Below, piece after piece: positions 1 to 64,000 of a stretch of DNA of 64,000 nt. The notes beneath the pieces are model-generated. The model did no database searches. It had not been told where the DNA came from and worked only from the letters and a program-made list of their open reading frames with translations. Each line of letters starts with the position of its first letter. Positions within the stretch are counted from its first letter, which is position 1. The DNA comes from Chitinophagales bacterium (GTDB lineage: Bacteria > Bacteroidota > Bacteroidia > Chitinophagales > JADIYW01). The position numbers and the translations under genes are program-made. The stretch spans positions 1,719 through 65,718 of the forward strand of contig DAORIK010000001.1 in the NCBI GenBank assembly GCA_035438465.1, written 5' to 3'.

Positions 1-1018
1 TATAATCGTCATTCTTATAGTTTTTTATAAAATCATAATAGGTTTGTTTTAGAGAATACAATTGCACTTTGGTAAAGTTCGGCGAGTTGACAATCTTATC
101 TCTTTTTACATTTATTAATTCAAGGTTTGCATTTACAAACCAGGGATATCGTGCCCCTTTGTCGATGACGTACTGATATCCTTTAATTGCAGCATCGTAG
201 TCCTTTTGAATAGCCGCAGTTCTGGCAATACGAATTACATTTTCTCCGTCTTCATTACGCAATACGTCAAGCGATTTTGATTGAAGGATTGCGCCGTCAA
301 AATCGTTGCGCTGCATGTACAACCAGACCAGTAAATCCTGATACACAAACTCATTCTTGTCAGCCTGTACCCGTTTTAGTAATTCTTTTTCAAGTGCATC
401 TTTTGCTTTTTCATCGGTTAGTCCTTTTTGTAATCCCGTTTCAATAGAGCTTAGGTTGCTTGCCTGATAGGGAGCTTCATTCAGGTAAGCATTGATCATG
501 CCGGTCAAATCGTTTTTCAGAAAGAAAAGGTTGGCAACTTCTAAGTTAAATGCATTTTTATCCTTTAAAATATCTTTAGCTTTGTCGTACACCTTTTGTG
601 CATAATCCAATTGTTTTAGCTGAATAAATTTTTTTGCTATTTGCTGAATTGTATAACGGTCAGGTTTTAATTCTTTGACGATTTTAGCGAATTGTTTTTC
701 TGCGTCAGCTGCTCTGTCTTGTTTTAAATACAAGTCGGCTAAGTCAAGTAAATAAATAGGATAGTTATCTGATTGTTTGTATAATGTTTTAATGACTTTT
801 TCTGCTTTTTCAAAGTCTTTTATCTGGATTAAAATATCCAGATAGTCATCATAATATTCAGCTGGATTTTGCTTAAACAATGTTTCGTAATATTCGGCAG
901 CTTTGGCAAACTCACCATTCTGCAGGAATTGCCTTGCCAGAAAAGCATCATAATCACCATCTTGTGCCTGACAAAACAAAGTATAAAACAGTAATAGTAT
1001 AAAAGTGATTTTTTTCAC
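1..1018 (-). CDS. TPR-like repeat protein with signal peptide (partial, continues beyond window start)
   Basis: Absent from the ORF track because it runs off the window edge. Reverse-strand translation from GTG at 1018 gives VKKITFILLLFYTLFCQAQDGDYDAFLARQFLQNGEFAKAAEYYETLF... and appeared open in my hand translation down to position 2. An in-frame TAG lies just upstream of the GTG. Helical A/Y/L repeat pattern is typical of TPR. Confidence 0.6.
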   Translation of the reverse strand, partial: MKKITFILLLFYTLFCQAQDGDYDAFLARQFLQNGEFAKAAEYYETLFKQNPAEYYDDYLDILIQIKDFEKAEKVIKTLYKQSDNYPIYLLDLADLYLKQDRAADAEKQFAKIVKELKPDRYTIQQIAKKFIQLKQLDYAQKVYDKAKDILKDKNAFNLEVANLFFLKNDLTGMINAYLNEAPYQASNLSSIETGLQKGLTDEKAKDALEKELLKRVQADKNEFVYQDLLVWLYMQRNDFDGAILQSKSLDVLRNEDGENVIRIARTAAIQKDYDAAIKGYQYVIDKGARYPWFVNANLELINVKRDKIVNSPNFTKVQLYSLKQTYYDFIKNYKNDDY

Positions 1019-1064
1019 GAACTAAACATATCAAAAATAGTGCTAAAAAGGAAGTTAAATTGTC

Positions 1065-1436
1065 TTATGTTTTAATATATGCCACGATAATTCCTAAAAT
1101 CACCCCGAAGAGATTTGCAGCAATATCATGCACATCGAAACTTCGGTGATCAATAAGCGAAGAACCTTGCACAAATTCTATCAAAACTCCCTGGGCAACA
1201 CATAATACAGATGCAGTTAAGAGTGCAATAGTGGTTTTATTTTCAAAAATTCTTACAATCAGAAAAAATAAAATGAGATATAACAAAGCATGTACAATTT
1301 TATCGAAATAAATTTTATCGAGCCAGTCTTCTTTAGGCAATGCACTTCCCGGTAGAAAGCACAGAAAAAAAATAATTCCCGACCAAAGCAGCGCGGGAAT
1401 TATTTTTGATATTCTTTTATTGGACAGATTCCTCAC
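1065..1436 (-). CDS. VanZ-like small membrane protein
   Basis: 123-aa ORF with a GTG start and about four hydrophobic segments. Resembles the VanZ-like family (DKIVHALLYLILFF...). Confidence 0.5.
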   Translation of the reverse strand: MRNLSNKRISKIIPALLWSGIIFFLCFLPGSALPKEDWLDKIYFDKIVHALLYLILFFLIVRIFENKTTIALLTASVLCVAQGVLIEFVQGSSLIDHRSFDVHDIAANLFGVILGIIVAYIKT

Positions 1437-1457
1437 GATGTTCGGAATGACGATATA

Positions 1458-1835
1458 CTAACCAATTAAAGCCTGATAAGCAGCAGCATCTAATAAGGTG
1501 GCTACTTCATCCGGATTCGTAAGTTTAATTTTAATCATCCAGCCGTCTTCGTATGGTTTATTGTTTACAAGTTCCGGTTTGTCTTTCAATGCTTCGTTAA
1601 ATTCCAGCACTTCTCCGCTCACAGGCATAAATAAATCAGAAACCGTCTTTACTGCTTCTACAGTTCCAAAGATACCATCTTTAGCTATTGTTTCACCAAC
1701 GGTGTCTATGTCTACATAAATAATATCACCTAATTCACCTTGTGCAAAAGATGTAATACCTATTGTTGCGGTATCACCATCTACGCGTAACCATTCGTGT
1801 TCTTTCGAGTACATTAATTCTGCGGGAATATTCAT
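1458..1835 (-). CDS. gcvH: glycine cleavage system H protein
   Basis: 125 aa. Lipoyl-lysine motif [18 protein letters not shown] and N-terminal YSKEHEW are typical of GcvH. Confidence 0.9.
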
Positions 1836-1920
1836 TTTTGTGTATTTTTTACGAAAATAAGATTTTATTTTTTATTTCATGGTAAGACTTGTTAAGTTTT
1901 TAAAACTTGTCAAGTATAGA

Positions 1921-4900
1921 TTAAGGAGTGAGGGAGAATCGGAATGTAATGCCACCACGGTGTGTTTTTGTTGGATAGGATGCCAAAGTAGCAGGATTTG
2001 TTCTTCGGAAATCGTAGAACAAACGAACATTTAATTTATTATTGACAATATAGTCAATGGTAGCAGCTAAGGAGATTGTTTTTTGTCCACGCGTTGGTTC
2101 CGCAATATTCTGGTCTAAACGATAGTTAACAGTCTTGTCATCTCTGTAAGAGAAATCGGCACGCAGGTTGATATCGTTATTCAACGTAATTCGCTTACCT
2201 CTTATTTTAAAAGGAATTTTAAATTTTGCCAGTTTATAGCCGAGTGCTGCAACATATTCTGTAGTGCGTGTTTCCGTTAACCGGTAATCTAACAAACTTA
2301 ATCCGAGTGTACGGGATTTTTTAAATTCAAAATTTGTAATCAAACTATTTTTCCAGGAAATTTCTATGCCTAATAGGGGTGATAGCTGTTCGGTAATAGT
2401 TACTTGTGGAATGGAATAGTATGCGTAGTAATTTCCTGATAAGGAGTCGATGCGTTGCGGTACGTAAAATAAATCTTCGTTATAATAACCCGGTGTGTTT
2501 AAGTAATTCAAATTCGTGATATAAGAGCCGATACTGAACGTTGAATTGTACCCGTGTGTGATGTTGAAAGACGTAAATAATTTCTTTCCCCATTTTGTTT
2601 TGGCAAATCCGTTATAAGTTACACGCCAGTTAGGCATTGGAATTCCTTTCAGCGGATTCAAACGGACTTTATCCGGATTTTTCCCGGTGTATGCAGCAAT
2701 TAAGGAAGGCACTAACACATCTTGTGAAAATGGTCCGTAGCCTTCTTTAAAGTTTGGAAGTTTAATGCTGTCATTTATATAGATGTCATCAGAATTTGGA
2801 TTCTTATCACCAAATTTTTGAGAATATACTTCACGTAATTCCTGGAATTTATAAAATGCATTACTGAAATTATTTTCATCTACTTTACTAAAAATAGTTT
2901 TAAGCATTAAAAATGACATAGACATATTTCCATTCACCATAGGTGTTAGGTGCTCATAAGCTGAGTTTGCAGAAGTCGTTTTGAAGAATTCTGAGTAGGT
3001 TTCACCTTGAGTCTTCTGAAGTGAAATATCTACACGTAAATCTCTATATGGTTCCAGAGAAACTTTTAGGTTAAAGCTTTGTTGTTTTGTTTGAATAAAC
3101 TGATAGTTGATAGTTGTATCTTTTGAAATCAATCCCTTGGCAGCTATCGTACTTAGCCAGCTGGTATCTTTTTGGGCACCAAATAAAAATCCTGGACCGG
3201 GTGCATGTTGTTTAAAGTCTTCACCAAACAAAAGAGGAGTAGGCATAAATCCGGGTAATACAGTGGTGCGTTTTACATCATAGCTGATAGATGCGCGTTG
3301 CAACATCATTAGTGGGCGCATAACATAATCCAGTGCTGGATTTGCCGGCTCGGGAAGTTGCCTTTTTTCCAGTTTTAACTGGCGTAAATCATTTTTCAGC
3401 TGCTTCTTCTCATCTACTAATTTTTTAATATCTTCTTTTGTTTTGGAAGTATCTTTTTCCGCAATTTCTATATCCTCAATTTTTTTCTCAATATCTTCTT
3501 TCTTCTTGATGATTTTTGTTTTTGATAAATCATCTTGTTCTTTGTATTTTGAATAGGCATCAGCGTATTCCTGTTTTGTTTTTTTGAGGTCAGGCTGTGT
3601 ATATGGTTTCAGAAATTTTGATTTCTGATATAAACTCTTAAAATTAATATCAGCAGTAATCTGATAGTCCTGTCCGTTTTTTATTGTGTTCCCTAAACTG
3701 GTCAACCCTAAAGGAGCTGCAAGCCAAGAGTAAGTAGCTCCATACCGTGCCTTTACGTTCATCCAGTCCAAAGCAGGAAATAGTTGTAACGGTAAATTGT
3801 AGGATGCATTAAAGATATGATCATAACTTACATTTCTTCCGAATTTCCAGAAATTACGGCGAACAGTATCTTTCTTCTCCTTTGTATCTAAAGCACCGGC
3901 CGGCTCGTCTATGCGCGCTTTATTCGTTGCAGTGAAATCAACATTGATAGACTTTGTAATATTGTATTTAACACTCCAGAATCTGTCCCAGGTGAAATAT
4001 TTATCAAAGGTTGGTTTTATCTCTAAATCATCGCCACTGATGTTCCTGATTTTTTGATAGCCGTATTGTCTGTTTATGTCTGTTCTGAATGCTACCGAAT
4101 TAGGTTTTAAATTAAGGTTGAATTCTCTGATTGGTTTCAGATGGACACTGTTGTTTTTAACTTTTTTGAAAGGCTGCCATACAAGCGGTTTTGGAGAAAA
4201 ATTCCACCCGATAGAACCTCTGTGTTTTGTTATAACTTCTTTTTCAATAATTGGATTTCTTCTGTCGGTTTGAGTAAAGGCATAAGTGAAATTAAAATTC
4301 TCTACATCGTACACACGTGGTTGTTTTTCCGTATTGGTTCTTACTTTTTGTAAATTGGTAACGTTAATACTTTTAATAGTAGTAACATCCTGTGCTACAC
4401 GTTTGGTAGAATCAATCAGTTCTTTTTTTCTGTCTTTAGATAAATTGCCATCCGCTTCTATTACACTGAATTTATCTTTTAGTTTCACATCTAATTCATA
4501 GGGATCGTATTGCGGTGTACTAATAGACTGTGAGAATTGGGTGTAAACAGGGATTTTCAAACCTGCTTTTTCAGGTAACAAATTCCCGAGGTTTAAGTTG
4601 GCTGCAATGTCATACTGGTAATAGTTATCTCTGTATCGCTGATTAAGTCGTTGTTCTAAATCACCAAACCCGATGGTATGAATATTTCCTGCCATAATAA
4701 GGTTACCGAGATTACCAAGCTGCAAGTCTACTCTGCCTAATGCGGCCCATCCCCCTTGTTCGTCAAATCCGGACATCCGCAACTCATTTACCCAGATTTC
4801 AGCACATTTAGCAAGTCCGTCGTCAGTATCTTCATTTTCTCCTATAATTCTTTTTGGATTTTTTACTCCAATCATAAATACGGATGCCACCCCTAAATCA

Positions 4901-7900
4901 GGGTTGCCTTTTAAACTGATTTTTACACCATTGCCAAGAGTTACTTCGTAAGGTAATATTTGTGATGAATTACTAATGTTGCGTAGTTGCTTTATTTTAG
5001 TAAGACTGTCAAGTAAGATATTCATTTGGTTTGAATCCGGCCAGATTAAACTTCTGTCCAAATCACTTTCGGGATTATAATTTCCGGGCTGCGTTACTTT
5101 TAACGGTAGTTCATATTCATAATAATTATCTGTAAAGTCAGAACCGATTCGAATAAAGGCATGAATGTCATCGTTTTTTATAGGAAATAAACTGCCTCTG
5201 TCACCCGGATAATTTTCAGCATGGGTAAATAATTTTATGCGTTTGTAATTTCGCAAATCAAGATTTGTTACTTTAAAAACTGCCCGTGCATCACCATCCT
5301 GTAGTTCACAAACCTGTAAACTCATGGCTTGCTCATTTTGTAAAGCATTGTTATACCCGCTGATATTTTGTTCACGGATGATGCCAGGTGGTATTGCATA
5401 CGGAATTGGTAGTCGTCCGGAGTTCTCTTCCACGCTTACGGAAGTTACATTAAAGTCAGTATTGGTAGTTTCATCTCCCGGTAGTTGCTCACCCGGATTT
5501 AATAGAGATAAATCATATTTTCTCCATTGGTTTCTAACTAACCCGAATTGAGCCAGACGGAGGGTTACGCTGTCTGTAAAGTCTGATAATATCAGGCGAC
5601 AAAAACGAATGGAACGGAAATCAGAAATATTACCAACTCTGGATTCATATTCTTTAATCGGGATTTTTATTTGATACCAGTATGCATACTGATTGCCATC
5701 AATTAATGTTGAGTCTTTGCTGGCAACATATGGAGAGTTGTTCAGGAAATTTTCATCAAATGGAACTTTATACTGGAAATATTCTTCCGTTTCATTTAGA
5801 GTGTTATCATTGTTCAGGTCCTCATTATCAGGTTGTGTTTTTGCATTCCCATTTACGTTTCCGCCACTAAGATTATTAGAAGAGTTTCCCTGAGTATTTG
5901 AAAAATCCTTATAGCGTATGATAACACCGTCATCGCCGGTAAAGTTGCCATCTCTGTTAAATTTATAATTATCACCGGAAGGGTCGATGCTTGCTTTATC
6001 AAGCGCAATAGGATTTGAAACCAGCGTAGAAAGTTTGGTTAAGTAATTGGAAAAATAATTCTTTTCTGCATCATCGTCCAAACCATCCAAGCCTACATCT
6101 TGTTTTTTTATAACATCCGGGTCGGCATCAAAACTATTGGTTAATGCGTTCTGAATCGTAGGCGTTACACCCCAAGAAGAAGTATCAACTGTTGTACCTC
6201 CGTTAGGGCGGGGTAGTCCGTTCTCATATTGCTTTCTGGAATCCTTTAAAATATCTTCTGATAAGTTTCCTAACTGAATATATAAGTTACCTTTTCTATT
6301 GGCACCGGGAAACTGAAAAGGATCCAATACCCAGAATTGAATAAATTCTATATTAGCTGCTTCAAAATCGCTGGTACCATCAATAGTACGCATAATACCA
6401 CCCCACCGGGTTTCGGGATTATTTAATTTACCGTTTGCATTTATACCTTTTGAATAAGGAGTTGGCGATGTCTCATAATTGTAAGGTCCTCTTTCTTCAG
6501 GGAAATAAGATAAGTCCAATGTATAAAGAGGCGGATTGGTAATAGTTGAGTTCTGTCTGTTTTTAAAAACATCCTGCTCAAAATACTGATGAGTGTAAAT
6601 ATTGTTTCTGGTGGCTTCTGCTGTAGCACTGTTTAACGGGTTGGTGCCACCGCCACCGCCCTGAAAGATTGGATCAATGGAATACCATGATAGTTTTGCT
6701 CTGTTGAATCCATATGCTAAGCTATCGCTGATGCGCGCTTCCGGAAATTTTTCTACACCATAAATATTTGGCATTCCTTTAGGTGCAGAAGCCAAGGACC
6801 AGGTTAGATAGCTTCCTCGCAAATCGAAGGTGGTACTCGCTCCTTCAAAATCATCTACATACACTGTTCCTGCGTCATCAATGTTAATTGCTTTGGAATG
6901 ACCCGGTATAAAATAAGCTGCTTCTGCTGCAACCGTTATTTTGGAAGGTGCTTTGGTGTCCTGTGCTGTTATTTTATTAAATACTCTGGTTAATCCTTTT
7001 GATTCTGTTGCATAATTAATGTCTAATCCGATGATATTGTTTTTTACCGGATCATCATTGAAATTTACTTTCTGGGTAAATGGTCGCTCCGCAAGGCGCA
7101 TATGTGTTAACCCGATAGTAAAATTTTTGTTGACAGAATAATCTAATCTTGTTCCAAAGAGAGATTTATTCACTACACCAAACAGAATATTATTTTCAAA
7201 TTTAATATCAATAGGAATTCCTGAGTTTAATACACCCTGATTAATAATCACTACTTCACCAATCCCATAGTTGACGGTATAATCAACATTCTCTTTTAAC
7301 TGATTTCCACCGGCGCTGACACTTACAGAGCCTTGCGGTAAATTAAAAGCACCGGGCAGTCTGAATGTACTGTTATCTGTTCCTCTGTAGGAGCCTTTTA
7401 ATACGAACCGGTTAAACTCCGGGAATTGTTGCGCAGCAAACTTAGTGGTATCATACAAATACCGATATACATATTTTGCTGCTATGGCAGGATCTCCGAT
7501 TGCATTTGCGAGCGAGCTGCCGAAGGGTTCCAAAACCGGGAAATATATTTTCCCGTTTCTCGGGTTAATTGTAACATTTGGTATAAAGTCAAATCGTCCG
7601 TCATTTTGAGGGTCCAACTGATTATTGACATTATCGAGATTAAGAACTTTTAATAATTGCTGTCCGGTAATATTTCCTCCATCCGGCAAGTAACGTTTTT
7701 GTCCGCCACCCGGGTCGATATAATATATGTCAAAGAAAAACTGATCGGGACTTACATTAAAGGCACCTAAGGAATATACGTTTTTCATCATCAAATCCCA
7801 TATTGGCTCTACGGTTCTAACAGAAGTAGCTTTCAGCATTTTGAGTGCTAAAATCTGGTCTTTAGTTTTAGTGGTGTCTGCAAGAGGAGGTAAGTCAGAT

Positions 7901-9312
7901 GCAAACTCACCTAACTGATATACTTTTCCATTTACAGTATATTGTATGGCAACACCTAAAACCTCATCAGGGCGCAGCTGTTGATTTAATGAGATGTAGC
8001 CAAGTTGTGCATTGAATGAATATTCAGTAGTTGCTAATTTTCGTGCACTTACTTTTTCAAAATCATCGACTGCAAATAAATTGTTGCTTTCTAAGAAACT
8101 AATACACCTGCTTGGATCTCTGAAGTCCAGAGAATTTGCACTTTTGGTGATAATATTATATAGATTGTTTGAATTGCTTTCCGGATAAATTCCACCATTA
8201 CTGGTAATGGTAGATGTGTTATAGATTTTACTGGTTTCTCCCAAATCCTGAAAGGCAACAATTTCTCTTACTTCTTCTGTTTGTCTGGTTTTATTGGTTA
8301 CCCAAACTTCAATTCTGTTTATAACTGTTTGTGCACCGACAAAAGGCAATCTGCTCAAACTTTGTTCATAAGTATCTCTGAAATATTGTGCTATAAAAAA
8401 GTGTCTGTTGTCTTCGTACTCATCTGCTTTTATAGCAAACTTTTTTGTTTGTGCTCCGTTTTCTATCCTTACATTTTCTGTTTTGGATTTTTGCTGAGCT
8501 AATACATTTGTGATTGTTAGCCGACCAAATTTTAATTGTGTTTTTACACCAAACAAATTTTGTGGACCTTTGATAAGTGCACTTCGCAAGGGCATACTCA
8601 CGTTTCCAAATTCTAAAGCCTGAATGATATCATCTTCTTTACCTTTATAGCCTAACTTCAATTGATTTTCAAAAGCAAAACCTGATTTTGTGTTATAGTT
8701 GATTCCGAGTTTTAATTTATCACCAATAGATGCCTGCAGACCTAACTGAATATTCATATCAAAATCGAAGTTGATATTACGCCGCTGATTTTGGAGTAAA
8801 ACAGGATTGTCAATACGCTGGGAATTTACACCAATAGTTACATCTACGTTTCCTTGTGGTTTAATTTCGATTTTAGTACCACCCAAAAACCGGTTGAATA
8901 ATTCAGGACCCTGATACAGAAATGGTTGTTTGCTTTTGCGTTCTGCCAAGTCAATGGCTCTGGAGCGTTGCTGAAAATAGGTTTGTTCTGATTCCTGACT
9001 CGTATATTGTAAGTATTCATCATAAGTCATGTATGTTGGCGTTTTGTAATAATTATCGCCGATTTTTTCATACACAATAAATTTGTTGGTTTTGGGGTCG
9101 TATTCCACCTGTTTATTTACAATACCCGGGTCATTTAAATCAAGATTAGTGCTGGGTTTTGTAATCAGGAAGTCTGTGTTCCTGTCCTGAATTGGGTACT
9201 TCAGGTTTATTTTTGAACTATCAGTTTGAGCATAACTATCACTAATACTATACATAATAGCAAAAAACAATAGTATGCTTATGGGAGTCTTATGTATAGT
9301 TCTTCTCACCAA
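1921..9312 (-). CDS. sprA: type IX secretion system translocon / gliding motility protein SprA (Sov family)
   Basis: 2463-aa ORF with a TTG/GTG start followed by the signal peptide ...LLFFAIMYSISDSYAQ. Size, beta-rich composition and C-terminal beta-barrel-like end (ITFRFSLTP) match SprA. Position next to ruvA and gcvH fits the layout I recall for this region in other Bacteroidetes (from memory). Confidence 0.88.
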   Translation of the reverse strand: MVRRTIHKTPISILLFFAIMYSISDSYAQTDSSKINLKYPIQDRNTDFLITKPSTNLDLNDPGIVNKQVEYDPKTNKFIVYEKIGDNYYKTPTYMTYDEYLQYTSQESEQTYFQQRSRAIDLAERKSKQPFLYQGPELFNRFLGGTKIEIKPQGNVDVTIGVNSQRIDNPVLLQNQRRNINFDFDMNIQLGLQASIGDKLKLGINYNTKSGFAFENQLKLGYKGKEDDIIQALEFGNVSMPLRSALIKGPQNLFGVKTQLKFGRLTITNVLAQQKSKTENVRIENGAQTKKFAIKADEYEDNRHFFIAQYFRDTYEQSLSRLPFVGAQTVINRIEVWVTNKTRQTEEVREIVAFQDLGETSKIYNTSTITSNGGIYPESNSNNLYNIITKSANSLDFRDPSRCISFLESNNLFAVDDFEKVSARKLATTEYSFNAQLGYISLNQQLRPDEVLGVAIQYTVNGKVYQLGEFASDLPPLADTTKTKDQILALKMLKATSVRTVEPIWDLMMKNVYSLGAFNVSPDQFFFDIYYIDPGGGQKRYLPDGGNITGQQLLKVLNLDNVNNQLDPQNDGRFDFIPNVTINPRNGKIYFPVLEPFGSSLANAIGDPAIAAKYVYRYLYDTTKFAAQQFPEFNRFVLKGSYRGTDNSTFRLPGAFNLPQGSVSVSAGGNQLKENVDYTVNYGIGEVVIINQGVLNSGIPIDIKFENNILFGVVNKSLFGTRLDYSVNKNFTIGLTHMRLAERPFTQKVNFNDDPVKNNIIGLDINYATESKGLTRVFNKITAQDTKAPSKITVAAEAAYFIPGHSKAINIDDAGTVYVDDFEGASTTFDLRGSYLTWSLASAPKGMPNIYGVEKFPEARISDSLAYGFNRAKLSWYSIDPIFQGGGGGTNPLNSATAEATRNNIYTHQYFEQDVFKNRQNSTITNPPLYTLDLSYFPEERGPYNYETSPTPYSKGINANGKLNNPETRWGGIMRTIDGTSDFEAANIEFIQFWVLDPFQFPGANRKGNLYIQLGNLSEDILKDSRKQYENGLPRPNGGTTVDTSSWGVTPTIQNALTNSFDADPDVIKKQDVGLDGLDDDAEKNYFSNYLTKLSTLVSNPIALDKASIDPSGDNYKFNRDGNFTGDDGVIIRYKDFSNTQGNSSNNLSGGNVNGNAKTQPDNEDLNNDNTLNETEEYFQYKVPFDENFLNNSPYVASKDSTLIDGNQYAYWYQIKIPIKEYESRVGNISDFRSIRFCRLILSDFTDSVTLRLAQFGLVRNQWRKYDLSLLNPGEQLPGDETTNTDFNVTSVSVEENSGRLPIPYAIPPGIIREQNISGYNNALQNEQAMSLQVCELQDGDARAVFKVTNLDLRNYKRIKLFTHAENYPGDRGSLFPIKNDDIHAFIRIGSDFTDNYYEYELPLKVTQPGNYNPESDLDRSLIWPDSNQMNILLDSLTKIKQLRNISNSSQILPYEVTLGNGVKISLKGNPDLGVASVFMIGVKNPKRIIGENEDTDDGLAKCAEIWVNELRMSGFDEQGGWAALGRVDLQLGNLGNLIMAGNIHTIGFGDLEQRLNQRYRDNYYQYDIAANLNLGNLLPEKAGLKIPVYTQFSQSISTPQYDPYELDVKLKDKFSVIEADGNLSKDRKKELIDSTKRVAQDVTTIKSINVTNLQKVRTNTEKQPRVYDVENFNFTYAFTQTDRRNPIIEKEVITKHRGSIGWNFSPKPLVWQPFKKVKNNSVHLKPIREFNLNLKPNSVAFRTDINRQYGYQKIRNISGDDLEIKPTFDKYFTWDRFWSVKYNITKSINVDFTATNKARIDEPAGALDTKEKKDTVRRNFWKFGRNVSYDHIFNASYNLPLQLFPALDWMNVKARYGATYSWLAAPLGLTSLGNTIKNGQDYQITADINFKSLYQKSKFLKPYTQPDLKKTKQEYADAYSKYKEQDDLSKTKIIKKKEDIEKKIEDIEIAEKDTSKTKEDIKKLVDEKKQLKNDLRQLKLEKRQLPEPANPALDYVMRPLMMLQRASISYDVKRTTVLPGFMPTPLLFGEDFKQHAPGPGFLFGAQKDTSWLSTIAAKGLISKDTTINYQFIQTKQQSFNLKVSLEPYRDLRVDISLQKTQGETYSEFFKTTSANSAYEHLTPMVNGNMSMSFLMLKTIFSKVDENNFSNAFYKFQELREVYSQKFGDKNPNSDDIYINDSIKLPNFKEGYGPFSQDVLVPSLIAAYTGKNPDKVRLNPLKGIPMPNWRVTYNGFAKTKWGKKLFTSFNITHGYNSTFSIGSYITNLNYLNTPGYYNEDLFYVPQRIDSLSGNYYAYYSIPQVTITEQLSPLLGIEISWKNSLITNFEFKKSRTLGLSLLDYRLTETRTTEYVAALGYKLAKFKIPFKIRGKRITLNNDINLRADFSYRDDKTVNYRLDQNIAEPTRGQKTISLAATIDYIVNNKLNVRLFYDFRRTNPATLASYPTKTHRGGITFRFSLTP

Positions 9313-9333
9313 ATAGTAGAGTGTGCTGCAAAT

Positions 9334-9930
9334 TTACAAATTTTTTAGGCTCAATTTTATCAATTCTTCCACAGATTGTATATTGAGATTATCTTTTATG
9401 GCTTTTGATACAGCTTTCTCTGCTTGTATTTTCTGAAATCCAAGCATATTAAGTGCTGCCAATGCCTCGTCATTCATTACAGATGAATGTGTATGTTGTA
9501 ATATATTGTCCATTCCTTCCGGTACAGGTTCTTTCTTCAATTTATCTTTCAGCTCCAGAATTAAACGCTGTGCTGATTTTGGTCCAATTCCTTTTATAGA
9601 TTGTATTAAACGCACATCTCCCTGAATTATTGCCTTTTGAAACTCATGTACGGAAAGAGATGATAATACCAATCTTGCAGTATTTGGTCCAACACCGGAA
9701 ACGGAAATTAAATATTGAAACATATTTTTTTCTTCTTCGCTGAAAAAGCCATATAAAACATGAGCATCCTCACGTACAACGAGGTGTGTATATAATTTAA
9801 CATTTTCAATCTGCTCAATCTGAGAGAAAGTAGTTAAAGAAATATTGACAAAATAAGCAACGCCGTTGCATTCGAGATAAACATGAGTAGGCGTTTTGAG
9901 GGTAATTTTTCCGAGGAGGTAAGCGAACAT
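9334..9930 (-). CDS. ruvA: Holliday junction branch migration complex subunit RuvA
   Basis: 198 aa with two helix-hairpin-helix motifs (ISVSGVGPNTARLVLS, IKGIGPKSAQRLILEL). Confidence 0.9.
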   Translation of the reverse strand: MFAYLLGKITLKTPTHVYLECNGVAYFVNISLTTFSQIEQIENVKLYTHLVVREDAHVLYGFFSEEEKNMFQYLISVSGVGPNTARLVLSSLSVHEFQKAIIQGDVRLIQSIKGIGPKSAQRLILELKDKLKKEPVPEGMDNILQHTHSSVMNDEALAALNMLGFQKIQAEKAVSKAIKDNLNIQSVEELIKLSLKNL

Positions 9931-9964
9931 AGTTTATAGTTGGTTGCAATATAGGCTTGTTGGA

Positions 9965-9972
9965 CAAAAATA
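9965..9972 (-). promoter_or_regulatory. candidate -7 promoter box (TATTTTTG) for ruvA
   Basis: The minus strand reads TATTTTTG, a perfect match to the Bacteroidetes TAnnTTTG consensus, 34 nt upstream of the ruvA ATG. Confidence 0.35.
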
Positions 9973-9982
9973 CCAAAATAAA

Positions 9983-11428
9983 TCAGATTTTTAATGCTGA
10001 TTTTAACCATTTGTAAGGCATGTAATTGGTAATGATAGGTGGTTCAGTTGTATCTATTGAGGAGGCTTGGTCTGTTATTTTTTTTAAGGCTTTTTCGGGT
10101 AGATGCAAAGTATCTGCTTTTATTATTTCTAGTATTGCATCTTTAAAGAATCTGGCAACAGATAAAAAGTGGATATCAATTTCATTAATTAGTTTTGATC
10201 TCAATAAATTATTTATTTCCTCCGAAGCCAGATAATATTCTTTATTGATGATATGATAAATGGAATTTACAAAACGGAAATAGACGCGTTGTTCAGGCAG
10301 CAAAACTGAAAAATCTGTTGGAATCATTTTTTTAAGCATATCCGTATTGCTTGTAAACATATAGCAAACTACTTTTAGTAATTGATATTTATCCCTCAAG
10401 AATTCATTATCAGGTTTTAAAATTTTTTCAGCATCACTGATAATGGTTAATGCTTTTTCGTACTGATTTAATTTAGTGAGGTTGACGGCATAGTTATACA
10501 AATAATATGCTTTATTCTGTAGCTGAGCAGCAGGAATTTCATTAAAGAGTTTCTCAAAATAAGTATTTGCATTCTCAAAATCTGCCGACATTGAAAAATC
10601 GGTAGCTATTAAATGTAAAACACGCAACTTCTCTTTTTTGTACAGAGTCGAGTTCTTATTACAGTTTTCCAAGATAGTTAATGCTTCTAATAACATGTTT
10701 GTTTTTCCTTTGCTTTGCAGAGGAAACCATTTGCCAATCAGCCGGTAATATTCATTAATATATGAGTTGAATTGTTTTAATTCAATAGATATCTTTTTAT
10801 CAGGAATCTTTGCAGTCTGTTCTGTCTGATATTCAAGTCTGAGTTTGTTAGCATTGCCTTCTATAAGAGAAAAGTATGCCTGTTGCTGTGCAAAAAAATA
10901 ATTTGAGTATAAAATATTTTCATTAATTAACTTATCAAAGATTTCAAGCCGTTCTTTGTAATTGCGTATGTGAAATTGAGCAAACTCATAATAATCAGCA
11001 TTTAGTTCAAGCAAATCCTGATATTGATATTGTTCTAATGCCGCTGTTTTTGCTTCCATCCAGCACTCTTCATAAATCTCGAACAAATCCAGATTCTTAT
11101 ATAATAATAACTGTTGTTTTAGCCGAAATAAGGTGTCTTTTTCTGTTAATTTTTCAATCTGTTCTTTCAGTAAAACAGACTCAATTTTTTCCACTAACAA
11201 GCGCATTTCATTACGCAGTATGTAATCATTTGCAGATGAATATTTCTTTTTGAAGGTTTTATAAAACAATACTTCTTTATGCAAAAAAGCGGCACCTGGT
11301 TTTTGCAACGATTGAAACAATACTAATAATGTTTTGCGTTTATCTTCTTTTAATTGTTTTTCAATAAGGTGGATTTGGCTGCCTTTTAATGCTTCAATAA
11401 TGGTATATAATTTTGAATCTTTCAACAA
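9983..11428 (-). CDS. hypothetical all-alpha / TPR-like repeat protein
   Basis: 481-aa ORF with no signal peptide. Helical repeat character (YYLYNYAVNLTKLNQYEKALTIISDAEKIL). No family recognised. Confidence 0.45.
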   Translation of the reverse strand: MLKDSKLYTIIEALKGSQIHLIEKQLKEDKRKTLLVLFQSLQKPGAAFLHKEVLFYKTFKKKYSSANDYILRNEMRLLVEKIESVLLKEQIEKLTEKDTLFRLKQQLLLYKNLDLFEIYEECWMEAKTAALEQYQYQDLLELNADYYEFAQFHIRNYKERLEIFDKLINENILYSNYFFAQQQAYFSLIEGNANKLRLEYQTEQTAKIPDKKISIELKQFNSYINEYYRLIGKWFPLQSKGKTNMLLEALTILENCNKNSTLYKKEKLRVLHLIATDFSMSADFENANTYFEKLFNEIPAAQLQNKAYYLYNYAVNLTKLNQYEKALTIISDAEKILKPDNEFLRDKYQLLKVVCYMFTSNTDMLKKMIPTDFSVLLPEQRVYFRFVNSIYHIINKEYYLASEEINNLLRSKLINEIDIHFLSVARFFKDAILEIIKADTLHLPEKALKKITDQASSIDTTEPPIITNYMPYKWLKSALKI

Positions 11429-11451
11429 TTAAAAGTACAGAAAATTATAAT

Positions 11452-13212
11452 TTATTTACAGGCTACCTTGCGGACTTTTATTTCGTCGCCTTTGTGCAAT
11501 ACCGGTGTCTTTTTATACCCATTCCACTGCATAATATCCTGTACGGTAACTTCGTCATATTTCTGTGCAATAGACCACAGCGTTTCACCGTCTTTTATTT
11601 TGTGTGTCTGAAAGCAATCCTTTTTGGATAAAATCTTTACAGGATTTATTTTGTCTATCAAAGGTGTTTGTGCCTTTATTTCTTTTGTTTTAGCATTCGC
11701 ATCTGCTTCTTCCTGTGTAATTATTTTTGCACTCAACTCATCCTTAATATTTTTACTTAAGTAATTAAATCGAACAAATTTTTTATAATCATTCTTGTGC
11801 ACATACAACAAAAGTTCGTCTTTTACATCTATATAGTTTCCGCTTAAATCGTTCCATCTCCTTATTTCTTTTACATTACAGTGAAACCAGGCGGCAATAT
11901 ATCCAAGGTTATCTCCCGGTTTAACAGTATAGGCAATGGTTTTATAATTATTATTATCTTCTTTTAATAGTTGAGAGTTGTTTCCTTTTGTTATTGTCGC
12001 GACATTTTTTTGCGCTGCTTTTTCTTCTTTCTCAATTACTTCTTTTGTATTTTCAGGAGTTGCTTCTTTCCACTCTTCCTTTAAATTATTTTTTGCTGAT
12101 GTTGTGTTCTTTGTCGCTTGTTTATTTTCTTTTAGCACGACTGAATTATTACTTTCATTATTAATTTCTTTTGGTGAACTACCGGGTTTTATTACACTTG
12201 GCACAATTAACTTTTGTTCTTCCAGCTCACAGGTTGCTTTCTGATATAATGAATCCTGCAACTGGTTAAAAGATATAATTTTTGAAGCGGGAAGATTTAA
12301 TATAAAATCAGGGGGTATAAATGTGGTCAACAAAGATGGATTTTCATCAATAATTATCTGCCGAGGAATCTGCAAAACTGTTTCCAAATCATTTACAGTT
12401 AATTTTTGTCTTGCAGTTACACGTTGAGTAGCTTCTCTGTCAATAATTAAAGGAGAAATATTGTATTTATTTGCATACTTCATGGTGTAAACCATTGCAA
12501 TATAAATAGGAACATAGGCACGAGTTTCAGCGGGTAAAAATGGACGAATATCCCAGAAGTTCTTTGAGCCGCCTGCTTTTTGAATGGCACGATTTACGTT
12601 GCCGGCACCGCAATTATAAGATGCAATAGCCAGTTGCCAGCTGCCATATAAATTATACATCTCTTTCAGGTAACGAGCTGCAGCATCACAGGCAGCATAA
12701 GGGTCACGACGTTCATCCACGCGTTTGGAAATATTTAAGTTGTACCGTAACGCTGTGCTGTACATAAACTGCCACGGGCCACTCGCTCCTGCACGGGAAA
12801 GCGCGAACGGATTGAGTGCAGATTCTATTACTGCAAGATATTTCATTTCATCAGGAATACCATACTTTGCTAAAATCGGTTCAAAAATCGGGAAGAACTT
12901 TTTAGATCTGCCCAGCATCTTTGCTACATGCTCCTTGCGTTTCTCATTAATATTGTACGTAATATATTTCTGTACATGTTCATTGTAATCTAACGGAATA
13001 ATTTGTTGAATTTTTTTCAGGCGCACGGCAATCTGTGCACTCATAACCACAGGATCAGGGTCGTCTTTAAATAATTGTTCTTCTGTTGGAATTTCCAGTT
13101 CACTGGCAGCATCTTTATATTGAGAGGGTGGTGAAGACTGTGCATTAACCGAAAAATGGAAAACACTCGCAGTAAAAAGTATATATAGAAGAATAAATTT
13201 TCGACAACTCAT
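11452..13212 (-). CDS. lytic transglycosylase domain protein with C-terminal LysM repeats (MltD-like)
   Basis: Signal peptide, then SLT catalytic region AVIESALNPFALSRAGASGPWQFM. Two LysM-like modules follow (YTVKPGDNLGYIAAWF..., HKIKDGETLWSIAQKY...). Confidence 0.8.
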   Translation of the reverse strand: MSCRKFILLYILFTASVFHFSVNAQSSPPSQYKDAASELEIPTEEQLFKDDPDPVVMSAQIAVRLKKIQQIIPLDYNEHVQKYITYNINEKRKEHVAKMLGRSKKFFPIFEPILAKYGIPDEMKYLAVIESALNPFALSRAGASGPWQFMYSTALRYNLNISKRVDERRDPYAACDAAARYLKEMYNLYGSWQLAIASYNCGAGNVNRAIQKAGGSKNFWDIRPFLPAETRAYVPIYIAMVYTMKYANKYNISPLIIDREATQRVTARQKLTVNDLETVLQIPRQIIIDENPSLLTTFIPPDFILNLPASKIISFNQLQDSLYQKATCELEEQKLIVPSVIKPGSSPKEINNESNNSVVLKENKQATKNTTSAKNNLKEEWKEATPENTKEVIEKEEKAAQKNVATITKGNNSQLLKEDNNNYKTIAYTVKPGDNLGYIAAWFHCNVKEIRRWNDLSGNYIDVKDELLLYVHKNDYKKFVRFNYLSKNIKDELSAKIITQEEADANAKTKEIKAQTPLIDKINPVKILSKKDCFQTHKIKDGETLWSIAQKYDEVTVQDIMQWNGYKKTPVLHKGDEIKVRKVACK

Positions 13213-13329
13213 TTTTGCAAGATAGGGAAATTGTCCTTTTTAGCAGTAGAATAGCCGCTTTTTAGGATATTTTTAAGAATGTAATCAAATTAATTAATTG
13301 ATTATCAATCAACTAACTTTTTTAAGATA

Positions 13330-14745
13330 TTACAATAAAGAATTGGAGAATGCGAGTAATTTTTCTTCCTGCCACCTTCCTGCCATAAACTGTATACCTA
13401 TAGGTAAACCCGATTTGGACATGTATAAAGGCAATGAAATTCCCGGAATTCCGGCAATATTTGCCTGAACAGTGAAAATATCACCTAAAAATGAAGCAAT
13501 GGAATCTTGCACTTCTCCGATTTTATAGGCAGGCGTAGGTGCAGTCGGGCATAAAATAAAATCGTATGTTTCTAATGTCTGCTTTGTTTTTTCTGCTACT
13601 ATTCTGCGTACTTTCTGCGCTTTTGAATAATAGGCATCATAATAGCCGGCACTTAAGACAAATGTCCCGCTCATAATTCTGCGTTGTACTTCTTTTCCAA
13701 AGCCTTGCGAGCGTGTTAGTTTATAAGTTGATTCTAAATCATGAGCTTCTTTGGCGTGGTAACCATACTTTACACCATCAAATCTGGATAAATTGGATGA
13801 AGCTTCAGCGGTAGTTAACACATAATATGCAGGAACAATATAATCTAACTCTTCAAATTCAATGGCATCCACCTGATGGCCTTCGCTTCTCAACCGTTCA
13901 ATCATTTGCAGACTTGCATTGCTCACTTCCTTATTTACACCAATGTGTTCAATGGCATTCTTGTAATATGCAATTTTGTATTTTTTGCCGGAAGTAAGTT
14001 GTGCGGAATAGTCAGGAACTTCTTTATTTGAACAGGTAGCATCATAGGCATCAGCACCGGAAATAACTTCCAGTAGTAAAGCTGCATCTTCTATACTGTG
14101 TGTAAAAGGACCAATTTGATCAAAGGAGGAACCATAAGCAATTAATCCATACCTTGAAACTCTGCCATAGGTTGGTTTTAATCCAACAATTCCGCAAAAT
14201 GAAGCAGGCTGGCGAATGGAACCACCGGTATCAGAGCCTAAAGCAGCCATACATAAATCAGCAGCAACAGCAGCTGCAGAGCCACCTGAGGAGCCACCGG
14301 AAACACGCTCTATATCAAAAGGATTTTTTACAGGACCATAATATGAATTTTCATTACTGCCACCCATGGCAAATTCATCACAGTTCGTTCTTCCAATAAT
14401 GATTGCATCTTCCGCAAGTAATTTTTCTACAACAGTAGCGGAGTATGGCGAATTAAAACCGTCTAAAATCTTTGAGCTTGCCGTTGCATTATGTCCTTTG
14501 TACACAATATTATCTTTGATAGCAATCGTTAGTCCGAATAGTTTTCCTAAGGGTTGATTGGCAGCAAGCTTTTCATCGATATTTTTTGCAACAGACAAAG
14601 CACTCTTTTCAAATACTTCTATGAAAGCATTTAATTCTTTTTGTGCGAGTATTTTTGAAATTGTTTGTTGGGTAAGTGTGGTGGCTGTAATCTTTTTATT
14701 ATATAAATCTTCTTGCAGCTTCTTCAGAGATCTGTACACTTCCAC
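13330..14745 (-). CDS. gatA: Asp-tRNA(Asn)/Glu-tRNA(Gln) amidotransferase subunit A
   Basis: 471 aa with amidase signature GGSSGGSAAAVAA. GTG start. Confidence 0.9.
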   Translation of the reverse strand: MEVYRSLKKLQEDLYNKKITATTLTQQTISKILAQKELNAFIEVFEKSALSVAKNIDEKLAANQPLGKLFGLTIAIKDNIVYKGHNATASSKILDGFNSPYSATVVEKLLAEDAIIIGRTNCDEFAMGGSNENSYYGPVKNPFDIERVSGGSSGGSAAAVAADLCMAALGSDTGGSIRQPASFCGIVGLKPTYGRVSRYGLIAYGSSFDQIGPFTHSIEDAALLLEVISGADAYDATCSNKEVPDYSAQLTSGKKYKIAYYKNAIEHIGVNKEVSNASLQMIERLRSEGHQVDAIEFEELDYIVPAYYVLTTAEASSNLSRFDGVKYGYHAKEAHDLESTYKLTRSQGFGKEVQRRIMSGTFVLSAGYYDAYYSKAQKVRRIVAEKTKQTLETYDFILCPTAPTPAYKIGEVQDSIASFLGDIFTVQANIAGIPGISLPLYMSKSGLPIGIQFMAGRWQEEKLLAFSNSLL

Positions 14746-14762
14746 GTCTTATGAATTTAGAA

Positions 14763-14963
14763 TTATTTGTTTTCAGGTAATTTTTTCGACTCGTCTTCTT
14801 TCATGCCTTTCTCAAACTCATCCTGTAAATTAGATTTTGCAGCATTAAATTCACGAATACCTTTACCAACGCCACGCATTAACTCAGGAATCTTTTTGCC
14901 CCCGAAAAGTAATACTACTATCGCTAAAATGAACCATAATTCCGGTCCGTGCATTCCAAACAT
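14763..14963 (-). CDS. tatA: twin-arginine translocase TatA/TatE family subunit
   Basis: 66 aa. N-terminal TM helix plus amphipathic motif [22 protein letters not shown]. Confidence 0.85.
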
Positions 14964-14979
14964 AATTAGTTATTTGCAA

Positions 14980-14987
14980 CAAAATTA
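14980..14987 (-). promoter_or_regulatory. candidate -7 promoter box (TAATTTTG) for tatA-gatA
   Basis: The minus strand reads TAATTTTG, 16 nt upstream of the tatA ATG. Confidence 0.4.
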
Positions 14988-15055
14988 CTACTTTTTCATG
15001 TTAAATATGTCTTTTCAGCGAACTAAGTTTGTTATTAATATTTAAAGAACACTTG

Positions 15056-15445
15056 CTATGTTTCATCAATATCCTTGAATTTGTCAATTTCACGTCGGTT
15101 CTTTTTCGTTGGCCGACCTGTTCCTTTGTCACGTACTTCATAAAATGTGGCCGGAAACAGCAATTTATTTTTTTCTTCCGGTGGTGTTAAATCTTCGTAA
15201 CATGCAATAGCCAAGGGAGTACCAACTCTTTTTTCAATCAGTTTAATAGATTTTATAATCCATTTTTCTCCTTGTTTATTGAGATGTACAATTTGCCCGG
15301 CTTTTAATAAATAGGATGCTTTTACAGATTCACCTTCAATCTTTACTTTTCCGGCTGCGCATGCCTCGGAAGCCAAACTCCTTGTTTTGTAGAGGCGAAT
15401 AGCCCATAACCATTTGTCAATTCGTATTTTCTCCAATTCCGGCAT
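15056..15445 (-). CDS. S4-domain RNA-binding protein (Hsp15-like)
   Basis: 129 aa. N-terminal IRIDKWLWAIRLYKTRSLASEACAAGKVKIEG is typical of S4/Hsp15-type proteins. Confidence 0.7.
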   Translation of the reverse strand: MPELEKIRIDKWLWAIRLYKTRSLASEACAAGKVKIEGESVKASYLLKAGQIVHLNKQGEKWIIKSIKLIEKRVGTPLAIACYEDLTPPEEKNKLLFPATFYEVRDKGTGRPTKKNRREIDKFKDIDET

Positions 15446-15518
15446 TTTTTGGCAATAAATTTGTATAAGTACAATTGTATGATGTAAATTTTATAATTTT
15501 AAGCAATTATTTGTACAG

Positions 15519-15965
15519 ATGAAGAAGATTTTTTTAGCAATATTAATCAGTATTACAACAATGGGTTACTTTTTAGCCAAACCGCCAAAGTTACCAAAGC
15601 CTAAAAAAGGAGGAGAATGGATAGAGCCAGCCAAGCCTGTACAACCTAAAAATATTTACGGCAGCTGGATTTGGTTTGAAACAGATTGTTGTGGAATGAG
15701 ACATGGTTTGTCTACTCCGGCAAGTACATCTGATAATATTGAACTGGAGTTGAAAGAAGATAATACTTTCTTAGAAATTCATACAAAGAAAAATGCTTTG
15801 CCCAGAAGTGGCAATTGTTTACTGTTTAAAGAGAACCAAATGGATGTGATACAGTTTAATGATGAACGTCCGGCACAATATTCTTTGTCAACAAACGGTG
15901 ATACATTAACAATAAGCTGGAAGTATTTAGAGTTGCAAACCGAAAAGTACGCACGAAAAAAATAA
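15519..15965 (+). CDS. hypothetical exported protein
   Basis: 148-aa ORF with an N-terminal hydrophobic signal. No recognisable family. Confidence 0.4.
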   Translation: MKKIFLAILISITTMGYFLAKPPKLPKPKKGGEWIEPAKPVQPKNIYGSWIWFETDCCGMRHGLSTPASTSDNIELELKEDNTFLEIHTKKNALPRSGNCLLFKENQMDVIQFNDERPAQYSLSTNGDTLTISWKYLELQTEKYARKK

Positions 15966-15969
15966 TTTT

Positions 15970-17091
15970 TTAAAGGCTGTTAATTAATGTCTTTATTAAA
16001 ACAAGTACCTCATCTATTTCTTTATTTGTTGTATATTTTCCTAAACTAAATCTTACAGACCTTTCTGCCTGTTCTTTTGTTAGGTGCATGGCAGTTAATA
16101 CATGTGATGGCAAATTTTCTGCTGAGGTGCATGCTGAGCCTGTAGCAACTGCCAATTTACTTTTTGTGTGATGAATAAAATCTACCGCTTTGAATGGAAA
16201 AGTAATATTGGTTGTATTGGGCAATCGTTTTACATTACCACCATTGATACTAATGGAATTTTTGAATTGCTCCAACAATGATCGTTCAAAATAATTTTTT
16301 AATTTTTCGATACCATCGTTAAAGGAAATAAGTTCACATGCTTTGCCTAAGCCAACAATAGCAGGCACATTAAGCGTTCCGCTCCGTAACCCACGCTCAT
16401 GCCCACCACCGTGTATAAAGGGTTCCAAAATAACACGTGGATTTTTTCTTCGAACATACAATGCTCCAATTCCCTTTGGTCCATAAAATTTATGAGCAGA
16501 TAAACACATTAAATCTATTCCATCTTTTTGAACATCAAGCGGTATTTTACCAATTGCCTGTGTTGCATCACAAAATAGAATAGAATTTTTACAGTGTACT
16601 ATTTTCGAAATCTCTCTGATATTTTGAATAACACCTGTTTCATTATTCGCATACATTACAGAAACTAAGACAGTTTTTTCTGTAATAGTTTTTTCTAATT
16701 CTTGCAAATCGATTAATCCATCATTATCTGTTTTCAGATATGTGATATGAGCACCCTTTTTTTCTAAATATTTACAAGTATCCAGTACTGCTTTGTGTTC
16801 TGTCTCAACAGTTACAATATGATTACCTTTTGTTTGGTAATTATTATATACACCTTTTATTGAGAGGTTTACAGCCTCTGTAGAACCTGAGGTGAAAATA
16901 ATTTCCTGTGTTTCGCAATTAATGATGTGTGCAATTTGGTCCCGTGCATTCTCTACGGCATTTTTAGCATCTGTACCTAATAGGTGAGTGGAACTGGCAG
17001 CATTACCGAATTTTATTGAAAAATAGGGAAGCATACTTTGCAGTACCTGTTCATCTACCGGAGTGGTTGCATTGTAATCGAGATAAATCAC
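15970..17091 (-). CDS. cysteine desulfurase (NifS/IscS-like, class V aminotransferase)
   Basis: 373 aa with PLP-lysine motif SAHKFYGPKG and active-site GSACTS. GTG start. Confidence 0.85.
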   Translation of the reverse strand: MIYLDYNATTPVDEQVLQSMLPYFSIKFGNAASSTHLLGTDAKNAVENARDQIAHIINCETQEIIFTSGSTEAVNLSIKGVYNNYQTKGNHIVTVETEHKAVLDTCKYLEKKGAHITYLKTDNDGLIDLQELEKTITEKTVLVSVMYANNETGVIQNIREISKIVHCKNSILFCDATQAIGKIPLDVQKDGIDLMCLSAHKFYGPKGIGALYVRRKNPRVILEPFIHGGGHERGLRSGTLNVPAIVGLGKACELISFNDGIEKLKNYFERSLLEQFKNSISINGGNVKRLPNTTNITFPFKAVDFIHHTKSKLAVATGSACTSAENLPSHVLTAMHLTKEQAERSVRFSLGKYTTNKEIDEVLVLIKTLINSL

Positions 17092-17100
17092 ATCATAAAA

Positions 17101-17134
17101 ATAGAAATTCTGTTGTGTAAATACGAATTTCTAT
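17101..17134 (-). terminator. hairpin terminator downstream of the lipocalin gene
   Basis: ATAGAAATTC (17101-17110) pairs perfectly with GAATTTCTAT (17125-17134) around a 14-nt loop. On the minus strand it is followed by TTTTTAT. Confidence 0.5.
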
Positions 17135-17153
17135 TACAAACACATAGAAATAA

Positions 17154-17681
17154 CTAACAATCCTGAACGGTTCTTTGCAATAAAGACATATTGATGCCAT
17201 AACCTGCCCATCTGTCAATTATCTCCTGTACTTTTGTTTCATCCATTTGTGGTGTACGACTCAATATCCACCAGGTAACCTTATTTGGGTCTGAAACTAC
17301 TGCATAAGAATAATCATCTGCTATTTCTACAATCCAGTAATTAGAAGCTGTTGGTTGTTGGCCAAAGAAACCTACACGCAGTTTTGCATTTCCTGAGTTT
17401 GGTTCAACAGTAGCTTTCCCGATTATTTCCTGAGGTGCGCCATTTTGGGTAATTTGTTTATTTACCACTTTTACAGATCCATCGCTGTTTAAGCTATATT
17501 CTGCAGTTACACATTTTGCATTGAAGGAAAAAAACTGAGGCAAAGCGGCAATCTGATACCATTTTCCTAAATAACGATTTAGGTCGATTTCCGTACTAAC
17601 AGTATTTATCGGAGTTAGGTTAGTTGGAATACATCCGCTGCTGAGTAATGCTACAATAGAAATTAATAAAATCTTTTTCAT
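17154..17681 (-). CDS. lipocalin family outer-membrane lipoprotein (Blc-like)
   Basis: Lipobox LLSSGC and lipocalin motif GKWYQIA. 175 aa. Confidence 0.8.
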   Translation of the reverse strand: MKKILLISIVALLSSGCIPTNLTPINTVSTEIDLNRYLGKWYQIAALPQFFSFNAKCVTAEYSLNSDGSVKVVNKQITQNGAPQEIIGKATVEPNSGNAKLRVGFFGQQPTASNYWIVEIADDYSYAVVSDPNKVTWWILSRTPQMDETKVQEIIDRWAGYGINMSLLQRTVQDC

Positions 17682-17829
17682 CTTTTTATTTTTATTGGTT
17701 TAGTATATTTGATAGATGTTTAACAAGATGAGATTTATTTTGTTTAAGAAAAATGAAAATAAATTAAACAAATATTTTTTTGTTTAGAGTTTAATGTATA
17801 TTAAAAGTGTAATATGAAACAATAATTAT

Positions 17830-18240
17830 ATGAAGAAGATAGATCATGTAGGAATAGCTGTAAGAGACATTGAAAAATCAAAAGCATTATTTACGACTTT
17901 ATTTAGTAAAGCACCATTTCACGAAGAAGTATTAGAAACACAACATTTGCGTGTTGTCTTTTTTGAGTTGAATGATACTAAGGTTGAGCTGATTCAACCG
18001 ATTTCAGAGAAAAGTACCGTACATAAATTTTTAGAGAATAAAGGTGAAGGCATTCATCACACTGCATTTGAAGTAGCAGATATTTATACTGAAATAGAGC
18101 GTTTAAAAAGCGAAGGTTTTCAGCCGTTAACCGAAAAACCTTATGTTGGTGCATTAAATAAGCTAGTATGTTTCTTTCATCCCAGAACAACGAATGGTGT
18201 ATTGGTAGAGTTGTGTCAGAAGATGTCGGTTAATATTTAA
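17830..18240 (+). CDS. methylmalonyl-CoA epimerase / VOC family protein
   Basis: 136 aa with glyoxalase-fold start KIDHVGIAVRDIEKS and GEGIHHTAFEV. Confidence 0.7.
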   Translation: MKKIDHVGIAVRDIEKSKALFTTLFSKAPFHEEVLETQHLRVVFFELNDTKVELIQPISEKSTVHKFLENKGEGIHHTAFEVADIYTEIERLKSEGFQPLTEKPYVGALNKLVCFFHPRTTNGVLVELCQKMSVNI

Positions 18241-19928
18241 CTTTCCAGATATTTTCCCACAATTGGCAATCTGCGTCCGCTGCCAAAGGCTTTTGGGGAA
18301 ACTCGAAGAATCGGCGGTGTCTGGTGGCGTTTAAATTCATTCCTGTTCACCATTCTTAAAATGCGTGTAATTAATTTCTCATCATATCCCAAAGCTTCAA
18401 TTTCATCCGGTCCCTGATGATGTTCAATATATTCCAATAATATTTTATCTAGTATAGCATAATCCGGTAATGAATCAGAATCTTTTTGTCCAGGCCGCAA
18501 TTCTGCACTTGGTGCTTTTGTCAGGATATGATTGGGTATAATTTCTTCGTCTTTGTTGATGTAATTACACACTTCATAAATTTGCGTTTTGTACACATCG
18601 GCCAATACTGCTAATCCGCCACACATATCGCCATACAAAGTACCATAGCCAACGGCAGCTTCACTCTTATTAGTAGTATTTAATAAGATATAGCCAAACT
18701 TGTTACTTAGTGCCATCAGGTAATTTCCGCGGATGCGTGCCTGTAAGTTTTCTTCCGTTACATCAAAAGGTTTATTTTCAAAATGTGGTTGCAGCATTTT
18801 ATCATATACTTCAAATACTTCCTTTATCGGAATAATTTTATGCGGAGAGCCCAGGTTTTCCAATAACTTCAGGCTGTCATCTATAGAATGTGACGTAGAA
18901 AATTGCGAAGGCATCAACACGCTTAAAACGTTTTCTTTACCTAGTGCTCTGACCGCCAGCACCAGCACTAAAGCAGAATCCACGCCGCCGCTTAAACCAA
19001 GTATGGCTTTTTTAAATCCTAGCTTTTGAAAATAATTTTGAATACCACAAACCAATGCATCATGAATCAACTTCGTTGGATTTTTATCTTGTTCAGGGTC
19101 AATGGACGATAGACGATGGTCAATTTGCTCTGAATAGCTAACTGTAGACTGCCGACTATCAACGCTGAACTCAATTTCATAGCATCTAACGCATTCCTCA
19201 AAATAAGGCATTTCATCTATCACATCGCCTTGTTCGTTCATCACCACAGAGCCTCCGTCAAAAATTAATTCTGTTTGTGCTCCAACACAATTGCAGTAAA
19301 ATACCGGCAGCTTAAACATCGTCGCATTTTGGCGTATAACACTAATTCTCTTCTTCGCCTGATTATAATTAAACGGAGATGCTGATAAATTCAACAGGAT
19401 ATCTGGCTGATGTTTTGCCAGTTCGGCTACCGGATTAATTCTGTACAAGGGATTCTTTTCACCGGTATCCCAGATATCTTCACAAATTGTAATGGCTAAC
19501 TTTTTTCCTTTAAATTCAACCACACTGAATTCTTTGTTTGGTTCAAAATACCGATATTCATCAAATACATCATAAGTCGGTAATAAGGCTTTATGCGCTA
19601 AGAATTTTACTTTTCCGTCTTCAATAAAATATGCGGAATTGTATAAGTCTTTGCCATCTTTTGTCGGGTTTTTCGAGGGCGCACCAACGATTAATGCAAT
19701 TTTATTTCCGGCAATACTTGCTAATTCTTGGATTACGTTTTCGCATTCATGTATAAAATGATGGAATTCTAAAAAGTCTCTTGGAGGATATCCGCAAACA
19801 GCTAATTCACTAAACAACAATAAATCTGCATTTTCAGTAATTCCTTTTTCAATTGCTGCTTTCATTTTTTCAAAGTTGCCCTTGAAATCCCCAATCATAT
19901 AATTAAGCTGCGCTATGCCGATTTTCAT
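18237..19928 (-). CDS. nadE: glutamine-dependent NAD(+) synthetase
   Basis: 563 aa. N-terminal CN-hydrolase domain plus a C-terminal PP-loop ATPase (LGLSGGVDSALV). Confidence 0.9.
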   Translation of the reverse strand: MKIGIAQLNYMIGDFKGNFEKMKAAIEKGITENADLLLFSELAVCGYPPRDFLEFHHFIHECENVIQELASIAGNKIALIVGAPSKNPTKDGKDLYNSAYFIEDGKVKFLAHKALLPTYDVFDEYRYFEPNKEFSVVEFKGKKLAITICEDIWDTGEKNPLYRINPVAELAKHQPDILLNLSASPFNYNQAKKRISVIRQNATMFKLPVFYCNCVGAQTELIFDGGSVVMNEQGDVIDEMPYFEECVRCYEIEFSVDSRQSTVSYSEQIDHRLSSIDPEQDKNPTKLIHDALVCGIQNYFQKLGFKKAILGLSGGVDSALVLVLAVRALGKENVLSVLMPSQFSTSHSIDDSLKLLENLGSPHKIIPIKEVFEVYDKMLQPHFENKPFDVTEENLQARIRGNYLMALSNKFGYILLNTTNKSEAAVGYGTLYGDMCGGLAVLADVYKTQIYEVCNYINKDEEIIPNHILTKAPSAELRPGQKDSDSLPDYAILDKILLEYIEHHQGPDEIEALGYDEKLITRILRMVNRNEFKRHQTPPILRVSPKAFGSGRRLPIVGKYLES

Positions 19929-19932
19929 GATT

Positions 19933-19940
19933 CAAAAGTA
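19933..19940 (-). promoter_or_regulatory. candidate -7 box TACTTTTG, 4 nt from the nadE ATG (leaderless-type geometry)
   Basis: The minus strand reads TACTTTTG-AATC-ATG, a perfect TAnnTTTG match. Confidence 0.45.
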
Positions 19941-19967
19941 ATAAGTAATAAGTAATAAGTAATAAGT
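19936..19967. repeat. tandem heptanucleotide tract (AAGTAAT) x4 plus a partial unit
   Basis: Read directly: aagtaat aagtaat aagtaat aagtaat aagt, in the nadE-gldB divergent spacer. Confidence 0.9.
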
Positions 19968-20002
19968 TCTTTCAAATAAATAGTCGGATAGTAATTTTAT
20001 CT

Positions 20003-20010
20003 TATTTTTG
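20003..20010 (+). promoter_or_regulatory. candidate -7 promoter box (TATTTTTG) for gldB
   Basis: Perfect TAnnTTTG match 22 nt upstream of the gldB ATG. Confidence 0.45.
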
Positions 20011-20032
20011 TCCTCTTAAATGATTATGTAAA

Positions 20033-21076
20033 ATGGCTTTGCAAAAAAGAATATTTTTATATGCCCTTACCTGTCTAATTGCATTTTCCTGCACTTGTAA
20101 TCATACGACGAAACAACCACCTAAAGAAAGAGAGGTAAAAAAATCTGAAATCAATGTGAACATAATACGATTTGAGAAAGAATTGTTTGCTTGCAATCCG
20201 AACAACTTGGATGTTGAACTTCCAATTTTAGAAAAAAAGTATCCTGTTTTTTATGCAGTGTTTTATAATCAGGTGTTAAATATACCATCTGTTGGCGATA
20301 AAGTTGCCCAATTAAACATGATGCAGGACTTTATTACTAAAAAAGCAATGAGAGGGTTGTATGATACGGTACAATTTAAATTAGGCAACCTTGATTTTTT
20401 GAAAGATGATTTACAAGTTGCATTTGCCAATTACAAAAGCTATTTCCCGGAAAAGCCAATACCTAAAGTAGTCACCTGTATTTCTGAATTTTCTTATTCT
20501 GTCTTTACCGCAACGGATTCTATCTTAGGAATTTCCTTGGATAAATATTTAGGCGCAAATTATATTTATTATCCGGCTGTTTTTCAGGAATATACATTTA
20601 TAATTCCGACGTTTGATAAAAAATATATGGCAATAGATTGCGCAAATGTATTGGCGGCTAATCTTGTACCTGTGCCTGATGATAAATCTACTTTGCTGGA
20701 TAAAATGATTGCCGAAGGAAAAATTTTATATGTCATCGAAAGTTTGCTGCCGGAAAAAAAAGAAAATGATATTATCAAATACGATGAAAAGCAGTGGAAG
20801 TTTTGTGTAGAAAGTGAATCACAAATATGGTCTTATTTTTTGAACCAGAATCTGTTGTACGATACAAAGTTTGAACAATTCAAATATGTAAAAGAAGGTC
20901 CAACCACTTATGGCATGCCTAAAGAAAGTCCCGGAAAAGTAGGCGCATGGCTGGGATGGCAGATTGTCAGGAAATATATGCAAGAGTATCCGAATACTAC
21001 TTTGAAACAACTGATAGATATTAAAGACGGACAAAAAATATTGAGCGCATCAAGATATAAGCCTAAAACTAATTAG
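20033..21076 (+). CDS. gldB: gliding motility lipoprotein GldB
   Basis: Lipobox AFSC. The C-terminal region ESPGKVGAWLGWQIVRKYM...RYKPK matches my recollection of GldB. 347 aa. Confidence 0.75.
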   Translation: MALQKRIFLYALTCLIAFSCTCNHTTKQPPKEREVKKSEINVNIIRFEKELFACNPNNLDVELPILEKKYPVFYAVFYNQVLNIPSVGDKVAQLNMMQDFITKKAMRGLYDTVQFKLGNLDFLKDDLQVAFANYKSYFPEKPIPKVVTCISEFSYSVFTATDSILGISLDKYLGANYIYYPAVFQEYTFIIPTFDKKYMAIDCANVLAANLVPVPDDKSTLLDKMIAEGKILYVIESLLPEKKENDIIKYDEKQWKFCVESESQIWSYFLNQNLLYDTKFEQFKYVKEGPTTYGMPKESPGKVGAWLGWQIVRKYMQEYPNTTLKQLIDIKDGQKILSASRYKPKTN

Positions 21077-21139
21077 CCTGTACATAGTTTGCTTACCTGA
21101 TTTTTATCATATGCTTTGCTATTTTTCTTTCATAATTTT

Positions 21140-21556
21140 ATGAAAAAAAATATGGACATACGTATTCACTCCGAAATGAAACTATCAGAGATTCAGCATG
21201 AATTTCAAAGTAGATTCCCATTTTTAAAGCTAGAATTTTATCAGCATATTCATCAAGCGGGAGAAGTATCTGAAAAATCAGATATAATTAATTTGCAAAA
21301 GTCGTTAAATGATTTAGTTGCAGGTATTGATGCATTTGAGTGGCATGTAAGTGAACAGATGACTGTTGCCGAATTAGAAACAGGTTTTCAGCAAAAATTA
21401 AATATTGGAGTTAATGTATTTCGTAAGTCAGGCATAAATTGGTTGCAAACGACTGCTACAGATGGATGGACTTTGGCAGTACAAAATTCAAAAGGAAAGG
21501 AAATGTCAACAGAATTACCAAAAGAAGAACCTGAAGATTATCACGAACAAGAATAG
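21140..21556 (+). CDS. hypothetical protein (in the position where gldC follows gldB in some genomes; identity not supported)
   Basis: The ORF-track start is TTG at 21116. The first ATG at 21140 (MKKNMDIRIH...) is more likely. No family recognised. Confidence 0.4.
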   Translation: MKKNMDIRIHSEMKLSEIQHEFQSRFPFLKLEFYQHIHQAGEVSEKSDIINLQKSLNDLVAGIDAFEWHVSEQMTVAELETGFQQKLNIGVNVFRKSGINWLQTTATDGWTLAVQNSKGKEMSTELPKEEPEDYHEQE

Positions 21557-22318
21557 TTATACATTAATTTGAAGACCGTCAAATGCCAGAAATATATTTT
21601 CCGGCAGTTCTTTTTCCACGTCTTCATGCAATCCTAAATGATGGGAGATATGAGTAAAGAAGGCCTTTTCGGGCTGAATCCGATGAACTATCTCTATGGC
21701 TTCCGATAAACTGAAATGAGAATAATGAGGTTCTTTCCGCAATGCATTTAATACTAAAATTTTACTTCCTTTTATTTTTTCTAATTCGCTTTCCGCAATA
21801 AAATTTGCATCTGTGATGTAAGTGAAATCATTGATGCGAAAACCCAAAACAGGTAAATCTTTATGAATAGCGCGTATTGGAACAAAATGAATATCACCAA
21901 TATCAAAAGGTGTTTCGTTTATTGTTAGCAATCGTATTTGTGGTGCACCCGGATAATCGTGCCCGACAAATGCATACGAAAATTCTTTTTTTAAAATTTC
22001 CTGTACACGTTCTTCTGAGTATACATCAATAGTTTTTCCCAAGAGGTAGTTAAAAGGGCGAATATCATCCAGCCCTGCCACATGGTCTTTGTGTCCATGT
22101 GTAAAAACAACGGCATCTAAATTCTTCACTTTTTCTCTCAGCATTTGAAATCGGAAATCCGGTCCTGTATCAATTACAACTGCAGTAGTTTCTGATTGAA
22201 TCAATAAAGAAGTTCTGGTACGGTTGTCTTTCTTATCTGAAGATGTACAAACTTTGCACGTGCAGGTAATTACCGGCACTCCTTGTGAGGTACCTGTTCC
22301 GAGAAATGTGAATCGCAT
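21557..22318 (-). CDS. MBL-fold metallo-hydrolase
   Basis: HxHxDH motif FTHGHKDHVAG. The track start at 22333 is TTG. The ATG at 22318 gives MRFTFLGTGTSQGVP, typical of this family. Confidence 0.8.
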   Translation of the reverse strand: MRFTFLGTGTSQGVPVITCTCKVCTSSDKKDNRTRTSLLIQSETTAVVIDTGPDFRFQMLREKVKNLDAVVFTHGHKDHVAGLDDIRPFNYLLGKTIDVYSEERVQEILKKEFSYAFVGHDYPGAPQIRLLTINETPFDIGDIHFVPIRAIHKDLPVLGFRINDFTYITDANFIAESELEKIKGSKILVLNALRKEPHYSHFSLSEAIEIVHRIQPEKAFFTHISHHLGLHEDVEKELPENIFLAFDGLQINV

Positions 22319-22360
22319 TTTGCTATTTGACAATGGTCAATTGATTTGGTACCAATAACT

Positions 22361-22381
22361 ATCGACTATGGACTGTCGACT
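22361..22381. repeat. three tandem heptamers with a conserved GACT core
   Basis: atcgact atggact gtcgact, read directly. Lies between the stop of the 91-aa gene and the MBL hydrolase start. Confidence 0.8.
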
Positions 22382-22385
22382 ATAA

Positions 22386-22661
22386 TTATATTTCCAGTTT
22401 TTGTTGTGATAATTGTTCGTATAACTTCATTTGTTTTTCGTCTAATAAAGTTACATCTACATCAATTTGTGATAAAATATCAATCAACGCGTTTATCCGT
22501 GCTTCTGTTTCAAAGAATTTGTTCACAACAGCCACTCTCTTATCCTGCAAAATACAATAGCCGGATTGGAATCTTCCTTTTTCATAACGAATTACATAAT
22601 TATTTTCTCTGAAAATAGATTCCAGATTAGTTAAAGTTGTTGCATTGTATTTAAAACTCAT
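22386..22661 (-). CDS. hypothetical small protein (91 aa)
   Basis: The internal ATG at 22661 (MSFKYNATTLTNLESIF...) is preceded by a -7 box. The longer track ORF (to 22748) would read through the repeat and promoter region. Confidence 0.5.
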   Translation of the reverse strand: MSFKYNATTLTNLESIFRENNYVIRYEKGRFQSGYCILQDKRVAVVNKFFETEARINALIDILSQIDVDVTLLDEKQMKLYEQLSQQKLEI

Positions 22662-22665
22662 ATAA

Positions 22666-22673
22666 CAAAAGTA
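22666..22673 (-). promoter_or_regulatory. candidate -7 box TACTTTTG, 4 nt from the ATG of the 91-aa gene
   Basis: The minus strand reads TACTTTTG-TTAT-ATG, the same geometry as nadE. Confidence 0.45.
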
Positions 22674-22703
22674 GCAAGTCGTAAGTAATAAGTCACAAGT
22701 TTT
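22669..22703. repeat. five tandem heptamers with a conserved AAGT core (AAGTNNN x5)
   Basis: aagtagc aagtcgt aagtaat aagtcac aagtttt. AAGT recurs at exact 7-nt spacing (22669, 22676, 22683, 22690, 22697). Confidence 0.85.
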
Positions 22704-22795
22704 TATTAACAGAAAGAAATATTTCAACAATAAACCTACTAAATCCATAGAGAAATAAAAAAATAAAGTAAAAAATACTTACATTCATAAACTCA

Positions 22796-22803
22796 TAAAT
22801 TTG
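22796..22803 (+). promoter_or_regulatory. candidate -7 promoter box (TAAATTTG) for the Rrf2 regulator gene
   Basis: Perfect TAnnTTTG match 12 nt upstream of the ATG at 22816. Confidence 0.45.
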
Positions 22804-22815
22804 CAAACTGATAAA

Positions 22816-23259
22816 ATGTTATCTAAGAAAACAAAGTATGCCATCAACGCATTAGTGTATCTTGCCAGAAAACCGGCGAAAGAGCCTGTTTTAATTGGCG
22901 AAATCGCAGAACAGGAACATATTCCTAAAAAGTTTTTGGAAACGATACTGCTGGATATGAAAAATGCCGGTATTTTAAATTCTAAAAAAGGAAAAGGCGG
23001 CGGTTATTATTTAATCAAACATCCGGCAGACGTAAATTTAGCTGAAATCATTCGTTATTTTGATGGGGCGATTGGTTTACTGCCCTGCGTCACTCATAAA
23101 TACTATGAAAAATGTGATGAATGTAAAGATGAAACAACATGTGGTATTCGTCATGCTTTTTTAGCCATCAGAAACGAAACCGTAGAAATGCTGAAAAAAG
23201 ATACATTGGAAAAATTAATAAAAAATGAAGAAAAATTGAAGAAAAATGCTGACAAATGA
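22816..23259 (+). CDS. Rrf2 family transcriptional regulator
   Basis: N-terminal wHTH KTKYAINALVYLARKP...IAEQEHIPKKFLETIL. Cys-containing C-terminal part (LPCVTH...CDECKDETTCGIR). The track start at 22801 is TTG; the ATG is at 22816. Confidence 0.85.
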   Translation: MLSKKTKYAINALVYLARKPAKEPVLIGEIAEQEHIPKKFLETILLDMKNAGILNSKKGKGGGYYLIKHPADVNLAEIIRYFDGAIGLLPCVTHKYYEKCDECKDETTCGIRHAFLAIRNETVEMLKKDTLEKLIKNEEKLKKNADK

Positions 23260-23905
23260 TACGCTTAAGTTTTTGAAAGAATTAAGCAAAAACAATAACA
23301 AAGAGTGGTTTGAAAAAAACAGAAAACGCTACGAAAACTCACAAACCGAAATCAAAGCTTTTATTGCTGAATGGATAAAGAATTATGGCAAAAAAGATGA
23401 AAGCATTGCACATTTAGATCCTAAAAAATGCATATTCAGAATTAACAGGGATGTGCGCTTTTCTTCTGACAAATCACCTTACAAAAATAATTTAGGAGCT
23501 TATTTGACTAAAGGTGGTAAGAATACAAATCTTGCCGGTTTTTATTTGCATATACAACCCGGTGAATGTTTTTTTGGTGCAGGAAATTATATGCCTATGC
23601 CGGAGCAGCTCGCAAAAATCAGACAGGAAATTGATTATAATTTCTCTGACTTTAAAAAGATAATATCTTCCAAAAAGTTCAAAGACCTCTTCGGCGATTT
23701 GCATACAGAAAATAAACTGAAGCGTGCACCCAAAGGTTATGAAGAAGACAACGAAGCGATAGAATATCTCAAATTAAAAGGCTTTACTGTTTTTCACAAA
23801 TTAAAAGATGAAGAAATTACTTCTAAGGATTTAGTAAAAACAATTACAGAACTCTCTGTTTCCGTAAAACCGTTTATTGATTTTTTGAATGCGGCAGTTG
23901 AATAA
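23246..23905 (+). CDS. DUF2461 (TIGR02453-like) family protein
   Basis: 219 aa. N-terminus LKFLKELSKNNNKEWFEKNRKRYE is characteristic. Overlaps the Rrf2 gene by 14 nt. Confidence 0.7.
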   Translation: MLTNDTLKFLKELSKNNNKEWFEKNRKRYENSQTEIKAFIAEWIKNYGKKDESIAHLDPKKCIFRINRDVRFSSDKSPYKNNLGAYLTKGGKNTNLAGFYLHIQPGECFFGAGNYMPMPEQLAKIRQEIDYNFSDFKKIISSKKFKDLFGDLHTENKLKRAPKGYEEDNEAIEYLKLKGFTVFHKLKDEEITSKDLVKTITELSVSVKPFIDFLNAAVE

Positions 23906-24009
23906 CATCAGTAAATATTGATTGCTTTGCTTTACCAAAATCTTAAATAAACATTGTCATCGCATTTATTCTAAAATTATCTTTCAGATAATTGCTATTT
24001 TTGATAATC

Positions 24010-25242
24010 ATGGCAAAAGAAGTTTCATTCCCGAAAGACAAAATCAAAATACTTTTATTAGAAGGACTACATCAGTCTGCTTTCAATGAATTGAATAAAA
24101 AAGGATATACAAGTATAGATAGTTATAAAGAAGCAATGACAGAAAAGGAGCTGCTGGATTGTATTGAAAATTATCATATTATCGGCATACGATCAAAAAC
24201 CAACCTGACGGCTGCCGTTTTAGAGAAAGCTAAGAAGTTAATGACAATAGGTTGTTTTTGTATTGGTACCAATCAGGTAGATGTGAAAAAGGCAACGGAA
24301 CTGGGCATTCCGGTATTCAATTCACCATACTCCAATACACGCTCCGTAGCAGAATTAATTATTGGAAATTCTATCATGCTACTGCGTCGGATTCCGGAAA
24401 AAAATAAATTAATGCATGAAGGTAACTGGCAGAAAACAGCTGCCGGAAGTTATGAATTGCGCGGAAAGACAATCGGAATTATTGGCTACGGACACATAGG
24501 CACTCAGGTTTCTGTTATGGGAGAAAGTATGGGTTTAAAAGTAATTTACTATGATGTAGAACCTAAGCTTCCGCTTGGAAACGCCAATGCAGTTGATACG
24601 ATAGAAGAGTTGCTGCAACGTTCAGATATAATTACGTTGCATGTGCCTGCTACTCCGCAGACAAAGAACATGATTGGAGCAAATGAATTCGCATTAATGA
24701 AAGATGGCGTCATTTTTCAGAATTTATCACGCGGAACGGTAGTAGATATTGATGCACTGACTAATGCTGTCAAAAGTGGTAAAGTCAGTGGTGCAGCTAT
24801 TGACGTGTTCCCTGTTGAACCAAAACAGAATGGACAGGGTTTCGAGTCTCCGTTAGTGGGTTTAGATAGCGTAATCCTTACACCACATGTGGGAGGCAGC
24901 ACCCAGGAAGCACAGGAAAATATCGGAACAGAAGTAGCTGTTAAACTCACGGGATACTTAGATAACGGCAGTACTTTAGGTTCTTTGTCGGTGCCGGAAA
25001 TCAGTTTGTCCGTTCAGCAAAATACAAGACGTGTATTGCATATTCATCATAATGTGCCGGGTGTTTTAAGTGAGATAAATTCTATCCTTTCTAAACATGA
25101 TGTAAATATCTTAGGGCAATACCTCAAAACCAATGAAACTATCGGTTATGTTGTATTGGATGTTGATGCTAACGCAGACCTCGAAATGATGGAAGACCTT
25201 AAGAAGGTAAAAAATACTATCAAGACAAGAATCTTGTACTAA
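24010..25242 (+). CDS. serA: D-3-phosphoglycerate dehydrogenase
   Basis: 2-hydroxyacid dehydrogenase NAD motif GIIGYGHIGTQV and catalytic TPHVGGST, plus a C-terminal ACT-like domain. The track start at 23992 is TTG; the ATG is at 24010. Confidence 0.85.
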   Translation: MAKEVSFPKDKIKILLLEGLHQSAFNELNKKGYTSIDSYKEAMTEKELLDCIENYHIIGIRSKTNLTAAVLEKAKKLMTIGCFCIGTNQVDVKKATELGIPVFNSPYSNTRSVAELIIGNSIMLLRRIPEKNKLMHEGNWQKTAAGSYELRGKTIGIIGYGHIGTQVSVMGESMGLKVIYYDVEPKLPLGNANAVDTIEELLQRSDIITLHVPATPQTKNMIGANEFALMKDGVIFQNLSRGTVVDIDALTNAVKSGKVSGAAIDVFPVEPKQNGQGFESPLVGLDSVILTPHVGGSTQEAQENIGTEVAVKLTGYLDNGSTLGSLSVPEISLSVQQNTRRVLHIHHNVPGVLSEINSILSKHDVNILGQYLKTNETIGYVVLDVDANADLEMMEDLKKVKNTIKTRILY

Positions 25243-25255
25243 TTGCTTTTGTTTG

Positions 25256-26077
25256 CTATTTGTGATATACCATCAATGGAACTTTAGAATACAAAGCCAT
25301 GATGCTGGAGTTGCTTTTCGAAAAAATACGCTCCAGTAATGTTTTCTTATGTGTTGACATTACAACCAAATCTATCATCTCTTTTTCCAGATATTTATCA
25401 ATTCCTTCTTTAACGTCGGCGGCATCTACTGTGTCAAGCTTTATTTTTTCCATACCAAATGCTCTGTCCAGCTGAATTAATAGATGTTCATTCACCGGTT
25501 GAAAAAAGAAACCAGTATTTACATTCAGTAATTTTACATTGTGTACACCTATTTGCTCAGAGAAGGAAAACAATTTTGATAGAATTACAGTATCATCTTC
25601 TTTTAATTCATCCAAATATACCACGTTGTAAATTCCGTCAAATGTGCAATCTTTTGGTACTAAAATAATGGGTCTTTTTGTTTGCTGCATTACGTGTTCA
25701 GCGTTGCTTCCGATAATTTTATTAATCAGTCCGTCTGCACCGGTTGTTCCCATTACAATTAAATCGGCGTCTATTTTATCCGCTAAATCTACAATTTCAC
25801 CCGATGCCATTCCCATTTCTACCGTATGTTCCACCGTGTATCCTTCAGTTATTAATTCCTGAGCCGTTTTTTCAATACCTTCAACCGCGGCTTTTCGGAT
25901 TGCTTCAATAATTTCTCCCGGAACGCTTATGTCGGGATAAGCATAACTACCCAAAGGAATAGAATAGAAGTTAGCTAAATGAATTGTTGCTTTTGTTTTC
26001 TGTGCAATAGATTTAGCGAGCAAAAGTGCTCTTTCTGCTACTTCTGAAAAATCGGTTGGGACTAGTATTGTTCTCAT
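25256..26077 (-). CDS. universal stress protein (tandem Usp domains)
   Basis: 273 aa. Two Usp-like halves (ILVPTDFSE...LIVMGTTG and ...LVVMSTHKK). Confidence 0.75.
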   Translation of the reverse strand: MRTILVPTDFSEVAERALLLAKSIAQKTKATIHLANFYSIPLGSYAYPDISVPGEIIEAIRKAAVEGIEKTAQELITEGYTVEHTVEMGMASGEIVDLADKIDADLIVMGTTGADGLINKIIGSNAEHVMQQTKRPIILVPKDCTFDGIYNVVYLDELKEDDTVILSKLFSFSEQIGVHNVKLLNVNTGFFFQPVNEHLLIQLDRAFGMEKIKLDTVDAADVKEGIDKYLEKEMIDLVVMSTHKKTLLERIFSKSNSSIMALYSKVPLMVYHK

Positions 26078-26215
26078 TTTTTTATTAAAATTAGATAATA
26101 TCCTGCTTAGTAAACATGATTTTAATCAGTTGAACACTTGATTTAGTATGTTTTAAAAACATATCAAAAAACAATTCCTTAATCTTATGTAAATAAAACT
26201 GCTCCGTCAGATTAG

Positions 26216-26223
26216 TATCTTTG
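26216..26223 (+). promoter_or_regulatory. candidate -7 promoter box (TATCTTTG) for adk
   Basis: Perfect TAnnTTTG match 18 nt upstream of the adk ATG. Confidence 0.45.
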
Positions 26224-26241
26224 TATTCAATTTAAGTTAAA

Positions 26242-26820
26242 ATGATAAACCTAATTTTGTTTGGTCCTCCCGGAAGTGGCAAAGGCACACAAGCAGTAAA
26301 ACTTGCACAAGAATTTAATTTATACCATATTTCTACCGGCGATTTATTCCGTTCAGAGCTAAAGAATGAAACGCCCCTTGGTGTGGAAGCAAAAAAGTAC
26401 ATGGATAAAGGTGAGCTGGTTCCGGATGAAGTAACTATTGGTATGTTGTCTAATAAATTAGATGAATATGCAGGAAAAGTAGAAGGATTCATTTTCGATG
26501 GATTTCCGCGCACTCAGCCACAAGCAGAAGCACTGGATAAGTTACTGGATTTAAAAAATACAGAAATCTCATTAGTATTAGCATTGGTTGTAGCAGAAGA
26601 TGAAATTGTACACCGTATTAAAGAACGTGGTAAATCATCGGGCAGGGCAGACGATTTAGATGATAACATAATACGCAATCGTTTTAAAGTATATCTGAAA
26701 GAAACGGCTCAGGTGGCAAATCATTATGAAAAACTAAATAAGGTTGTTTCATTAAATGGTATCGGCACTATCGATGAAATCTTTGATAATTTAAAAGCTG
26801 AAGTTAATAAGATTAAATAA
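26242..26820 (+). CDS. adk: adenylate kinase
   Basis: P-loop GPPGSGKGTQ. 192 aa, short-lid type. Confidence 0.95.
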   Translation: MINLILFGPPGSGKGTQAVKLAQEFNLYHISTGDLFRSELKNETPLGVEAKKYMDKGELVPDEVTIGMLSNKLDEYAGKVEGFIFDGFPRTQPQAEALDKLLDLKNTEISLVLALVVAEDEIVHRIKERGKSSGRADDLDDNIIRNRFKVYLKETAQVANHYEKLNKVVSLNGIGTIDEIFDNLKAEVNKIK

Positions 26821-26836
26821 CTGATTAAGCATAGTG

Positions 26837-26875
26837 AAAAGCATTAGTAACTAAAAAATACTAATGCTTTTTTAT
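26837..26875 (+). terminator. rho-independent terminator after adk
   Basis: GCATTAGTA (26841-26849) pairs with TACTAATGC (26859-26867). It is flanked by an A-run and followed by TTTTTTATTTT. Confidence 0.7.
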
Positions 26876-26913
26876 TTTCTATCTTTACAGAAGTTATATG
26901 ATAAGAATATAAG

Positions 26914-27906
26914 ATGGAAGGAAGTAACTTTATAGATTACGTTAAAATATTTGTCCGCTCCGGCAATGGCGGTGGCGGATCTGTGCATTTTCGCAGAGAA
27001 AAGTACGTTCCTAAAGGTGGTCCGGATGGTGGCGACGGCGGAAAAGGCGGCAGTATAATTTTGCGTGGAAACAAGCAATTATGGACACTCTTACATCTTA
27101 AATATAAAAAACATATTCATGCTGATAATGGTGCGCATGGAGAAGGCGGTTTGCGCTCTGGAAAAGCAGGTGAAGATATTATTATAGAAGTACCACTTGG
27201 AACAGTAGCGAAGAACGGAGATACGTTTGAAAAAGAATTGGAAATTTTAGAAGACGGACAAGAGGTGGTTTGGCTGGAAGGTGGCCGTGGAGGACAAGGG
27301 AATAATCATTTTAAGACAGCCGTGAACCAAACACCGCGATATGCACAGCCGGGAGAACCGGGTAGTGAGGGCTGGAAGATTCTGGAATTAAAAGTACTGG
27401 CAGACGTCGGGTTGGTTGGATTTCCAAACGCCGGAAAATCAACATTGCTGTCTGTGCTGAGTGCCGCAAAGCCGGAGATTGCTGATTATGCATTTACTAC
27501 ATTAGTACCCAATTTAGGCGTGGTGCCTTATCGTGGTGACCGATCATTTATTATGGCGGATATTCCCGGAATTATAGAAGGAGCGCATGAAGGAAAAGGA
27601 TTAGGGGTTCGTTTTTTGAGGCATATAGAGAGAAATTCCTGTTTATTGTTTTTAATTCCTGCTGATGCGGATGACATCAAAAAACAATATAAAATTCTTG
27701 AAAAAGAATTGAAACTATATAACAAAGAATTAGTAAACAAGCCAAGAATCATTGGTATTTCTAAAAGTGATTTATTAGATGATGAATTAATTGAAATGCT
27801 TCGTAAAGAACTGCCCAAAAAAATACCACACATTTTCTTTTCTTCCATGGCTAACAGAAATCTGATGGAATTGAAAGATATGCTCTGGAAAATGATGAAT
27901 GATTAA
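26914..27906 (+). CDS. obg: GTPase Obg/CgtA
   Basis: Gly-rich Obg fold ([28 protein letters not shown]). G1 GFPNAGKST and G3 DIPGIIEGA. Confidence 0.95.
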
Positions 27907-27907
27907 A

Positions 27908-28723
27908 TTATTCGGTAGCTTTTATATCTTTATTTTCAGATGAATCTTCTATTACCCGTTTTTCAAAAGTTTCTTCTTCTTTAAGTGCTGTTGCATCCAA
28001 TACAATTTCCATATTTCCGGGAATAACTTGCGTATTGTTCGTAATAATTAATTCAATGTCATCAATCTCTTGTTTCTTGTCTTGCTTCTTTTCTCTTTCC
28101 TCTTTCGGAATATAATTTTCTTTATATTTTCGTCTTAATAATTCTTCTTTCCATTCAGAACGCTTTTCTTGTCTTTCTGCTTTTCTTTTTTCTTTTTCTG
28201 CATGATACTTTTCTTTCCACGCGGCTTCTTTTTGTAAACGGATAAGTTTTTCTTCTTCGGTTTCCTCTTTCAGTATTTTTAATTTCGAAGGATGAATTTC
28301 AAAAATATCATCAACAGGTAGTTCAATAGTAAACCACAAAACTTTTACAGTAGCGATTCCTACACTGCGCATCCAGATAGTTTGTGATAATAAATTAGAC
28401 AATGCCTGGAACAGTGATGTGATAATGCTAATCTCGGAAGTAGTGGTGAAAATCAACTCTGAATTTCCTTTTACTTTTGTTGGCGTATCAAACAGCATTT
28501 TACCTACTTTCAGTCCGTCTTTATTCAACAAATCTGTTTTTATAGAAATTAAAGTATAAGACAAGAAAAACGAATTTTTAATACATAAGTCCGTTTCAGA
28601 TAATACAGAAAGCAAGCCAAGTTGTTTGGTACGCACTTCCACAATATCTACAGCTTTATGTGCTGCTGCACGTTTAATAATATATCGTTTTATGACATTA
28701 TTTATCTTTCGTATAATTCCCAT
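27908..28723 (-). CDS. hypothetical protein with a Lys/Glu-rich C-terminal half
   Basis: 271-aa ORF. The N-terminal ~150 aa look beta-rich. The C-terminal part is a charged low-complexity helix (EKLIRLQKEAAWKEKYHAEKEKRKAERQEKRSEWKEELLRRKYKE). Confidence 0.5.
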   Translation of the reverse strand: MGIIRKINNVIKRYIIKRAAAHKAVDIVEVRTKQLGLLSVLSETDLCIKNSFFLSYTLISIKTDLLNKDGLKVGKMLFDTPTKVKGNSELIFTTTSEISIITSLFQALSNLLSQTIWMRSVGIATVKVLWFTIELPVDDIFEIHPSKLKILKEETEEEKLIRLQKEAAWKEKYHAEKEKRKAERQEKRSEWKEELLRRKYKENYIPKEEREKKQDKKQEIDDIELIITNNTQVIPGNMEIVLDATALKEEETFEKRVIEDSSENKDIKATE

Positions 28724-28810
28724 TGCGCTTTACTTAAAGTCTTGTTAAATTAGATATTTCTCTGCAATAGTCAGATTAACATTAGTATATTTAAAGATAA
28801 AAGATACATT

Positions 28811-30067
28811 ATGAATGGAGGTGATTTAACATTTGTGATTGCAACACCGGTTTTTCTTGGTATGGTAGTATTGGAATATTTTGCAATGCGCAAGAAAAAT
28901 AAAGATTATTATCATTTGAACGATGCCATAACCAACCTGAATATCGGTGTCGGTCATGTAGTTTCTAAGGTCATTGTTGGTGTCTTCCTGATTTGGATGT
29001 ATAAGTTGGTGTATGATAATTTTCGCATCATCACTATTGAACCCGGTGTTTTCTCCTTTATCTTTTGTCTGATTGCTTATGATTTCTTCTTTTATTGGGC
29101 ACATCGTTTTGGACATGAAATGAATATTTTCTGGGGGGCACATGGCGTGCATCACCAAAGCGAATATTATAACTTAACGGTGGCACTGCGTCAATCATGG
29201 ATACATGCGGTGCTGGCATTTTTCATTTTTTTGCCGATTCCTTTTTTGGGTATTGATACTGCAACTTTTTTCAGCATATTAAGTATAAATTCTTTTTATC
29301 AGTTCTGGATACATACCGATGTAGTGAAACGAATGCCGAAATGGTTTGAAGCAATTTTTAATTCACCGATGCACCACAGAGTGCATCATGGAAGAGATGC
29401 AAAATACATCGATAAGAATCATGCGGGAATGTTTATCATTTGGGATAAACTATTTGGAACTTATAAAGATGAAGAAGAAACGCCGAACTATGGTGTTACA
29501 AGACCAATCAATTCATGGAATCCGGTTTGGGCAAATGTAGAATATTATGTTGGCATGTATAAAAATGCAAAGCGTTTTTCTTCCGTGAAAGATAAACTCA
29601 AATATATTGTTGCAAAACCGGGCTGGCAACCGGAAGATGCAGGCGGAGTGATTCCTGTTCCCGTAGTAGAGAAAAACTATAAACCTTATGATGCAAGTCC
29701 AATTAACAAAGGACTGAGTTGGTACGTATTGGTGCAATTTTTATTTATCATTATCGGATTGGTGGCTTATTTATATCATTACGATAAGCTTCCAATGTTT
29801 TATAAAGTATTAGGCTATTTACTGGTGATGCTTTCTACCGTAATTTGCGGTGCCATTATGGAACAAAAAAACTGGGTGAAATATGCAGAATATGCTCGTT
29901 TGCTGATAGTTTTCGCTGGCTTGAATTCTTTATATTACATCAGTTTCAACGCATGGTTTTATATTATGCTGATACCTTCTGTTATCCTAACGGCATACTT
30001 CTTAGCATGGTTTACGTTGAATATGAATAATAAGTTTGTGTTTAAAAGCGTGGCTATAAGGAAATAA
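28811..30067 (+). CDS. fatty acid hydroxylase / sterol desaturase superfamily membrane protein with an extra C-terminal TM domain
   Basis: His boxes HRFGHE, HGVHHQ and HHRVHHG. 418 aa, with about four additional C-terminal TM helices. Confidence 0.75.
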   Translation: MNGGDLTFVIATPVFLGMVVLEYFAMRKKNKDYYHLNDAITNLNIGVGHVVSKVIVGVFLIWMYKLVYDNFRIITIEPGVFSFIFCLIAYDFFFYWAHRFGHEMNIFWGAHGVHHQSEYYNLTVALRQSWIHAVLAFFIFLPIPFLGIDTATFFSILSINSFYQFWIHTDVVKRMPKWFEAIFNSPMHHRVHHGRDAKYIDKNHAGMFIIWDKLFGTYKDEEETPNYGVTRPINSWNPVWANVEYYVGMYKNAKRFSSVKDKLKYIVAKPGWQPEDAGGVIPVPVVEKNYKPYDASPINKGLSWYVLVQFLFIIIGLVAYLYHYDKLPMFYKVLGYLLVMLSTVICGAIMEQKNWVKYAEYARLLIVFAGLNSLYYISFNAWFYIMLIPSVILTAYFLAWFTLNMNNKFVFKSVAIRK

Positions 30068-30206
30068 TCTTAATTCATTTGAAGAAAATTGCACTGGGCC
30101 TTGGTTCGTGTACAAATGAAACACTTGTATTTGTAAATCATTTCTTGCCACAAGACAAACTCTTTTAAGTTTCTAATAACTTACTTTGCACTTATAAAAT
30201 AAGAGT

Positions 30207-31086
30207 ATGCAAGTAGCCTTTGTAACCTACCATAAATTTCCTGATTTATATGAAGATGACCAATTAATACAGCAATATCTTGTACAAAAAGGTATTGATG
30301 TAATTCCTGTATGCTGGGACGACGAAACCGTAAAATGGGAACAATTCCATTGCATTATACTGCGCTCAATGTGGGATTATTTTGAACGACCCATTGAATT
30401 TGATAATTGGTTAGATAAATTAGCAGCACTCAACTGCAAAGTATTAAATCCGGTATCCGTTGTAAAATGGAATCAAAACAAAAATTACTTTGATGATTTT
30501 TCAAAGAAAGGAATTTTATTGCCTGCTTATATTATCTGTAAACAAAAAGAGAATCATTCTTTAAAACAAATTTTGCAAAATAACAATTGGAGTAAAGCAG
30601 TAGTAAAACCTGCTATTCCAGGCGGTGCTTACAATACATGGACGATTAATATAGGAACAGTTGAAAATGACGAAACACGTTTTACAGAATTAGTACAACA
30701 AGGCGATGTTATTGTTCAGAAATTTGTAGAAGAAATTGTTACAAAAGGTGAGTTTTCATTAATCTATTTTAACAAGAAATTCAGTCATGCTATTTGTAAA
30801 AAATGCAAAGCAAGGCGATTTCAGAGTACAGCTGCAATTTGGCGGAACTAATACAGTTATACAACCGGACGCAGCAATTTTAAAACAAGCAGCAGATTTA
30901 CTGAACAGTATTCCTGAAGCATTATTGTATGCAAGAGTAGATGGAGTAGTATTAAATGATGGCAAATTTCTGTTAATGGAATTGGAGTTAATAGAGCCTG
31001 TATTATTTGTTACTACTAACGAAACTGCTTGCGAGAATTTTTATAACGCATTTATAGAAATTAAAAATATAGAGGGATTAGTTTGA
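30207..31086 (+). pseudogene. ATP-grasp domain protein, split by a frameshift at an A6 run
   Basis: ORFs 30207-30851 and 30787-31086 are two halves of one protein (...GEFSLIYFNKKFSHAI / VKNAKQGDFRVQLQFGGT...). The frames join if one A is removed from A6 at 30798-30803. Confidence 0.6.
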
Positions 31087-31137
31087 ACTAAAACGAATAT
31101 CTTTTTATTAAGTAGTTTTCAATAAGTATATTCGTGC

Positions 31138-32001
31138 ATGCAAATCCATCTTATCAGAAATAAAATTATTGATTATCCATCAGGTTCTGCTTTAGAATTT
31201 TATAACAATATATTATATGTTGTCGGCGATGATGTAAATTATATTTTGTGTTTAGATGATGCATGGAATGAAATTAATCGACTGAAATTATTTGAATACG
31301 ATAGCGTCCGTATTCCTAAGCCAGAAAAACCTGATCTGGAATGTGCTACAATCATTGGGGATATGTTGTATGTAGCCGGTTCCGGCTCCAAATCGCCGCA
31401 ACGTGATGTAGCCTTTCTTGTCAATTTATCGGATAAGAAAATAAAAAGAATAAGTACCGCTGCATTTTATTCTATTTTCAGAGACAGAAACCTGATAAGA
31501 GAGATGAATATAGAAGGTTTTACAGATTGTAAAGATAAGCTCTTGTTTTTTAATCGCGGCAATACGCAACAGCCCAATCAATTAATTATTACTGATTATA
31601 ACATTTTAAAGAAACAATTTCCTTCTTCTTTTAAAGTAATGCCGGTAAGTATTGGAGCATTAAATAATATTTCTTTGGGAGTTTCCGGTGCGTGTTACCA
31701 TGAAAAAGACGATATTTTATTATTAACTGCATCTGCTGAAGATACAAATAATGCTTATGACGACGGAGAAATTATTGGCAGCACAATTGGTATAACATAT
31801 AATGCCTATCAAAAATTAAGCAACAAGGAATTTATTATTGATGAATCAACAGAACTGGAAAAAATTCATCCTGTTTTTGAAAAACAAAAGATAGAATCTG
31901 TTTGTATCACCAAACATACCGAAAGAAAATACACTTGTGTGTTGGTTGCAGATAACGATAACGGGAAATCAGAACTATTTGAAATAGAAGTTCAGATATA
32001 A
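31138..32001 (+). CDS. hypothetical protein (beta-rich, possibly propeller-like)
   Basis: 287-aa ORF with no signal peptide and no family recognised. Confidence 0.45.
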   Translation: MQIHLIRNKIIDYPSGSALEFYNNILYVVGDDVNYILCLDDAWNEINRLKLFEYDSVRIPKPEKPDLECATIIGDMLYVAGSGSKSPQRDVAFLVNLSDKKIKRISTAAFYSIFRDRNLIREMNIEGFTDCKDKLLFFNRGNTQQPNQLIITDYNILKKQFPSSFKVMPVSIGALNNISLGVSGACYHEKDDILLLTASAEDTNNAYDDGEIIGSTIGITYNAYQKLSNKEFIIDESTELEKIHPVFEKQKIESVCITKHTERKYTCVLVADNDNGKSELFEIEVQI

Positions 32002-32005
32002 AAAA

Positions 32006-32038
32006 ATCTTTTCCAAAGTTAAAAACTTTGGAAAAGAT
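32006..32038. terminator. bidirectional hairpin terminator between convergent genes
   Basis: ATCTTTTCCAAAGTT (32006-32020) pairs perfectly with AACTTTGGAAAAGAT (32024-32038). There is an A-run upstream. Confidence 0.7.
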
Positions 32039-32046
32039 AATCGTCG

Positions 32047-34683
32047 TTATTTCTTTAAATCCAAAGCGTTGTTTATTATGTATGCAAGATGCGCTCTGTG
32101 AGCTTGTGTTGATGCGTCGCTGCCGTATGGTGTTTCCATCCACGATAAAATACGCTGAACTTCACCAAATGCCGCTGATTTAGAAGTATAACTATAGGAT
32201 GATTTTGTATCTATTATATTTAATAATCTTCCGACATATTCTTCCTGCAAATTCTGACGAATAGTGGAAACAGATGCGCCCAAATCTTCCATAAAAATAC
32301 CATTGGTAACATCCTTGAGCATGGCATTCACACTATATTTATTGCCGTAATATTTACTGTCTGTTAAACGTTGCATTACTGTATTGTGTAATAATTGATC
32401 TAATACAGCACGCTGTATATTCAATACTCTATCGTGAATTTTGGGGTCTTCACTTTCTTTTCTGAAATCATAGCCTCTGCGTTGCATTTGCAGATAAGCA
32501 TAAATTTCATTCGGCACATTAAATGCACTTTTTGAAAAGGCATATTTGGATATGGCCTGCATAGCTCGTTTCTGTTCTGATAAAGGAACAACCGTAAAAG
32601 GCTTGCCTGAGGTATCCTGACCGACAAAATTTCTATTTACATAAACACCGCCAATATATCTGTCAATTACATTTAAACTGCGGGCATAATGGCCTGAAAG
32701 AATTAAATAAGCATTGCGCAGTTCGTGATATGATTTGTCCTGTGTGCTATATTTTGTTAGCAGTTTAGGTAATGCCTCATTTACCATCTTAATATTCCCT
32801 AAAGCATATCCAATTGCATCATTAGACATATCATAAATATTTGCACTCGGATCGATTCCTTTCCCAACAGAGCGCATATCATCTGCATCGTTTTTAAAAC
32901 GGTGCTCTTTTTTTACAGATTCAGACAGAATTTTTTGCAATGCAGCTTTTTCTTCTGCTTCATCTTCAATATTTATGTAACCATATTGAATAGCCCATTT
33001 ATCATAAGGACCCGGCTTAATATCAAAATACAAACCTTGTTTTGTTTTGTCTGTTGAGATATTGGGGATTGTATAATCCATTACAGAAGCTGTTAATCCT
33101 ACCGTTGCACCTAGAACAGGATCTTGCATTTGTTCTATGCTATGTAATTGTGAAGCAGTAAAATTATGCATCAACCCAAAAGTATGTCCTACTTCATGAA
33201 GTACCAAGTCATATAAAGCCTGTTTGATAAATTCATCTTTATCCATATCTGAAAATCCGTAAGCATTTAGCAGTTGTGTACCATACAAAATATTTTGATG
33301 CATGCCTTCACCGAATACACAATTTTCATAATTTAAATCAGTAGCAGGTTGCAAATTATCTAAAGCAGCAATTTCATATAATTTTTCCAATGGCAATCGG
33401 TTTGTCAGATACACAAATTCCAGCATAATGTCAGCACCAATGATTTCGCCGGTCCGCGGGTTTACAAAGCTTGGTCCATAGCCGCCATAAGGAGGTCTTG
33501 GAGAAGAAGTCCAGCGAATTACATTGTATCTGATGTCTTCCGCTTCCCAGCTTGCTGTATCCGGTTGTTCAAAACATTCAACAGCATTTTTAAATCCTGC
33601 AGATTCAAAGGCTTCATTCCAAGCGAGTACTGCATTGCGTATAATTGGCCTGAATTCTTTTGGAGTTGTTTTTTCAATCCACCATGTAATGGGCTTTACA
33701 GGCTCAGAGAGTTTGTCATTCGGATTTTTCTTTTCAAGATTCCATCTATGAATTAAATCCTTCCAAGGAACAGCATTGGTGGAAGTCTGATCTGTAATTT
33801 TTTCTATGAAATAACCAACCCGTGGGTCGTCATATCTTGGTTTGAATTTATTTTGAGGAACTTCAATTAAACTGTGCTGCATTTTTACAGAAATAAAACG
33901 TGCATCTGTTACTTCATCCGTGCCGGTATTTACAGGTAATGGATTTTCATAAATATATTCTACGGAAACATCTGTATTTTGAGGGTAATCTTTTACAGCA
34001 ATATATTTTGATTTTTTACTGCTGAGCGAGCCCATAGAAAATGCATCCGATTTATCCGAAGGTGATTTGGATGGTTTAATTTGTGTGATATTTTCACCGA
34101 GGAATAAATTATCAGCATCTATCAGATATGTTCTTTTCTTAGTTTTATCATCTGTACTTAGTGCAGCAATTTTTTCGGAAAGAAACAGAGGTTGATTAAT
34201 ATTAGCGTTTTCAGCTTTGCTTAATTCGTTATTTTTATCAAAATAATAACTGGTGTTTTGTAAAACAAAATCAATTCTGTCAAAATATCTTTGTATGGTA
34301 AATACAGAATTGTCTTTATAGCCGCCACGGGCATAACCTGCATCTAAAACACCATCAAGCACATATGCGAAGTAAATATATTCCTTGCCAATTTTATCTT
34401 CAGAAATTTCCAGGTAGGTTTTTCCGGTAGTTGTATCCTGATAAACATTGAAAAGCCCGCTGTATTTTCTGCATTTTTCAGTAACTTCTTTAATGGTTTT
34501 AAACTGTGGTTTATTGTCTTTTTTTGAGATAGTATCCTTTGGAGGTGTTTTTACTGAATCTGTCATGGTTTTAACAGCGACAGTATCATCTTCTTTTTTC
34601 TTTTTTTCTTTTTTAGCATACATATTTGCCGTCATAAAAAGGACAGCAGTTATAAGAATTAAACCTTGTTTGGGTGACTTCAT
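32047..34683 (-). CDS. secreted zinc-dependent metalloprotease (DUF5117/DUF4953-type)
   Basis: 878 aa with a signal peptide and zincin motif HEVGHTFGLMHNF. Confidence 0.8.
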   Translation of the reverse strand: MKSPKQGLILITAVLFMTANMYAKKEKKKKEDDTVAVKTMTDSVKTPPKDTISKKDNKPQFKTIKEVTEKCRKYSGLFNVYQDTTTGKTYLEISEDKIGKEYIYFAYVLDGVLDAGYARGGYKDNSVFTIQRYFDRIDFVLQNTSYYFDKNNELSKAENANINQPLFLSEKIAALSTDDKTKKRTYLIDADNLFLGENITQIKPSKSPSDKSDAFSMGSLSSKKSKYIAVKDYPQNTDVSVEYIYENPLPVNTGTDEVTDARFISVKMQHSLIEVPQNKFKPRYDDPRVGYFIEKITDQTSTNAVPWKDLIHRWNLEKKNPNDKLSEPVKPITWWIEKTTPKEFRPIIRNAVLAWNEAFESAGFKNAVECFEQPDTASWEAEDIRYNVIRWTSSPRPPYGGYGPSFVNPRTGEIIGADIMLEFVYLTNRLPLEKLYEIAALDNLQPATDLNYENCVFGEGMHQNILYGTQLLNAYGFSDMDKDEFIKQALYDLVLHEVGHTFGLMHNFTASQLHSIEQMQDPVLGATVGLTASVMDYTIPNISTDKTKQGLYFDIKPGPYDKWAIQYGYINIEDEAEEKAALQKILSESVKKEHRFKNDADDMRSVGKGIDPSANIYDMSNDAIGYALGNIKMVNEALPKLLTKYSTQDKSYHELRNAYLILSGHYARSLNVIDRYIGGVYVNRNFVGQDTSGKPFTVVPLSEQKRAMQAISKYAFSKSAFNVPNEIYAYLQMQRRGYDFRKESEDPKIHDRVLNIQRAVLDQLLHNTVMQRLTDSKYYGNKYSVNAMLKDVTNGIFMEDLGASVSTIRQNLQEEYVGRLLNIIDTKSSYSYTSKSAAFGEVQRILSWMETPYGSDASTQAHRAHLAYIINNALDLKK

Positions 34684-34741
34684 TTTTAGTTAATTTATTT
34701 GTGCAAAAATACCAATTTTAAATTGATTTTATATAAAGAAT

Positions 34742-34771
34742 AAAACCATCCTGAATTAGTAGGATGGTTTT
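34742..34771 (-). terminator. hairpin terminator at the end of the metal operon
   Basis: AAAACCATCCT (34742-34752) pairs with AGGATGGTTTT (34761-34771). On the minus strand it is followed by ATTCTTTAT. Confidence 0.6.
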
Positions 34772-34795
34772 ATAAAATATTACAGTAAACTGAGA

Positions 34796-35128
34796 TTATC
34801 TTTCATATTGACAGCACTTTGGCAGCTTGCCGTAGTCTTCTATTGTGGCTTTAAACTTTTGCGTGTCATAACCTGCTTTTGCAATGTTTTGTTCAACCTG
34901 ATCAATCGAAACTTTAGTTGGCACAAATGAAACAGTAAGGATATGTGTATCCTCATTCCATACAGCTGTCTTTAAACCTGCTGTCTTAGCTGCCTTTTCA
35001 ATTCTTTCTTTGCACATATCACAATTGCCTGAAACAATAAAAGAGGCTTTTGTTATTACTTCTTTTGCGAATGTCATTAAGCTAAAAAAGAAGAAAAGTA
35101 GGTTAAGGATTAGAATATTTTTCTTCAT
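34796..35128 (-). CDS. periplasmic heavy-metal-associated (HMA) domain protein
   Basis: Signal peptide, then a ferredoxin-like HMA fold with metal loop SGNCDMCKERIEKA. C-terminal PKCCQYER. Confidence 0.8.
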   Translation of the reverse strand: MKKNILILNLLFFFFSLMTFAKEVITKASFIVSGNCDMCKERIEKAAKTAGLKTAVWNEDTHILTVSFVPTKVSIDQVEQNIAKAGYDTQKFKATIEDYGKLPKCCQYER

Positions 35129-35223
35129 TTATTTAAAAATTATTTGCTTTTATCCATTTCCATGCCACATTAAGAACACTTTCAGGCTTTATCTGTAGCA
35201 TATCTTTTTTGCATTGGACAAAC

Positions 35224-35505
35224 TTAACTACCCGCTTCCTTTGTTTTTACAGAAACAGAATCTATAATTTTGTTAGATTTTTCTCCATCTTTTTTACAAC
35301 AAGCATCTTCTTTTTTGCTGCAAGATTTTCCTTCTTCTGCTTTACATTTGTCGCTGAATTTGTCGCAACAAGCTGAATCTTTGCAGCAACTTGCTTTTTC
35401 ACATGTCGAGCCGTCTTTACATTTTTTGTTATGACAGGCTGTAAATCCAATTAATGTAACTATCATCACCATAATAACAGTTACGATTGATTTTGTGTTG
35501 TTCAT
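35224..35505 (-). CDS. Cys-rich small lipoprotein (metallothionein-like)
   Basis: Lipobox GFTAC. I count 11 Cys in the ~70-residue mature part, including three CC pairs (ASCCKDSACCDK...DACCKKD). Confidence 0.6.
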   Translation of the reverse strand: MNNTKSIVTVIMVMIVTLIGFTACHNKKCKDGSTCEKASCCKDSACCDKFSDKCKAEEGKSCSKKEDACCKKDGEKSNKIIDSVSVKTKEAGS

Positions 35506-35526
35506 TTTATTTTGTTTTAATTGTTT

Positions 35527-37716
35527 TTAATTAATACTAATTCTAAAGCCACCATATACGCTTGCACCCATTACCGGTGCATATACCTGATAGGTATCAA
35601 AAAGTGTGCTAAAAGGTGTACCTAATATAACATTTTTTTGTCTGTAATTTGTTATATTTTCACAGCCGGCAAAAATTTCAGCATGTTTGAAATATTTTAA
35701 TATTTGCGCATTTAATAATACATAACGTGGTGTGTAACGTTTATCAGCTTCACCATCAAAACTATTCGGTAGTCTTCTTCTTCCATTTATGCTGGTGTTA
35801 ATATCAAACTGCCATTGCTGATTGGGTGTTTTATAGCTTAATACTACCAACCCTTTATTGAGCGCTTGTAATGGCTTTTGCAATAAAATTCCATGATAAG
35901 TGGAACGCACATCTTCAAGTCGATACGCCATTTTAAAGTCCAGTCCTTTTAATACTTCAAAGTTGAGCTCAATTAATAAACTGTTTGAAAATGATTTGCC
36001 ATGCAGATTTGAAATGGTTGCAGTGGCGTCCGCGTTGTCAATATCAATAATTGCTTGTTTTAGGAAATCAGTCCGGAAAAAATCAACAGCTAAACTTCCT
36101 TCGCGATTAAACAAATTAAATTTTTGGGTTAATGATAACCCGTAATTCCAGGCTAGTTCCTTAGTCGGATTTTCCTGAAAGATAATGCTTCTTGAGCTTG
36201 CCAGTAAGGACTGATTTTCCGTTAATAAATTAGGCACTCTAAAGCCGCTGCCGGCTGCAATGCGCAATGTGGTCTTATCTGTTAGTGAAAACTTAGCATG
36301 TACTCTCGGATTAAATTGAAAACCTGCGCGAGTATGATAATCACCGCGAATACCTGTGACGATAGTAATTTTTGAATTCCATTTGAACGTGTACTCGGCA
36401 AAAAGTCCGGGCACGAAATCATTTCGGTAGAATTGAAGTGAGTCTAATTTTTCATCTATTTTATCATACACAAAATTTATACCACCAACCAGAATATGAT
36501 TATCATTTTTAACTGTAGTCTGATATAAAATATTTCCGGTAAATGTTGCCTGTTTCGTATCAAAATTTTTCTTTCCATAATTAGATTTCTGCTGATGATA
36601 TACACCGGAAAATTGAGTACCTAAACTATTCTCTTCTGTAAAAATATACCCGGTTTTTGCAAAAGCTTCCACACGTTTGGTATTGATGTTGATGCCAAAT
36701 AATGGAATTGAATCTGAATGGTGATGTGTACTATGATTGATTTGACCGGCGATACGATTTTCACTCAATACTTTTATCATATACTGTCCTTCTGTTTTAT
36801 CTGAATGATAATTCCAGCGATTCAGAATATTGTATTGCTTCATCAACGGCTGATCCAGAAATCCATCGTGGTTCATATCTTGCTTTGCAGGTACAAAAGC
36901 CCCGTTTGCCATCAGCATTGTTCCGAGTTTTGGATTGATTTTATGATTAACCAGCAGGTTTGTTTCGATACGTACATTTTGATTGGCAAACATGTCGAAG
37001 AATAATTTAGCAGAGTCATTAAAACTACTTTTAAATTCCACATTCATAGAACCGGAAATACCTTCATAGCTGTTCTTTACAGAAGGAACACCTTTGGAAA
37101 CGGAGATAGACTTCATCCAGGGTGCAGGAATATTATCTAAACCAAAAGTAGAAGTCAGTCCACGTAAAATCGGAATTCCTTCCAATAGATTTTGCACATA
37201 GATTCCGCTAAGTCCTAAGAGCCTTATTTCTTTTGCACCCGTAACGGCATCACTGTAATTTACATCGGCAGAAGCATTTGCCTGGAAGCTTTCTGATAAA
37301 TTACAACAGGCCGCTTTTTTTAATTCTCCGGCTTCTATCTTTTCCGTCTTTATCGGATTAAGAGTTGAAATAAAATTGGTTTGACGCTTTCCGTTTATTT
37401 TTACTTCGCTTAGTTGAATCTCAGGCTCCAATTGAATTTTTATATCGGTAATCTTATTTATCAGAATTGTATCTGTCTGATAACCTACATAAGTTATTAT
37501 AATTGAATTGGGCAGTAGCTCAATTGTATCTAATTGGGCTACTCCAAATTCATCAGACGTAGCACCGATAATGGAATTTATCCATTGTACATTGGCACCA
37601 TATAAAAACTCTTTCGTCTTTTTATCGGTTACGGTTATTTTTATTTTTTGCTGGCTGAATACATATTGACTTATAAAAAACGTCAATAGTAAAAACCAGA
37701 AATCCAGTTTTTTCAT
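35527..37716 (-). CDS. TonB-dependent receptor with an N-terminal carboxypeptidase-regulatory-like domain
   Basis: 729 aa with a signal peptide and a CarbopepD_reg-like beta-sandwich. The plug region contains KKAACCNLSESFQANASADVNYSDAVTGAKEIRLLGL. C-terminal beta-barrel ends GGFRISIN. Confidence 0.85.
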   Translation of the reverse strand: MKKLDFWFLLLTFFISQYVFSQQKIKITVTDKKTKEFLYGANVQWINSIIGATSDEFGVAQLDTIELLPNSIIITYVGYQTDTILINKITDIKIQLEPEIQLSEVKINGKRQTNFISTLNPIKTEKIEAGELKKAACCNLSESFQANASADVNYSDAVTGAKEIRLLGLSGIYVQNLLEGIPILRGLTSTFGLDNIPAPWMKSISVSKGVPSVKNSYEGISGSMNVEFKSSFNDSAKLFFDMFANQNVRIETNLLVNHKINPKLGTMLMANGAFVPAKQDMNHDGFLDQPLMKQYNILNRWNYHSDKTEGQYMIKVLSENRIAGQINHSTHHHSDSIPLFGININTKRVEAFAKTGYIFTEENSLGTQFSGVYHQQKSNYGKKNFDTKQATFTGNILYQTTVKNDNHILVGGINFVYDKIDEKLDSLQFYRNDFVPGLFAEYTFKWNSKITIVTGIRGDYHTRAGFQFNPRVHAKFSLTDKTTLRIAAGSGFRVPNLLTENQSLLASSRSIIFQENPTKELAWNYGLSLTQKFNLFNREGSLAVDFFRTDFLKQAIIDIDNADATATISNLHGKSFSNSLLIELNFEVLKGLDFKMAYRLEDVRSTYHGILLQKPLQALNKGLVVLSYKTPNQQWQFDINTSINGRRRLPNSFDGEADKRYTPRYVLLNAQILKYFKHAEIFAGCENITNYRQKNVILGTPFSTLFDTYQVYAPVMGASVYGGFRISIN

Positions 37717-37768
37717 TTTTATATTTAACAGATGAGTAATATTGTTTATAAGACAATACGCTTATCCG

Positions 37769-38206
37769 TTAACAACGAAAGATTTGTAATTTTTGAGAAG
37801 AAGGTTGAAGTGCTGACTTTATATGATAAAGTTTGTTTGGCGGATGCAATCCTGAATAATAATTTTCAAAAATTTGATGATTGAACGGAGACAGATTATT
37901 GGTAAATAATTTAGAATTAAATTGTTTTTCTAATGGTTTTATTTGCAACTGCTTTGCTGTAAAACCCTCAACGGAAAGCTTGCTGAATATTTGAGTGTGA
38001 GTACAGCAATCATCTTTCTTCTTATAACCCATCTTTTCACAACAAGGAGAAAGAGGTGCTTCATTTTCACAGGTCGGGTCAGTAAATAAGCAAAAGCTAC
38101 GCGTATTCGAAGTATTACAAATATGTTCAAAGGCAGCTATGCCATTACTCGCTGTAAAAACAAGCATAGCTAATAATAATGCCGATGTATTAATTTTGTA
38201 TTTCAT
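37769..38206 (-). CDS. small exported His/Cys-rich protein (resembles the HYC_CC_PP-type family as I remember it)
   Basis: The ATG at 38206 gives MKYKINTSALLLAMLVFTASNGIAAFEHICNTS... with motifs HIC, PCCEKM, DDCCTH and HPP. The track start at 38257 is TTG. Confidence 0.5.
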   Translation of the reverse strand: MKYKINTSALLLAMLVFTASNGIAAFEHICNTSNTRSFCLFTDPTCENEAPLSPCCEKMGYKKKDDCCTHTQIFSKLSVEGFTAKQLQIKPLEKQFNSKLFTNNLSPFNHQIFENYYSGLHPPNKLYHIKSALQPSSQKLQIFRC

Positions 38207-38355
38207 TTTCTTAATTCCAAAATACACATTCAGAATAGTATTCAAATTTACTATCAATTATTGGTTACTGCTGCTGAAAAATGTTTATATATAGTTAAAA
38301 TTCTTTTCGGTAAAATGTTCAGAACTTATTTTACCTTTAATTAAGTTTGGTACAA

Positions 38356-39183
38356 ATGGGATTTTTAGACATCATACAAAATATTACAAAACCTAAAGAA
38401 CATAACCATGTTGATCAGTTCCTTACTAAATTTCCAAATAAAGTAGGCTCTTATGGTTATGATCCCTGGGGATTTAATATTAATGGTATTAAACCGTTTG
38501 TGGGCGCGGGTAAATTCTTCTATGAGAACTATTTTCGTGTAGAAACACATGGTTTGGAAAATATCCCGAAAAAAGGCAGGTGCTTAATTATCGCCAATCA
38601 CAGCGGGCAGCTGCCATTAGATGCCATGATGCTTGGGTATGCCATGGTGACAAACGAATATGCACCACGAGCACCCAAAGGTATGTACGAACGTTTTGTT
38701 CCGCAGGTGCCATTCATCAGTTCTATTTTCTCTCAATGGGGTGGCACCGTAGGCGATCCTGAAAACTGCATAAAAATGCTGGAGAATGATGAAGCCGTGA
38801 TGGTTTTTCCGGAAGGTGCCCGCGGCATATCAAAACCTTATAGAAAGAAGTATCAGTTACAACGTTTCGGATTAGGTTTTATGTATATGGCTATTCAAAC
38901 AAAGTCGCCGGTAATACCTGTAGGAATCGTTGGTTGTGAGGAATCTATCATTAATTTCGGCAACATAGATTTCTTGCAACGATTAATTAAGTTTCCCGCA
39001 GCACCTGCGTTAATTCCTTTTGTTTTTCCTTCAAAAGTGATTATCAATGTAGGCAAGCCAATGTTTTTTGAAGGTGATACCTCCAGAGAATATCAGGTAC
39101 AAGAAATGGTTGGAGAAGTGAAAAATGAGATAAATAAGCTGGTTGATATTGGCCTAAAACAAAGAAAAGGCATCTTTAGCTAA
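38356..39183 (+). CDS. lysophospholipid / 1-acyl-sn-glycerol-3-phosphate acyltransferase family protein
   Basis: HX4D-type block ANHSGQLPLD and FPEGARG motif. The track start at 38347 is TTG; the ATG is at 38356. Confidence 0.75.
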   Translation: MGFLDIIQNITKPKEHNHVDQFLTKFPNKVGSYGYDPWGFNINGIKPFVGAGKFFYENYFRVETHGLENIPKKGRCLIIANHSGQLPLDAMMLGYAMVTNEYAPRAPKGMYERFVPQVPFISSIFSQWGGTVGDPENCIKMLENDEAVMVFPEGARGISKPYRKKYQLQRFGLGFMYMAIQTKSPVIPVGIVGCEESIINFGNIDFLQRLIKFPAAPALIPFVFPSKVIINVGKPMFFEGDTSREYQVQEMVGEVKNEINKLVDIGLKQRKGIFS

Positions 39184-39452
39184 TTTTTAAGTATTTAATA
39201 ATCAGTATATTATATTATTTTTGAAATTTTTTTGAAGTGTTTTATTAAAAAATTCAACACGATATCAAAAATATTATTTAATTTTACTTTGTATTTAAGG
39301 AATATTGATAAAACCCTAAACCCTTTAATTAATATTTCCATTTTCTTTTAACGAGTTAATTCAGTATTGCAATCGACAATTTTTGTGTGCAAATCTGTAT
39401 TTAGCTTTAAACAGAACATTTTATTAATTAACTAACATAAAAAATCAAAAAA

Positions 39453-40781
39453 ATGAAACGTAGATCCCCTTACTTAATGATTGCCACACTATTTTGTGTG
39501 CTTTTCTTATCATCTTGTTTAAAAGATGATGCAGTTTCGCCAACTTCACAGCGACTTGGCGGAACAGGACCTCAGGTTAATGACCCATTTACCGGTTTAT
39601 TAGTCCCATTAGCTGGAAACGGTTATATTACAAAACCCGCTCCGGGCGGGACAGAAGTAATTACTGCAACCGGATTGTCTAATTGGACTAATAAAAATAC
39701 AGTAACAAGTACTTTCTTTCATGTGGGCAGCACTGGTGAACTGACTATAGAATTCAAAGCTGCTGTGCCATCCGGTACAAGTGTAATAAAAGCATTTGTA
39801 AACGGAAAGGAATATACAATAACTGATGTTACTGGTAATACCTATAAAAATTATAGAATTACATTGTTGAATGTTACTAAACAAGGATACATTAAAGTAG
39901 ACTTACAAGGTGTTAGTAATACAAATAATGGAGTATTTGCAAATGTTTCAGATATTGTGTTGTTTGCTTCAACTCTAAATCTATCCAGTGTTTCTTTTGC
40001 AAACAATCCGGCGTCTTACGATGCATCCAGAATAGGTGCAGATGTACGAATGGAATATGTTATGCCTAACGGTGCTACACCGGAGTGGTTTTATAACGAG
40101 GTAGCTGTGTCAGTTGGTTCAGACAAGGCAGGTACTAATTTTATTAGTAATGGTTTTGTTGGCGGCAATGCCGGTATTCAGATTACTGCCAATGGAGAGA
40201 AAAGAATGATATTCTTTGTTTCCAATACTCCCGTTGCTAACGCAAAACTTATAAAGAAAGGTGCAGGTGTTTTGGAAGAAGCATCATCTGCCGGTAAATC
40301 TCTTTATGTAAATTTTGACTGGAGCGTTGGGACTTCTTATAAGTTTCTGACACACGCTAAACCTGATGGAGAAGGTAATACTGTTTACTCTTGCTGGTTT
40401 TACACACCTGAAACAGATCAATGGAATTTTATTGGAACATGCGGCAGACCAAATACAAACAACTATTTGTCAGGTTTATATTCTTCTCTGCAAGGTACTA
40501 CTACTGCAAATACTTATTTGCCAAGAAGAGTGTCTTTTATCAATCAATGGATAAACGTAAATGGAAACTGGTCGGAAATGACGACTGCAACATTTAAAGG
40601 TGATGATGTAGTTGCTGCGAACAAACAACGCTTAGATTATACAGCATCAACATCCAATTATTTATTTTCATTGAGAAATTTAGGTTTTGCGTATGATAAT
40701 AATCTGTCGTTAAACAGTAACTTAACAAGAATGGCAACAGGCAATGCACCATCAGTTGATTTGAATAATTTACCACAATAA
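39453..40781 (+). CDS. exported lipoprotein, possibly DUF5077/DUF3472-type
   Basis: Lipobox LSSC. 442 aa and beta-rich. Family assignment is from memory only. Confidence 0.45.
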   Translation: MKRRSPYLMIATLFCVLFLSSCLKDDAVSPTSQRLGGTGPQVNDPFTGLLVPLAGNGYITKPAPGGTEVITATGLSNWTNKNTVTSTFFHVGSTGELTIEFKAAVPSGTSVIKAFVNGKEYTITDVTGNTYKNYRITLLNVTKQGYIKVDLQGVSNTNNGVFANVSDIVLFASTLNLSSVSFANNPASYDASRIGADVRMEYVMPNGATPEWFYNEVAVSVGSDKAGTNFISNGFVGGNAGIQITANGEKRMIFFVSNTPVANAKLIKKGAGVLEEASSAGKSLYVNFDWSVGTSYKFLTHAKPDGEGNTVYSCWFYTPETDQWNFIGTCGRPNTNNYLSGLYSSLQGTTTANTYLPRRVSFINQWINVNGNWSEMTTATFKGDDVVAANKQRLDYTASTSNYLFSLRNLGFAYDNNLSLNSNLTRMATGNAPSVDLNNLPQ

Positions 40782-40801
40782 TTAAATCGAAATTACAATA
40801 T

Positions 40802-40837
40802 AAAAAATGCCGGATTATTTATAATCCGGCATTTTTG
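40802..40837. terminator. bidirectional rho-independent terminator between the lipoprotein gene and lon
   Basis: AAAAAATGCCGGATTAT-TT-ATAATCCGGCATTTTT: a perfect 12-bp stem flanked by an A-run and a T-run. Confidence 0.8.
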
Positions 40838-40864
40838 TTATCATCTTGTTGACATATATTCTAC

Positions 40865-43297
40865 CTATACAAACTTTAATGCATCCTTTACTTTCTTTTT
40901 TTCTAATGCAAGCTCTAACACTTCATCCATATTTTCTACGTAGTGAAATTTCAACCCTTTGATGAAATCAGCCTGTACTTCGTCTACGTCTTTTTCATTT
41001 TCTCTGCATAAAATAATTTCTTTAATACCGGCACGTTTGGCTGCTAATATTTTTTCTTTTATACCACCAACCGGCAATACTTTTCCACGTAAGGTTATTT
41101 CACCGCTTAATGCTGTAAACGCTTTTATTTTTCGTTGTGTATATAAAGAAGTTAATGCTGAAAGTATAGCAATACCGGCACTTGGTCCATCTTTTGGTAT
41201 AGCACCTTCCGGTACATGAATGTGTAAATTCCAATTGGTAAATGCTTCTTTCGGAATTTGCAAAACATCTGCTTTGCTTTGCAGATAACTCAGCGCGGTA
41301 TTAAATGACTCTTTCATTACATTACCTAAATTTCCGGTAATGGTTACACTTCCTTTTCCGCGGCTCGAAGACGATTCTATAAATAAAATATCTCCCCCAA
41401 ACGGCGTCCAGGCTAAACCAATAGCCACACCGCAAGGATTGTTTTCCGAATATTTATCATGGTTGTATTTAGGCTTTCCTAAAATACGAGTAATGTCTTC
41501 AATAGAAATGGCCGTATTATAATCTTCTTCAGTAGCTACACTTTTTGCCACATTGCGCATAATGGAAGCAATCACTCTGTCTAATTCACGCACACCACTT
41601 TCATACGTATAATTGTGAATTAGATACTGAATAACTTTGTCATTCAATTTTACTTGTGATGCCTTCAGGCCATGCGCTTCGCGTTGTTTAGCTACTAAAT
41701 GCTTTTTCGCGATTTCTGTTTTTTCTTCCAAAGAATAGCCACTTAGTTGTATGATTTCCATTCTGTCTCGTAAGGCAGGTTGTATTTCACCAATGCTGTT
41801 GGCTGTTGCAATGAATAACACTTTAGATAAGTCGTATTCCAATTCCAGATAGTTATCGTAGAATGTAGTGTTTTGCTCCGGGTCCAATACTTCTAATAAA
41901 GCTGATGAAGGATCGCCACGATGATCTTTCCCTACTTTATCAATTTCATCTAATATAAAAACAGGATTCGATGATTGTACTTTTTTAAGCGACTGAATAA
42001 TTCTGCCGGGCATAGCACCGATATAGGTTTTTCGGTGACCACGAATTTCACTTTCATCATGCAGACCACCTAATGACATGCGCACATATTTTCTGTCTAA
42101 TGCACGCGCAATACTTTTTCCTAAAGATGTTTTACCAACGCCCGGAGGGCCAATAAAACAAAGTATCGGAGACTTCATATCGCCTTTTAGTTTTAATACA
42201 GCGAGGTATTCCAGGATTCTGTCTTTGATTTTATCCAACCCAAAATGATCTTCATCTAAAATTTTCTTACCGCGTTTCAAATCAAAATTATCCTGCGTGG
42301 TTTCGTTCCAGGGAAGTTCTACCATCAAATCCAGATAATTCAAAATCACCGAGTATTCTGCCGCTGCCGGATTCATACGTTTGATGCGTTCAATTTCTTT
42401 GTCAAATGCTTTTGCCACCGCCTCACTCCATTTTTTTGCGGCTGCTTTTTCTTTCAAACGGTTGAGCTCTTCCTGATACATGTCGCCACCCAATTCTTCC
42501 TGAATAGCGCGCATTTGTTGATTCAGAAAATATTCACGCTGTTGTTTGTCAATATCTGTTCTGGTTTTGTTGTGAATATTTGCTTTGAGTTCTTGCAGCT
42601 GCAATTCCTGATGTAAGTATTTTAAAACCTGCTGCACGCGTTCGTGTGCATCATTTGTTTCTAAAATTTGTTGTTTTTGTGCTAATTCAATATTCAGGTT
42701 GGATGTGATAAAATTGGCAAGAAACTTAATATTATTGATGTTGTTTAATACAATCTTTGCTTCATTCGGAATATTCGGTGACAACTCAATAATTTTATTG
42801 GCCATATCTTTCAGGTTGTCCATCATGGCTTTTTCTTCTTTGGCGTCCACCATTGGCACATCCGGTAAGTATTCCACTTCGGCTTCTATAATGGGTTCTG
42901 CAGAAACATTTTGTTTTACAATAAAACGTTTCACACCTTGAAGAATCAAGGTATTGCCGCCATCCGGCATCGATAACATTTTAATGATTTTAGCTGTGGT
43001 ACCCACATTATACAAATCGCCTGGTTCCGGCTCTTCAATTTTGGTGTCACGTTGCGCAATCACGCCAACGTATTTGTTTTCTTTGTATGCTTTTTTAATG
43101 GCTTTGATGGATTTTTCTCTGCCTACGGAAATAGGGATCACCACGCCGGCAAATAAGACATTATTGCGCAAAGGCAAGATTGGAAGCACTTTCGGCAAGT
43201 TATCGTGATTGGTATTGTCATCTTCTTCTACGGATAGAAGCGGCACCATTTCTACATCTTCTTCAATGATATTCTGCAATTCAATTTTCTGAAACAT
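40865..43297 (-). CDS. lon: ATP-dependent Lon protease (endopeptidase La)
   Basis: 810 aa. Walker A GPPGVGKTS and protease active-site PKDGPSAGIA. Confidence 0.95.
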   Translation of the reverse strand: MFQKIELQNIIEEDVEMVPLLSVEEDDNTNHDNLPKVLPILPLRNNVLFAGVVIPISVGREKSIKAIKKAYKENKYVGVIAQRDTKIEEPEPGDLYNVGTTAKIIKMLSMPDGGNTLILQGVKRFIVKQNVSAEPIIEAEVEYLPDVPMVDAKEEKAMMDNLKDMANKIIELSPNIPNEAKIVLNNINNIKFLANFITSNLNIELAQKQQILETNDAHERVQQVLKYLHQELQLQELKANIHNKTRTDIDKQQREYFLNQQMRAIQEELGGDMYQEELNRLKEKAAAKKWSEAVAKAFDKEIERIKRMNPAAAEYSVILNYLDLMVELPWNETTQDNFDLKRGKKILDEDHFGLDKIKDRILEYLAVLKLKGDMKSPILCFIGPPGVGKTSLGKSIARALDRKYVRMSLGGLHDESEIRGHRKTYIGAMPGRIIQSLKKVQSSNPVFILDEIDKVGKDHRGDPSSALLEVLDPEQNTTFYDNYLELEYDLSKVLFIATANSIGEIQPALRDRMEIIQLSGYSLEEKTEIAKKHLVAKQREAHGLKASQVKLNDKVIQYLIHNYTYESGVRELDRVIASIMRNVAKSVATEEDYNTAISIEDITRILGKPKYNHDKYSENNPCGVAIGLAWTPFGGDILFIESSSSRGKGSVTITGNLGNVMKESFNTALSYLQSKADVLQIPKEAFTNWNLHIHVPEGAIPKDGPSAGIAILSALTSLYTQRKIKAFTALSGEITLRGKVLPVGGIKEKILAAKRAGIKEIILCRENEKDVDEVQADFIKGLKFHYVENMDEVLELALEKKKVKDALKFV

Positions 43298-43487
43298 AAG
43301 TAAATTTAATTCAATTTCGACAATATGACATATTCCTTACAAAATATAAGGTTTTTTAATAGATGCAAGATGTGTGCCGAGGTTAGAATTAAAGTGGGAA
43401 TAAGAAATAATGGCAGAATTTGTAATAATTTTTGTTACCCAAATATTATTGTTATTTTTGCATCCCGAATTTGTCGGGACAAAAAAT

Positions 43488-43574
43488 GGAGACGTGTCCG
43501 AGTGGTTGAAGGAGCACGCCTGGAAAGTGTGTATATGGGAAACTGTATCATGAGTTCGAATCTCATCGTCTCCG
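43488..43574 (+). tRNA. tRNA-Ser (anticodon GGA)
   Basis: GGAGACG...CGTCTCC acceptor stem. Anticodon loop CT-GGA-AA, long variable arm, T-arm GAGTTCGAATCTC and discriminator G. 87 nt with no encoded CCA. Confidence 0.9.
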
Positions 43575-43582
43575 CAAAAAAA

Positions 43583-43612
43583 AACGTCAAGATTATTCTT
43601 GACGTTTTTTTG
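43583..43612. terminator. rho-independent (bidirectional) terminator after tRNA-Ser and the convergent acyl-CoA dehydrogenase gene
   Basis: AACGTCAAG (43583-43591) pairs with CTTGACGTT (43598-43606). An A9 run precedes it and TTTTTTGTTTTT follows. Confidence 0.8.
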
Positions 43613-43656
43613 TTTTTCATCGTGCCACAATTATCGTGGCACAATGAAAAAACATT

Positions 43657-44805
43657 TTATACTTTGCCGCTCAGCACACCACGAGAAATAACAATACGTT
43701 GTACTTCTGAGGTGCCTTCGTATATCTGCGTAATTTTTGCATCGCGCATTAATCTTTCCACATGATATTCTTTAACATAGCCATACCCGCCGTGTATTTG
43801 TACCGCTTCTGTGGTCACACGCATCGCTACTTCTGATGCAAATAATTTTGCAGTTGCCGAAGCAATCGCATAATCTTTATGCTGGTCTTTTAACCAGGCT
43901 GCTTTATACACCAATAAACGTGCTGCTTCAATTTGCGTAGCCATATCAGCTAATTTAAATTGAATAATCTGGTGATTGGAAATTTCTGTACCAAATGCTT
44001 TGCGCACTTTTGAATATTCTACCGCTAATTCGTATGCACCGGCTGCAATGCCTAATGCCTGTGCTGCGATGCCAATTCTTCCGCCTTCCAACGTTTTCAT
44101 GGCAAACTTAAAGCCAAAACCATCTTCACCGATTCTGTTTTCCTTTGGCACTTTCACATCCGTAAATAACAAGGAATGTGTGTCTGATGCACGGATACCT
44201 AATTTATCTTCTTTCGCTCCAATTTCAAAACCGGGCATGCCTTTTTCTACAATTAACACATTGATACCGCGATGTCCTTTCTCAGGATGCGTTTGTGCAA
44301 TGACTAAATACGTATCTGCTTTACCGCCATTGGTTATCCAGTTTTTGGTACCGTTCAGTAAATAATAATCACCTTTATCTTCAGCAGTTGTTTTCTGTGA
44401 AGTGGCGTCACTGCCGGCTTCCGGTTCGCTTAATGCAAACGCACCTAATTTTTCACCTTTTGCTAAAGGAACCAAATAGTTGCGTTTTTGTTCTTCTGTT
44501 CCATATTCTTCGAGTCCCCAACAAACTAAGGAATTGTTTACGGACATGGCTACAGAGCAAGATGCATCTAATTTAGAGATTTCTTCCATAGCAATGCAAT
44601 ACGAAAGAGCATCCATTCCACCGCCGCCATATTTGGTATCTACCATCATACCCATGAAGCCTAATTCACCCATTTGTTTGATAAATTCTGTCGGATGTAT
44701 CATATCACGATCGCGCTCAATAACTCCGGGCTTTAAAACGGTTTGCGTAAAGTTGCGAGCCATTTCGCGTATTTGCTGATGTTCTTCGGTGAGTTGGAAA
44801 TCCAT
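43657..44805 (-). CDS. acyl-CoA dehydrogenase (short/medium-chain type)
   Basis: 382 aa with ACAD motifs (ALSEPEAGSD, QIHGGYGY, YEGTSEVQR). Confidence 0.9.
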   Translation of the reverse strand: MDFQLTEEHQQIREMARNFTQTVLKPGVIERDRDMIHPTEFIKQMGELGFMGMMVDTKYGGGGMDALSYCIAMEEISKLDASCSVAMSVNNSLVCWGLEEYGTEEQKRNYLVPLAKGEKLGAFALSEPEAGSDATSQKTTAEDKGDYYLLNGTKNWITNGGKADTYLVIAQTHPEKGHRGINVLIVEKGMPGFEIGAKEDKLGIRASDTHSLLFTDVKVPKENRIGEDGFGFKFAMKTLEGGRIGIAAQALGIAAGAYELAVEYSKVRKAFGTEISNHQIIQFKLADMATQIEAARLLVYKAAWLKDQHKDYAIASATAKLFASEVAMRVTTEAVQIHGGYGYVKEYHVERLMRDAKITQIYEGTSEVQRIVISRGVLSGKV

Positions 44806-44841
44806 TTTTTATTTTTTAAGAATGCGAAAATACGGTTTTTA

Positions 44842-44870
44842 GTTGACAGTTGACAAATAGTATGTTGACA
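44842..44870. repeat. three copies of GTTGACA (two tandem, one after a degenerate unit)
   Basis: gttgaca gttgaca aatagta t gttgaca, read directly in the 68-nt spacer between rfaE2-like and acd. Confidence 0.8.
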
Positions 44871-44873
44871 ATT

Positions 44874-45338
44874 TTATGGATTGTTTTGTTCAATGATTTT
44901 AGTAGTCGAAAATCCTTCTAAAAGTGGAATAATAACAGTTTGTAGTGCGATTTTGTTGCCAACTATTTCTTCTTTTTTATAATCACCTCCTTTCACTAAC
45001 ACATTAGGTTTTATTTTTTCTATCAAAAGTAAAGGTGTGTCTTCCTCAAAAGGTATAACATAGTCAACAATTTCCAAATTGGCTAATTTTTGCATTCTTA
45101 ATTCTATTGATTCTATGGGACGTGTTATTCCTTTCAGTCGCTTTACAGAAGCATCATCATTCACAGCGACAATTAAAATATCACCGAGTTTTTTAGCTGC
45201 TTTCAATAAATATAAATGACCCTCGTGCAATAAATCAAAGCAACCGTTGGTAAAAACAATAGTTTGCTTTTTTCTCTCGTGTTGTTGAAGAAAAGCATCT
45301 AAATCTATAATGATTTTTGATGAAAGATTATTGTTCAT
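44874..45338 (-). CDS. cytidylyl/adenylyltransferase, RfaE domain II-like
   Basis: 154 aa with nucleotidyltransferase motif NGCFDLLHEGH. Confidence 0.75.
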   Translation of the reverse strand: MNNNLSSKIIIDLDAFLQQHERKKQTIVFTNGCFDLLHEGHLYLLKAAKKLGDILIVAVNDDASVKRLKGITRPIESIELRMQKLANLEIVDYVIPFEEDTPLLLIEKIKPNVLVKGGDYKKEEIVGNKIALQTVIIPLLEGFSTTKIIEQNNP

Positions 45339-46341
45339 TTGCTTCAGTTTGCTTCTCTTCTTTATTAAACAAAGCTAAGAATATCAAACTAAGGATTCCA
45401 CCAGCCAAAACAAAAACGGTTTGTACTGTCCATGAAATCCAGCCATAAGAAAAACCAATAACAGGAGCTATTCCATAAGTTTCCAGTACTTTCTGTGTTA
45501 CAATCTGGAAGGCACCGATTCCTCCTTGTGTAGCAACCATGGCGAATCCGCCAAAAAATACTGATGCCATTGCGGCAGACCAGCCTAAATGCGCAGTTTC
45601 TGTTAGGCATTTAAAACCGAAGTAAGGCATTAAAATATAACAAATCCAAATGGCAATTGTATGAAAAATAAATTCCCGTTTTCTGTCGATATCTTTAATG
45701 GAAATTATACCTTGCCACAATCCTTTTAGTTTTGTTAGGATGATATTTTCTTCTCTAACTATTTCATCGTGTATCTTCTTTTTCTTGTTTAAAAAGAAAA
45801 AGACAATTCCACCAATTGCAATAACTACTACAGCAATGATGCCTAATTTTACAAAATTTACTTTAGCAAACATGTCTGCAAAAAACTGATAAAATCTTTG
45901 GTACTCCAACAATAAGATGATGCCTCCTAAAATGAGAATACAAACCAAATCTATTATTCTTTCCAGCACCATGGTACCAATGGATTTTTCTACAGGTACA
46001 TTTTCATACTTATATAAAATGGTACAGCGCATTACTTCTCCTAATCTTGGAAACAGGAGATTGGCAAAAAACATAATCATAACGGCAGAAAATGTATTCC
46101 AGTAATTGGGTGTATATCCAAGCGGTTTTAATAAAATTCGCCAGCGTTCCGTTCTGAAAAAGTTACTCAGTAATCCGAAAAAGATCAATAAAACAACCCA
46201 ACTGTAATTAGCTCTTTTGAAAGAATCGGCAATCATTTGCTTGTGTTCCGGTGTGATGCCGCGCATTGACCAGTAAACCAATCCAATTCCAATGCCTAAA
46301 GAAATGATAAATTTAATGATATTACCGAGTTGTTTTTTCAA
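45328..46341 (-). CDS. UPF0104 / lysylphosphatidylglycerol-synthase-TM-region-like membrane protein
   Basis: 337 aa with about 8 TM helices. TTG start. Overlaps the downstream gene by 11 nt. Confidence 0.6.
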   Translation of the reverse strand: MKKQLGNIIKFIISLGIGIGLVYWSMRGITPEHKQMIADSFKRANYSWVVLLIFFGLLSNFFRTERWRILLKPLGYTPNYWNTFSAVMIMFFANLLFPRLGEVMRCTILYKYENVPVEKSIGTMVLERIIDLVCILILGGIILLLEYQRFYQFFADMFAKVNFVKLGIIAVVVIAIGGIVFFFLNKKKKIHDEIVREENIILTKLKGLWQGIISIKDIDRKREFIFHTIAIWICYILMPYFGFKCLTETAHLGWSAAMASVFFGGFAMVATQGGIGAFQIVTQKVLETYGIAPVIGFSYGWISWTVQTVFVLAGGILSLIFLALFNKEEKQTEANEQ

Positions 46342-46372
46342 AGCAAAATATATATTTTGGACGAAAGTAGGA

Positions 46373-46726
46373 TTAATTTTTTACTTGAGCATTATTTTCG
46401 TCTACATAAACAACTACAGGGGAGAAGTTTTTACTTTCTTCTAAAGTCATCATCGCATAGGCGATTACAATTATTTTATCGCCGAGTTGTACTAAGCGTG
46501 CTGCCGGACCATTCAAGCAAATTTGTCCGGAACCGCGTTCCCCTTTGATTACATAAGTTTCGAAGCGTTCACCGTTGTTGATGTTTACAATCTGTACTTT
46601 CTCGTTTGGTAATATACCGCTTGCCTCTAATAAATTTTCATCGATGGTAATACTGCCCATATAATTTAAGTTGGCTTCTGTAACAGTAACGCGGTGCAGT
46701 TTGGCTCTGAATAAGTGTATGAACAT
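46373..46726 (-). CDS. panD: aspartate 1-decarboxylase
   Basis: 117 aa. [21 protein letters not shown] carries the Gly-Ser self-processing site. Confidence 0.95.
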
Positions 46727-46813
46727 GATTTGTAAATTGAAATCAAAATTATTAATAAATAACGACTAACTATGTGGGATTAACGATAAATCACAAATTC
46801 TTAAACTCAATAA

Positions 46814-47665
46814 TCATTGAATGATTACATTGTCAATCAATCTGACCAAACCAACTTTAGCAGCAACTAAAACGGTTAATGGAATTTCTGCTTCATAAAC
46901 ATCAACAGGCTCTAAAGTTTTGCCATTTACAACAATCAAATATTCTAATTTTATCAGCTCATCTGTTGCTAAAATGGCAGTTTGTTCCTGTATTAATTCG
47001 GGAATTGATTTTTGCTGAATATTCTCTTTGATATAAAAAATAGCTTGTGATAATTTTACTGCGGACGCACGTTCTTCTGTATTCAACCGCATATTTCTGC
47101 TGCTCATGGCTAAACCATCTTTTTCGCGGAGTGTATCGCAAATTTCTATTTTTACAGGCAAGTGGTAATGCTCAACCAATTTGTTTAAAACCATGCATTG
47201 CTGATAATCTTTTTGTCCGAGAAAGAGTACATCGGGTTGTACAATATCTAACAAGCGTTTCACTACCTGCAATACCCCTTCAAAATGCCCTGGTCTGTGT
47301 TCTGCATCCAGTGTTTTTCCAATAAATCCTAAATTTACCTCTGTCTTTTCGAGAGTACCGTTTGGGTAGATTTCTTCTACATTCGGTACAAATACGATAT
47401 CACAGCCTGCTTCAAGCAGCATTTCTAAATCTTTGTCAAGTTGAATCGGGTATTTTTCAAAATCTTTTTTGTCATTAAATTGGGTTGGGTTGACAAAAAT
47501 ACTGGAAACGGTCACATCTGTTTTAGCCTTGCAGGCCTTAATTAAAGATATATGACCCTCATGCAAAGCACCCATTGTAGGTACGAAACCAATTACTTTC
47601 TTTTGTAATACATTGATTTTCAATAGATGTTTTTGTGTTTCCGATATAGTTTGAAAGACTCGCAT
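46814..47665 (-). CDS. panC: pantoate--beta-alanine ligase
   Basis: GFVPTMGALHEGHISL motif. I prefer the ATG at 47665 (MRVFQTISE...) over the track start at 47710. Confidence 0.9.
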   Translation of the reverse strand: MRVFQTISETQKHLLKINVLQKKVIGFVPTMGALHEGHISLIKACKAKTDVTVSSIFVNPTQFNDKKDFEKYPIQLDKDLEMLLEAGCDIVFVPNVEEIYPNGTLEKTEVNLGFIGKTLDAEHRPGHFEGVLQVVKRLLDIVQPDVLFLGQKDYQQCMVLNKLVEHYHLPVKIEICDTLREKDGLAMSSRNMRLNTEERASAVKLSQAIFYIKENIQQKSIPELIQEQTAILATDELIKLEYLIVVNGKTLEPVDVYEAEIPLTVLVAAKVGLVRLIDNVIIQ

Positions 47666-47778
47666 GGTTATTTGCTTTGCATACCCACCATCATAAAATG
47701 AATCAAACATAAGTGTAAAGAATACTTAAAATCTGATTTTATGACAGTTTCTTAAACAATTATACCACTTTAAATGCG

Positions 47779-47786
47779 TACCTTTG
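47779..47786 (+). promoter_or_regulatory. candidate -7 promoter box (TACCTTTG)
   Basis: Perfect TAnnTTTG match 47 nt upstream of the ATG at 47834. Confidence 0.4.
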
Positions 47787-47833
47787 CACACTATTTACCC
47801 ATAATAATTAAAAATTAACAGAACAAGCGGCGC

Positions 47834-48643
47834 ATGGAAAAGAAAAGATTGTTGTATGTTACTCAGGAAATGGACCCATATCTGGTGTTGACTGAGGCTG
47901 GAAGCATCGTAAAAAGACTGGCACCATATATAAATGATAATGGCTTAGAAGTGCGTGTTTTAATGCCAAGATTTGGTATCATTAATGAGCGCAGAAATCG
48001 GTTGCATGAGGTGGTACGCTTGTCGGGTATTAATATTATTATTGATAACGATGATTATCCGTTGATAATTAAAGTAGCTTCCTTGCCGGGAGCACGTATT
48101 CAGGTTTATTTTTTAGATAATGAAGAATTTTTTAAACGAAAAACCGTTTTCAATGACGAAAACGAGAAGTTCTTTGATGATAATGCAGAAAGAATGGTAT
48201 TCTTCTGCAAAGCTACTTTAGAAACAGTAAAAAAATTCGGATGGCATCCACATATCATTCATTGTCATGGCTGGATGACGAGTTTGATTCCTGTCTATAT
48301 GAAAACACAGTTTGCCAAAGATCCTGTTTTTTCCACTACAAAGATGGTTTATAGTATTTATGAGAAATCTTTTACTGAAAAACTGAATAAGAATTTTATT
48401 AAAACAGCGTTAATAGGAGATGATATCAAAGAAAAAGACTTAGCGGTATTTAAAGACTTGACAAATGAAGCGCTTACTTTAGCTGGTGTGCAATTTTCAG
48501 ATGCGGTAGTTCAGGGATCGGATAAAATAAAAGATATGGCAGCTATTAAAAAGGCGATTGGGAAAAAACCGTTCTTAGAATTTCAGGAACAGGATAATAT
48601 ATTACCGAAATATGCAGAATTCTATCAATCACTATTACAATAA
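47834..48643 (+). CDS. half-size glycogen/starch synthase-like protein (N-terminal GT5 domain only)
   Basis: 269 aa. Resembles the N-terminal Rossmann half of GlgA but lacks the KTGGL motif and the C-terminal domain. Confidence 0.65.
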   Translation: MEKKRLLYVTQEMDPYLVLTEAGSIVKRLAPYINDNGLEVRVLMPRFGIINERRNRLHEVVRLSGINIIIDNDDYPLIIKVASLPGARIQVYFLDNEEFFKRKTVFNDENEKFFDDNAERMVFFCKATLETVKKFGWHPHIIHCHGWMTSLIPVYMKTQFAKDPVFSTTKMVYSIYEKSFTEKLNKNFIKTALIGDDIKEKDLAVFKDLTNEALTLAGVQFSDAVVQGSDKIKDMAAIKKAIGKKPFLEFQEQDNILPKYAEFYQSLLQ

Positions 48644-48674
48644 AAATTGTTCCATCAACAGATATCTTTTATAA

Positions 48675-50072
48675 ATGAGACAAATCTATTCACTTTTCAT
48701 AATTTCCTTCTTACTATTTATTTCTTCCTGTAAAAAAGACAACACTATTGGAGCAGATATTCTTCCTCAGGATGATTTGTTGAATGTGCGGTTTTCAGAT
48801 ACTTTTACTTTGACTTCTAAAACATTGGCTGATACTTTCTTAAGGTCTGATAAACTTGCAAAAAATTATTTAGGTGTCATAAATGATGCTTTGTTCGGAT
48901 TTCAGAAAGCAAGTATTGCCATAGAAGTAGATAAACCGAATACAGTTTATGATGATACATTAATGACCACCTTTACGGTGGATTCAGTGGTATTATTCAT
49001 AAAATATAACAGCATTTATGGCGACACAACCGTTGCTCAAAGTTTAGAGGTGAGCACTATCAGTACTCCGATTAATGAGAATAGTGCATACTATTCTAAT
49101 TCCGGTTTATTTCCCGGATCGGGCGTCATCGGAACTTTGAGTAATTATACATATACTCCAAACTCAAATCCTGTGAGCACCAGTACCACAGATAGTATTG
49201 GAACAAATGGTATTTTAAGAGTTCGATTAAACTCATCGGTAGGATATACTATTATCAATTTAGGGCAGAACGTGCTCAGAGATTCGGCTTTATTTAAGGC
49301 AGCATTTCCGGGTATATTAATTGAGAATTCTACAAATTCAGGAAAGGCGATGGCAGAAATTGATCTTAGTTCTTCCTACAGCTCTATCACCATTTTTTAC
49401 AAAGACAAATACAATGTTGTAAAAAACATGAAATTGTATACTTCTCTTCTGAAAAACAACAGCGGTAGTCTTACCACAAGAGTAAATGGTGTTAATTTGT
49501 TTTCTAATACTTTGCCTTCTGTCATCCAAAATACTATTAGTTCGGGACTAACATCAGATTCAGTTAATTATATTTTAGGTCAGGGTGGCACCACTGTTCG
49601 TTTGTCTTTGCCTACGATTGCTAATCTTGGCAGAGTTGCGGTAAATAAAGCTGTTATAACGCTCACACAGCTGGAACAAAATAGCCAACCTGAATTTATC
49701 ACACCCTATTATCTTGCACTCCTGAAAAGAAATGCAAGCGGAAATTTAGATGTGCTGCCAACTAATGATGGAATCGGTATTTTAGATACGGTTGCTAAGG
49801 ATGATTTTGGTAATAAAATTTCAAGATACAGTTTTAATATAACGAAATACATACAGGCAATCTCAGTTGGGTCTGTAACAAATTCAGATTTGTATATTGC
49901 AACATACAGGTCAGCAGGAACAGATGGAACAATAAATGTACTGAATAGTATTCTTAATGGTTCCGTAATAAATGTTGGATATACACCATACAGGGTTGTT
50001 ACAGCAGGATCTAATTATTCAGATTCAAGATATAAGATGAAATTAAATCTTACTTATACCTTGATAAAGTAA
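48675..50072 (+). CDS. lipoprotein, DUF4270-like
   Basis: Lipobox FISSC. 465 aa and Ser/Thr/Asn-rich. Sits downstream of the GlgA-like gene, as I recall for DUF4270. Confidence 0.5.
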   Translation: MRQIYSLFIISFLLFISSCKKDNTIGADILPQDDLLNVRFSDTFTLTSKTLADTFLRSDKLAKNYLGVINDALFGFQKASIAIEVDKPNTVYDDTLMTTFTVDSVVLFIKYNSIYGDTTVAQSLEVSTISTPINENSAYYSNSGLFPGSGVIGTLSNYTYTPNSNPVSTSTTDSIGTNGILRVRLNSSVGYTIINLGQNVLRDSALFKAAFPGILIENSTNSGKAMAEIDLSSSYSSITIFYKDKYNVVKNMKLYTSLLKNNSGSLTTRVNGVNLFSNTLPSVIQNTISSGLTSDSVNYILGQGGTTVRLSLPTIANLGRVAVNKAVITLTQLEQNSQPEFITPYYLALLKRNASGNLDVLPTNDGIGILDTVAKDDFGNKISRYSFNITKYIQAISVGSVTNSDLYIATYRSAGTDGTINVLNSILNGSVINVGYTPYRVVTAGSNYSDSRYKMKLNLTYTLIK

Positions 50073-50139
50073 TTTTATTTTCTTAATTTTTCACTAAATT
50101 GGTACGGCATTTGATTGATTCTACACTAATTAAATTTAT

Positions 50140-51987
50140 ATGTGCGGTATAGTAGGTTATATAGGCAAAAAACAAGCCTTTCCAATTATTATTAATGGTT
50201 TAAAGAGATTAGAATACAGGGGGTATGACAGTGCCGGTCTAGCGCTGCTAAGTGATAGCAATCAATTAAATATTTATAAGAAGAAAGGAAAAGTTGTCAA
50301 CCTGGAAGAAGTTGCTAAAGGAAATGATATTTCAGGAACCGTTGGTATCGGACATACACGTTGGGCCACGCACGGTGAAGCTAATGATTTAAATGCACAT
50401 CCGCATTTTAATGCCACAGAAGACTTAGCTGTTATCCATAATGGCATTATCGAAAATTATTATTCTTTAAAAACAGAGTTGCAATCCCGCGGTTATAAAT
50501 TCCGCTCTGAAACAGATACTGAAGTTTTAGTACATCTGATAGAAGAGATACAAAAAAATGTAGAATGCACGCTGGATGAAGCTGTACGCTTGGCATTAAA
50601 TGAAGTAATTGGTGCATATGCGATAGTAGTTATCTCTAAAAAAGAAAATAATAAGTTAATTGTCGCAAAACTAAGTTCGCCGCTTGTCATAGGCTTTGGT
50701 GATAATGAATTATTTGTTGCATCGGATGGTTCGCCGCTGATAGAACATACAAAAAAAGTTTCTTACTTAGAAGACGGTCAGATGGCAGTTTTACATGCCA
50801 ATGGAAATGTAGATGTAAAATCCATAAAAGACAATACAACACATGTACCGTATATTGATGAATTACAATTAAAACTTGAGCAAATTGAAAAAGGTGGTTT
50901 TGATCATTTTATGATGAAAGAGATTCACGAGCAACCTCAGGCAATAAAAAACAGTATTCGTGGTCGCATTGACAGTCAGCAATTTTGGGTAAACCTGGGT
51001 GGTGTTCGTGAACATGAACTGCGTTTCAAAAATGCGAGTAAAATCACCATAGTTGCCTGTGGCACCTCCTGGCATTCGGCATTAATCGGTGAGTATTTAA
51101 TTGAAGATCTGGCTCGCATAAATGTTGAAGTAGAATATGCCTCAGAATTCAGGTACCGCAATCCAATCATTACAGAAAATGATGTGGTCATTGCTATTTC
51201 ACAATCCGGTGAAACAGCAGATACGCGTGCAGCATTGGAATTAGCAAAAGCAAAAGGTGCTTTGACATATGGAATATGCAATGTGGTAGGCTCGAGTATT
51301 TCACGTATGACAGATGCAGGTTCTTATACACATGCCGGCCCCGAAATTGGTGTTGCTTCTACAAAAGCATTTACCACACAGGTAAGTATTTTAGCATTAA
51401 TGGCACTGCAGTTAGCAGAAATAAAAGGCACCTTGTCGCAATCTAAATTTCATGAATACATTACTGAACTGGAAGCATTGCCTTCAAAAATTGAAAAAAT
51501 ATTAAAAGCCGAACCATATATTCAAGAGATTGCTGAAACTTTTCAGGATGCTGGAAATTTCCTCTATTTAGGACGCGGATATAATTTTCCCGTAGCATTG
51601 GAGGGAGCACTTAAATTAAAAGAAATTTCCTACATACATGCAGAAGGATATCCTGCAGCGGAAATGAAACACGGACCCATCGCACTGATAGATGAAAATA
51701 TGCCTGTGGTTGTGTTAGCACCATTTACCCAGCACTACGAAAAAGTATTGTCAAATATTGAAGAAGTAAAAACACGTAAAGGACAGTTAATTGCAGTTGT
51801 AACTGAAGGAGATGCTGAAATCAGTAAATTAGCTGAATATGTTATTCAAATTCCGCAAACAGATGAACCATTCACACCAATATTATCTGTAATTCCATTG
51901 CAGTTATTAGCTTATCATATTGCTGTATTGAGAGGATGCGATGTCGATCAGCCACGTAATTTAGCAAAATCCGTAACTGTAGAGTAA
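50140..51987 (+). CDS. glmS: glutamine--fructose-6-phosphate aminotransferase
   Basis: MCGIVGY Ntn start, two SIS domains and a C-terminal KSVTVE. 615 aa. Confidence 0.95.
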   Translation: MCGIVGYIGKKQAFPIIINGLKRLEYRGYDSAGLALLSDSNQLNIYKKKGKVVNLEEVAKGNDISGTVGIGHTRWATHGEANDLNAHPHFNATEDLAVIHNGIIENYYSLKTELQSRGYKFRSETDTEVLVHLIEEIQKNVECTLDEAVRLALNEVIGAYAIVVISKKENNKLIVAKLSSPLVIGFGDNELFVASDGSPLIEHTKKVSYLEDGQMAVLHANGNVDVKSIKDNTTHVPYIDELQLKLEQIEKGGFDHFMMKEIHEQPQAIKNSIRGRIDSQQFWVNLGGVREHELRFKNASKITIVACGTSWHSALIGEYLIEDLARINVEVEYASEFRYRNPIITENDVVIAISQSGETADTRAALELAKAKGALTYGICNVVGSSISRMTDAGSYTHAGPEIGVASTKAFTTQVSILALMALQLAEIKGTLSQSKFHEYITELEALPSKIEKILKAEPYIQEIAETFQDAGNFLYLGRGYNFPVALEGALKLKEISYIHAEGYPAAEMKHGPIALIDENMPVVVLAPFTQHYEKVLSNIEEVKTRKGQLIAVVTEGDAEISKLAEYVIQIPQTDEPFTPILSVIPLQLLAYHIAVLRGCDVDQPRNLAKSVTVE

Positions 51988-52460
51988 TGAATAGAATCAT
52001 ATTGACTTTTTGCTGCGTTTTAATGAGTGTGTTGTTAATGGCACAAATAAACCCTTATAGCGCGCAGAAAAAAAAATATCCCTTAGGCGATGAATTTGAT
52101 AAAATATTGCCGTTAAAAATTGGTAACTGGAACCGGTTTGCTTTTCATGATTTTGTTATCGGACGCGAAAACGGAAGCGTATATTACAGGCAGGATGACA
52201 GGCAAATTTATATAACGTTCGGGAAAACATATAATCAAACGGATTTAAACAGCATATGGGACAGAATCTACGATAATGCTACTTCCGGAAAAGAAAGTCA
52301 GATAAAACAAAAGAATATATCCAGCCCTTCTTCTAAATATGTATTAATGAATGGCAAATCCGGCTTGTTTTATGCATGGACGCGTAACTTTTATTACTTC
52401 AGTATAAAAACAAAAAATAAAACGGATGCGGATGAATTTATGAAGTTGTTCCCATACTGA
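51987..52460 (+). CDS. hypothetical exported protein
   Basis: 157 aa with a signal peptide. Its start overlaps the glmS stop (TAATG). Confidence 0.45.
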   Translation: MNRIILTFCCVLMSVLLMAQINPYSAQKKKYPLGDEFDKILPLKIGNWNRFAFHDFVIGRENGSVYYRQDDRQIYITFGKTYNQTDLNSIWDRIYDNATSGKESQIKQKNISSPSSKYVLMNGKSGLFYAWTRNFYYFSIKTKNKTDADEFMKLFPY

Positions 52461-52568
52461 TTACGCGCTGCCGAAAAATTATTTTTACCTTATTGCTTTT
52501 TTCAATACCTTAGATACGGATACCATATGTATTCTCAAATTTTTAACTCATTAATTCTGTAATTAATT

Positions 52569-54380
52569 ATGCAAACCAATTCTTCTGTTTTTCTGGGCGA
52601 TAAATTTTACAATCGCGAACATTTAAATTTTATTTTGTTTGATGTATTGAAAGCGGAAAGTGTTACCCAATACGAGTATTTTTCAGATCATGATAAAGAA
52701 GGATTACAAATGTACCTGGATGCAACTGACCAATTCGCTAAAGAATATTTGTTTCCGCATTTAGTGGAAATGGACAGGAAACAACCCGAATTAGTAGATG
52801 GAAGAATTCGCGTACATCCTGTTCACAAAGATATCATGCGCATCAGCGGAGAAAACGGCTGGATATGTGTTTTAGCCAATAAAGAAGTTGGCGGATTGCA
52901 GATGCCAAGTGTATTTACCACGGCGGCAAGTTTTATTTTAGGCGCAGCTAATTATTCAGGATGTGTATTTCCCGGTTTAACAATTGGAGCGGCGCATTTA
53001 ATAGAAGCATTTGCCGATAAAAAGTATCATAATTTGTATTTGCCAAAAATGTTTGCCGGCGAATGGCAGGGTACAATGGCTTTGACAGAACCAGGTGCGG
53101 GAAGTTCGTTAAGTGATGTGGTAACTACCGCAGAAAAGCAAGAAGATGGTACTTATAAAATTGTCGGACAAAAAATATTTATTTCCTGTGGCGACAGTGA
53201 TGCGGTAGATAATGTGGTGCATTTGTTGCTGGCGCGCGTGAAAGGTGCACCGGCAGGCACCAAAGGCATTTCTATGTTTATTGTTCCAAGAGAAAGAATA
53301 AAAGAAGATGGTGGTTTAGAATGGAACGATGTAAGCAGTATTGGTGTCTATCATAAAATGGGTTATAAAGGTGCTCCTATTGCGCATTTAAGTTTTGGTG
53401 AAAACAATGATTGTAAAGCTTGGTTGGTCGGCGAAGAAAATAAAGGGCTTTCCTATATGTTTCAGATGATGAATGAAGCACGTATTTCTGTGGGTTTACA
53501 CGCTACGTCCATTTCTTCTGCATCTTATTATGCAAGTTTAAAGTATGCGAATGAGCGTTTGCAAGGCAGACCAATTGCAGAAAAAAATCCGGAAATGCCG
53601 CAAGTGCCCATCATAAAGCATGCGGATGTGAAACGTATGTTGTTGTTTCAAAAAACATTTATTGACGGCGCATTGTGTCTTGAATTGCAATGCAGTTATT
53701 TTGCAGACATGGAACGTGTAAGCGAAGGAGACGAAAAAGAAAAATATAATTTAATGTTGGAATTGCTGACACCTGTTGCAAAATCCTATCCTGCAGAGAT
53801 GAGTAATTTATCAACCTCAACCTCGCTACAGATCTTTGGCGGTTATGGTTTTACCAAAGATTTTATAGCAGAACAATATTACCGCGAGACACGCATACAT
53901 ACCCTGCATGAAGGCACCACAGCTATACATGGAATGGATTTGCTAGGAAGAAAAGTAATGATGAAAAACGGGAAAGCCGTTATGTTATTAATGCAGGAAG
54001 TAATGAGCGATATTTCGAAAGCAAAAAAGTATGACCATACAAAAGCACATGCGGAAACATTAGAAAAGCAACTCGGTAAATTACAGGAGTTATCCATGCA
54101 TTTGATGGGTGTGGCGCAGAAAGAAGGTGTGGAGGCCTATCTGAGTGATGCGACACTGTACCTGGAATTGTTTGGTATTTTGGTGCTGGGCTGGCAATGG
54201 ATTAAGATGGTAAATACCTGTAATGAAAACTCAAGTATTGATAAACAATTTGCCGACAGTAAATTTTTATGCTTTAATTATTTCTTTGAATACGAATTGC
54301 CGAAAGCACAGGCATTATTTATACGTTTGAAAAGTACAAACAGAGTTACGGTTGGTGTGGATAGTAGTTTGATTGATTAA
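52569..54380 (+). CDS. long acyl-CoA dehydrogenase family protein
   Basis: 603 aa. ACAD core (ALTEPGAGSSLSD, IFGGYGF, HEGTTAIH) with N- and C-terminal extensions. Confidence 0.8.
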   Translation: MQTNSSVFLGDKFYNREHLNFILFDVLKAESVTQYEYFSDHDKEGLQMYLDATDQFAKEYLFPHLVEMDRKQPELVDGRIRVHPVHKDIMRISGENGWICVLANKEVGGLQMPSVFTTAASFILGAANYSGCVFPGLTIGAAHLIEAFADKKYHNLYLPKMFAGEWQGTMALTEPGAGSSLSDVVTTAEKQEDGTYKIVGQKIFISCGDSDAVDNVVHLLLARVKGAPAGTKGISMFIVPRERIKEDGGLEWNDVSSIGVYHKMGYKGAPIAHLSFGENNDCKAWLVGEENKGLSYMFQMMNEARISVGLHATSISSASYYASLKYANERLQGRPIAEKNPEMPQVPIIKHADVKRMLLFQKTFIDGALCLELQCSYFADMERVSEGDEKEKYNLMLELLTPVAKSYPAEMSNLSTSTSLQIFGGYGFTKDFIAEQYYRETRIHTLHEGTTAIHGMDLLGRKVMMKNGKAVMLLMQEVMSDISKAKKYDHTKAHAETLEKQLGKLQELSMHLMGVAQKEGVEAYLSDATLYLELFGILVLGWQWIKMVNTCNENSSIDKQFADSKFLCFNYFFEYELPKAQALFIRLKSTNRVTVGVDSSLID

Positions 54381-54390
54381 AAAGATTCTG

Positions 54391-54414
54391 CTTTGCGAAC
54401 TTTGCGCCTTTGCG
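54391..54414. repeat. three tandem octamers (CTTTGCGN)
   Basis: ctttgcga actttgcg cctttgcg, read directly between the acyl-CoA dehydrogenase stop and the next gene. Confidence 0.85.
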
Positions 54415-54434
54415 TGAAAATAAAAACTTAAGAT

Positions 54435-54800
54435 ATGACAACCATTCAACAAATATCACTCTATGCTATGGCATTTCTGTATGCCGGTGCAGGTGTCAAT
54501 CATTTTGTGAATCCAAAATTTTATTTAAGTATTATGCCCAAATTTTTCCCTGCCCAGAATTTATTAAATCAGGTAAGTGGTATTGCGGAAATTGTAGTGG
54601 CCATCGGATTGTTGTTTGCATCTACACGTCAGATTTCTGCATACTTAATTATTGCTATGCTGATTTCATTTTTCGCGGTGCATATTCCGCATTTATTTCA
54701 GCCACCAAAAATGGCGCAAGGCAGAGAATGGTTCTTATACGTTCGTTTGGTACTGCAATTTGCACTCATTTACTGGGCATGGATGGTGAGCAAATACTAA
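54435..54800 (+). CDS. DoxX-like small membrane protein
   Basis: 121 aa with four hydrophobic helices. The overlapping ORF 54410-54808 in another frame looks spurious. Confidence 0.5.
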
Positions 54801-54936
54801 GATTTTAGTTGTCTGCATTTATCGCTGCAATATTTAACTTCCGTCCATACTTTTTCCCATTTCTTTCGCCAAGAAAATGGCCGTTTGCAAACGATGCAAA
54901 TTTTTTGCAGTAAAAATTCTTTCTTGTGTTTATGCA

Positions 54937-55392
54937 TTATTGCACTTTAAAATACGTTTCTAACTTTTTGTAACGATACTCAAATATTTCTTTCACTTTT
55001 TTATGCACAAATAATTCACCGGCTACCCAGCCAAGAAATGATTTACCTATATCATAATGTAAAATATCAGTCATTAATACACCATTCTGTGTTGCTTTAA
55101 AATGATGCTCGTGGTGCCAAATATTATAAGGACCTTTGCGTTGTACGTCCACAAAAAATTCCTGTTCTTTTATATGGGTAATTTCTGTACACCATTGCAT
55201 GGGGATATTCAACATGGGTTTTATGTTGTAGGTAATAAACATACCTTCGTACATTTTTTCCGGTAATGGCGAAGTGATTTCAAACACCATCTCTTCAGGT
55301 GTAATTTCATTCAAATTTTTCGGGCTCGAAAAAAAATCCCACGCTGTATTTATGTCAATTGGTAGTTCTTGTATTTGTTCTAATCGTCTCAT
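54937..55392 (-). CDS. SRPBCC family protein
   Basis: 151 aa with an [14 protein letters not shown]... start, typical of polyketide-cyclase/SRPBCC-like proteins. Confidence 0.65.
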
Positions 55393-55397
55393 GTTAT

Positions 55398-56861
55398 TTA
55401 ATTAAGTTGTTGTAAATATATTTCTGCTGTTTGTAAATGTTGTTGTTGTTTTTCGTGAGGCATTTTATCAAATGTAGCTATCAGCATTCCTAATCGAGGA
55501 TTTTGCAAAAAGAAATTTCGTTGTTTATGCATAAATCGCCAGAAAAGAGCATCCCAGATAGTTGTCCATGCTGCATCTTTTTTGTAATCACTCATCTTTA
55601 GTATATAATTACTGCCACTGATATAAGGTTTTGTGCACATCAAGCCGCCATCTGCAAACTGACTCATGCCATAAACATTAGGTACCATTACCCAGTCATA
55701 TGCATCAATAAAAAATTCCATGAACCATTTATATATTTCATTCGGATTGATTTCACATAACAGCATAAAATTTCCTAAAATCATCAGGCGCTCAATATGA
55801 TGAGCATAAGCAGTATGGTGCAATTTTTTTATCGTTTCATCTATCGGAAGAATACCGGTACTAGCATTATAAAATGCTTTTGGCATTTTTCGATTAAACT
55901 TCCAAAAGTTACGGGTGCGTTGTTTACAGCCTTCGCGTTCATATATAGCACGTATAAACTCACGCCAACCAATTATCTGACGAATAAAACCTTCTACTGA
56001 ATTGATTGGAATATCATTTTTTTTTGCAAACAAAAGTGTTAATTCTATAATTTTTGTTGGTGTTAGCAAGCCAACGTTCAGCATGGGTGTAAGTACAGAG
56101 TGATGCAATATATGTTCATGCTGATGCATTGCGTCTTCATATTCACCAAATTCTAAAAAACGTTTTTCTAAAAATTGCTGCAACCAGTCTTCACTCTCTT
56201 CATGTGTACTTGGATAAATAAAATTTCCGGAAATATTACCATAGTTGTTTGTAAAATATTGTTCCGCATATTTTATTGCTTCTTTATAATAAGAATTGAT
56301 ATCTGGAAACAGGACATTTGGTGCTTTTTTGCCTTTTGGATATTTTAAACGATTTTCTGCATCGTAAGACCATTTGCCTCCAATTGGCTTTTGTTCTTTA
56401 TCTAATAAAATGTTATGTTTTTTACGTTGATAAATATAGTAGTCAGTTTGGAAGTATCTTCTCTGCGTCTTAAAGAATGTATGGTTGTCAATACTTGTAT
56501 TTAAAAATAATGGACTTTCTTTTTTATGCAGCGTAATAGCATTTTCAGTCGCTGTTTCTGTGATTCTTTTTTCCAGCCAGTAATCAGTTGTGTCTATGTA
56601 TTCAATTTGTTTTTCATCTTTGATACTTTCTAATAGAATTCTTATATCACTACGTGTATCAATACTTTCCACATAAACTACATTAAAACCCTTATTTGTC
56701 AGGTAGTCTTTATAAAACTTCATACTAGCTCTGTGAAACGCAATTTTTTGTTTGTGGAATTTGTATTGTTTAAAAAATAAAAACTCTTCAACAAGATAAA
56801 GCTTGTCAGCACTGAATGTAATCTTTTTAAATAATTGATGCGGAAAGACAATACCTGTCAT
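55398..56861 (-). CDS. cryptochrome/photolyase-related protein (COG3046 / CryPro-like)
   Basis: 487 aa. Motifs FHKQKIAFHRASMKFY, GGKWSYDAENR, IIGWREFIR and DAYDWVMVPNVYGMSQFADGG. Confidence 0.8.
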   Translation of the reverse strand: MTGIVFPHQLFKKITFSADKLYLVEEFLFFKQYKFHKQKIAFHRASMKFYKDYLTNKGFNVVYVESIDTRSDIRILLESIKDEKQIEYIDTTDYWLEKRITETATENAITLHKKESPLFLNTSIDNHTFFKTQRRYFQTDYYIYQRKKHNILLDKEQKPIGGKWSYDAENRLKYPKGKKAPNVLFPDINSYYKEAIKYAEQYFTNNYGNISGNFIYPSTHEESEDWLQQFLEKRFLEFGEYEDAMHQHEHILHHSVLTPMLNVGLLTPTKIIELTLLFAKKNDIPINSVEGFIRQIIGWREFIRAIYEREGCKQRTRNFWKFNRKMPKAFYNASTGILPIDETIKKLHHTAYAHHIERLMILGNFMLLCEINPNEIYKWFMEFFIDAYDWVMVPNVYGMSQFADGGLMCTKPYISGSNYILKMSDYKKDAAWTTIWDALFWRFMHKQRNFFLQNPRLGMLIATFDKMPHEKQQQHLQTAEIYLQQLN

Positions 56862-56905
56862 AGTTTATCCTAAACAAAAAACGAGGCTATAGGTTTACAG
56901 ATAAT

Positions 56906-57394
56906 TTAATTGATTTTCTTTCTCAATATATAATCATTCAGCCAGAACTTTCCGTAAGCAATATCAGCTTTTTCGTGTAGTTCAAAGCCTTGCTTTTTAT
57001 AAAAATACATGGCAGTATTCTTTCGGTTGACATTTAACTCTAAAAAATCAATCTTATTTTTGAGTGCAATTTTTTCAACTTCTTCTAATAACATTCTTCC
57101 AATTCCTTTGCCATGCGTTTCAGGCTTTACATACAGTTTGGGTATACACAGCATATTGTCTTCGCGAATATAATAGCTGACAAAGCCAAGGTTTTGTTCT
57201 TCATTTGTGCAAATCAGAAAAGTGTGTCCATTCTGCATTTGTTCCAAAATAGCTGCTGCAGAATACATTCTTTCATACATGAAATTAATTTGTTCCTGAG
57301 AAATTATAGAAGAGTATGTTTGTTTCCAGGTTGCTTCGGCAACATCCAGAATTTTTGGAATATCATTTACAAACGCAATTCTGATTTTATACAT
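56906..57394 (-). CDS. GNAT family N-acetyltransferase
   Basis: Acetyl-CoA binding motif VKPETHGKGIGRMLL. The ATG at 57394 is preceded by a -7 box. Confidence 0.8.
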   Translation of the reverse strand: MYKIRIAFVNDIPKILDVAEATWKQTYSSIISQEQINFMYERMYSAAAILEQMQNGHTFLICTNEEQNLGFVSYYIREDNMLCIPKLYVKPETHGKGIGRMLLEEVEKIALKNKIDFLELNVNRKNTAMYFYKKQGFELHEKADIAYGKFWLNDYILRKKIN

Positions 57395-57398
57395 GATG

Positions 57399-57406
57399 CA
57401 AAAATA
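57399..57406 (-). promoter_or_regulatory. candidate -7 box TATTTTTG, 4 nt from the GNAT ATG
   Basis: The minus strand reads TATTTTTG-CATC-ATG. Confidence 0.4.
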
Positions 57407-57455
57407 GCGACAAAAGATTAATTCATCATTTATCATTTAAAATTTATAAATTTAC

Positions 57456-57540
57456 ATCACTCTAGGAGTGCCGATTTATTGGCTGAGAAATATCCTTTGA
57501 ACCTGATTTGGTTAACACCAACGTAGGGAACGAGTTCTCC
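57456..57540 (+). promoter_or_regulatory. TPP (THI-box) riboswitch
   Basis: Contains GGAGTGC...GGCTGAGAAATATCCTTTGAACCTGATTTGGTTAACACCAACGTAGGGAA. This matches the conserved CUGAGA and ACCUGAU...GGUUAAUACC...CGUAGGGAA cores of the THI element. It lies directly upstream of thiS. Confidence 0.9.
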
Positions 57541-57579
57541 ATTAATGTCATTTCGAGAGTAGCGAGAAATCTTGCTATA

Positions 57580-57783
57580 ATGAAAGTAACTATCAATAAT
57601 GAACAATACACTTTTAATGAAAATATTTCATTGGAAGATGCAGTTTCATCTTTAGAATTAAAAGAAACAAAAGGAATTGCTTTGGCGTTGAACGAACAAA
57701 TCATTCCGCGCAGCAAATGGAACGAAACCATTTTAAATAACGAAGATAAAATCCTTATTATCGGTGCCGTTGCCGGCGGATAA
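57580..57783 (+). CDS. thiS: sulfur carrier protein ThiS
   Basis: 67 aa from the ATG at 57580, ending in ...IGAVAGG (C-terminal Gly-Gly). Confidence 0.85.
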   Translation: MKVTINNEQYTFNENISLEDAVSSLELKETKGIALALNEQIIPRSKWNETILNNEDKILIIGAVAGG

Positions 57784-57789
57784 TTTGCA

Positions 57790-59724
<1,935 letters not shown>

Positions 59725-59731
59725 TTTTTGT

Positions 59732-59793
59732 ATCACAGAGTTGCACGAAGAAACACAAAGTTCTCTGAGAAATTCTCCGTGTAACTCTGTGAT
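59732..59793. repeat. 16-bp inverted repeat (1 mismatch) with a 30-nt loop, thiC-dinB spacer
   Basis: ATCACAGAGTTGCACG (59732-59747) against CGTGTAACTCTGTGAT (59778-59793). Confidence 0.8.
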
Positions 59794-59829
59794 ATTGTAA
59801 CCATATTTTCAACTCAAAAATATAATACC

Positions 59830-60336
59830 ATGTATCATACACTCAAAGAATTTACCGACGAGTACAAAATGGAAAGTCAGTCGACCTTAAAATTATTAAA
59901 AGTTTTAACGACAGAAAGTTTGTATAAAACAGTAGACGGCAAAGTCCGTTCCATCGGAAGATTGTCTTATCATATTGCACACACCATTGCAGAAATGATG
60001 AGCAAAACCGGACTGGACATCACCTGTGACATCAAGAATCCGGCGGAAGATACTTCCGTTACGTCGGAACAAATTGTTACAGTCTATCAAAATGCAGTTA
60101 ATCAGTTTTTGGCTGAAATAGAAACGAAATGGACGGATGCTTCTTTACAGCAAACCAATAACATGTACGGACAAGACTGGTCGGTTGCATTGACTTTATC
60201 CATCTTATTAAAACATGAAATCCATCACCGCGGACAATTGACCGTTTTGATGCGACTGGCAGGATTAGTGGTGCCGGGCGTTTACGGACCTTCTGCAGAA
60301 GAGTGGGAACAGTACGGAATGAAACAGGAAGAATAA
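59830..60336 (+). CDS. DinB family protein
   Basis: 168 aa four-helix-bundle type with His residues (YHIAHTIAEM..., KHEIHHRGQL) typical of DinB/YfiT-like proteins. Confidence 0.7.
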   Translation: MYHTLKEFTDEYKMESQSTLKLLKVLTTESLYKTVDGKVRSIGRLSYHIAHTIAEMMSKTGLDITCDIKNPAEDTSVTSEQIVTVYQNAVNQFLAEIETKWTDASLQQTNNMYGQDWSVALTLSILLKHEIHHRGQLTVLMRLAGLVVPGVYGPSAEEWEQYGMKQEE

Positions 60337-60966
60337 ATGAAAACTATTGTTTATACGCCTGAACAGGAAGTCGAAAATGAAATCGGTATTATCACCCAGT
60401 TGCTGGATGCCGGTGCGGATTTTCTCTACATACGAAAACCCGAACTGGATGATTTTTCTCTGGTGGATTATGTAGAAAAAATTCCGGAGCAATATTGGAA
60501 AAAATGTATTGCTACCTCCATGATTATTACCAAAGAATTTAATCTGCGTGGCTATCATTTCACCAGAGATATTGTAGAAAAAAACCAATTGTATAATGAC
60601 AAAGTATTGGATTGGCTGCATACGAATGACAAAATAAGTTCCGTTTCCGCACACAGTACGGAAGAGATTAAAAAGTATGCGGGTAAATTCAAGCATGTAA
60701 TTGTGTCGCCAATATTTCCCAGTATTTCCAAAGAAAATCATAGTTATAATTGGAATCTTGAAGAATTAAAGCTCACGACTCGCGACTCACGACTCACGAC
60801 TAAATTATTTGCGGTAGGCGGAATTGATTTGTCTAAGATAGAAATGGTAAAAAATCTTAATTTTGATGGTGTCGGATTGCTCGGTGCGCTTTGGAAAGAA
60901 TCGGACAAAGCCATAACTAATTTTTTAAAAATAACGTCATGGCGAGGAACGAAGCCATCTGTATAA
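60337..60966 (+). CDS. thiamine phosphate synthase family protein (ThiE/TenI-like paralog)
   Basis: 209 aa with SAHSTEE, VIVSPIFPSISK and FAVGGI motifs. The start abuts the dinB stop. Confidence 0.7.
   Translation: MKTIVYTPEQEVENEIGIITQLLDAGADFLYIRKPELDDFSLVDYVEKIPEQYWKKCIATSMIITKEFNLRGYHFTRDIVEKNQLYNDKVLDWLHTNDKISSVSAHSTEEIKKYAGKFKHVIVSPIFPSISKENHSYNWNLEELKLTTRDSRLTTKLFAVGGIDLSKIEMVKNLNFDGVGLLGALWKESDKAITNFLKITSWRGTKPSV
60774..60801 (+). repeat. four tandem heptamers (CACGACT/CGCGACT) inside the ThiE-like CDS
   Basis: cacgact cgcgact cacgact cacgact, encoding LTTRDSRLTT. Confidence 0.9.
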
Positions 60967-61020
60967 TTCAACAGATTGCTTCAATAAATACTCATTCTTC
61001 GTATTTACTTCGCAATGACG
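60935..61020. repeat. imperfect composite inverted repeat overlapping the stop codon of the ThiE-like gene
   Basis: CGTCATGGCGAGG (60935-60947) and GAAGCCATCT (60951-60960) face AGATTGCTTC (60973-60982) and CTTCGCAATGACG (61008-61020). Confidence 0.7.
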
Positions 61021-61035
61021 ATAAAATATTAAACA

Positions 61036-61794
61036 ATGACTAAACAAAGACCATATGTATTAAGTATTGCCGGCTATGATGCCAGTGCAGGTGCCGGTGT
61101 GCTAGCCGATGTGAAAACATTTGAAAATATTGGTGTTTATGGCCTGGCTGTCACAACTTGCATCACCTATCAGAATGATAGTAAATTTAAAGGCGTACAC
61201 TGGTTGTCTAAGAAGAAAATCAAAAAGCAACTCTATCCGATTTTAGATGCGTATAAAATAGAGCATGTAAAAATCGGATTGATAGAAAATCTGGAAGTGT
61301 TGAGTGAAATTATCGAATTATTGCTTGGTTATAATAACGAGATTAAAATTGTTTGGGACCCGATTCTGAAAGCAAGTGTCGGATTTTCTTTTCATAAAAA
61401 ATTATCTAAAAAATACCTGCAGCATATTTTTGAAACGATAGAATGGATTACGCCCAACTGGGAAGAAGTACTTGCATTGACCGGTGAAAAAGATGCTGTA
61501 AATGGTGCTGAGATAATTGGCGCATTCTGCAATGTGTATTTAAAAGGCGGACACAGCATAGAGACACCGGCGACAGATATGATTTGGATAAACAGGAAGC
61601 TCGATATTCTGCATCCGAAAGAAATCAGCGAGCTGGAAAAACACGGAACAGGTTGTGTATTGTCGTCAGCGATTACTGCCTATCTCGCTTTGGGAAATTC
61701 TATGCATAAATCCTGTGAACTGGCAAAAGAATATACCTATCGTTTTTTAATCAGCAATAAAACGAATTTAGGTTTTCATGCAATGAACGATTAA
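61036..61794 (+). CDS. thiD: hydroxymethylpyrimidine/phosphomethylpyrimidine kinase
   Basis: 252 aa. VLSIAGYDASAGAGVLADVKTF and GTGCVLSSAI motifs. Confidence 0.9.
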   Translation: MTKQRPYVLSIAGYDASAGAGVLADVKTFENIGVYGLAVTTCITYQNDSKFKGVHWLSKKKIKKQLYPILDAYKIEHVKIGLIENLEVLSEIIELLLGYNNEIKIVWDPILKASVGFSFHKKLSKKYLQHIFETIEWITPNWEEVLALTGEKDAVNGAEIIGAFCNVYLKGGHSIETPATDMIWINRKLDILHPKEISELEKHGTGCVLSSAITAYLALGNSMHKSCELAKEYTYRFLISNKTNLGFHAMND

Positions 61795-61810
61795 CGATGT
61801 ACAATTGGCA

Positions 61811-62452
61811 ATGAAAAAAATCACAGACATAAACCAATCATACGTTCATCGTTTTCAATATCTCACCCAGGATTTACCCGGTATATCTCATCAGGAATTA
61901 GCACAGATAGCCTGCGAAAATGGTATTCGCTGGATTCAGTTACGTGTAAAAAATAAACCGTTTGATGAATGGTCGCAAATTGCTAAGGAAGTAAAAGGAA
62001 TTTGTGATGGTTTTCAAACAGTATTGATTATAAATGATAATGTTGAAATTTGTATGGAAGTAAATGCAGATGGAGTACATCTTGGAAAAAACGATATGCC
62101 GGTTACAGAGGCAAGAAAAATCTTAGGAAATAAAAAAATCATTGGTGGCACAGCCAATACTATCCAAGATATTAAACAGTTGGAAAAAGAAGGTGTTGAT
62201 TATATTGGATTAGGTCCATATAAATTTACCAATACCAAGGAAAAATTAGCACCTGTTTTAGGAATAAAGAATTATGCGACAATTCAACAATTCAACAATT
62301 CAACAATTCCGCTTATAGCTATAGGTGGAATTCAATTAGAAGACGTAAAACTGATAATAAATACCGGCATTTACGGCATTGCTGTTTCTTCTGCTATCAA
62401 CCTGTCAGAGAATAAGCAGGAGACAATTAAAGAATTTCTTAGTCTTGTTTAA
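61811..62452 (+). CDS. thiE: thiamine-phosphate synthase
   Basis: Motifs DGVHLGKNDMP, IIGGTANT, DYIGLGPYKFTNTK and IAIGGI. The track start at 61805 is TTG; the ATG is at 61811. Confidence 0.85.
   Translation: MKKITDINQSYVHRFQYLTQDLPGISHQELAQIACENGIRWIQLRVKNKPFDEWSQIAKEVKGICDGFQTVLIINDNVEICMEVNADGVHLGKNDMPVTEARKILGNKKIIGGTANTIQDIKQLEKEGVDYIGLGPYKFTNTKEKLAPVLGIKNYATIQQFNNSTIPLIAIGGIQLEDVKLIINTGIYGIAVSSAINLSENKQETIKEFLSLV
62279..62309 (+). repeat. tandem octamers (ACAATTCA x3.9) inside the thiE CDS
   Basis: acaattca acaattca acaattca acaattc, encoding TIQQFNNSTI. Confidence 0.9.
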
Positions 62453-64000
62453 CTAATAAATATGTTTCACAATCGCTGAATACATCTTTTTTAAATCCCA
62501 ATTTCTGATAATTACTCATGAAATCAATCCAGGTGGAGTCGTCTTTAATATGCGGATCTCTGAAAGTCGATGGTGTCAAAATAATAATATCCACTTTTGC
62601 AGAATCTAAATAGTGTGAAAATGGAATCTGTTTCTTTTTGTCAAAAATGGTATTTACTTCTTTGAAATTAGTGGTAAGTAACCCACTCGCAAAAGGCATG
62701 TTAGTAAATAGCGTATGGAGTTTGTTTCCGTAAGTTTTTTGCAAATGTTGTATCAATATTTTATTACAAGGCAAGTTGCTGGTGGTATTTACTTTTAGGA
62801 ATGAATAATTTTTTATGCGTGGCGTTGCAAAAAATAATAGTATTCCAAATAGTATAATAAATAAAGGTTTGAAGTTGTACAACTCGAAGAGATAGCCAAA
62901 CGCACTTATTAAAATCAATATAATAAATAGGATTTGCAGAAAAACATAATGCTCTCTCGGCATGATAACTGCACAAGATAGAAGCGTTGGCGTGATAAAA
63001 CAAAATAAAATGAGTAAATAGAATTTGTAGGAATATAATTTCTCAAGAAAATAAATCCTTGAATTTTTTCTTATGATAAGAAAAGTAAAAGAAGAAATAG
63101 CTAAAACAGTCAGTAACAATTGTACTTTTTTCCAGTGAAATATTCCAATGGGAAATACATACGTGAAGATATGAAGCACTATACTGATACAATAATTCTT
63201 TAGATTAAACAATGTATTGCTGATTACAATCATTGGTTGTGTTTTCAGCACGCACCACATCGAATTGCAATCGCCAAACTGTTTCCGGGCTATATCTTCC
63301 CAGTATAACCACGCATCAAATGAGCTATGTGTTCTGATTTTGTAATTCCAGGCGTAATGCTGGTAAAAAGCTGCCACTCCGCGATTAAATCCAAAAAAAT
63401 CATTGGAAGGAAACCGAAAAATAGAATGTAAGATGCCAATTAAAATAATTGTAACTGAAAAAATATAAATATCCTTTCTTGAAATAGTTGCTTTGTTATA
63501 ATAAATACATACCAGAGTGACAAAAACCATTAATAAGAATGAAAGATAAAACTCCGGGCGCGCATATGCATTTATTAGACATAGAAGCATAAATACAATG
63601 CATTTGTAAATATTATTTTTTAAGTAAGAGATAATAATAAGTGCAATCAGACAGAGTGCAATACAAAAATGAGAGATGCGTGGCCAGACGGAAATATTTA
63701 AATCGCATACAAGTACACTGAATGCAATCAGCAGGGCAAAAACAACATTTACAGAAATTCGTAATAAAAAGATATAGAGCAATATCCCAATTAATACGGA
63801 GGTGACAGCAAAATTTAGATAATATAGCTGGAGGGTATCAGTAGTGATATAAGACAGACATTTGTACCAGATAGCATACAATGGTCCCCAGTTGCGATTC
63901 ATCTTTTCAAATAAATCCAATCCGAAACGTAAATAGGCAGCTTCGTCTGCATATTGTACATCCATTGTGTTTTGTATGCCATAATATAATTTTATACCAC
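62439..64000 (-). CDS. polytopic membrane protein, possibly a GT-C-type glycosyltransferase (N-terminus may lie beyond the window end)
   Basis: At least 508 aa with 10 or more TM helices and a C-terminal soluble ~110 aa. The frame stays open upstream of the ATG at 63965 to the window edge (GIKLYYGIQNT-MDVQYADEAAY...). Confidence 0.5.
   Translation of the reverse strand, partial: GIKLYYGIQNTMDVQYADEAAYLRFGLDLFEKMNRNWGPLYAIWYKCLSYITTDTLQLYYLNFAVTSVLIGILLYIFLLRISVNVVFALLIAFSVLVCDLNISVWPRISHFCIALCLIALIIISYLKNNIYKCIVFMLLCLINAYARPEFYLSFLLMVFVTLVCIYYNKATISRKDIYIFSVTIILIGILHSIFRFPSNDFFGFNRGVAAFYQHYAWNYKIRTHSSFDAWLYWEDIARKQFGDCNSMWCVLKTQPMIVISNTLFNLKNYCISIVLHIFTYVFPIGIFHWKKVQLLLTVLAISSFTFLIIRKNSRIYFLEKLYSYKFYLLILFCFITPTLLSCAVIMPREHYVFLQILFIILILISAFGYLFELYNFKPLFIILFGILLFFATPRIKNYSFLKVNTTSNLPCNKILIQHLQKTYGNKLHTLFTNMPFASGLLTTNFKEVNTIFDKKKQIPFSHYLDSAKVDIIILTPSTFRDPHIKDDSTWIDFMSNYQKLGFKKDVFSDCETYLLVKQD

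Follow-up and report, generated by a model that had tools for sequence, protein, structure and literature searches.

Conserved association of a cysteine-plug TonB-dependent transporter with DUF8199 and HMA proteins in Bacteroidota suggests an outer-membrane module for soft-metal handling

Why would a TonB-dependent receptor be encoded together with three small Cys/His-rich proteins that are all predicted to leave the cytoplasm, and which of these genes truly belong together? The question is raised by an operon in a 64,000-nt stretch of Chitinophagales bacterium DNA, referred to here as the window. An earlier note described an extracytoplasmic, thiol-rich module pointing to soft metals, and the comparative links that we obtained in its favor are strong, with export being predicted from sequence reading. 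On balance, the module is probably a Bacteroidota-specific outer-membrane handler of a soft metal, most likely Cu(I), working by a cysteine thiolate relay. The combination was also said to have no experimentally defined function, in agreement with the literature, where we found no characterization of it and no experimental study of any module member.

The four-gene minus-strand cluster is a real operon (Table 1). All four co-directional reading frames proposed previously were recovered at 34796-38206, with every Cys/His motif quoted for g1, g2, g3 and g4. The intergenic spacers are 52, 21 and 95 nt long (g1/g2, g2/g3, g3/g4), as reported, although the last one is not a plain spacer. The ATG at 38206 is the likely start of g1, because the homologues are 144-146 aa long and begin with MK(Y/F)K, while position 38257 marks where a longer version of this frame ends, extended to a TTG and encoding 162 aa. 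The terminal hairpin, placed earlier at 34742-34771, was found with slightly wider borders and has a folding energy of -17.2 kcal/mol (z = -4.2 vs shuffles).

Table 1. Features of the operon and of its upstream region, with positions in the window
Feature	Coordinates	Strand	Description
g1	37769-38206	(-)	145 aa from ATG
g2	35527-37716	(-)	729 aa
g3	35224-35505	(-)	93 aa
g4	34796-35128	(-)	110 aa
g3 HMBD remnant ("95-nt spacer")	35129-35223	(-)	read from the translation and from alignment with the intact gene of L009
Intrinsic-terminator-like hairpin, operon end	34740-34773	(-)	13-bp stem and T-rich tail
Upstream box TTTTAACTATATATAAACA	38282-38300	(-)	direct repeat TTAAC-N6-TAAAC, conserved
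TAAATTTG	38243-38250	(-)	matches the -7 promoter consensus TAnnTTTG; located 37 nt before the ATG of g1

g2 is a TonB-dependent transporter with a plug and a barrel of ~22 strands. The layout comprises a predicted signal peptide, a CarboxypepD_reg-like N-terminal extension, a putative TonB box, the plug and the barrel, and the carboxypeptidase-regulatory-like and receptor domains assigned previously were detected by Pfam above the cut-offs (CarbopepD_reg_2 34.4 bits, cut-off 32.2; Plug PF07715 25.6 bits, cut-off 23.9; TonB barrel PF00593 71.2 bits, cut-off 27). The putative TonB box, LSEVKI, follows the N-terminal extension and precedes the plug; its consensus in the family is LxEVxI, and we take it to resemble the TonB boxes of Bacteroidota. 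In the AF2 model the barrel has a pLDDT of 80-90 and the plug a low-confidence pLDDT of 25-60. Foldseek detected generic TonB-dependent transporters (TBDTs) at 10-15% identity, with probability 1.0 to FepA, BtuB, Cir and ZnuD, and the sequence search for g2 gave nothing beyond the generic receptor level, matching FepA, PfeA and Cir weakly. g2 was rejected as a SusC/RagA transporter (TIGR04056, 25.8 bits vs cut-off 368; SusD-like neighbor absent). The unusual CC pair noticed in the plug was confirmed as C137 and C138 within KKAACCNLSESFQ. The plug sequence AACCNLSESF was unchanged in 49 homologues with identity down to 41%, and the pair was present in 49/49 homologous transporters and in every independent locus inspected.

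g4 is an HMA domain protein with a CxxC motif, as the earlier assignment had it, and passes the threshold of Pfam HMA PF00403 (29.0 bits, cut-off 24.8). The protein, with an export signal predicted from its sequence, carries a GNCDMC loop (C36, C39) and a C-terminal LPKCCQYER (C105, C106), and its nearest solved structures in the PDB are the CopA N-terminal HMA domains (E = 5e-8). The CopZ equivalog models were not matched (CopZ_Bs 26.9 vs 91, CopZ_Eh 21 vs 95).

The g1 frame agrees with the 145-aa protein proposed earlier, with a putative signal peptide or membrane anchor. g1 has 8 Cys and the motifs FEHIC, PTCENE, SPCCEKM, DDCCTH and HPP, arranged as an N-terminal hydrophobic helix, H28-x-C30, C46, C55-C56, C67-C68, P122-P123 and the C-terminal C145. 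g1 is no orphan but a member of HYC_CC_PP / DUF8199, both of them catalogued entries with no function assigned. The match to NCBIfam NF047658 (HYC_CC_PP) is a borderline pass (28.2 bits, cut-off 28), the H-x-C (HIC), the two CC and the PP (HPP) expected of this family are all present, and precomputed matches to Pfam PF26622 (DUF8199) are on record for the g1 homologues. H28, C30, C55, C67 and C68 are invariant across 52 distant DUF8199 members, and a DUF8199 profile search detected 620 clusters (50% identity) at E<=1e-3. The AF2 model of g1 was not usable (pLDDT 55), and we found no paper in the literature using the names HYC_CC_PP or DUF8199.

g3 is a clade-specific accessory outside the conserved core, truncated and degenerating in the present genome. 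It encodes a probable lipoprotein (lipobox region …LIGFTAC) with 11 Cys in CC/CxxxC repeats, and its orthologues, of 72-165 aa with 7-28 Cys, are restricted to a close Chitinophagales/Saprospirales clade; no homologue was detected in 94 loci outside this clade. The "95-nt spacer" is an in-frame remnant of an HMBD domain lost from g3. In the g3 frame it reads GS*VCPMQKRYATDKA*KCS*CGMEMDKSK*, and the three in-frame stops of the remnant, together with the His-to-Gln change of CPMH to CPMQ, rule out an intact HMBD in the g3 of the window. Compared with its closest relative, locus L009, g3 shows a 126-nt in-frame deletion and Cys-to-Phe and Cys-to-Ser changes, and the orthologues of L009 and L001 retain an intact HMBD (PF19335, 47 bits).

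The co-occurrence of the genes was analyzed in a close set of 16 loci, keeping both the cluster and its flanks, and in a distant set of 80 metagenome loci with transporter identity of 36-45% and unrelated flanks. The close loci alone are not independent evidence, since the flanks are conserved there too. DUF8199 was found upstream of the transporter on the same strand in 57/62 informative distant loci. Among the 55 distant loci with both flanks, 37 have the DUF8199, transporter and HMA trio, 14 have DUF8199 and the transporter without HMA, and 4 have HMA and the transporter without DUF8199; a transporter without either partner was seen in none of the 55, and seven more loci missed by the motif filter were all trios. 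The HMA chaperone is thus not strictly needed in cis, given the 14/55 loci with no HMA gene nearby. In 12/80 loci HMA is fused to the transporter (signal peptide, HMA with CxxC … LPxCCxY, CarboxypepD_reg, CC plug, barrel), and the fused HMA is of the same subtype as g4. In known transporters, N-terminal extensions preceding the TonB box are located in the periplasm.

Named genomes carry the trio in Parabacteroides distasonis and Bernardetia, DUF8199 with the transporter in Fulvitalea, and HMA with the CC-plug transporter in Haliscomenobacter. DUF8199 and the CC-plug transporter, with or without HMA, occur in independent contexts in at least four named Bacteroidota orders (Chitinophagales, Saprospirales, Cytophagales and Bacteroidales), and >550 metagenome stretches among the matches listed were confirmed as transporter relatives. 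By this comparison of loci, the conserved unit comprises three genes (g1, g2 and g4) and not four. Lack of co-conservation elsewhere, named in the earlier note as a refuting outcome, thus does not apply to g1, g2 and g4; for g3, the 11-Cys, 93-aa frame stands, but not a place in the conserved unit. The clustering might have been mere inherited gene order of one lineage, with the genes functionally unrelated, and the flanking acyltransferase and DUF4953 metzincin genes are indeed also conserved in the 16 closest loci. These flanks are missing from the 80 distant loci, where the metzincin appears again only in L029, and the DUF8199-transporter(-HMA) core survives among unrelated neighbors, sometimes fused. 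The distant-locus comparison has already refuted this reading, and its remaining probability is negligible.

The upstream region of g1 has two further features. TAnnTTTG is the -7 promoter consensus of Bacteroidota, and an equivalent match is found upstream of g1 in most related loci. A relaxed form of the upstream box, T[TA]A{2,3}C-N4-8-T[TA]A{2,3}C, was detected upstream of DUF8199 in 10/15 close loci and 9/58 distant loci, and in 0.74% of the control 160-nt windows. The box is a candidate regulator-binding site, with a presumed regulatory function.

The absence of an ATPase, a regulator and an inner-membrane transporter, stated earlier, holds locally and not for the relatives, where P1B ATPases, AraC-type regulators, CDF-like proteins and HME-RND genes adjoin the module. 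In the 60 ORFs of the window, a regex screen flagged no P-type ATPase, HMBD or thioredoxin beyond the four genes, and no RND, adaptor or OEP gene is adjacent to the module in the ORF list; a Cus/Czc tripartite efflux system was rejected for the cluster. Genes for Cu(I)-type P1B-1 ATPases lie immediately beside the module in L028, L089, L095 and L101 (CPC, Nx6YNx4P and MxxSS signatures; TIGR01511 612 bits vs cut-off 397). RND/adaptor/OEP genes adjoin it in two loci only: L009, with DUF6660, CusA/CzcA::OEP and an adaptor directly upstream, and L047, with a CusB-like adaptor carrying HMBD and two g4-type HMA domains beside an OEP gene. Other neighbors encode HMBD proteins (4 loci), TlpA-like thioredoxins (7 loci), CDF-like proteins (3-4 loci) and AraC-type regulators (three in the Pfam census), two of which carry an N-terminal CxxC and lie inside the cluster in L076 and L089. 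Cu-specific neighbors occur in only ~5-10% of the loci. On Ornithobacterium plasmids, a distant receptor (25% identity, without the CC pair) lies between DUF6660 and P-type ATPase / multicopper oxidase genes.

The exporters beside the module could indicate detoxification and not uptake. The same parts would then serve homeostasis under metal excess: HMA and DUF8199 would sequester periplasmic Cu(I)/Ag(I) from CopA- or Cus-type exporters, and the transporter would act at the outer membrane as a sensor, as a route for controlled re-entry or, without precedent, as an exit. The P1B-1 ATPases, the CusB-like adaptor with HMA, the CusA/CzcA::OEP of L009, the CxxC AraC-type regulators and the Ornithobacterium gene order are in line with this reading. 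It is unlikely in our view, since in the window, as in most of the 80 loci, the module lies among housekeeping genes with no exporter nearby, and an exporting receptor would be redundant in L047, having its own OEP exit duct. All characterized TBDTs are importers to our knowledge, and we therefore infer import as the transport direction of g2. In particular, OprC, MbnT and CrtA import copper across the outer membrane (PMC12914433). The presence of the module in anaerobic Bacteroidales such as Parabacteroides, with little known copper demand, weakens purely nutritional copper import.

The substrate might instead be another thiophilic metal, Zn(II), Cd(II) or Hg(II), in zinc acquisition or a Mer-like relay. 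g4 and its relatives weakly match the MerP and MerTP models, and Mer proteins typically pass on Hg(II) through vicinal Cys pairs: MerP has CxxC, and CC pairs are used by MerT and by the C-terminus of MerA. CDF-like and CzcA/CzcB-like neighbors fit Zn/Cd/Co as well as Cu, and the g2 of the window has a His-rich loop, HSTHHHSD. However, this loop is confined to the close clade, the ATPases beside the module bear Cu(I)-type and not Zn/Cd-type signatures, and g4 was rejected as a MerP equivalog (14.4 bits vs cut-off 92.55). In a general census of 113 neighbors, the 25 most frequent Pfam families include none of Mer type, and general motif screens of the ORFs in the window brought up no further gene for metal handling. 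We consider a non-copper substrate quite improbable.

Known systems share single features with the module. OprC/NosA of Pseudomonas is a TBDT thought to move an unchelated soft metal with a Cys thiolate among the ligands, but g2 was rejected as its equivalent: similarity is only generic and the CxxxM-HxM site is lacking, the only cysteines being C137, C138 and C685, none with Met at +4. For OprC, neither a DUF8199 or HMA partner nor a CarboxypepD_reg extension is known to us. ZnuD of Neisseria, among the structural matches of g2, is a TBDT of small size whose substrate is a bare metal ion. It relies on loops rich in His/Asp, however, the His-rich loop seen in g2 does not persist across the g2 family, and identity is only 10-12%. 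The MerP-MerT-MerA, CopZ/CopA and CusF/CusCBA systems pass metal from an HMA CxxC chaperone to a transporter by ligand exchange, with vicinal Cys transfer sites, but belong to the inner membrane or to tripartite efflux pumps, whereas the partner here is a TonB-dependent outer-membrane barrel. FecA/FpvA-type transporters also have an extra periplasmic domain before the TonB box, as with HMA in 12/80 relatives; the extension in the module is HMA or CarboxypepD_reg and not a sigma-regulator signaling domain, and no FecR/FecI pair is consistently linked to the module. CrtA (BfrG) and MbnT resemble g2 in TonB-dependent copper import, but the MbnT substrate is methanobactin-Cu, and CrtA takes carboxylate-chelated Cu(II) via an invariant His and is found mainly in beta- and gamma-Proteobacteria (PMC12914433). 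Searching that text for 'cysteine' and 'HMA' gave no Cys pair or HMA partner for CrtA.

That CrtA takes chelates and not free ions (PMC12914433) also bears on a reading in which the cysteines have redox or structural roles and not metal binding. The transporter would then import an organic substrate (such as a thiol/disulfide compound or a metallophore), assisted by HMA and DUF8199 as redox partners. The TlpA-like thioredoxins of 7 loci would fit, and in none of the models does the CC pair sit in a defined binding site. Against it, HMA and HMBD are dedicated metal-binding folds in Pfam, no metallophore biosynthetic genes recur beside the module, and the metal ATPase and RND neighbors are hard to account for; this reading is very improbable.

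The gene structure, families, invariant cysteines, co-occurrence, HMA fusions and metal-homeostasis neighbors are observed facts and, with the HMBD of g3 orthologues, speak for the thiolate relay for a soft metal, in which metal binding, metal identity and the order of hand-off are presumed. g2 would be a TonB-energized, 22-strand transporter with a vicinal Cys-Cys on its plug, and g4 a periplasmic HMA metallochaperone at its periplasmic N-terminal side, accepting the ion from the plug or donating it to the plug. g1, with its putative signal peptide or N-terminal membrane anchor and its H-x-C, CC and CC motifs, would be the obligatory third partner, a periplasmic station for the next relay step, for docking or for insulation, and g3 a dispensable metallothionein-like lipoprotein buffer, half lost in the present genome. 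A more daring version, a "cysteine bucket brigade", is a tentative possibility that we lean against: the TBDT would move a bare soft-metal ion, with the plug Cys-Cys as the transit ligand toward the tethered or free HMA chaperone and the DUF8199 partner. Such a brigade might be coupled to CopA/Cus exporters and would then serve homeostasis or even outward transport.

We know of no characterized outer-membrane copper transporter in Bacteroidota. Outer-membrane copper entry is known for few transporters, OprC, MbnT and CrtA (PMC12914433). The link of HYC_CC_PP / DUF8199 to the CC-plug transporter and HMA was worked out here, and the module is widespread, including in Parabacteroides distasonis, a gut commensal isolated in culture. 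The two invariant plug cysteines, the sometimes-fused chaperone and the obligatory small partner are testable features. If true, the proposal would provide a function for two DUF-type families, account for the presence of TonB-dependent receptors in the metal islands of Bacteroidota and extend TonB-dependent transport by a mechanism based on thiols.

The four co-directional minus-strand genes of the module (g1, DUF8199/HYC_CC_PP; g2, TonB-dependent transporter; g3, probable Cys-rich lipoprotein; g4, HMA) are all present in the window ORF list. The 52-, 21- and 95-nt spacers, the quoted motifs and the Cys counts reported in the earlier note were correct on re-reading of the sequence, and its domain calls agree with Pfam (CarbopepD_reg_2, Plug and TonB barrel for g2, HMA for g4). 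The terminal hairpin was likewise recovered, and an Rfam scan of the operon region detected no RNA families. The module is surrounded by housekeeping genes, and no further metal gene emerged when the 60 ORFs of the window were screened for motifs. The tRNA gene and the TPP riboswitch of the window are both ordinary, the genes behind the riboswitch being presumably those of thiamine biosynthesis.

Features of the module, its surroundings and relative loci (L-numbers; L009 is the closest relative)
Feature	Position	Strand	Description
g1	window 37769-38206	minus	145 aa from ATG; TTG-extended ORF up to 38257
g2	window 35527-37716	minus	729 aa
g3	window 35224-35505	minus	93 aa
Lost HMBD domain of g3	window 35129-35223	minus	in frame after the g3 stop
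g4	window 34796-35128	minus	110 aa
Terminal hairpin	window 34740-34773		13-bp stem and T-rich tail; z = -4.2 vs shuffles
Upstream direct repeat	window 38282-38300		TTAAC-N6-T(T/A)AAC
Acyltransferase	window 38347-39183		upstream of the module
Metzincin	window 32047-34683	minus	878 aa; DUF5118/DUF5117/DUF4953; beyond the operon terminator
tRNA gene	window 43488-43574	plus	
TPP riboswitch	window 57454-57547	plus	
Metzincin	L029:8241-10853		follows a CC-plug transporter of 42% identity
Inserted block	L009:3963-9894		6 kb, between acyltransferase and g1; DUF6660, CusA/CzcA::OEP, adaptor
DUF6660 gene	L009:3963-4286		heads metal operon
Second DUF8199 paralogue	L008:13274-13705		50% identity to g1; between transporter and HMA gene
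Ion_trans genes	L019:1923-2720; L020:6049-6846; L021:280-1077	opposite to DUF8199	265 aa; upstream of DUF8199
Locus with Cus-like genes	L047		OEP, CusB-like adaptor (HMBD and two g4-type HMA), CC-plug transporter, two HMA genes
DUF6660 locus	L026		Ornithobacterium rhinotracheale 14.8-kb plasmid; DUF6660, then TBDR, P-type ATPase and multicopper oxidase
Repeat-bearing relatives	L001-L014; L037, L038, L048, L051, L053, L092, L099		direct repeat upstream of DUF8199

The g1-g2-(g3)-g4 order was kept in all 16 genome loci retrieved with g1 (Chitinophagales and Saprospirales MAGs). These close loci alone prove little, because the flanking acyltransferase and DUF4953 metzincin are conserved in them too, as would be expected if the clustering were mere inherited gene order. 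Distant DUF8199 genes (21-33% identity), however, are also followed by a CarboxypepD_reg transporter and then, where the contig extends, by an HMA gene. In a plasmid collection Parabacteroides distasonis and Bernardetia carry the whole trio, Fulvitalea has DUF8199 with the transporter, and Haliscomenobacter has HMA and the CC-plug transporter, here close to cusA. When metagenomes were scanned with the transporter alignment, at least 556 stretches were confirmed and 80 loci at 36-45% identity obtained; these 80 were scored with profiles built in this analysis. Of the 62 distant loci with enough upstream DNA, 57 have a DUF8199 gene ahead of the transporter and co-directional with it. Both partners were found in 37 of the 55 loci with both flanks, DUF8199 only in 14 and HMA only in 4 (one of these has a divergent DUF8199-like ORF), and none of the 55 lacked both; seven more loci, missed by the motif filter, were all trios. 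Neighbours outside the core differ from locus to locus, and, outside the close clade, L029 is the one locus that shares flanks with the window. The comparison of loci thus refutes the inherited-order reading, since the core recurs in independent genomic contexts, and the co-occurrence check proposed earlier came out in favour of a DUF8199-transporter-HMA core. The acyltransferase and the metzincin were weighed as possible members of the module but discarded, both showing synteny within the lineage only and missing from the 80 distant loci; despite its recurrence in L029, the metzincin adjacency is probably lineage synteny, given that absence.

The remaining gene, g3, has a different history. 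It matched no family model, its orthologues are present in 14 of the 16 close loci, and tblastn detected no homologue in 94 loci outside the close clade. Eight of the 14 orthologues are longer, ending in YxCPMH…CxxCGM, a tail that is a Pfam HMBD domain (47 bits in L009 and L001, another close locus). The 95-nt g3-g4 interval, listed previously as a spacer, translates in frame as VCPMQKRYATDKA*KCS*CGMEMDKSK*, the pseudogene of an HMBD domain, in which three stops interrupt the frame and CPMQ stands in place of CPMH. In the DNA alignment with L009, the TAT codon at the domain boundary has become TAA in the window and the CAT of the CPMH motif CAA; two more nonsense mutations have arisen, an in-frame deletion of 126 nt has removed Cys repeats, and two Cys are lost (Cys-to-Phe and Cys-to-Ser). 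This decay, with the lack of homologues in the 94 outside loci, identifies g3 by sequence as a lineage-specific, dispensable accessory, so that of the proposed four-gene module three genes stand as a co-conserved core and g3, clade-limited and decaying, does not stand as an equal partner. In L008, one of the close loci, the second DUF8199 paralogue occupies the place of g3 in other close loci.

g1 barely passes the NCBIfam model NF047658 "HYC_CC_PP family protein" (28.2 bits, cut-off 28), and its homologues have precomputed matches to Pfam PF26622 (DUF8199). The module had been called uncharacterised; g1 belongs to a catalogued family, and literature searches turned up no description of what the module does. 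Searched with a profile, a set of 1.84 billion representatives gave 620 DUF8199 clusters at E<=1e-3; a search of a 5.8-billion-protein set with a diverse DUF8199 alignment, limited by the word index, gave few distant matches. An alignment of 52 members (~22% mean identity) has H28, C30, C55, C67 and C68 in every sequence and G22, C46 and P123 in almost every one, and from this conservation the family signature is an N-terminal hydrophobic helix, which may be a cleaved signal or an anchor, followed by H-x-C, C, CC, CC, PP and a conserved C-terminus. The AF2 model of g1 (33-sequence alignment; pLDDT 55, pTM 0.23) is too poor for a fold search. DUF6660 proteins, which also head the metal operon of the L026 plasmid, are small, Cys-rich and similarly built (N-terminal helix, Cys-rich stretch, C-terminal PP); in an hhalign comparison of the two profiles the probability of homology with DUF8199 was no more than 28%, and the likeness is kept as architectural only. 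The Ion_trans gene beside DUF8199 in three contigs resembles a voltage-gated channel.

g2 is a genuine TonB-dependent transporter. AF2 gave a confident barrel of about 22 strands, and Foldseek against the PDB returned generic transporters only (FepA, BtuB, Cir and ZnuD at 10-15% identity), with weak FepA and Cir matches alone in the sequence search. Its distinguishing mark is the plug motif AACCNLSESF, whose A135, A136, C137, C138, L140, E142 and F144 are kept without exception across 49 homologues of 83% to 41% identity; the Cys pair is not placeable in the model because the plug has pLDDT 25-60. The His-rich loop HSTHHHSD might have been a zinc site like that of ZnuD, a reading dismissed since only the close clade has the loop.

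g4 is an exported HMA domain whose closest solved relatives are CopA N-terminal domains, and it fell below the cut-off of the CopZ and MerP equivalog models in every case. The C-terminal P-x-C-C tail is present in 23 of 52 stand-alone HMA partners. In 12 of the 80 distant loci the CC-plug transporter itself begins with an HMA domain of the g4 type (G-x-C-x-x-C-K-x-R-I-E … L-P-x-C-C-x-Y), which precedes CarboxypepD_reg in the fused protein. N-terminal extensions preceding the TonB box are periplasmic in transporters of known structure, and by this analogy the fusion places the action of the HMA partner in the periplasm, beside the plug.

The noted absence of an inner-membrane transporter, P-type ATPase or regulator from the cluster holds locally; relatives carry ATPases, efflux genes and regulators. 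P1B ATPases abut the module in L028, L089, L095 and L101, carrying CPC, N(x6)YN(x4)P and MxxSS, the motifs that define Cu(I)/Ag(I) enzymes of the P1B-1 class, and the L028 enzyme scores 612 bits against TIGR01511 "copper-translocating P-type ATPase" (cut-off 397). In L009 the inserted CusA/CzcA-OEP fusion is a single 1437-aa ORF (TIGR00914, 1186 bits). The L009 transporter is 94% identical to g2, while its g1 is only 56% identical against 85-96% for transporter, HMA and flanks, which suggests that the g1 end of that operon was replaced. Other genes near the module encode HMBD proteins (4 loci, with a triple repeat in one protein), additional HMA proteins that end in a Cys-rich tail (6 loci), AraC-type regulators bearing CxxC near the N-terminus (2 loci) and membrane proteins resembling CDF transporters (3-4 loci). 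TlpA-like periplasmic thioredoxins (WCGPC) occur in seven loci (L067, L077, L094 and, between the HMA gene and an HMA-transporter fusion, L066, L083, L103 and L104), and such genes inside or beside the module hint that its thiols may be kept reduced enzymatically. These accessory genes belong to the soft-metal repertoire; they support a thiophilic metal as the cargo and favour Cu(I), with Zn or Cd less probable. The direct repeat precedes DUF8199 genes by 50-100 nt; the relaxed pattern T[TA]A{2,3}C-N4-8-T[TA]A{2,3}C recovered it in 10 of the 15 close loci and in 9 of the 58 distant ones vs 0.74% of 160-nt control windows, and it may be a shared operator.

On balance we lean towards a TonB-energised transporter in which thiolate exchange carries a soft metal ion, Cu(I) being the likeliest. 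The plug Cys pair, the periplasmic HMA protein (CxxC and CC) and DUF8199 (HxC, CC, CC) would be successive stations of the metal, with g3-like proteins as optional buffers. Import is assumed because, to our knowledge, every characterised TonB-dependent transporter imports; exporters lie near the module in relatives, and for this reason a role in homeostasis or detoxification, which we regard as unlikely, is kept in play. Another metal is somewhat less likely still, and a non-metal or redox role very unlikely.

The hand-off logic is like that of MerP/MerT/MerA and CopZ/CopA, from which g4 differs in its scores under the MerP and CopZ equivalog cut-offs, and CusF/CusB resembles the g4-transporter scheme. 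The OprC copper site is CxxxM-HxM, which g2 lacks, and we know of no partners of OprC, MbnT or CrtA like those of g2. Three TonB-dependent transporters are known for copper, namely OprC for the bare metal, MbnT for methanobactin-Cu and CrtA, the last handling chelated Cu(II) via an invariant His and found mostly in beta- and gamma-Proteobacteria (PMC12914433); g2 belongs to a different phylum and has no specific similarity to any of the three in the PDB sequence search.

In a Porphyromonas gingivalis ATCC 33277 array, the HMA gene PGN_0493 and the hypothetical PGN_0495, with locus tags two apart, were co-induced 1.6-1.7-fold together with hmuR and ferritin (PMC6417203), and they may belong to the same trio. 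That study mistakes the HMA domain of PGN_0493 for the E. coli haem receptor Hma.

Literature searches on HYC_CC_PP, DUF8199, TBDR with HMA, and copper with Bacteroidota found no characterisation of the family or of this transporter type, in agreement with the claim of no experimentally defined function. The earlier interpretation is thus partly supported, as a three-gene core with a decaying accessory and an already catalogued g1, and the module, judged by its sequences, is a widespread, new form of putative TonB-dependent metal transport.

Follow-up and report, generated by a model that had tools for sequence, protein, structure and literature searches.

A reduced copy of a predicted cysteine-rich lipoprotein family beside a TonB-dependent receptor gene in Chitinophagales

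A short, cysteine-rich open reading frame (ORF) lies between the genes for a TonB-dependent receptor and a secreted HMA-domain protein in the window, by which we mean the whole 64,000-nucleotide stretch of DNA analyzed here. This arrangement raises the question of whether the ORF encodes, as the first-pass annotation proposed, an exported metallothionein-like lipoprotein that buffers metal at the cell surface or in the periplasm, and in what state the gene is. The ORF (35224..35505, minus strand) runs from an ATG start through 93 codons to a TAA stop, and its translation is MNNTKSIVTVIMVMIVTLIGFTACHNKKCKDGSTCEKASCCKDSACCDKFSDKCKAEEGKSCSKKEDACCKKDGEKSNKIIDSVSVKTKEAGS. The product is a predicted Sec/signal-peptidase-II lipoprotein. 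The PROSITE rule PS51257 describes a positively charged n-region, an uncharged h-region and the pattern [LIVMFWSTAG]2-[LIVMFYSTAGCQ]-[AGS]-C, with the cysteine at position 15-35. The signal peptide (residues 1-23; 35437..35505, minus strand) agrees with a rule of this type: it has an MNNTK n-region with K5 among the first seven residues, a hydrophobic h-region (S6-F21) and the lipobox G-F-T-A followed by Cys24, which confirms the lipobox (LIGFTA-C) recognized earlier. The same rule is satisfied by 33 of the 38 sequences of the family to which the protein belongs (see below). Cys24 (35434..35436, minus strand), the predicted lipidated N-terminal residue of the mature protein, is invariant in the family alignment, and no twin-arginine motif is present in the lipoprotein sequence.

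The cysteine-rich core (residues 24-70; 35296..35436, minus strand) contains 11 cysteines in 47 residues, a density of 23%, at positions 24, 29, 35, 40, 41, 46, 47, 54, 62, 69 and 70, of which 40/41, 46/47 and 69/70 form CC pairs. The earlier count of 11 was therefore correct. One of the 11 is the lipobox Cys24; with its thiol predicted to be acylated, ten thiols remain free. A cysteine-free tail follows (residues 71-93, KKDGEKSNKIIDSVSVKTKEAGS; 35227..35295, minus strand), which corresponds to the linker that precedes a heavy-metal-binding domain (HMBD) in relatives. The cysteine fraction of the ORF is the highest among the 150 window ORFs of at least 60 amino acids, the mean cysteine content of window ORFs of at least 200 amino acids is 0.9%, and the probability of finding at least 10 cysteines in 69 residues by chance is P = 7e-10; this top rank and this probability together argue that the cysteine content is not accidental. 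Metallothioneins are defined operationally by a low molecular mass, a high content of cysteine in CC, CxC and CxxC arrangements, and few or no aromatic residues. Judged by its sequence, the mature protein, with 11 cysteines in 70 residues (16%) and three CC pairs, belongs to this class, as its composition had suggested from the start. The additional claim that the cysteine-rich part lacks aromatic residues was wrong by one, F50. Because every relative has a cysteine at this position (CCDKC, here CCDKF), F50 is a derived Cys-to-Phe replacement.

An exhaustive profile search of 1.84 billion proteins recovered 23 representatives (E<1e-3) that share one architecture. According to these searches, the family is small, previously undescribed and confined to one clade of uncultured Chitinophagales. 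Homologues match the window protein with E-values from 5e-50 to 2e-11, and the exact protein is encoded on 8 metagenome contigs with the same synteny, showing that the ORF is conserved; the sole variant of the 93-residue form that was found (P0001) differs in one tail residue. The members are lipoproteins made of CCDKC-type Cys/Lys/Asp/Glu repeats with CC, CxxC and Cx4-7C motifs. They are defined by an N-terminal block after the lipobox, C-[HKN]-N-K-K-C-K-D-G-E-K-C-E-K-A-S-C-C-K-D, and by a terminal element, [AE]-C-C-K-K-D, both of which are found in the window protein (CHNKKCKDGSTCEKASCCKD ... ACCKKD). A further constant trait of the family, shared by the window gene, is its location between the TonB-dependent receptor gene and a gene for the secreted HMA protein or for a CopA-type ATPase. 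The full-length relatives contain 26-31 cysteines and a C-terminal Pfam HMBD (PF19335), which scores 48-53 bits in P0002, P0004, P0007 and P0008 (gathering score 23.6) and keeps all key residues of the domain (CPMH ... C-x-x-C-G-M). The natural members lacking the HMBD stop right after the [AE]CCKKD element and contain 5-24 cysteines. Across the family, the number of cysteines ranges from 5 to 31, repeats have been gained and lost in frame even among close relatives, and the HMBD has been lost at least three times independently. One member (L029) has shrunk to 72 amino acids and 7 cysteines, and its sister (L022) has 165 amino acids and 28 cysteines. The repeat pattern is plainer in the proteins than in the DNA, where Tandem Repeats Finder scarcely detected the coding repeats.

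Scans of the window ORF and of a full-length relative assigned no Pfam (E<=0.1) or NCBIfam family to the cysteine-rich part. The SmtA/BmtA metallothionein family (PF02069) did not match the window protein at the same Pfam threshold and was not found among the exhaustive profile matches, and when a full-length relative was compared with the sequences in the PDB, the HMBD of LpCopA was the only match. Literature searches on HYC_CC_PP, DUF8199, PF19335 and TonB, HMA and copper in Bacteroidetes/Flavobacterium, as well as on cysteine-rich lipoproteins, metallothionein and the periplasm, revealed neither the lipoprotein family nor the gene module described below. A paper on APE1/PCC1 cites PF19335, yet the protein concerned is ferredoxin-like with an MxCxxC motif, and it was set aside. 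The AlphaFold2 models of the window protein and of a full-length relative have a mean pLDDT of 47-48. The cysteine-rich part stays below 50 throughout, with no confident fold, the HMBD of the relative reaches 66-78 and forms beta strands, and the low-confidence model of the window protein shows no helices beyond the signal peptide. The cysteine-rich chain is thus modelled as probably natively unfolded; for bacterial metallothioneins, folding is expected to depend on the formation of metal-thiolate clusters (PMC7558416).

The comparison with relatives also bears on the state of the gene. Firstly, DNA and codon alignments with the closest full-length relatives show that the window copy lacks 126 nt (42 codons) in frame. 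The deletion junction is at 35343..35354 (minus strand), within GCGACAAATGTA, a sequence that in the related locus L013 stands as a direct repeat at either end of the deleted segment; recombination between repeats removed these 42 codons from the window copy. Secondly, two family-invariant cysteines have been replaced (C50F and C63S). Thirdly, the 95-nt "intergenic" spacer before the HMA gene holds the remains of an HMBD. This decayed PF19335 domain (35140..35226, minus strand) is in frame with the ORF and reads *VCPMQKRYATDKA*KCS*CGMEMDKSK*, where asterisks are stops. The stop codons at 35224-35226 (TAA), 35182-35184 (TGA) and 35170-35172 (TAA) replace a tyrosine, a glycine and a lysine, respectively, and the metal-site histidine has become glutamine. 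With the stops masked, the remnant scores 23.2 bits against the Pfam HMBD (E = 6.7e-5), just under the gathering score of 23.6, and the encoded protein has no intact HMBD, since the ORF ends before the domain. By these alignments, the window gene is a reduced allele of the lipoprotein family, in which a Tyr-to-stop mutation cut off the HMBD; about 60% of the cysteines and the only recognizable metal-binding domain are gone. Sequencing error as the source of the stops was ruled out, because the sequence is the same at six loci, which stem from five or more independent samples. Likewise, read-through or recoding that would rescue the HMBD was ruled out by the presence of three stops of two kinds and by the loss of the metal-site histidine and the conserved glycine, and the other genes in the window end normally. 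The first-pass annotation had missed the truncation and contraction of the window copy, as well as the HMBD remnant in the spacer.

The remnant and the retained part appear to have fared differently. Of the substitutions in the remnant, 14 can be polarized; all of these arose on the window branch, and 13 are non-synonymous. The remnant has a dN/dS of 0.73, compared with 0.27 in the retained ORF and 0.04 in the receptor. The remnant is thus decaying neutrally in the spacer, and the retained 93-codon part looks as if it were still under selection. On the other hand, constraint seems to be relaxed in the window lineage, given 11 non-synonymous against 5 synonymous changes on its branch, the C50F and C63S replacements and the loss of most cysteines together with the HMBD. 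The gene could thus be dying, the 93-codon ORF being a relic without function that no stop or frameshift happens to have disrupted so far, with the receptor, the HMA protein and the HYC_CC_PP protein sufficing, as they do in most Bacteroidota. The 42-codon deletion, the nonsense mutation, the substitutions just mentioned and the dispensability of the lipoprotein gene, which is absent from one related locus (L023) and from all distant loci, are in keeping with this possibility, as is the repeated shrinkage within the family. Nevertheless, we consider it unlikely, although it deserves to be taken seriously, because change per nucleotide in the retained part has run at roughly half the rate seen in the remnant (30 of 279 nt, or 10.8%, differ from L013, versus 18 of 87 nt, or 20.7%). 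Moreover, there are no stops in its 93 codons, which are of stop-prone composition (Lys AAA, Cys TGT/TGC, Glu GAA), versus three in the 29 codons of the remnant (hypergeometric p ~0.012, on small counts). In addition, signal peptide and lipobox are almost fully preserved, as is the best-conserved block (CHNKKCKDG..CEKASCCKD), the ORF is unbroken in at least five independent samples with P0001 as its single-residue variant, and its architecture resembles that of the natural HMBD-less members.

What the protein might do is suggested in part by its neighbours, all of which lie on the minus strand. The module starts with a gene for a HYC_CC_PP family protein (NF047658; 37769..38206), which contains two CC pairs. 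Its ATG at 38206 fits the MKYK start of homologues; the mechanically called ORF reaches a TTG at 38257. The TonB-dependent receptor (35527..37716) consists of a CarboxypepD_reg-like N-domain, a plug and a barrel, and a gap of 21 nt separates its stop codon from the lipoprotein start that follows. It carries a vicinal cysteine pair at the start of the plug (37303-37308, in AACCNLSESF) that is invariant in 40 of 40 sequences, and a histidine-rich loop, HSTHHHSD (36712-36735), that co-occurs with the lipoprotein clade. Searched against the PDB, a profile of 25 such receptors matched nothing but generic barrels (CirA/FepA/PfeA) and SusC N-domains, and OprC was not among the matches. The CrtA family of copper receptors was considered and rejected, being proteobacterial with an unrelated operon content, and a copper survey of Bizionia indicated only an OprC-like receptor. 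The next gene of the operon after the lipoprotein encodes the secreted HMA-domain protein (34796..35128), with a signal peptide, a GNCDMC site and a C-terminal P-K-CC-QYER; it scores 29 bits against Pfam HMA (cutoff 24.8), and its nearest solved structures are the HMA domains of CopA. Besides its CxxC site, the HMA protein thus has a C-terminal P-x-CC, which is conserved. A consensus scan found a terminator-like hairpin 3' of the HMA gene (34740..34773) and none between the lipoprotein and HMA genes. A sigma-70 promoter scan gave 24 sites against 29 expected by chance, Bacteroidota promoters differing from this consensus.

The HMA gene adjoins the receptor gene in about 44 of 47 related loci. 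The position of the lipoprotein gene between the two, noted earlier, was confirmed, and the proposed search for similar lipoproteins beside this receptor family found them at the same place in 12 close-clade loci. None was found in L023 or in about 30 distant loci that retain the receptor, HMA and HYC_CC_PP genes. The lipoprotein gene is therefore, on present comparisons, an accessory addition to a module of HYC_CC_PP, TonB-dependent receptor and secreted HMA genes that is widely conserved in Bacteroidota. Some related loci add copper-type genes. In L021 and L033, a CopA-type P1B ATPase (HMA plus two HMBDs; TIGR01511 575 bits, cutoff 397) directly follows the lipoprotein; in L037, L041 and L061, the module is adjoined by a multicopper oxidase that resembles CueO and bears a T9SS tail; and in L013, a CusA/CzcA pump and its adaptor lie upstream. 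Such neighbours occur in only about 6 of the approximately 47 related loci, and the rest of the window holds housekeeping genes only, with no further metal genes.

Based on this, we propose that the protein is a lipid-anchored periplasmic thiolate buffer for a soft metal, probably Cu(I), and that the window copy is reduced but probably still made; we put the probability of this reading at about one half. The lipoprotein would be tethered at the periplasmic face of the outer membrane, beside the receptor, where its cysteine thiolates would bind ions of a soft metal, with Cu(I) the most likely one, which either come in via the receptor or reach the periplasm through pumps. It would buffer the metal and pass ions to or from the CxxC and CC sites of the HMA chaperone. 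What remains in the window, ten free thiols and no HMBD, would act as a buffer of lower capacity, equivalent to the natural HMBD-less members. A metal-handling role of the family is plausible because relatives fuse the same cysteine-rich lipoprotein to an HMBD. The metal is most likely copper, as the CopA-type ATPase, the CueO-like oxidases and the Czc/Cus pump at related loci point to it; it should be noted that Zn(II), Cd(II) or Hg(II) would suit the histidine-rich receptor loop and the cysteine chemistry just as well.

The suggestion of a surface or periplasmic buffer left the side of the membrane open. A surface lipoprotein might, like SusD, BtuG, XusB and HmuY in Bacteroidota, cap the receptor and hand over metal or a metal chelate. 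The order of receptor and then small lipoprotein, with a gap of only 21 nt, is the typical one for such Bacteroidota pairs (PMC6143338 and PMC13142918 as background), and the co-occurrence of the histidine-rich loop with the lipoprotein clade would also suit a capture role. However, the export signal of Bacteroidota lipoproteins, located at +2 to +5, comprises a K or a polar residue and then a pair of acidic residues (C-X-K-(D/E)2; SDDDD; SDDFE) (PMC5080379). No K-(D/E)2 signal follows Cys+1 in the window protein, whose residues +2 to +6 are H-N-K-K-C, or in the family members, where this segment is rich in K and N (KNNCK, NNKKC). The absence of this signal favours the periplasmic orientation and disfavours the surface half of the suggestion. 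Furthermore, free thiolates would oxidize on an aerobic cell surface, the other proteins known to contain an HMBD are cytoplasmic or periplasmic (PMC11970713), and most receptors of this family operate without a lipoprotein. We therefore regard surface capture as improbable.

It is also improbable, in our view, that the protein is a disulfide-knotted lipoprotein with a structural or redox-buffering role and no metal cargo, the HMBD of its relatives being the only metal site. The cysteines may indeed be disulfide-bonded rather than present as thiolates, because the periplasm of an aerobe, into which the Sec pathway would deliver the protein, is oxidizing, and the number of free cysteines is even (10). 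Against this, the number and spacing of cysteines vary freely among close relatives, which is typical of metal-thiolate sponges and unlike folds defined by disulfides. Moreover, the cysteine-rich part has no hydrophobic core residues, with F50 as its one aromatic, AlphaFold2 found no fold, and the chain is both fused to and encoded next to dedicated soft-metal domains.

Finally, the reading frame itself had been questioned, since a 62-residue ORF with a TTG start exists in an alternative frame (35262-35450). Substitutions between relatives at the three codon positions of the cysteine frame number 4/2/20, 11/5/26 and 13/9/23, and stops interrupt the alternative frame in L013, L022 and L007; this third-position bias and these stops identify the cysteine frame as the coding one, and by the same comparison the alternative ORF is a compositional shadow. 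Hence, the idea that the cysteine-rich ORF is no gene, but a chance product of a low-complexity, A-rich region that keeps several frames open, so that the alternative frame or the opposite strand is what matters, is refuted by the codon-position pattern and by the signal peptide, lipobox and HMBD fusion, which are conserved solely in the cysteine frame. Taken as a whole, the earlier interpretation is partly supported.

A wider scenario can be put forward more tentatively, and we would not rate it as probable. Vicinal cysteine pairs recur along the module (CC in the receptor, CxxC and P-x-CC in the HMA protein, two CC pairs in HYC_CC_PP), and they may form an undescribed Bacteroidota relay that moves a thiophilic metal, likely copper, across the envelope. 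To this relay, one Chitinophagales clade may have added the first lipid-anchored periplasmic metallothionein, ancestrally an HMBD-fused, high-capacity buffer. Its gene would be dispensable and repeat-driven, repeatedly expanding, contracting and losing the HMBD, with one loss in progress here. For the window genome, the message is modest: a reduced allele of uncertain function. The locus is nonetheless a clean natural case of domain loss under way, with a nonsense mutation and a remnant still recognizable in frame, and it illustrates repeat-driven size change in a predicted metal-binding protein. Few bacterial metallothioneins are known, and the characterized ones reside in the cytoplasm. Periplasmic soft-metal buffering and outer-membrane copper uptake are poorly understood in Gram-negative bacteria. 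A lipid-anchored, thiolate-rich periplasmic protein would, if true, be a new solution to the former, and the four small genes offer a concrete handle on TonB-dependent soft-metal transport in Bacteroidota.

Among known systems, the Mer system hands over a thiophilic metal by means of the secreted HMA protein MerP and the vicinal CC pairs of MerT and MerA. The window module likewise combines a secreted HMA protein, which matches MerTP and MerP models weakly, with vicinal CC pairs. Unlike the Mer system, it has no MerA, MerT or MerR in the locus, the NCBIfam matches lie far below their cutoffs, and the neighbours in related loci are of the copper type. The metal "sponges" PcoE/SilE and the chaperone CusF, which are small and partly disordered, buffer Cu(I) or Ag(I) in the periplasm beside transport systems. 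They are soluble and use Met/His ligands suited to an oxidizing compartment, whereas the window protein, unrelated in sequence, would be membrane-tethered and is predicted to use cysteine thiolates. As with SusD, BtuG, XusB and HmuY, the window gene encodes a small lipoprotein immediately 3' of a TonB-dependent receptor gene, but those proteins are folded, surface-exposed and equipped with an acidic export signal, and the window protein has neither that signal nor a predicted fold. With SmtA/BmtA (PF02069) and the mycobacterial MymT it shares a small size, a very high cysteine content in CC, CxC and CxxC motifs and the near absence of aromatic residues. These metallothioneins, however, are cytoplasmic and have no signal peptide, whereas the window protein would be Sec-exported and lipid-anchored. 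SmtA, moreover, has a zinc-finger-like fold with His ligands, as opposed to the in-frame repeats and ancestral HMBD fusion of the window family, and the two show no sequence relationship. The earlier remark that export is unusual for a metallothionein holds with respect to SmtA/BmtA, but exported cysteine-rich stores are not unprecedented: Csp1 of Methylosinus trichosporium, exported by Tat and lined with Cys, stores many Cu(I) ions in the envelope of a Gram-negative bacterium, which makes thiolate-based copper storage outside the cytoplasm feasible (PMC7558416). Csp1 is a pre-folded tetrameric four-helix bundle, as opposed to the window protein with its Sec/SPII lipobox, no predicted helices in its cysteine region and no Pfam match. 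As for the domain that the window copy has lost, the N-terminal metal-binding domain of Legionella CopA (LpCopA), an HMBD (PDB 8OVL), has a Cu(I)/Ag(I)-binding fold; it was solved by NMR with Ag(I) held by Met/Cys/Met and resembles the periplasmic N-terminal metal-binding domain of SilB (PMC11970713). In known proteins, the HMBD is the regulatory or sensor appendage of a pump, whereas in the relatives of the window protein it forms the terminus of a metallothionein-like lipoprotein.

The open reading frame (ORF) at 35224-35505 on the minus strand encodes a protein of 93 residues, whose N-terminus, MNNTKSIVTVIMVMIVTLIGFTA-C24, conforms to the PROSITE-type lipoprotein rule. The mature part contains 11 cysteines (positions 24, 29, 35, 40/41, 46/47, 54, 62 and 69/70), the highest cysteine content among all 150 window ORFs of at least 60 aa, and predicted acylation of Cys24 would leave 10 free thiols. 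Long ORFs in the window contain on average 0.9% cysteine, and at that rate the probability of at least 10 cysteines in 69 residues is 7e-10. The first-pass annotation had described exactly such an 11-cysteine lipobox ORF, and these results bear it out. Its statement that aromatic residues are absent was wrong by one, F50, at a site where all relatives carry Cys. The 62-aa ORF that it listed in an alternative frame does exist, yet it is only a shadow: stops interrupt that frame in relatives, and substitutions between relatives cluster at third positions of the cysteine frame (e.g. 4/2/20 by codon position compared with the related locus L022), so we rejected it as a gene. Long ORFs are also present on the opposite strand of the cysteine-rich region (54-55 aa in the window, 35209-35434, plus strand; 96-97 aa in L013, one of the two closest full-length relatives, 7272-7633, minus strand), a consequence of the many Cys, Lys, Asp and Glu codons, which produce no stops in the reverse direction. 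In L014, L018 and L024, such a shadow was chosen over the real gene by a greedy gene caller.

The lipoprotein gene is the third of a module on the minus strand that consists of a gene for a HYC_CC_PP family protein (NF047658; 37769-38206), a TonB-dependent receptor gene (35527-37716), the lipoprotein gene itself, starting 21 nt past the receptor stop, a gene for a secreted HMA protein with a GNCDMC site and a C-terminal PKCCQYER (34796-35128) and, lastly, a terminator-like hairpin (34740-34773). For the first gene (28.0 bits against NF047658, cutoff 28), homologues suggest a start at the ATG at 38206, not at the TTG at 38257; we know of no published function for this family. When 185,579 species genomes were scanned with the receptor, 49 loci were obtained, all in uncultured Bacteroidota and the nearest in Chitinophagales MAGs. 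An HMA protein adjoins the receptor in about 44 of these, and in most a HYC_CC_PP protein adjoins it on the upstream side. Similar cysteine-rich lipoproteins beside this receptor family, for which a search had been proposed, were confined to the clade whose receptor identity is at least 72%, which indicates that the lipoprotein is a lineage-specific accessory. Vicinal cysteines occur in every component of the module. Firstly, the pair C137-C138 at the start of the receptor plug (AACCNLSESF; window 37303-37308) is invariant in 40/40 aligned sequences. Secondly, the HYC_CC_PP protein has two CC pairs, and all HMA partners listed across related loci combine a CxxC site with a C-terminal P-x-CC.

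Several other features of these proteins were observed. AACCNLSESF aligns to the usual 'NL.d.L' plug helix of CirA, and receptor residues M281, H461 and H473 are conserved in >85% of the 40 aligned receptors. The HMA proteins end in CCQY, CCKKGxVCxDKK or CCQKP, and the wording 'ACCKK' recurs in lipoprotein repeats. The receptor also has a His-rich loop (HSTHHHSD, residues 328-335, window 36712-36735), which could indicate a divalent-metal site; in variable form it occurs only in the lipoprotein-bearing clade and a few other loci (L044, L046 and L047), and it is missing from the majority of distant relatives.

A word-indexed homology search with the lipoprotein returned ten relatives, and exhaustive HMMER searching across 1.84 billion representatives yielded just 23 family members at E<1e-3. 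All share one architecture: a signal peptide and lipobox, a conserved block (C-H/K/N-N-K-K-C-K-D-G-E-K-C-E-K-A-S-C-C-K-D), repeats in variable copy number (CCDKC-x-x-x-C-T-x-x-x-K-CCDKC-K-x-G-E-E-K-x-CC) in a Lys/Asp/Glu matrix without aromatic or hydrophobic core residues, and a terminal element [AE]CCKKD. In type A members a short linker then leads to a Pfam HMBD (PF19335; 48-53 bits, gathering score 23.6), in which both C-P-M-H and C-x-x-C-G-M are kept; type B members end a few residues past CCKKDS[TV]K, and natural ones carry 5-24 cysteines. Neither Pfam nor NCBIfam holds a model for the cysteine-rich part, and we found no paper on this lipoprotein or on the HYC_CC_PP/receptor/HMA module. 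On these sequence features, the family is a predicted exported, lipid-anchored, repeat-built and metallothionein-like protein, ancestrally fused to an HMBD. In locus L010 (5778-8768; JGI contig Ga0558120_01413, 131 kb), frameshifts split the receptor into 510 + 245 aa and likewise the lipoprotein (87 aa, then out-of-frame HMBD and HMA); these are probably assembly or long-read errors, not biology, and the homologous sequences P0003 and P0005 are artefactual truncations of the same kind.

In the window, this family is represented by a degenerate allele of uncertain function. Translation past its stop gives ...KEAGS*VCPMQKRYATDKA*KCS*CGMEMDKSK*, an in-frame HMBD (35140-35226, minus strand) whose former Tyr, Gly and Lys codons now read TAA, TGA and TAA, with Gln in place of the CPMH histidine; if the stops are masked, this remnant still scores 23.2 bits against the Pfam HMBD (E = 6.7e-5). 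Relative to L011 (full-length lipoprotein P0002) and L013, whose receptors are 94% identical to that of the window, the repeat array is shorter by 126 nt, i.e. 42 codons and 15 cysteines. In L013 the lost segment is flanked by the direct repeat GCGACAA[A/G]TGTA, which makes the loss a slippage or recombination event. Two more family-invariant cysteines are replaced (C50F and C63S). Sequencing error as the source of the stops was rejected, since the same three occur in 6/6 metagenome loci encoding the exact protein, and these loci stem from five or more independent samples, activated sludge among them; the allele is thus fixed. Read-through into the HMBD is ruled out as well, since there are three stops, of two kinds, and key residues are gone. 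The first-pass interpretation is partly supported. The interest of the window copy lies chiefly in its being a snapshot of domain loss.

In a neighbour-joining tree of the receptors, HMBD-bearing forms lie on deep and shallow branches alike, implying at least three independent losses: in the L015-L018/L020 clade, in L029 versus its sister L022, and in the window versus its sister L013. A remnant of the domain can still be seen in the window alone; in the remaining loci without an HMBD, 12-26 nt separate the lipoprotein gene from the HMA gene. The entire lipoprotein gene is lost in L023. The L029 lipoprotein (5318-5536) has 72 aa, 7 cysteines and no HMBD, that of L022 (7222-7719) 165 aa, 28 cysteines and an HMBD, despite near-identical HYC_CC_PP proteins. 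By these comparisons of sequence, the gene is highly plastic even among close relatives.

Pairwise dN/dS against L013 is 0.04 for both the receptor and the downstream met-zincin, 0.16 for the HMA gene, 0.27 for the retained ORF and 0.73 for the remnant (stops excluded). When substitutions were polarised with four outgroups, 14/14 polarisable changes in the remnant fell on the window branch, 13 of them non-synonymous; in the retained ORF, 11 non-synonymous and 5 synonymous changes fell on that branch. Divergence per nucleotide in the retained part is half that in the remnant (30/279 vs 18/87). Lys, Cys and Glu codons, which readily mutate to stops, are plentiful among the 93 codons of the retained part, yet none of the 93 is a stop, versus three in 29 remnant codons (hypergeometric estimate, p ~0.012). 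Thus, constraint on the retained ORF is relaxed, though apparently not lost. Its product resembles natural type B members. The dS of the lipoprotein gene against L013 (~0.30) lies below that of its neighbours (0.50-0.84), which could be due to gene conversion, to the small sample or to constraints on codon choice within the repeats.

Related loci carry further metal genes. A CopA-type P1B ATPase (HMA + 2 HMBD) directly follows the lipoprotein in L021 (7711-9162) and L033 (7710-10205), CueO-like multicopper oxidases with T9SS C-terminal sorting domains adjoin the module in L037, L041 and L061, the last also having DUF3347, and L013 encodes a CusA/CzcA RND pump with adaptor immediately upstream (42-4401). 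None of this ATPase, oxidase or pump is present in the window, the remainder of which holds housekeeping genes. A DUF5117/DUF4953 met-zincin (878 aa, 32047-34683) and a DUF6929 protein (31138-32001) follow the module here and in most close-clade loci; given the hairpin that ends the module and another terminator-like one at 32006-32038, they seem to be transcribed separately. The left end is occupied by a very long ORF (2463 aa; 1921-9312, minus strand).

The acidic signal for lipoprotein export in Bacteroidota (PMC5080379) is missing from the residues that follow the lipid-bearing cysteine, H-N-K-K, so the protein should remain at the periplasmic side of the outer membrane; of the 'surface or periplasmic' placement offered initially, the periplasmic half is favoured. 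AlphaFold2 gave no fold for the cysteine-rich part, and only the HMBD of a full-length relative was moderately confident, which fits a chain that would become ordered only when it surrounds metal. Read most economically, the lipoprotein, tethered beside the receptor, would buffer a soft metal with thiolates, should its cysteines be reduced in vivo, and would exchange metal with the HMA chaperone. The metal would most likely be Cu(I), because of the neighbours in related loci and the HMBD type; alternatively, it may be Zn, Cd or Hg. As a tethered buffer, the window allele would have reduced capacity and no HMBD. The module may serve uptake, e.g. metallating periplasmic or T9SS-secreted cuproenzymes, or protection.

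The lipoprotein may work like a metallothionein. However, it falls outside the SmtA/BmtA family, having no Pfam match, and is predicted to be exported, unlike SmtA/BmtA and MymT. Csp1 offers a parallel as an extracytoplasmic cysteine-based copper store (PMC7558416), a role that we infer for the lipoprotein; Csp1 has a Tat signal and a helical bundle, whereas the lipoprotein has neither and is not homologous. The gene order, receptor plus lipoprotein, is that of SusCD, BtuBG and XusAB, but the window lipoprotein differs in having no surface export signal. The HMBD type has been solved as the N-terminal domain of Legionella CopA (PDB 8OVL), a three-stranded sheet with a rubredoxin-knuckle CPxCGM that binds Ag(I), and by inference Cu(I), via Met44/Cys59/Met61 and resembles the periplasmic SilB N-terminal domain (PMC11970713). 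The sole tie between such proteins and the window lipoprotein is the domain that the window allele has lost.
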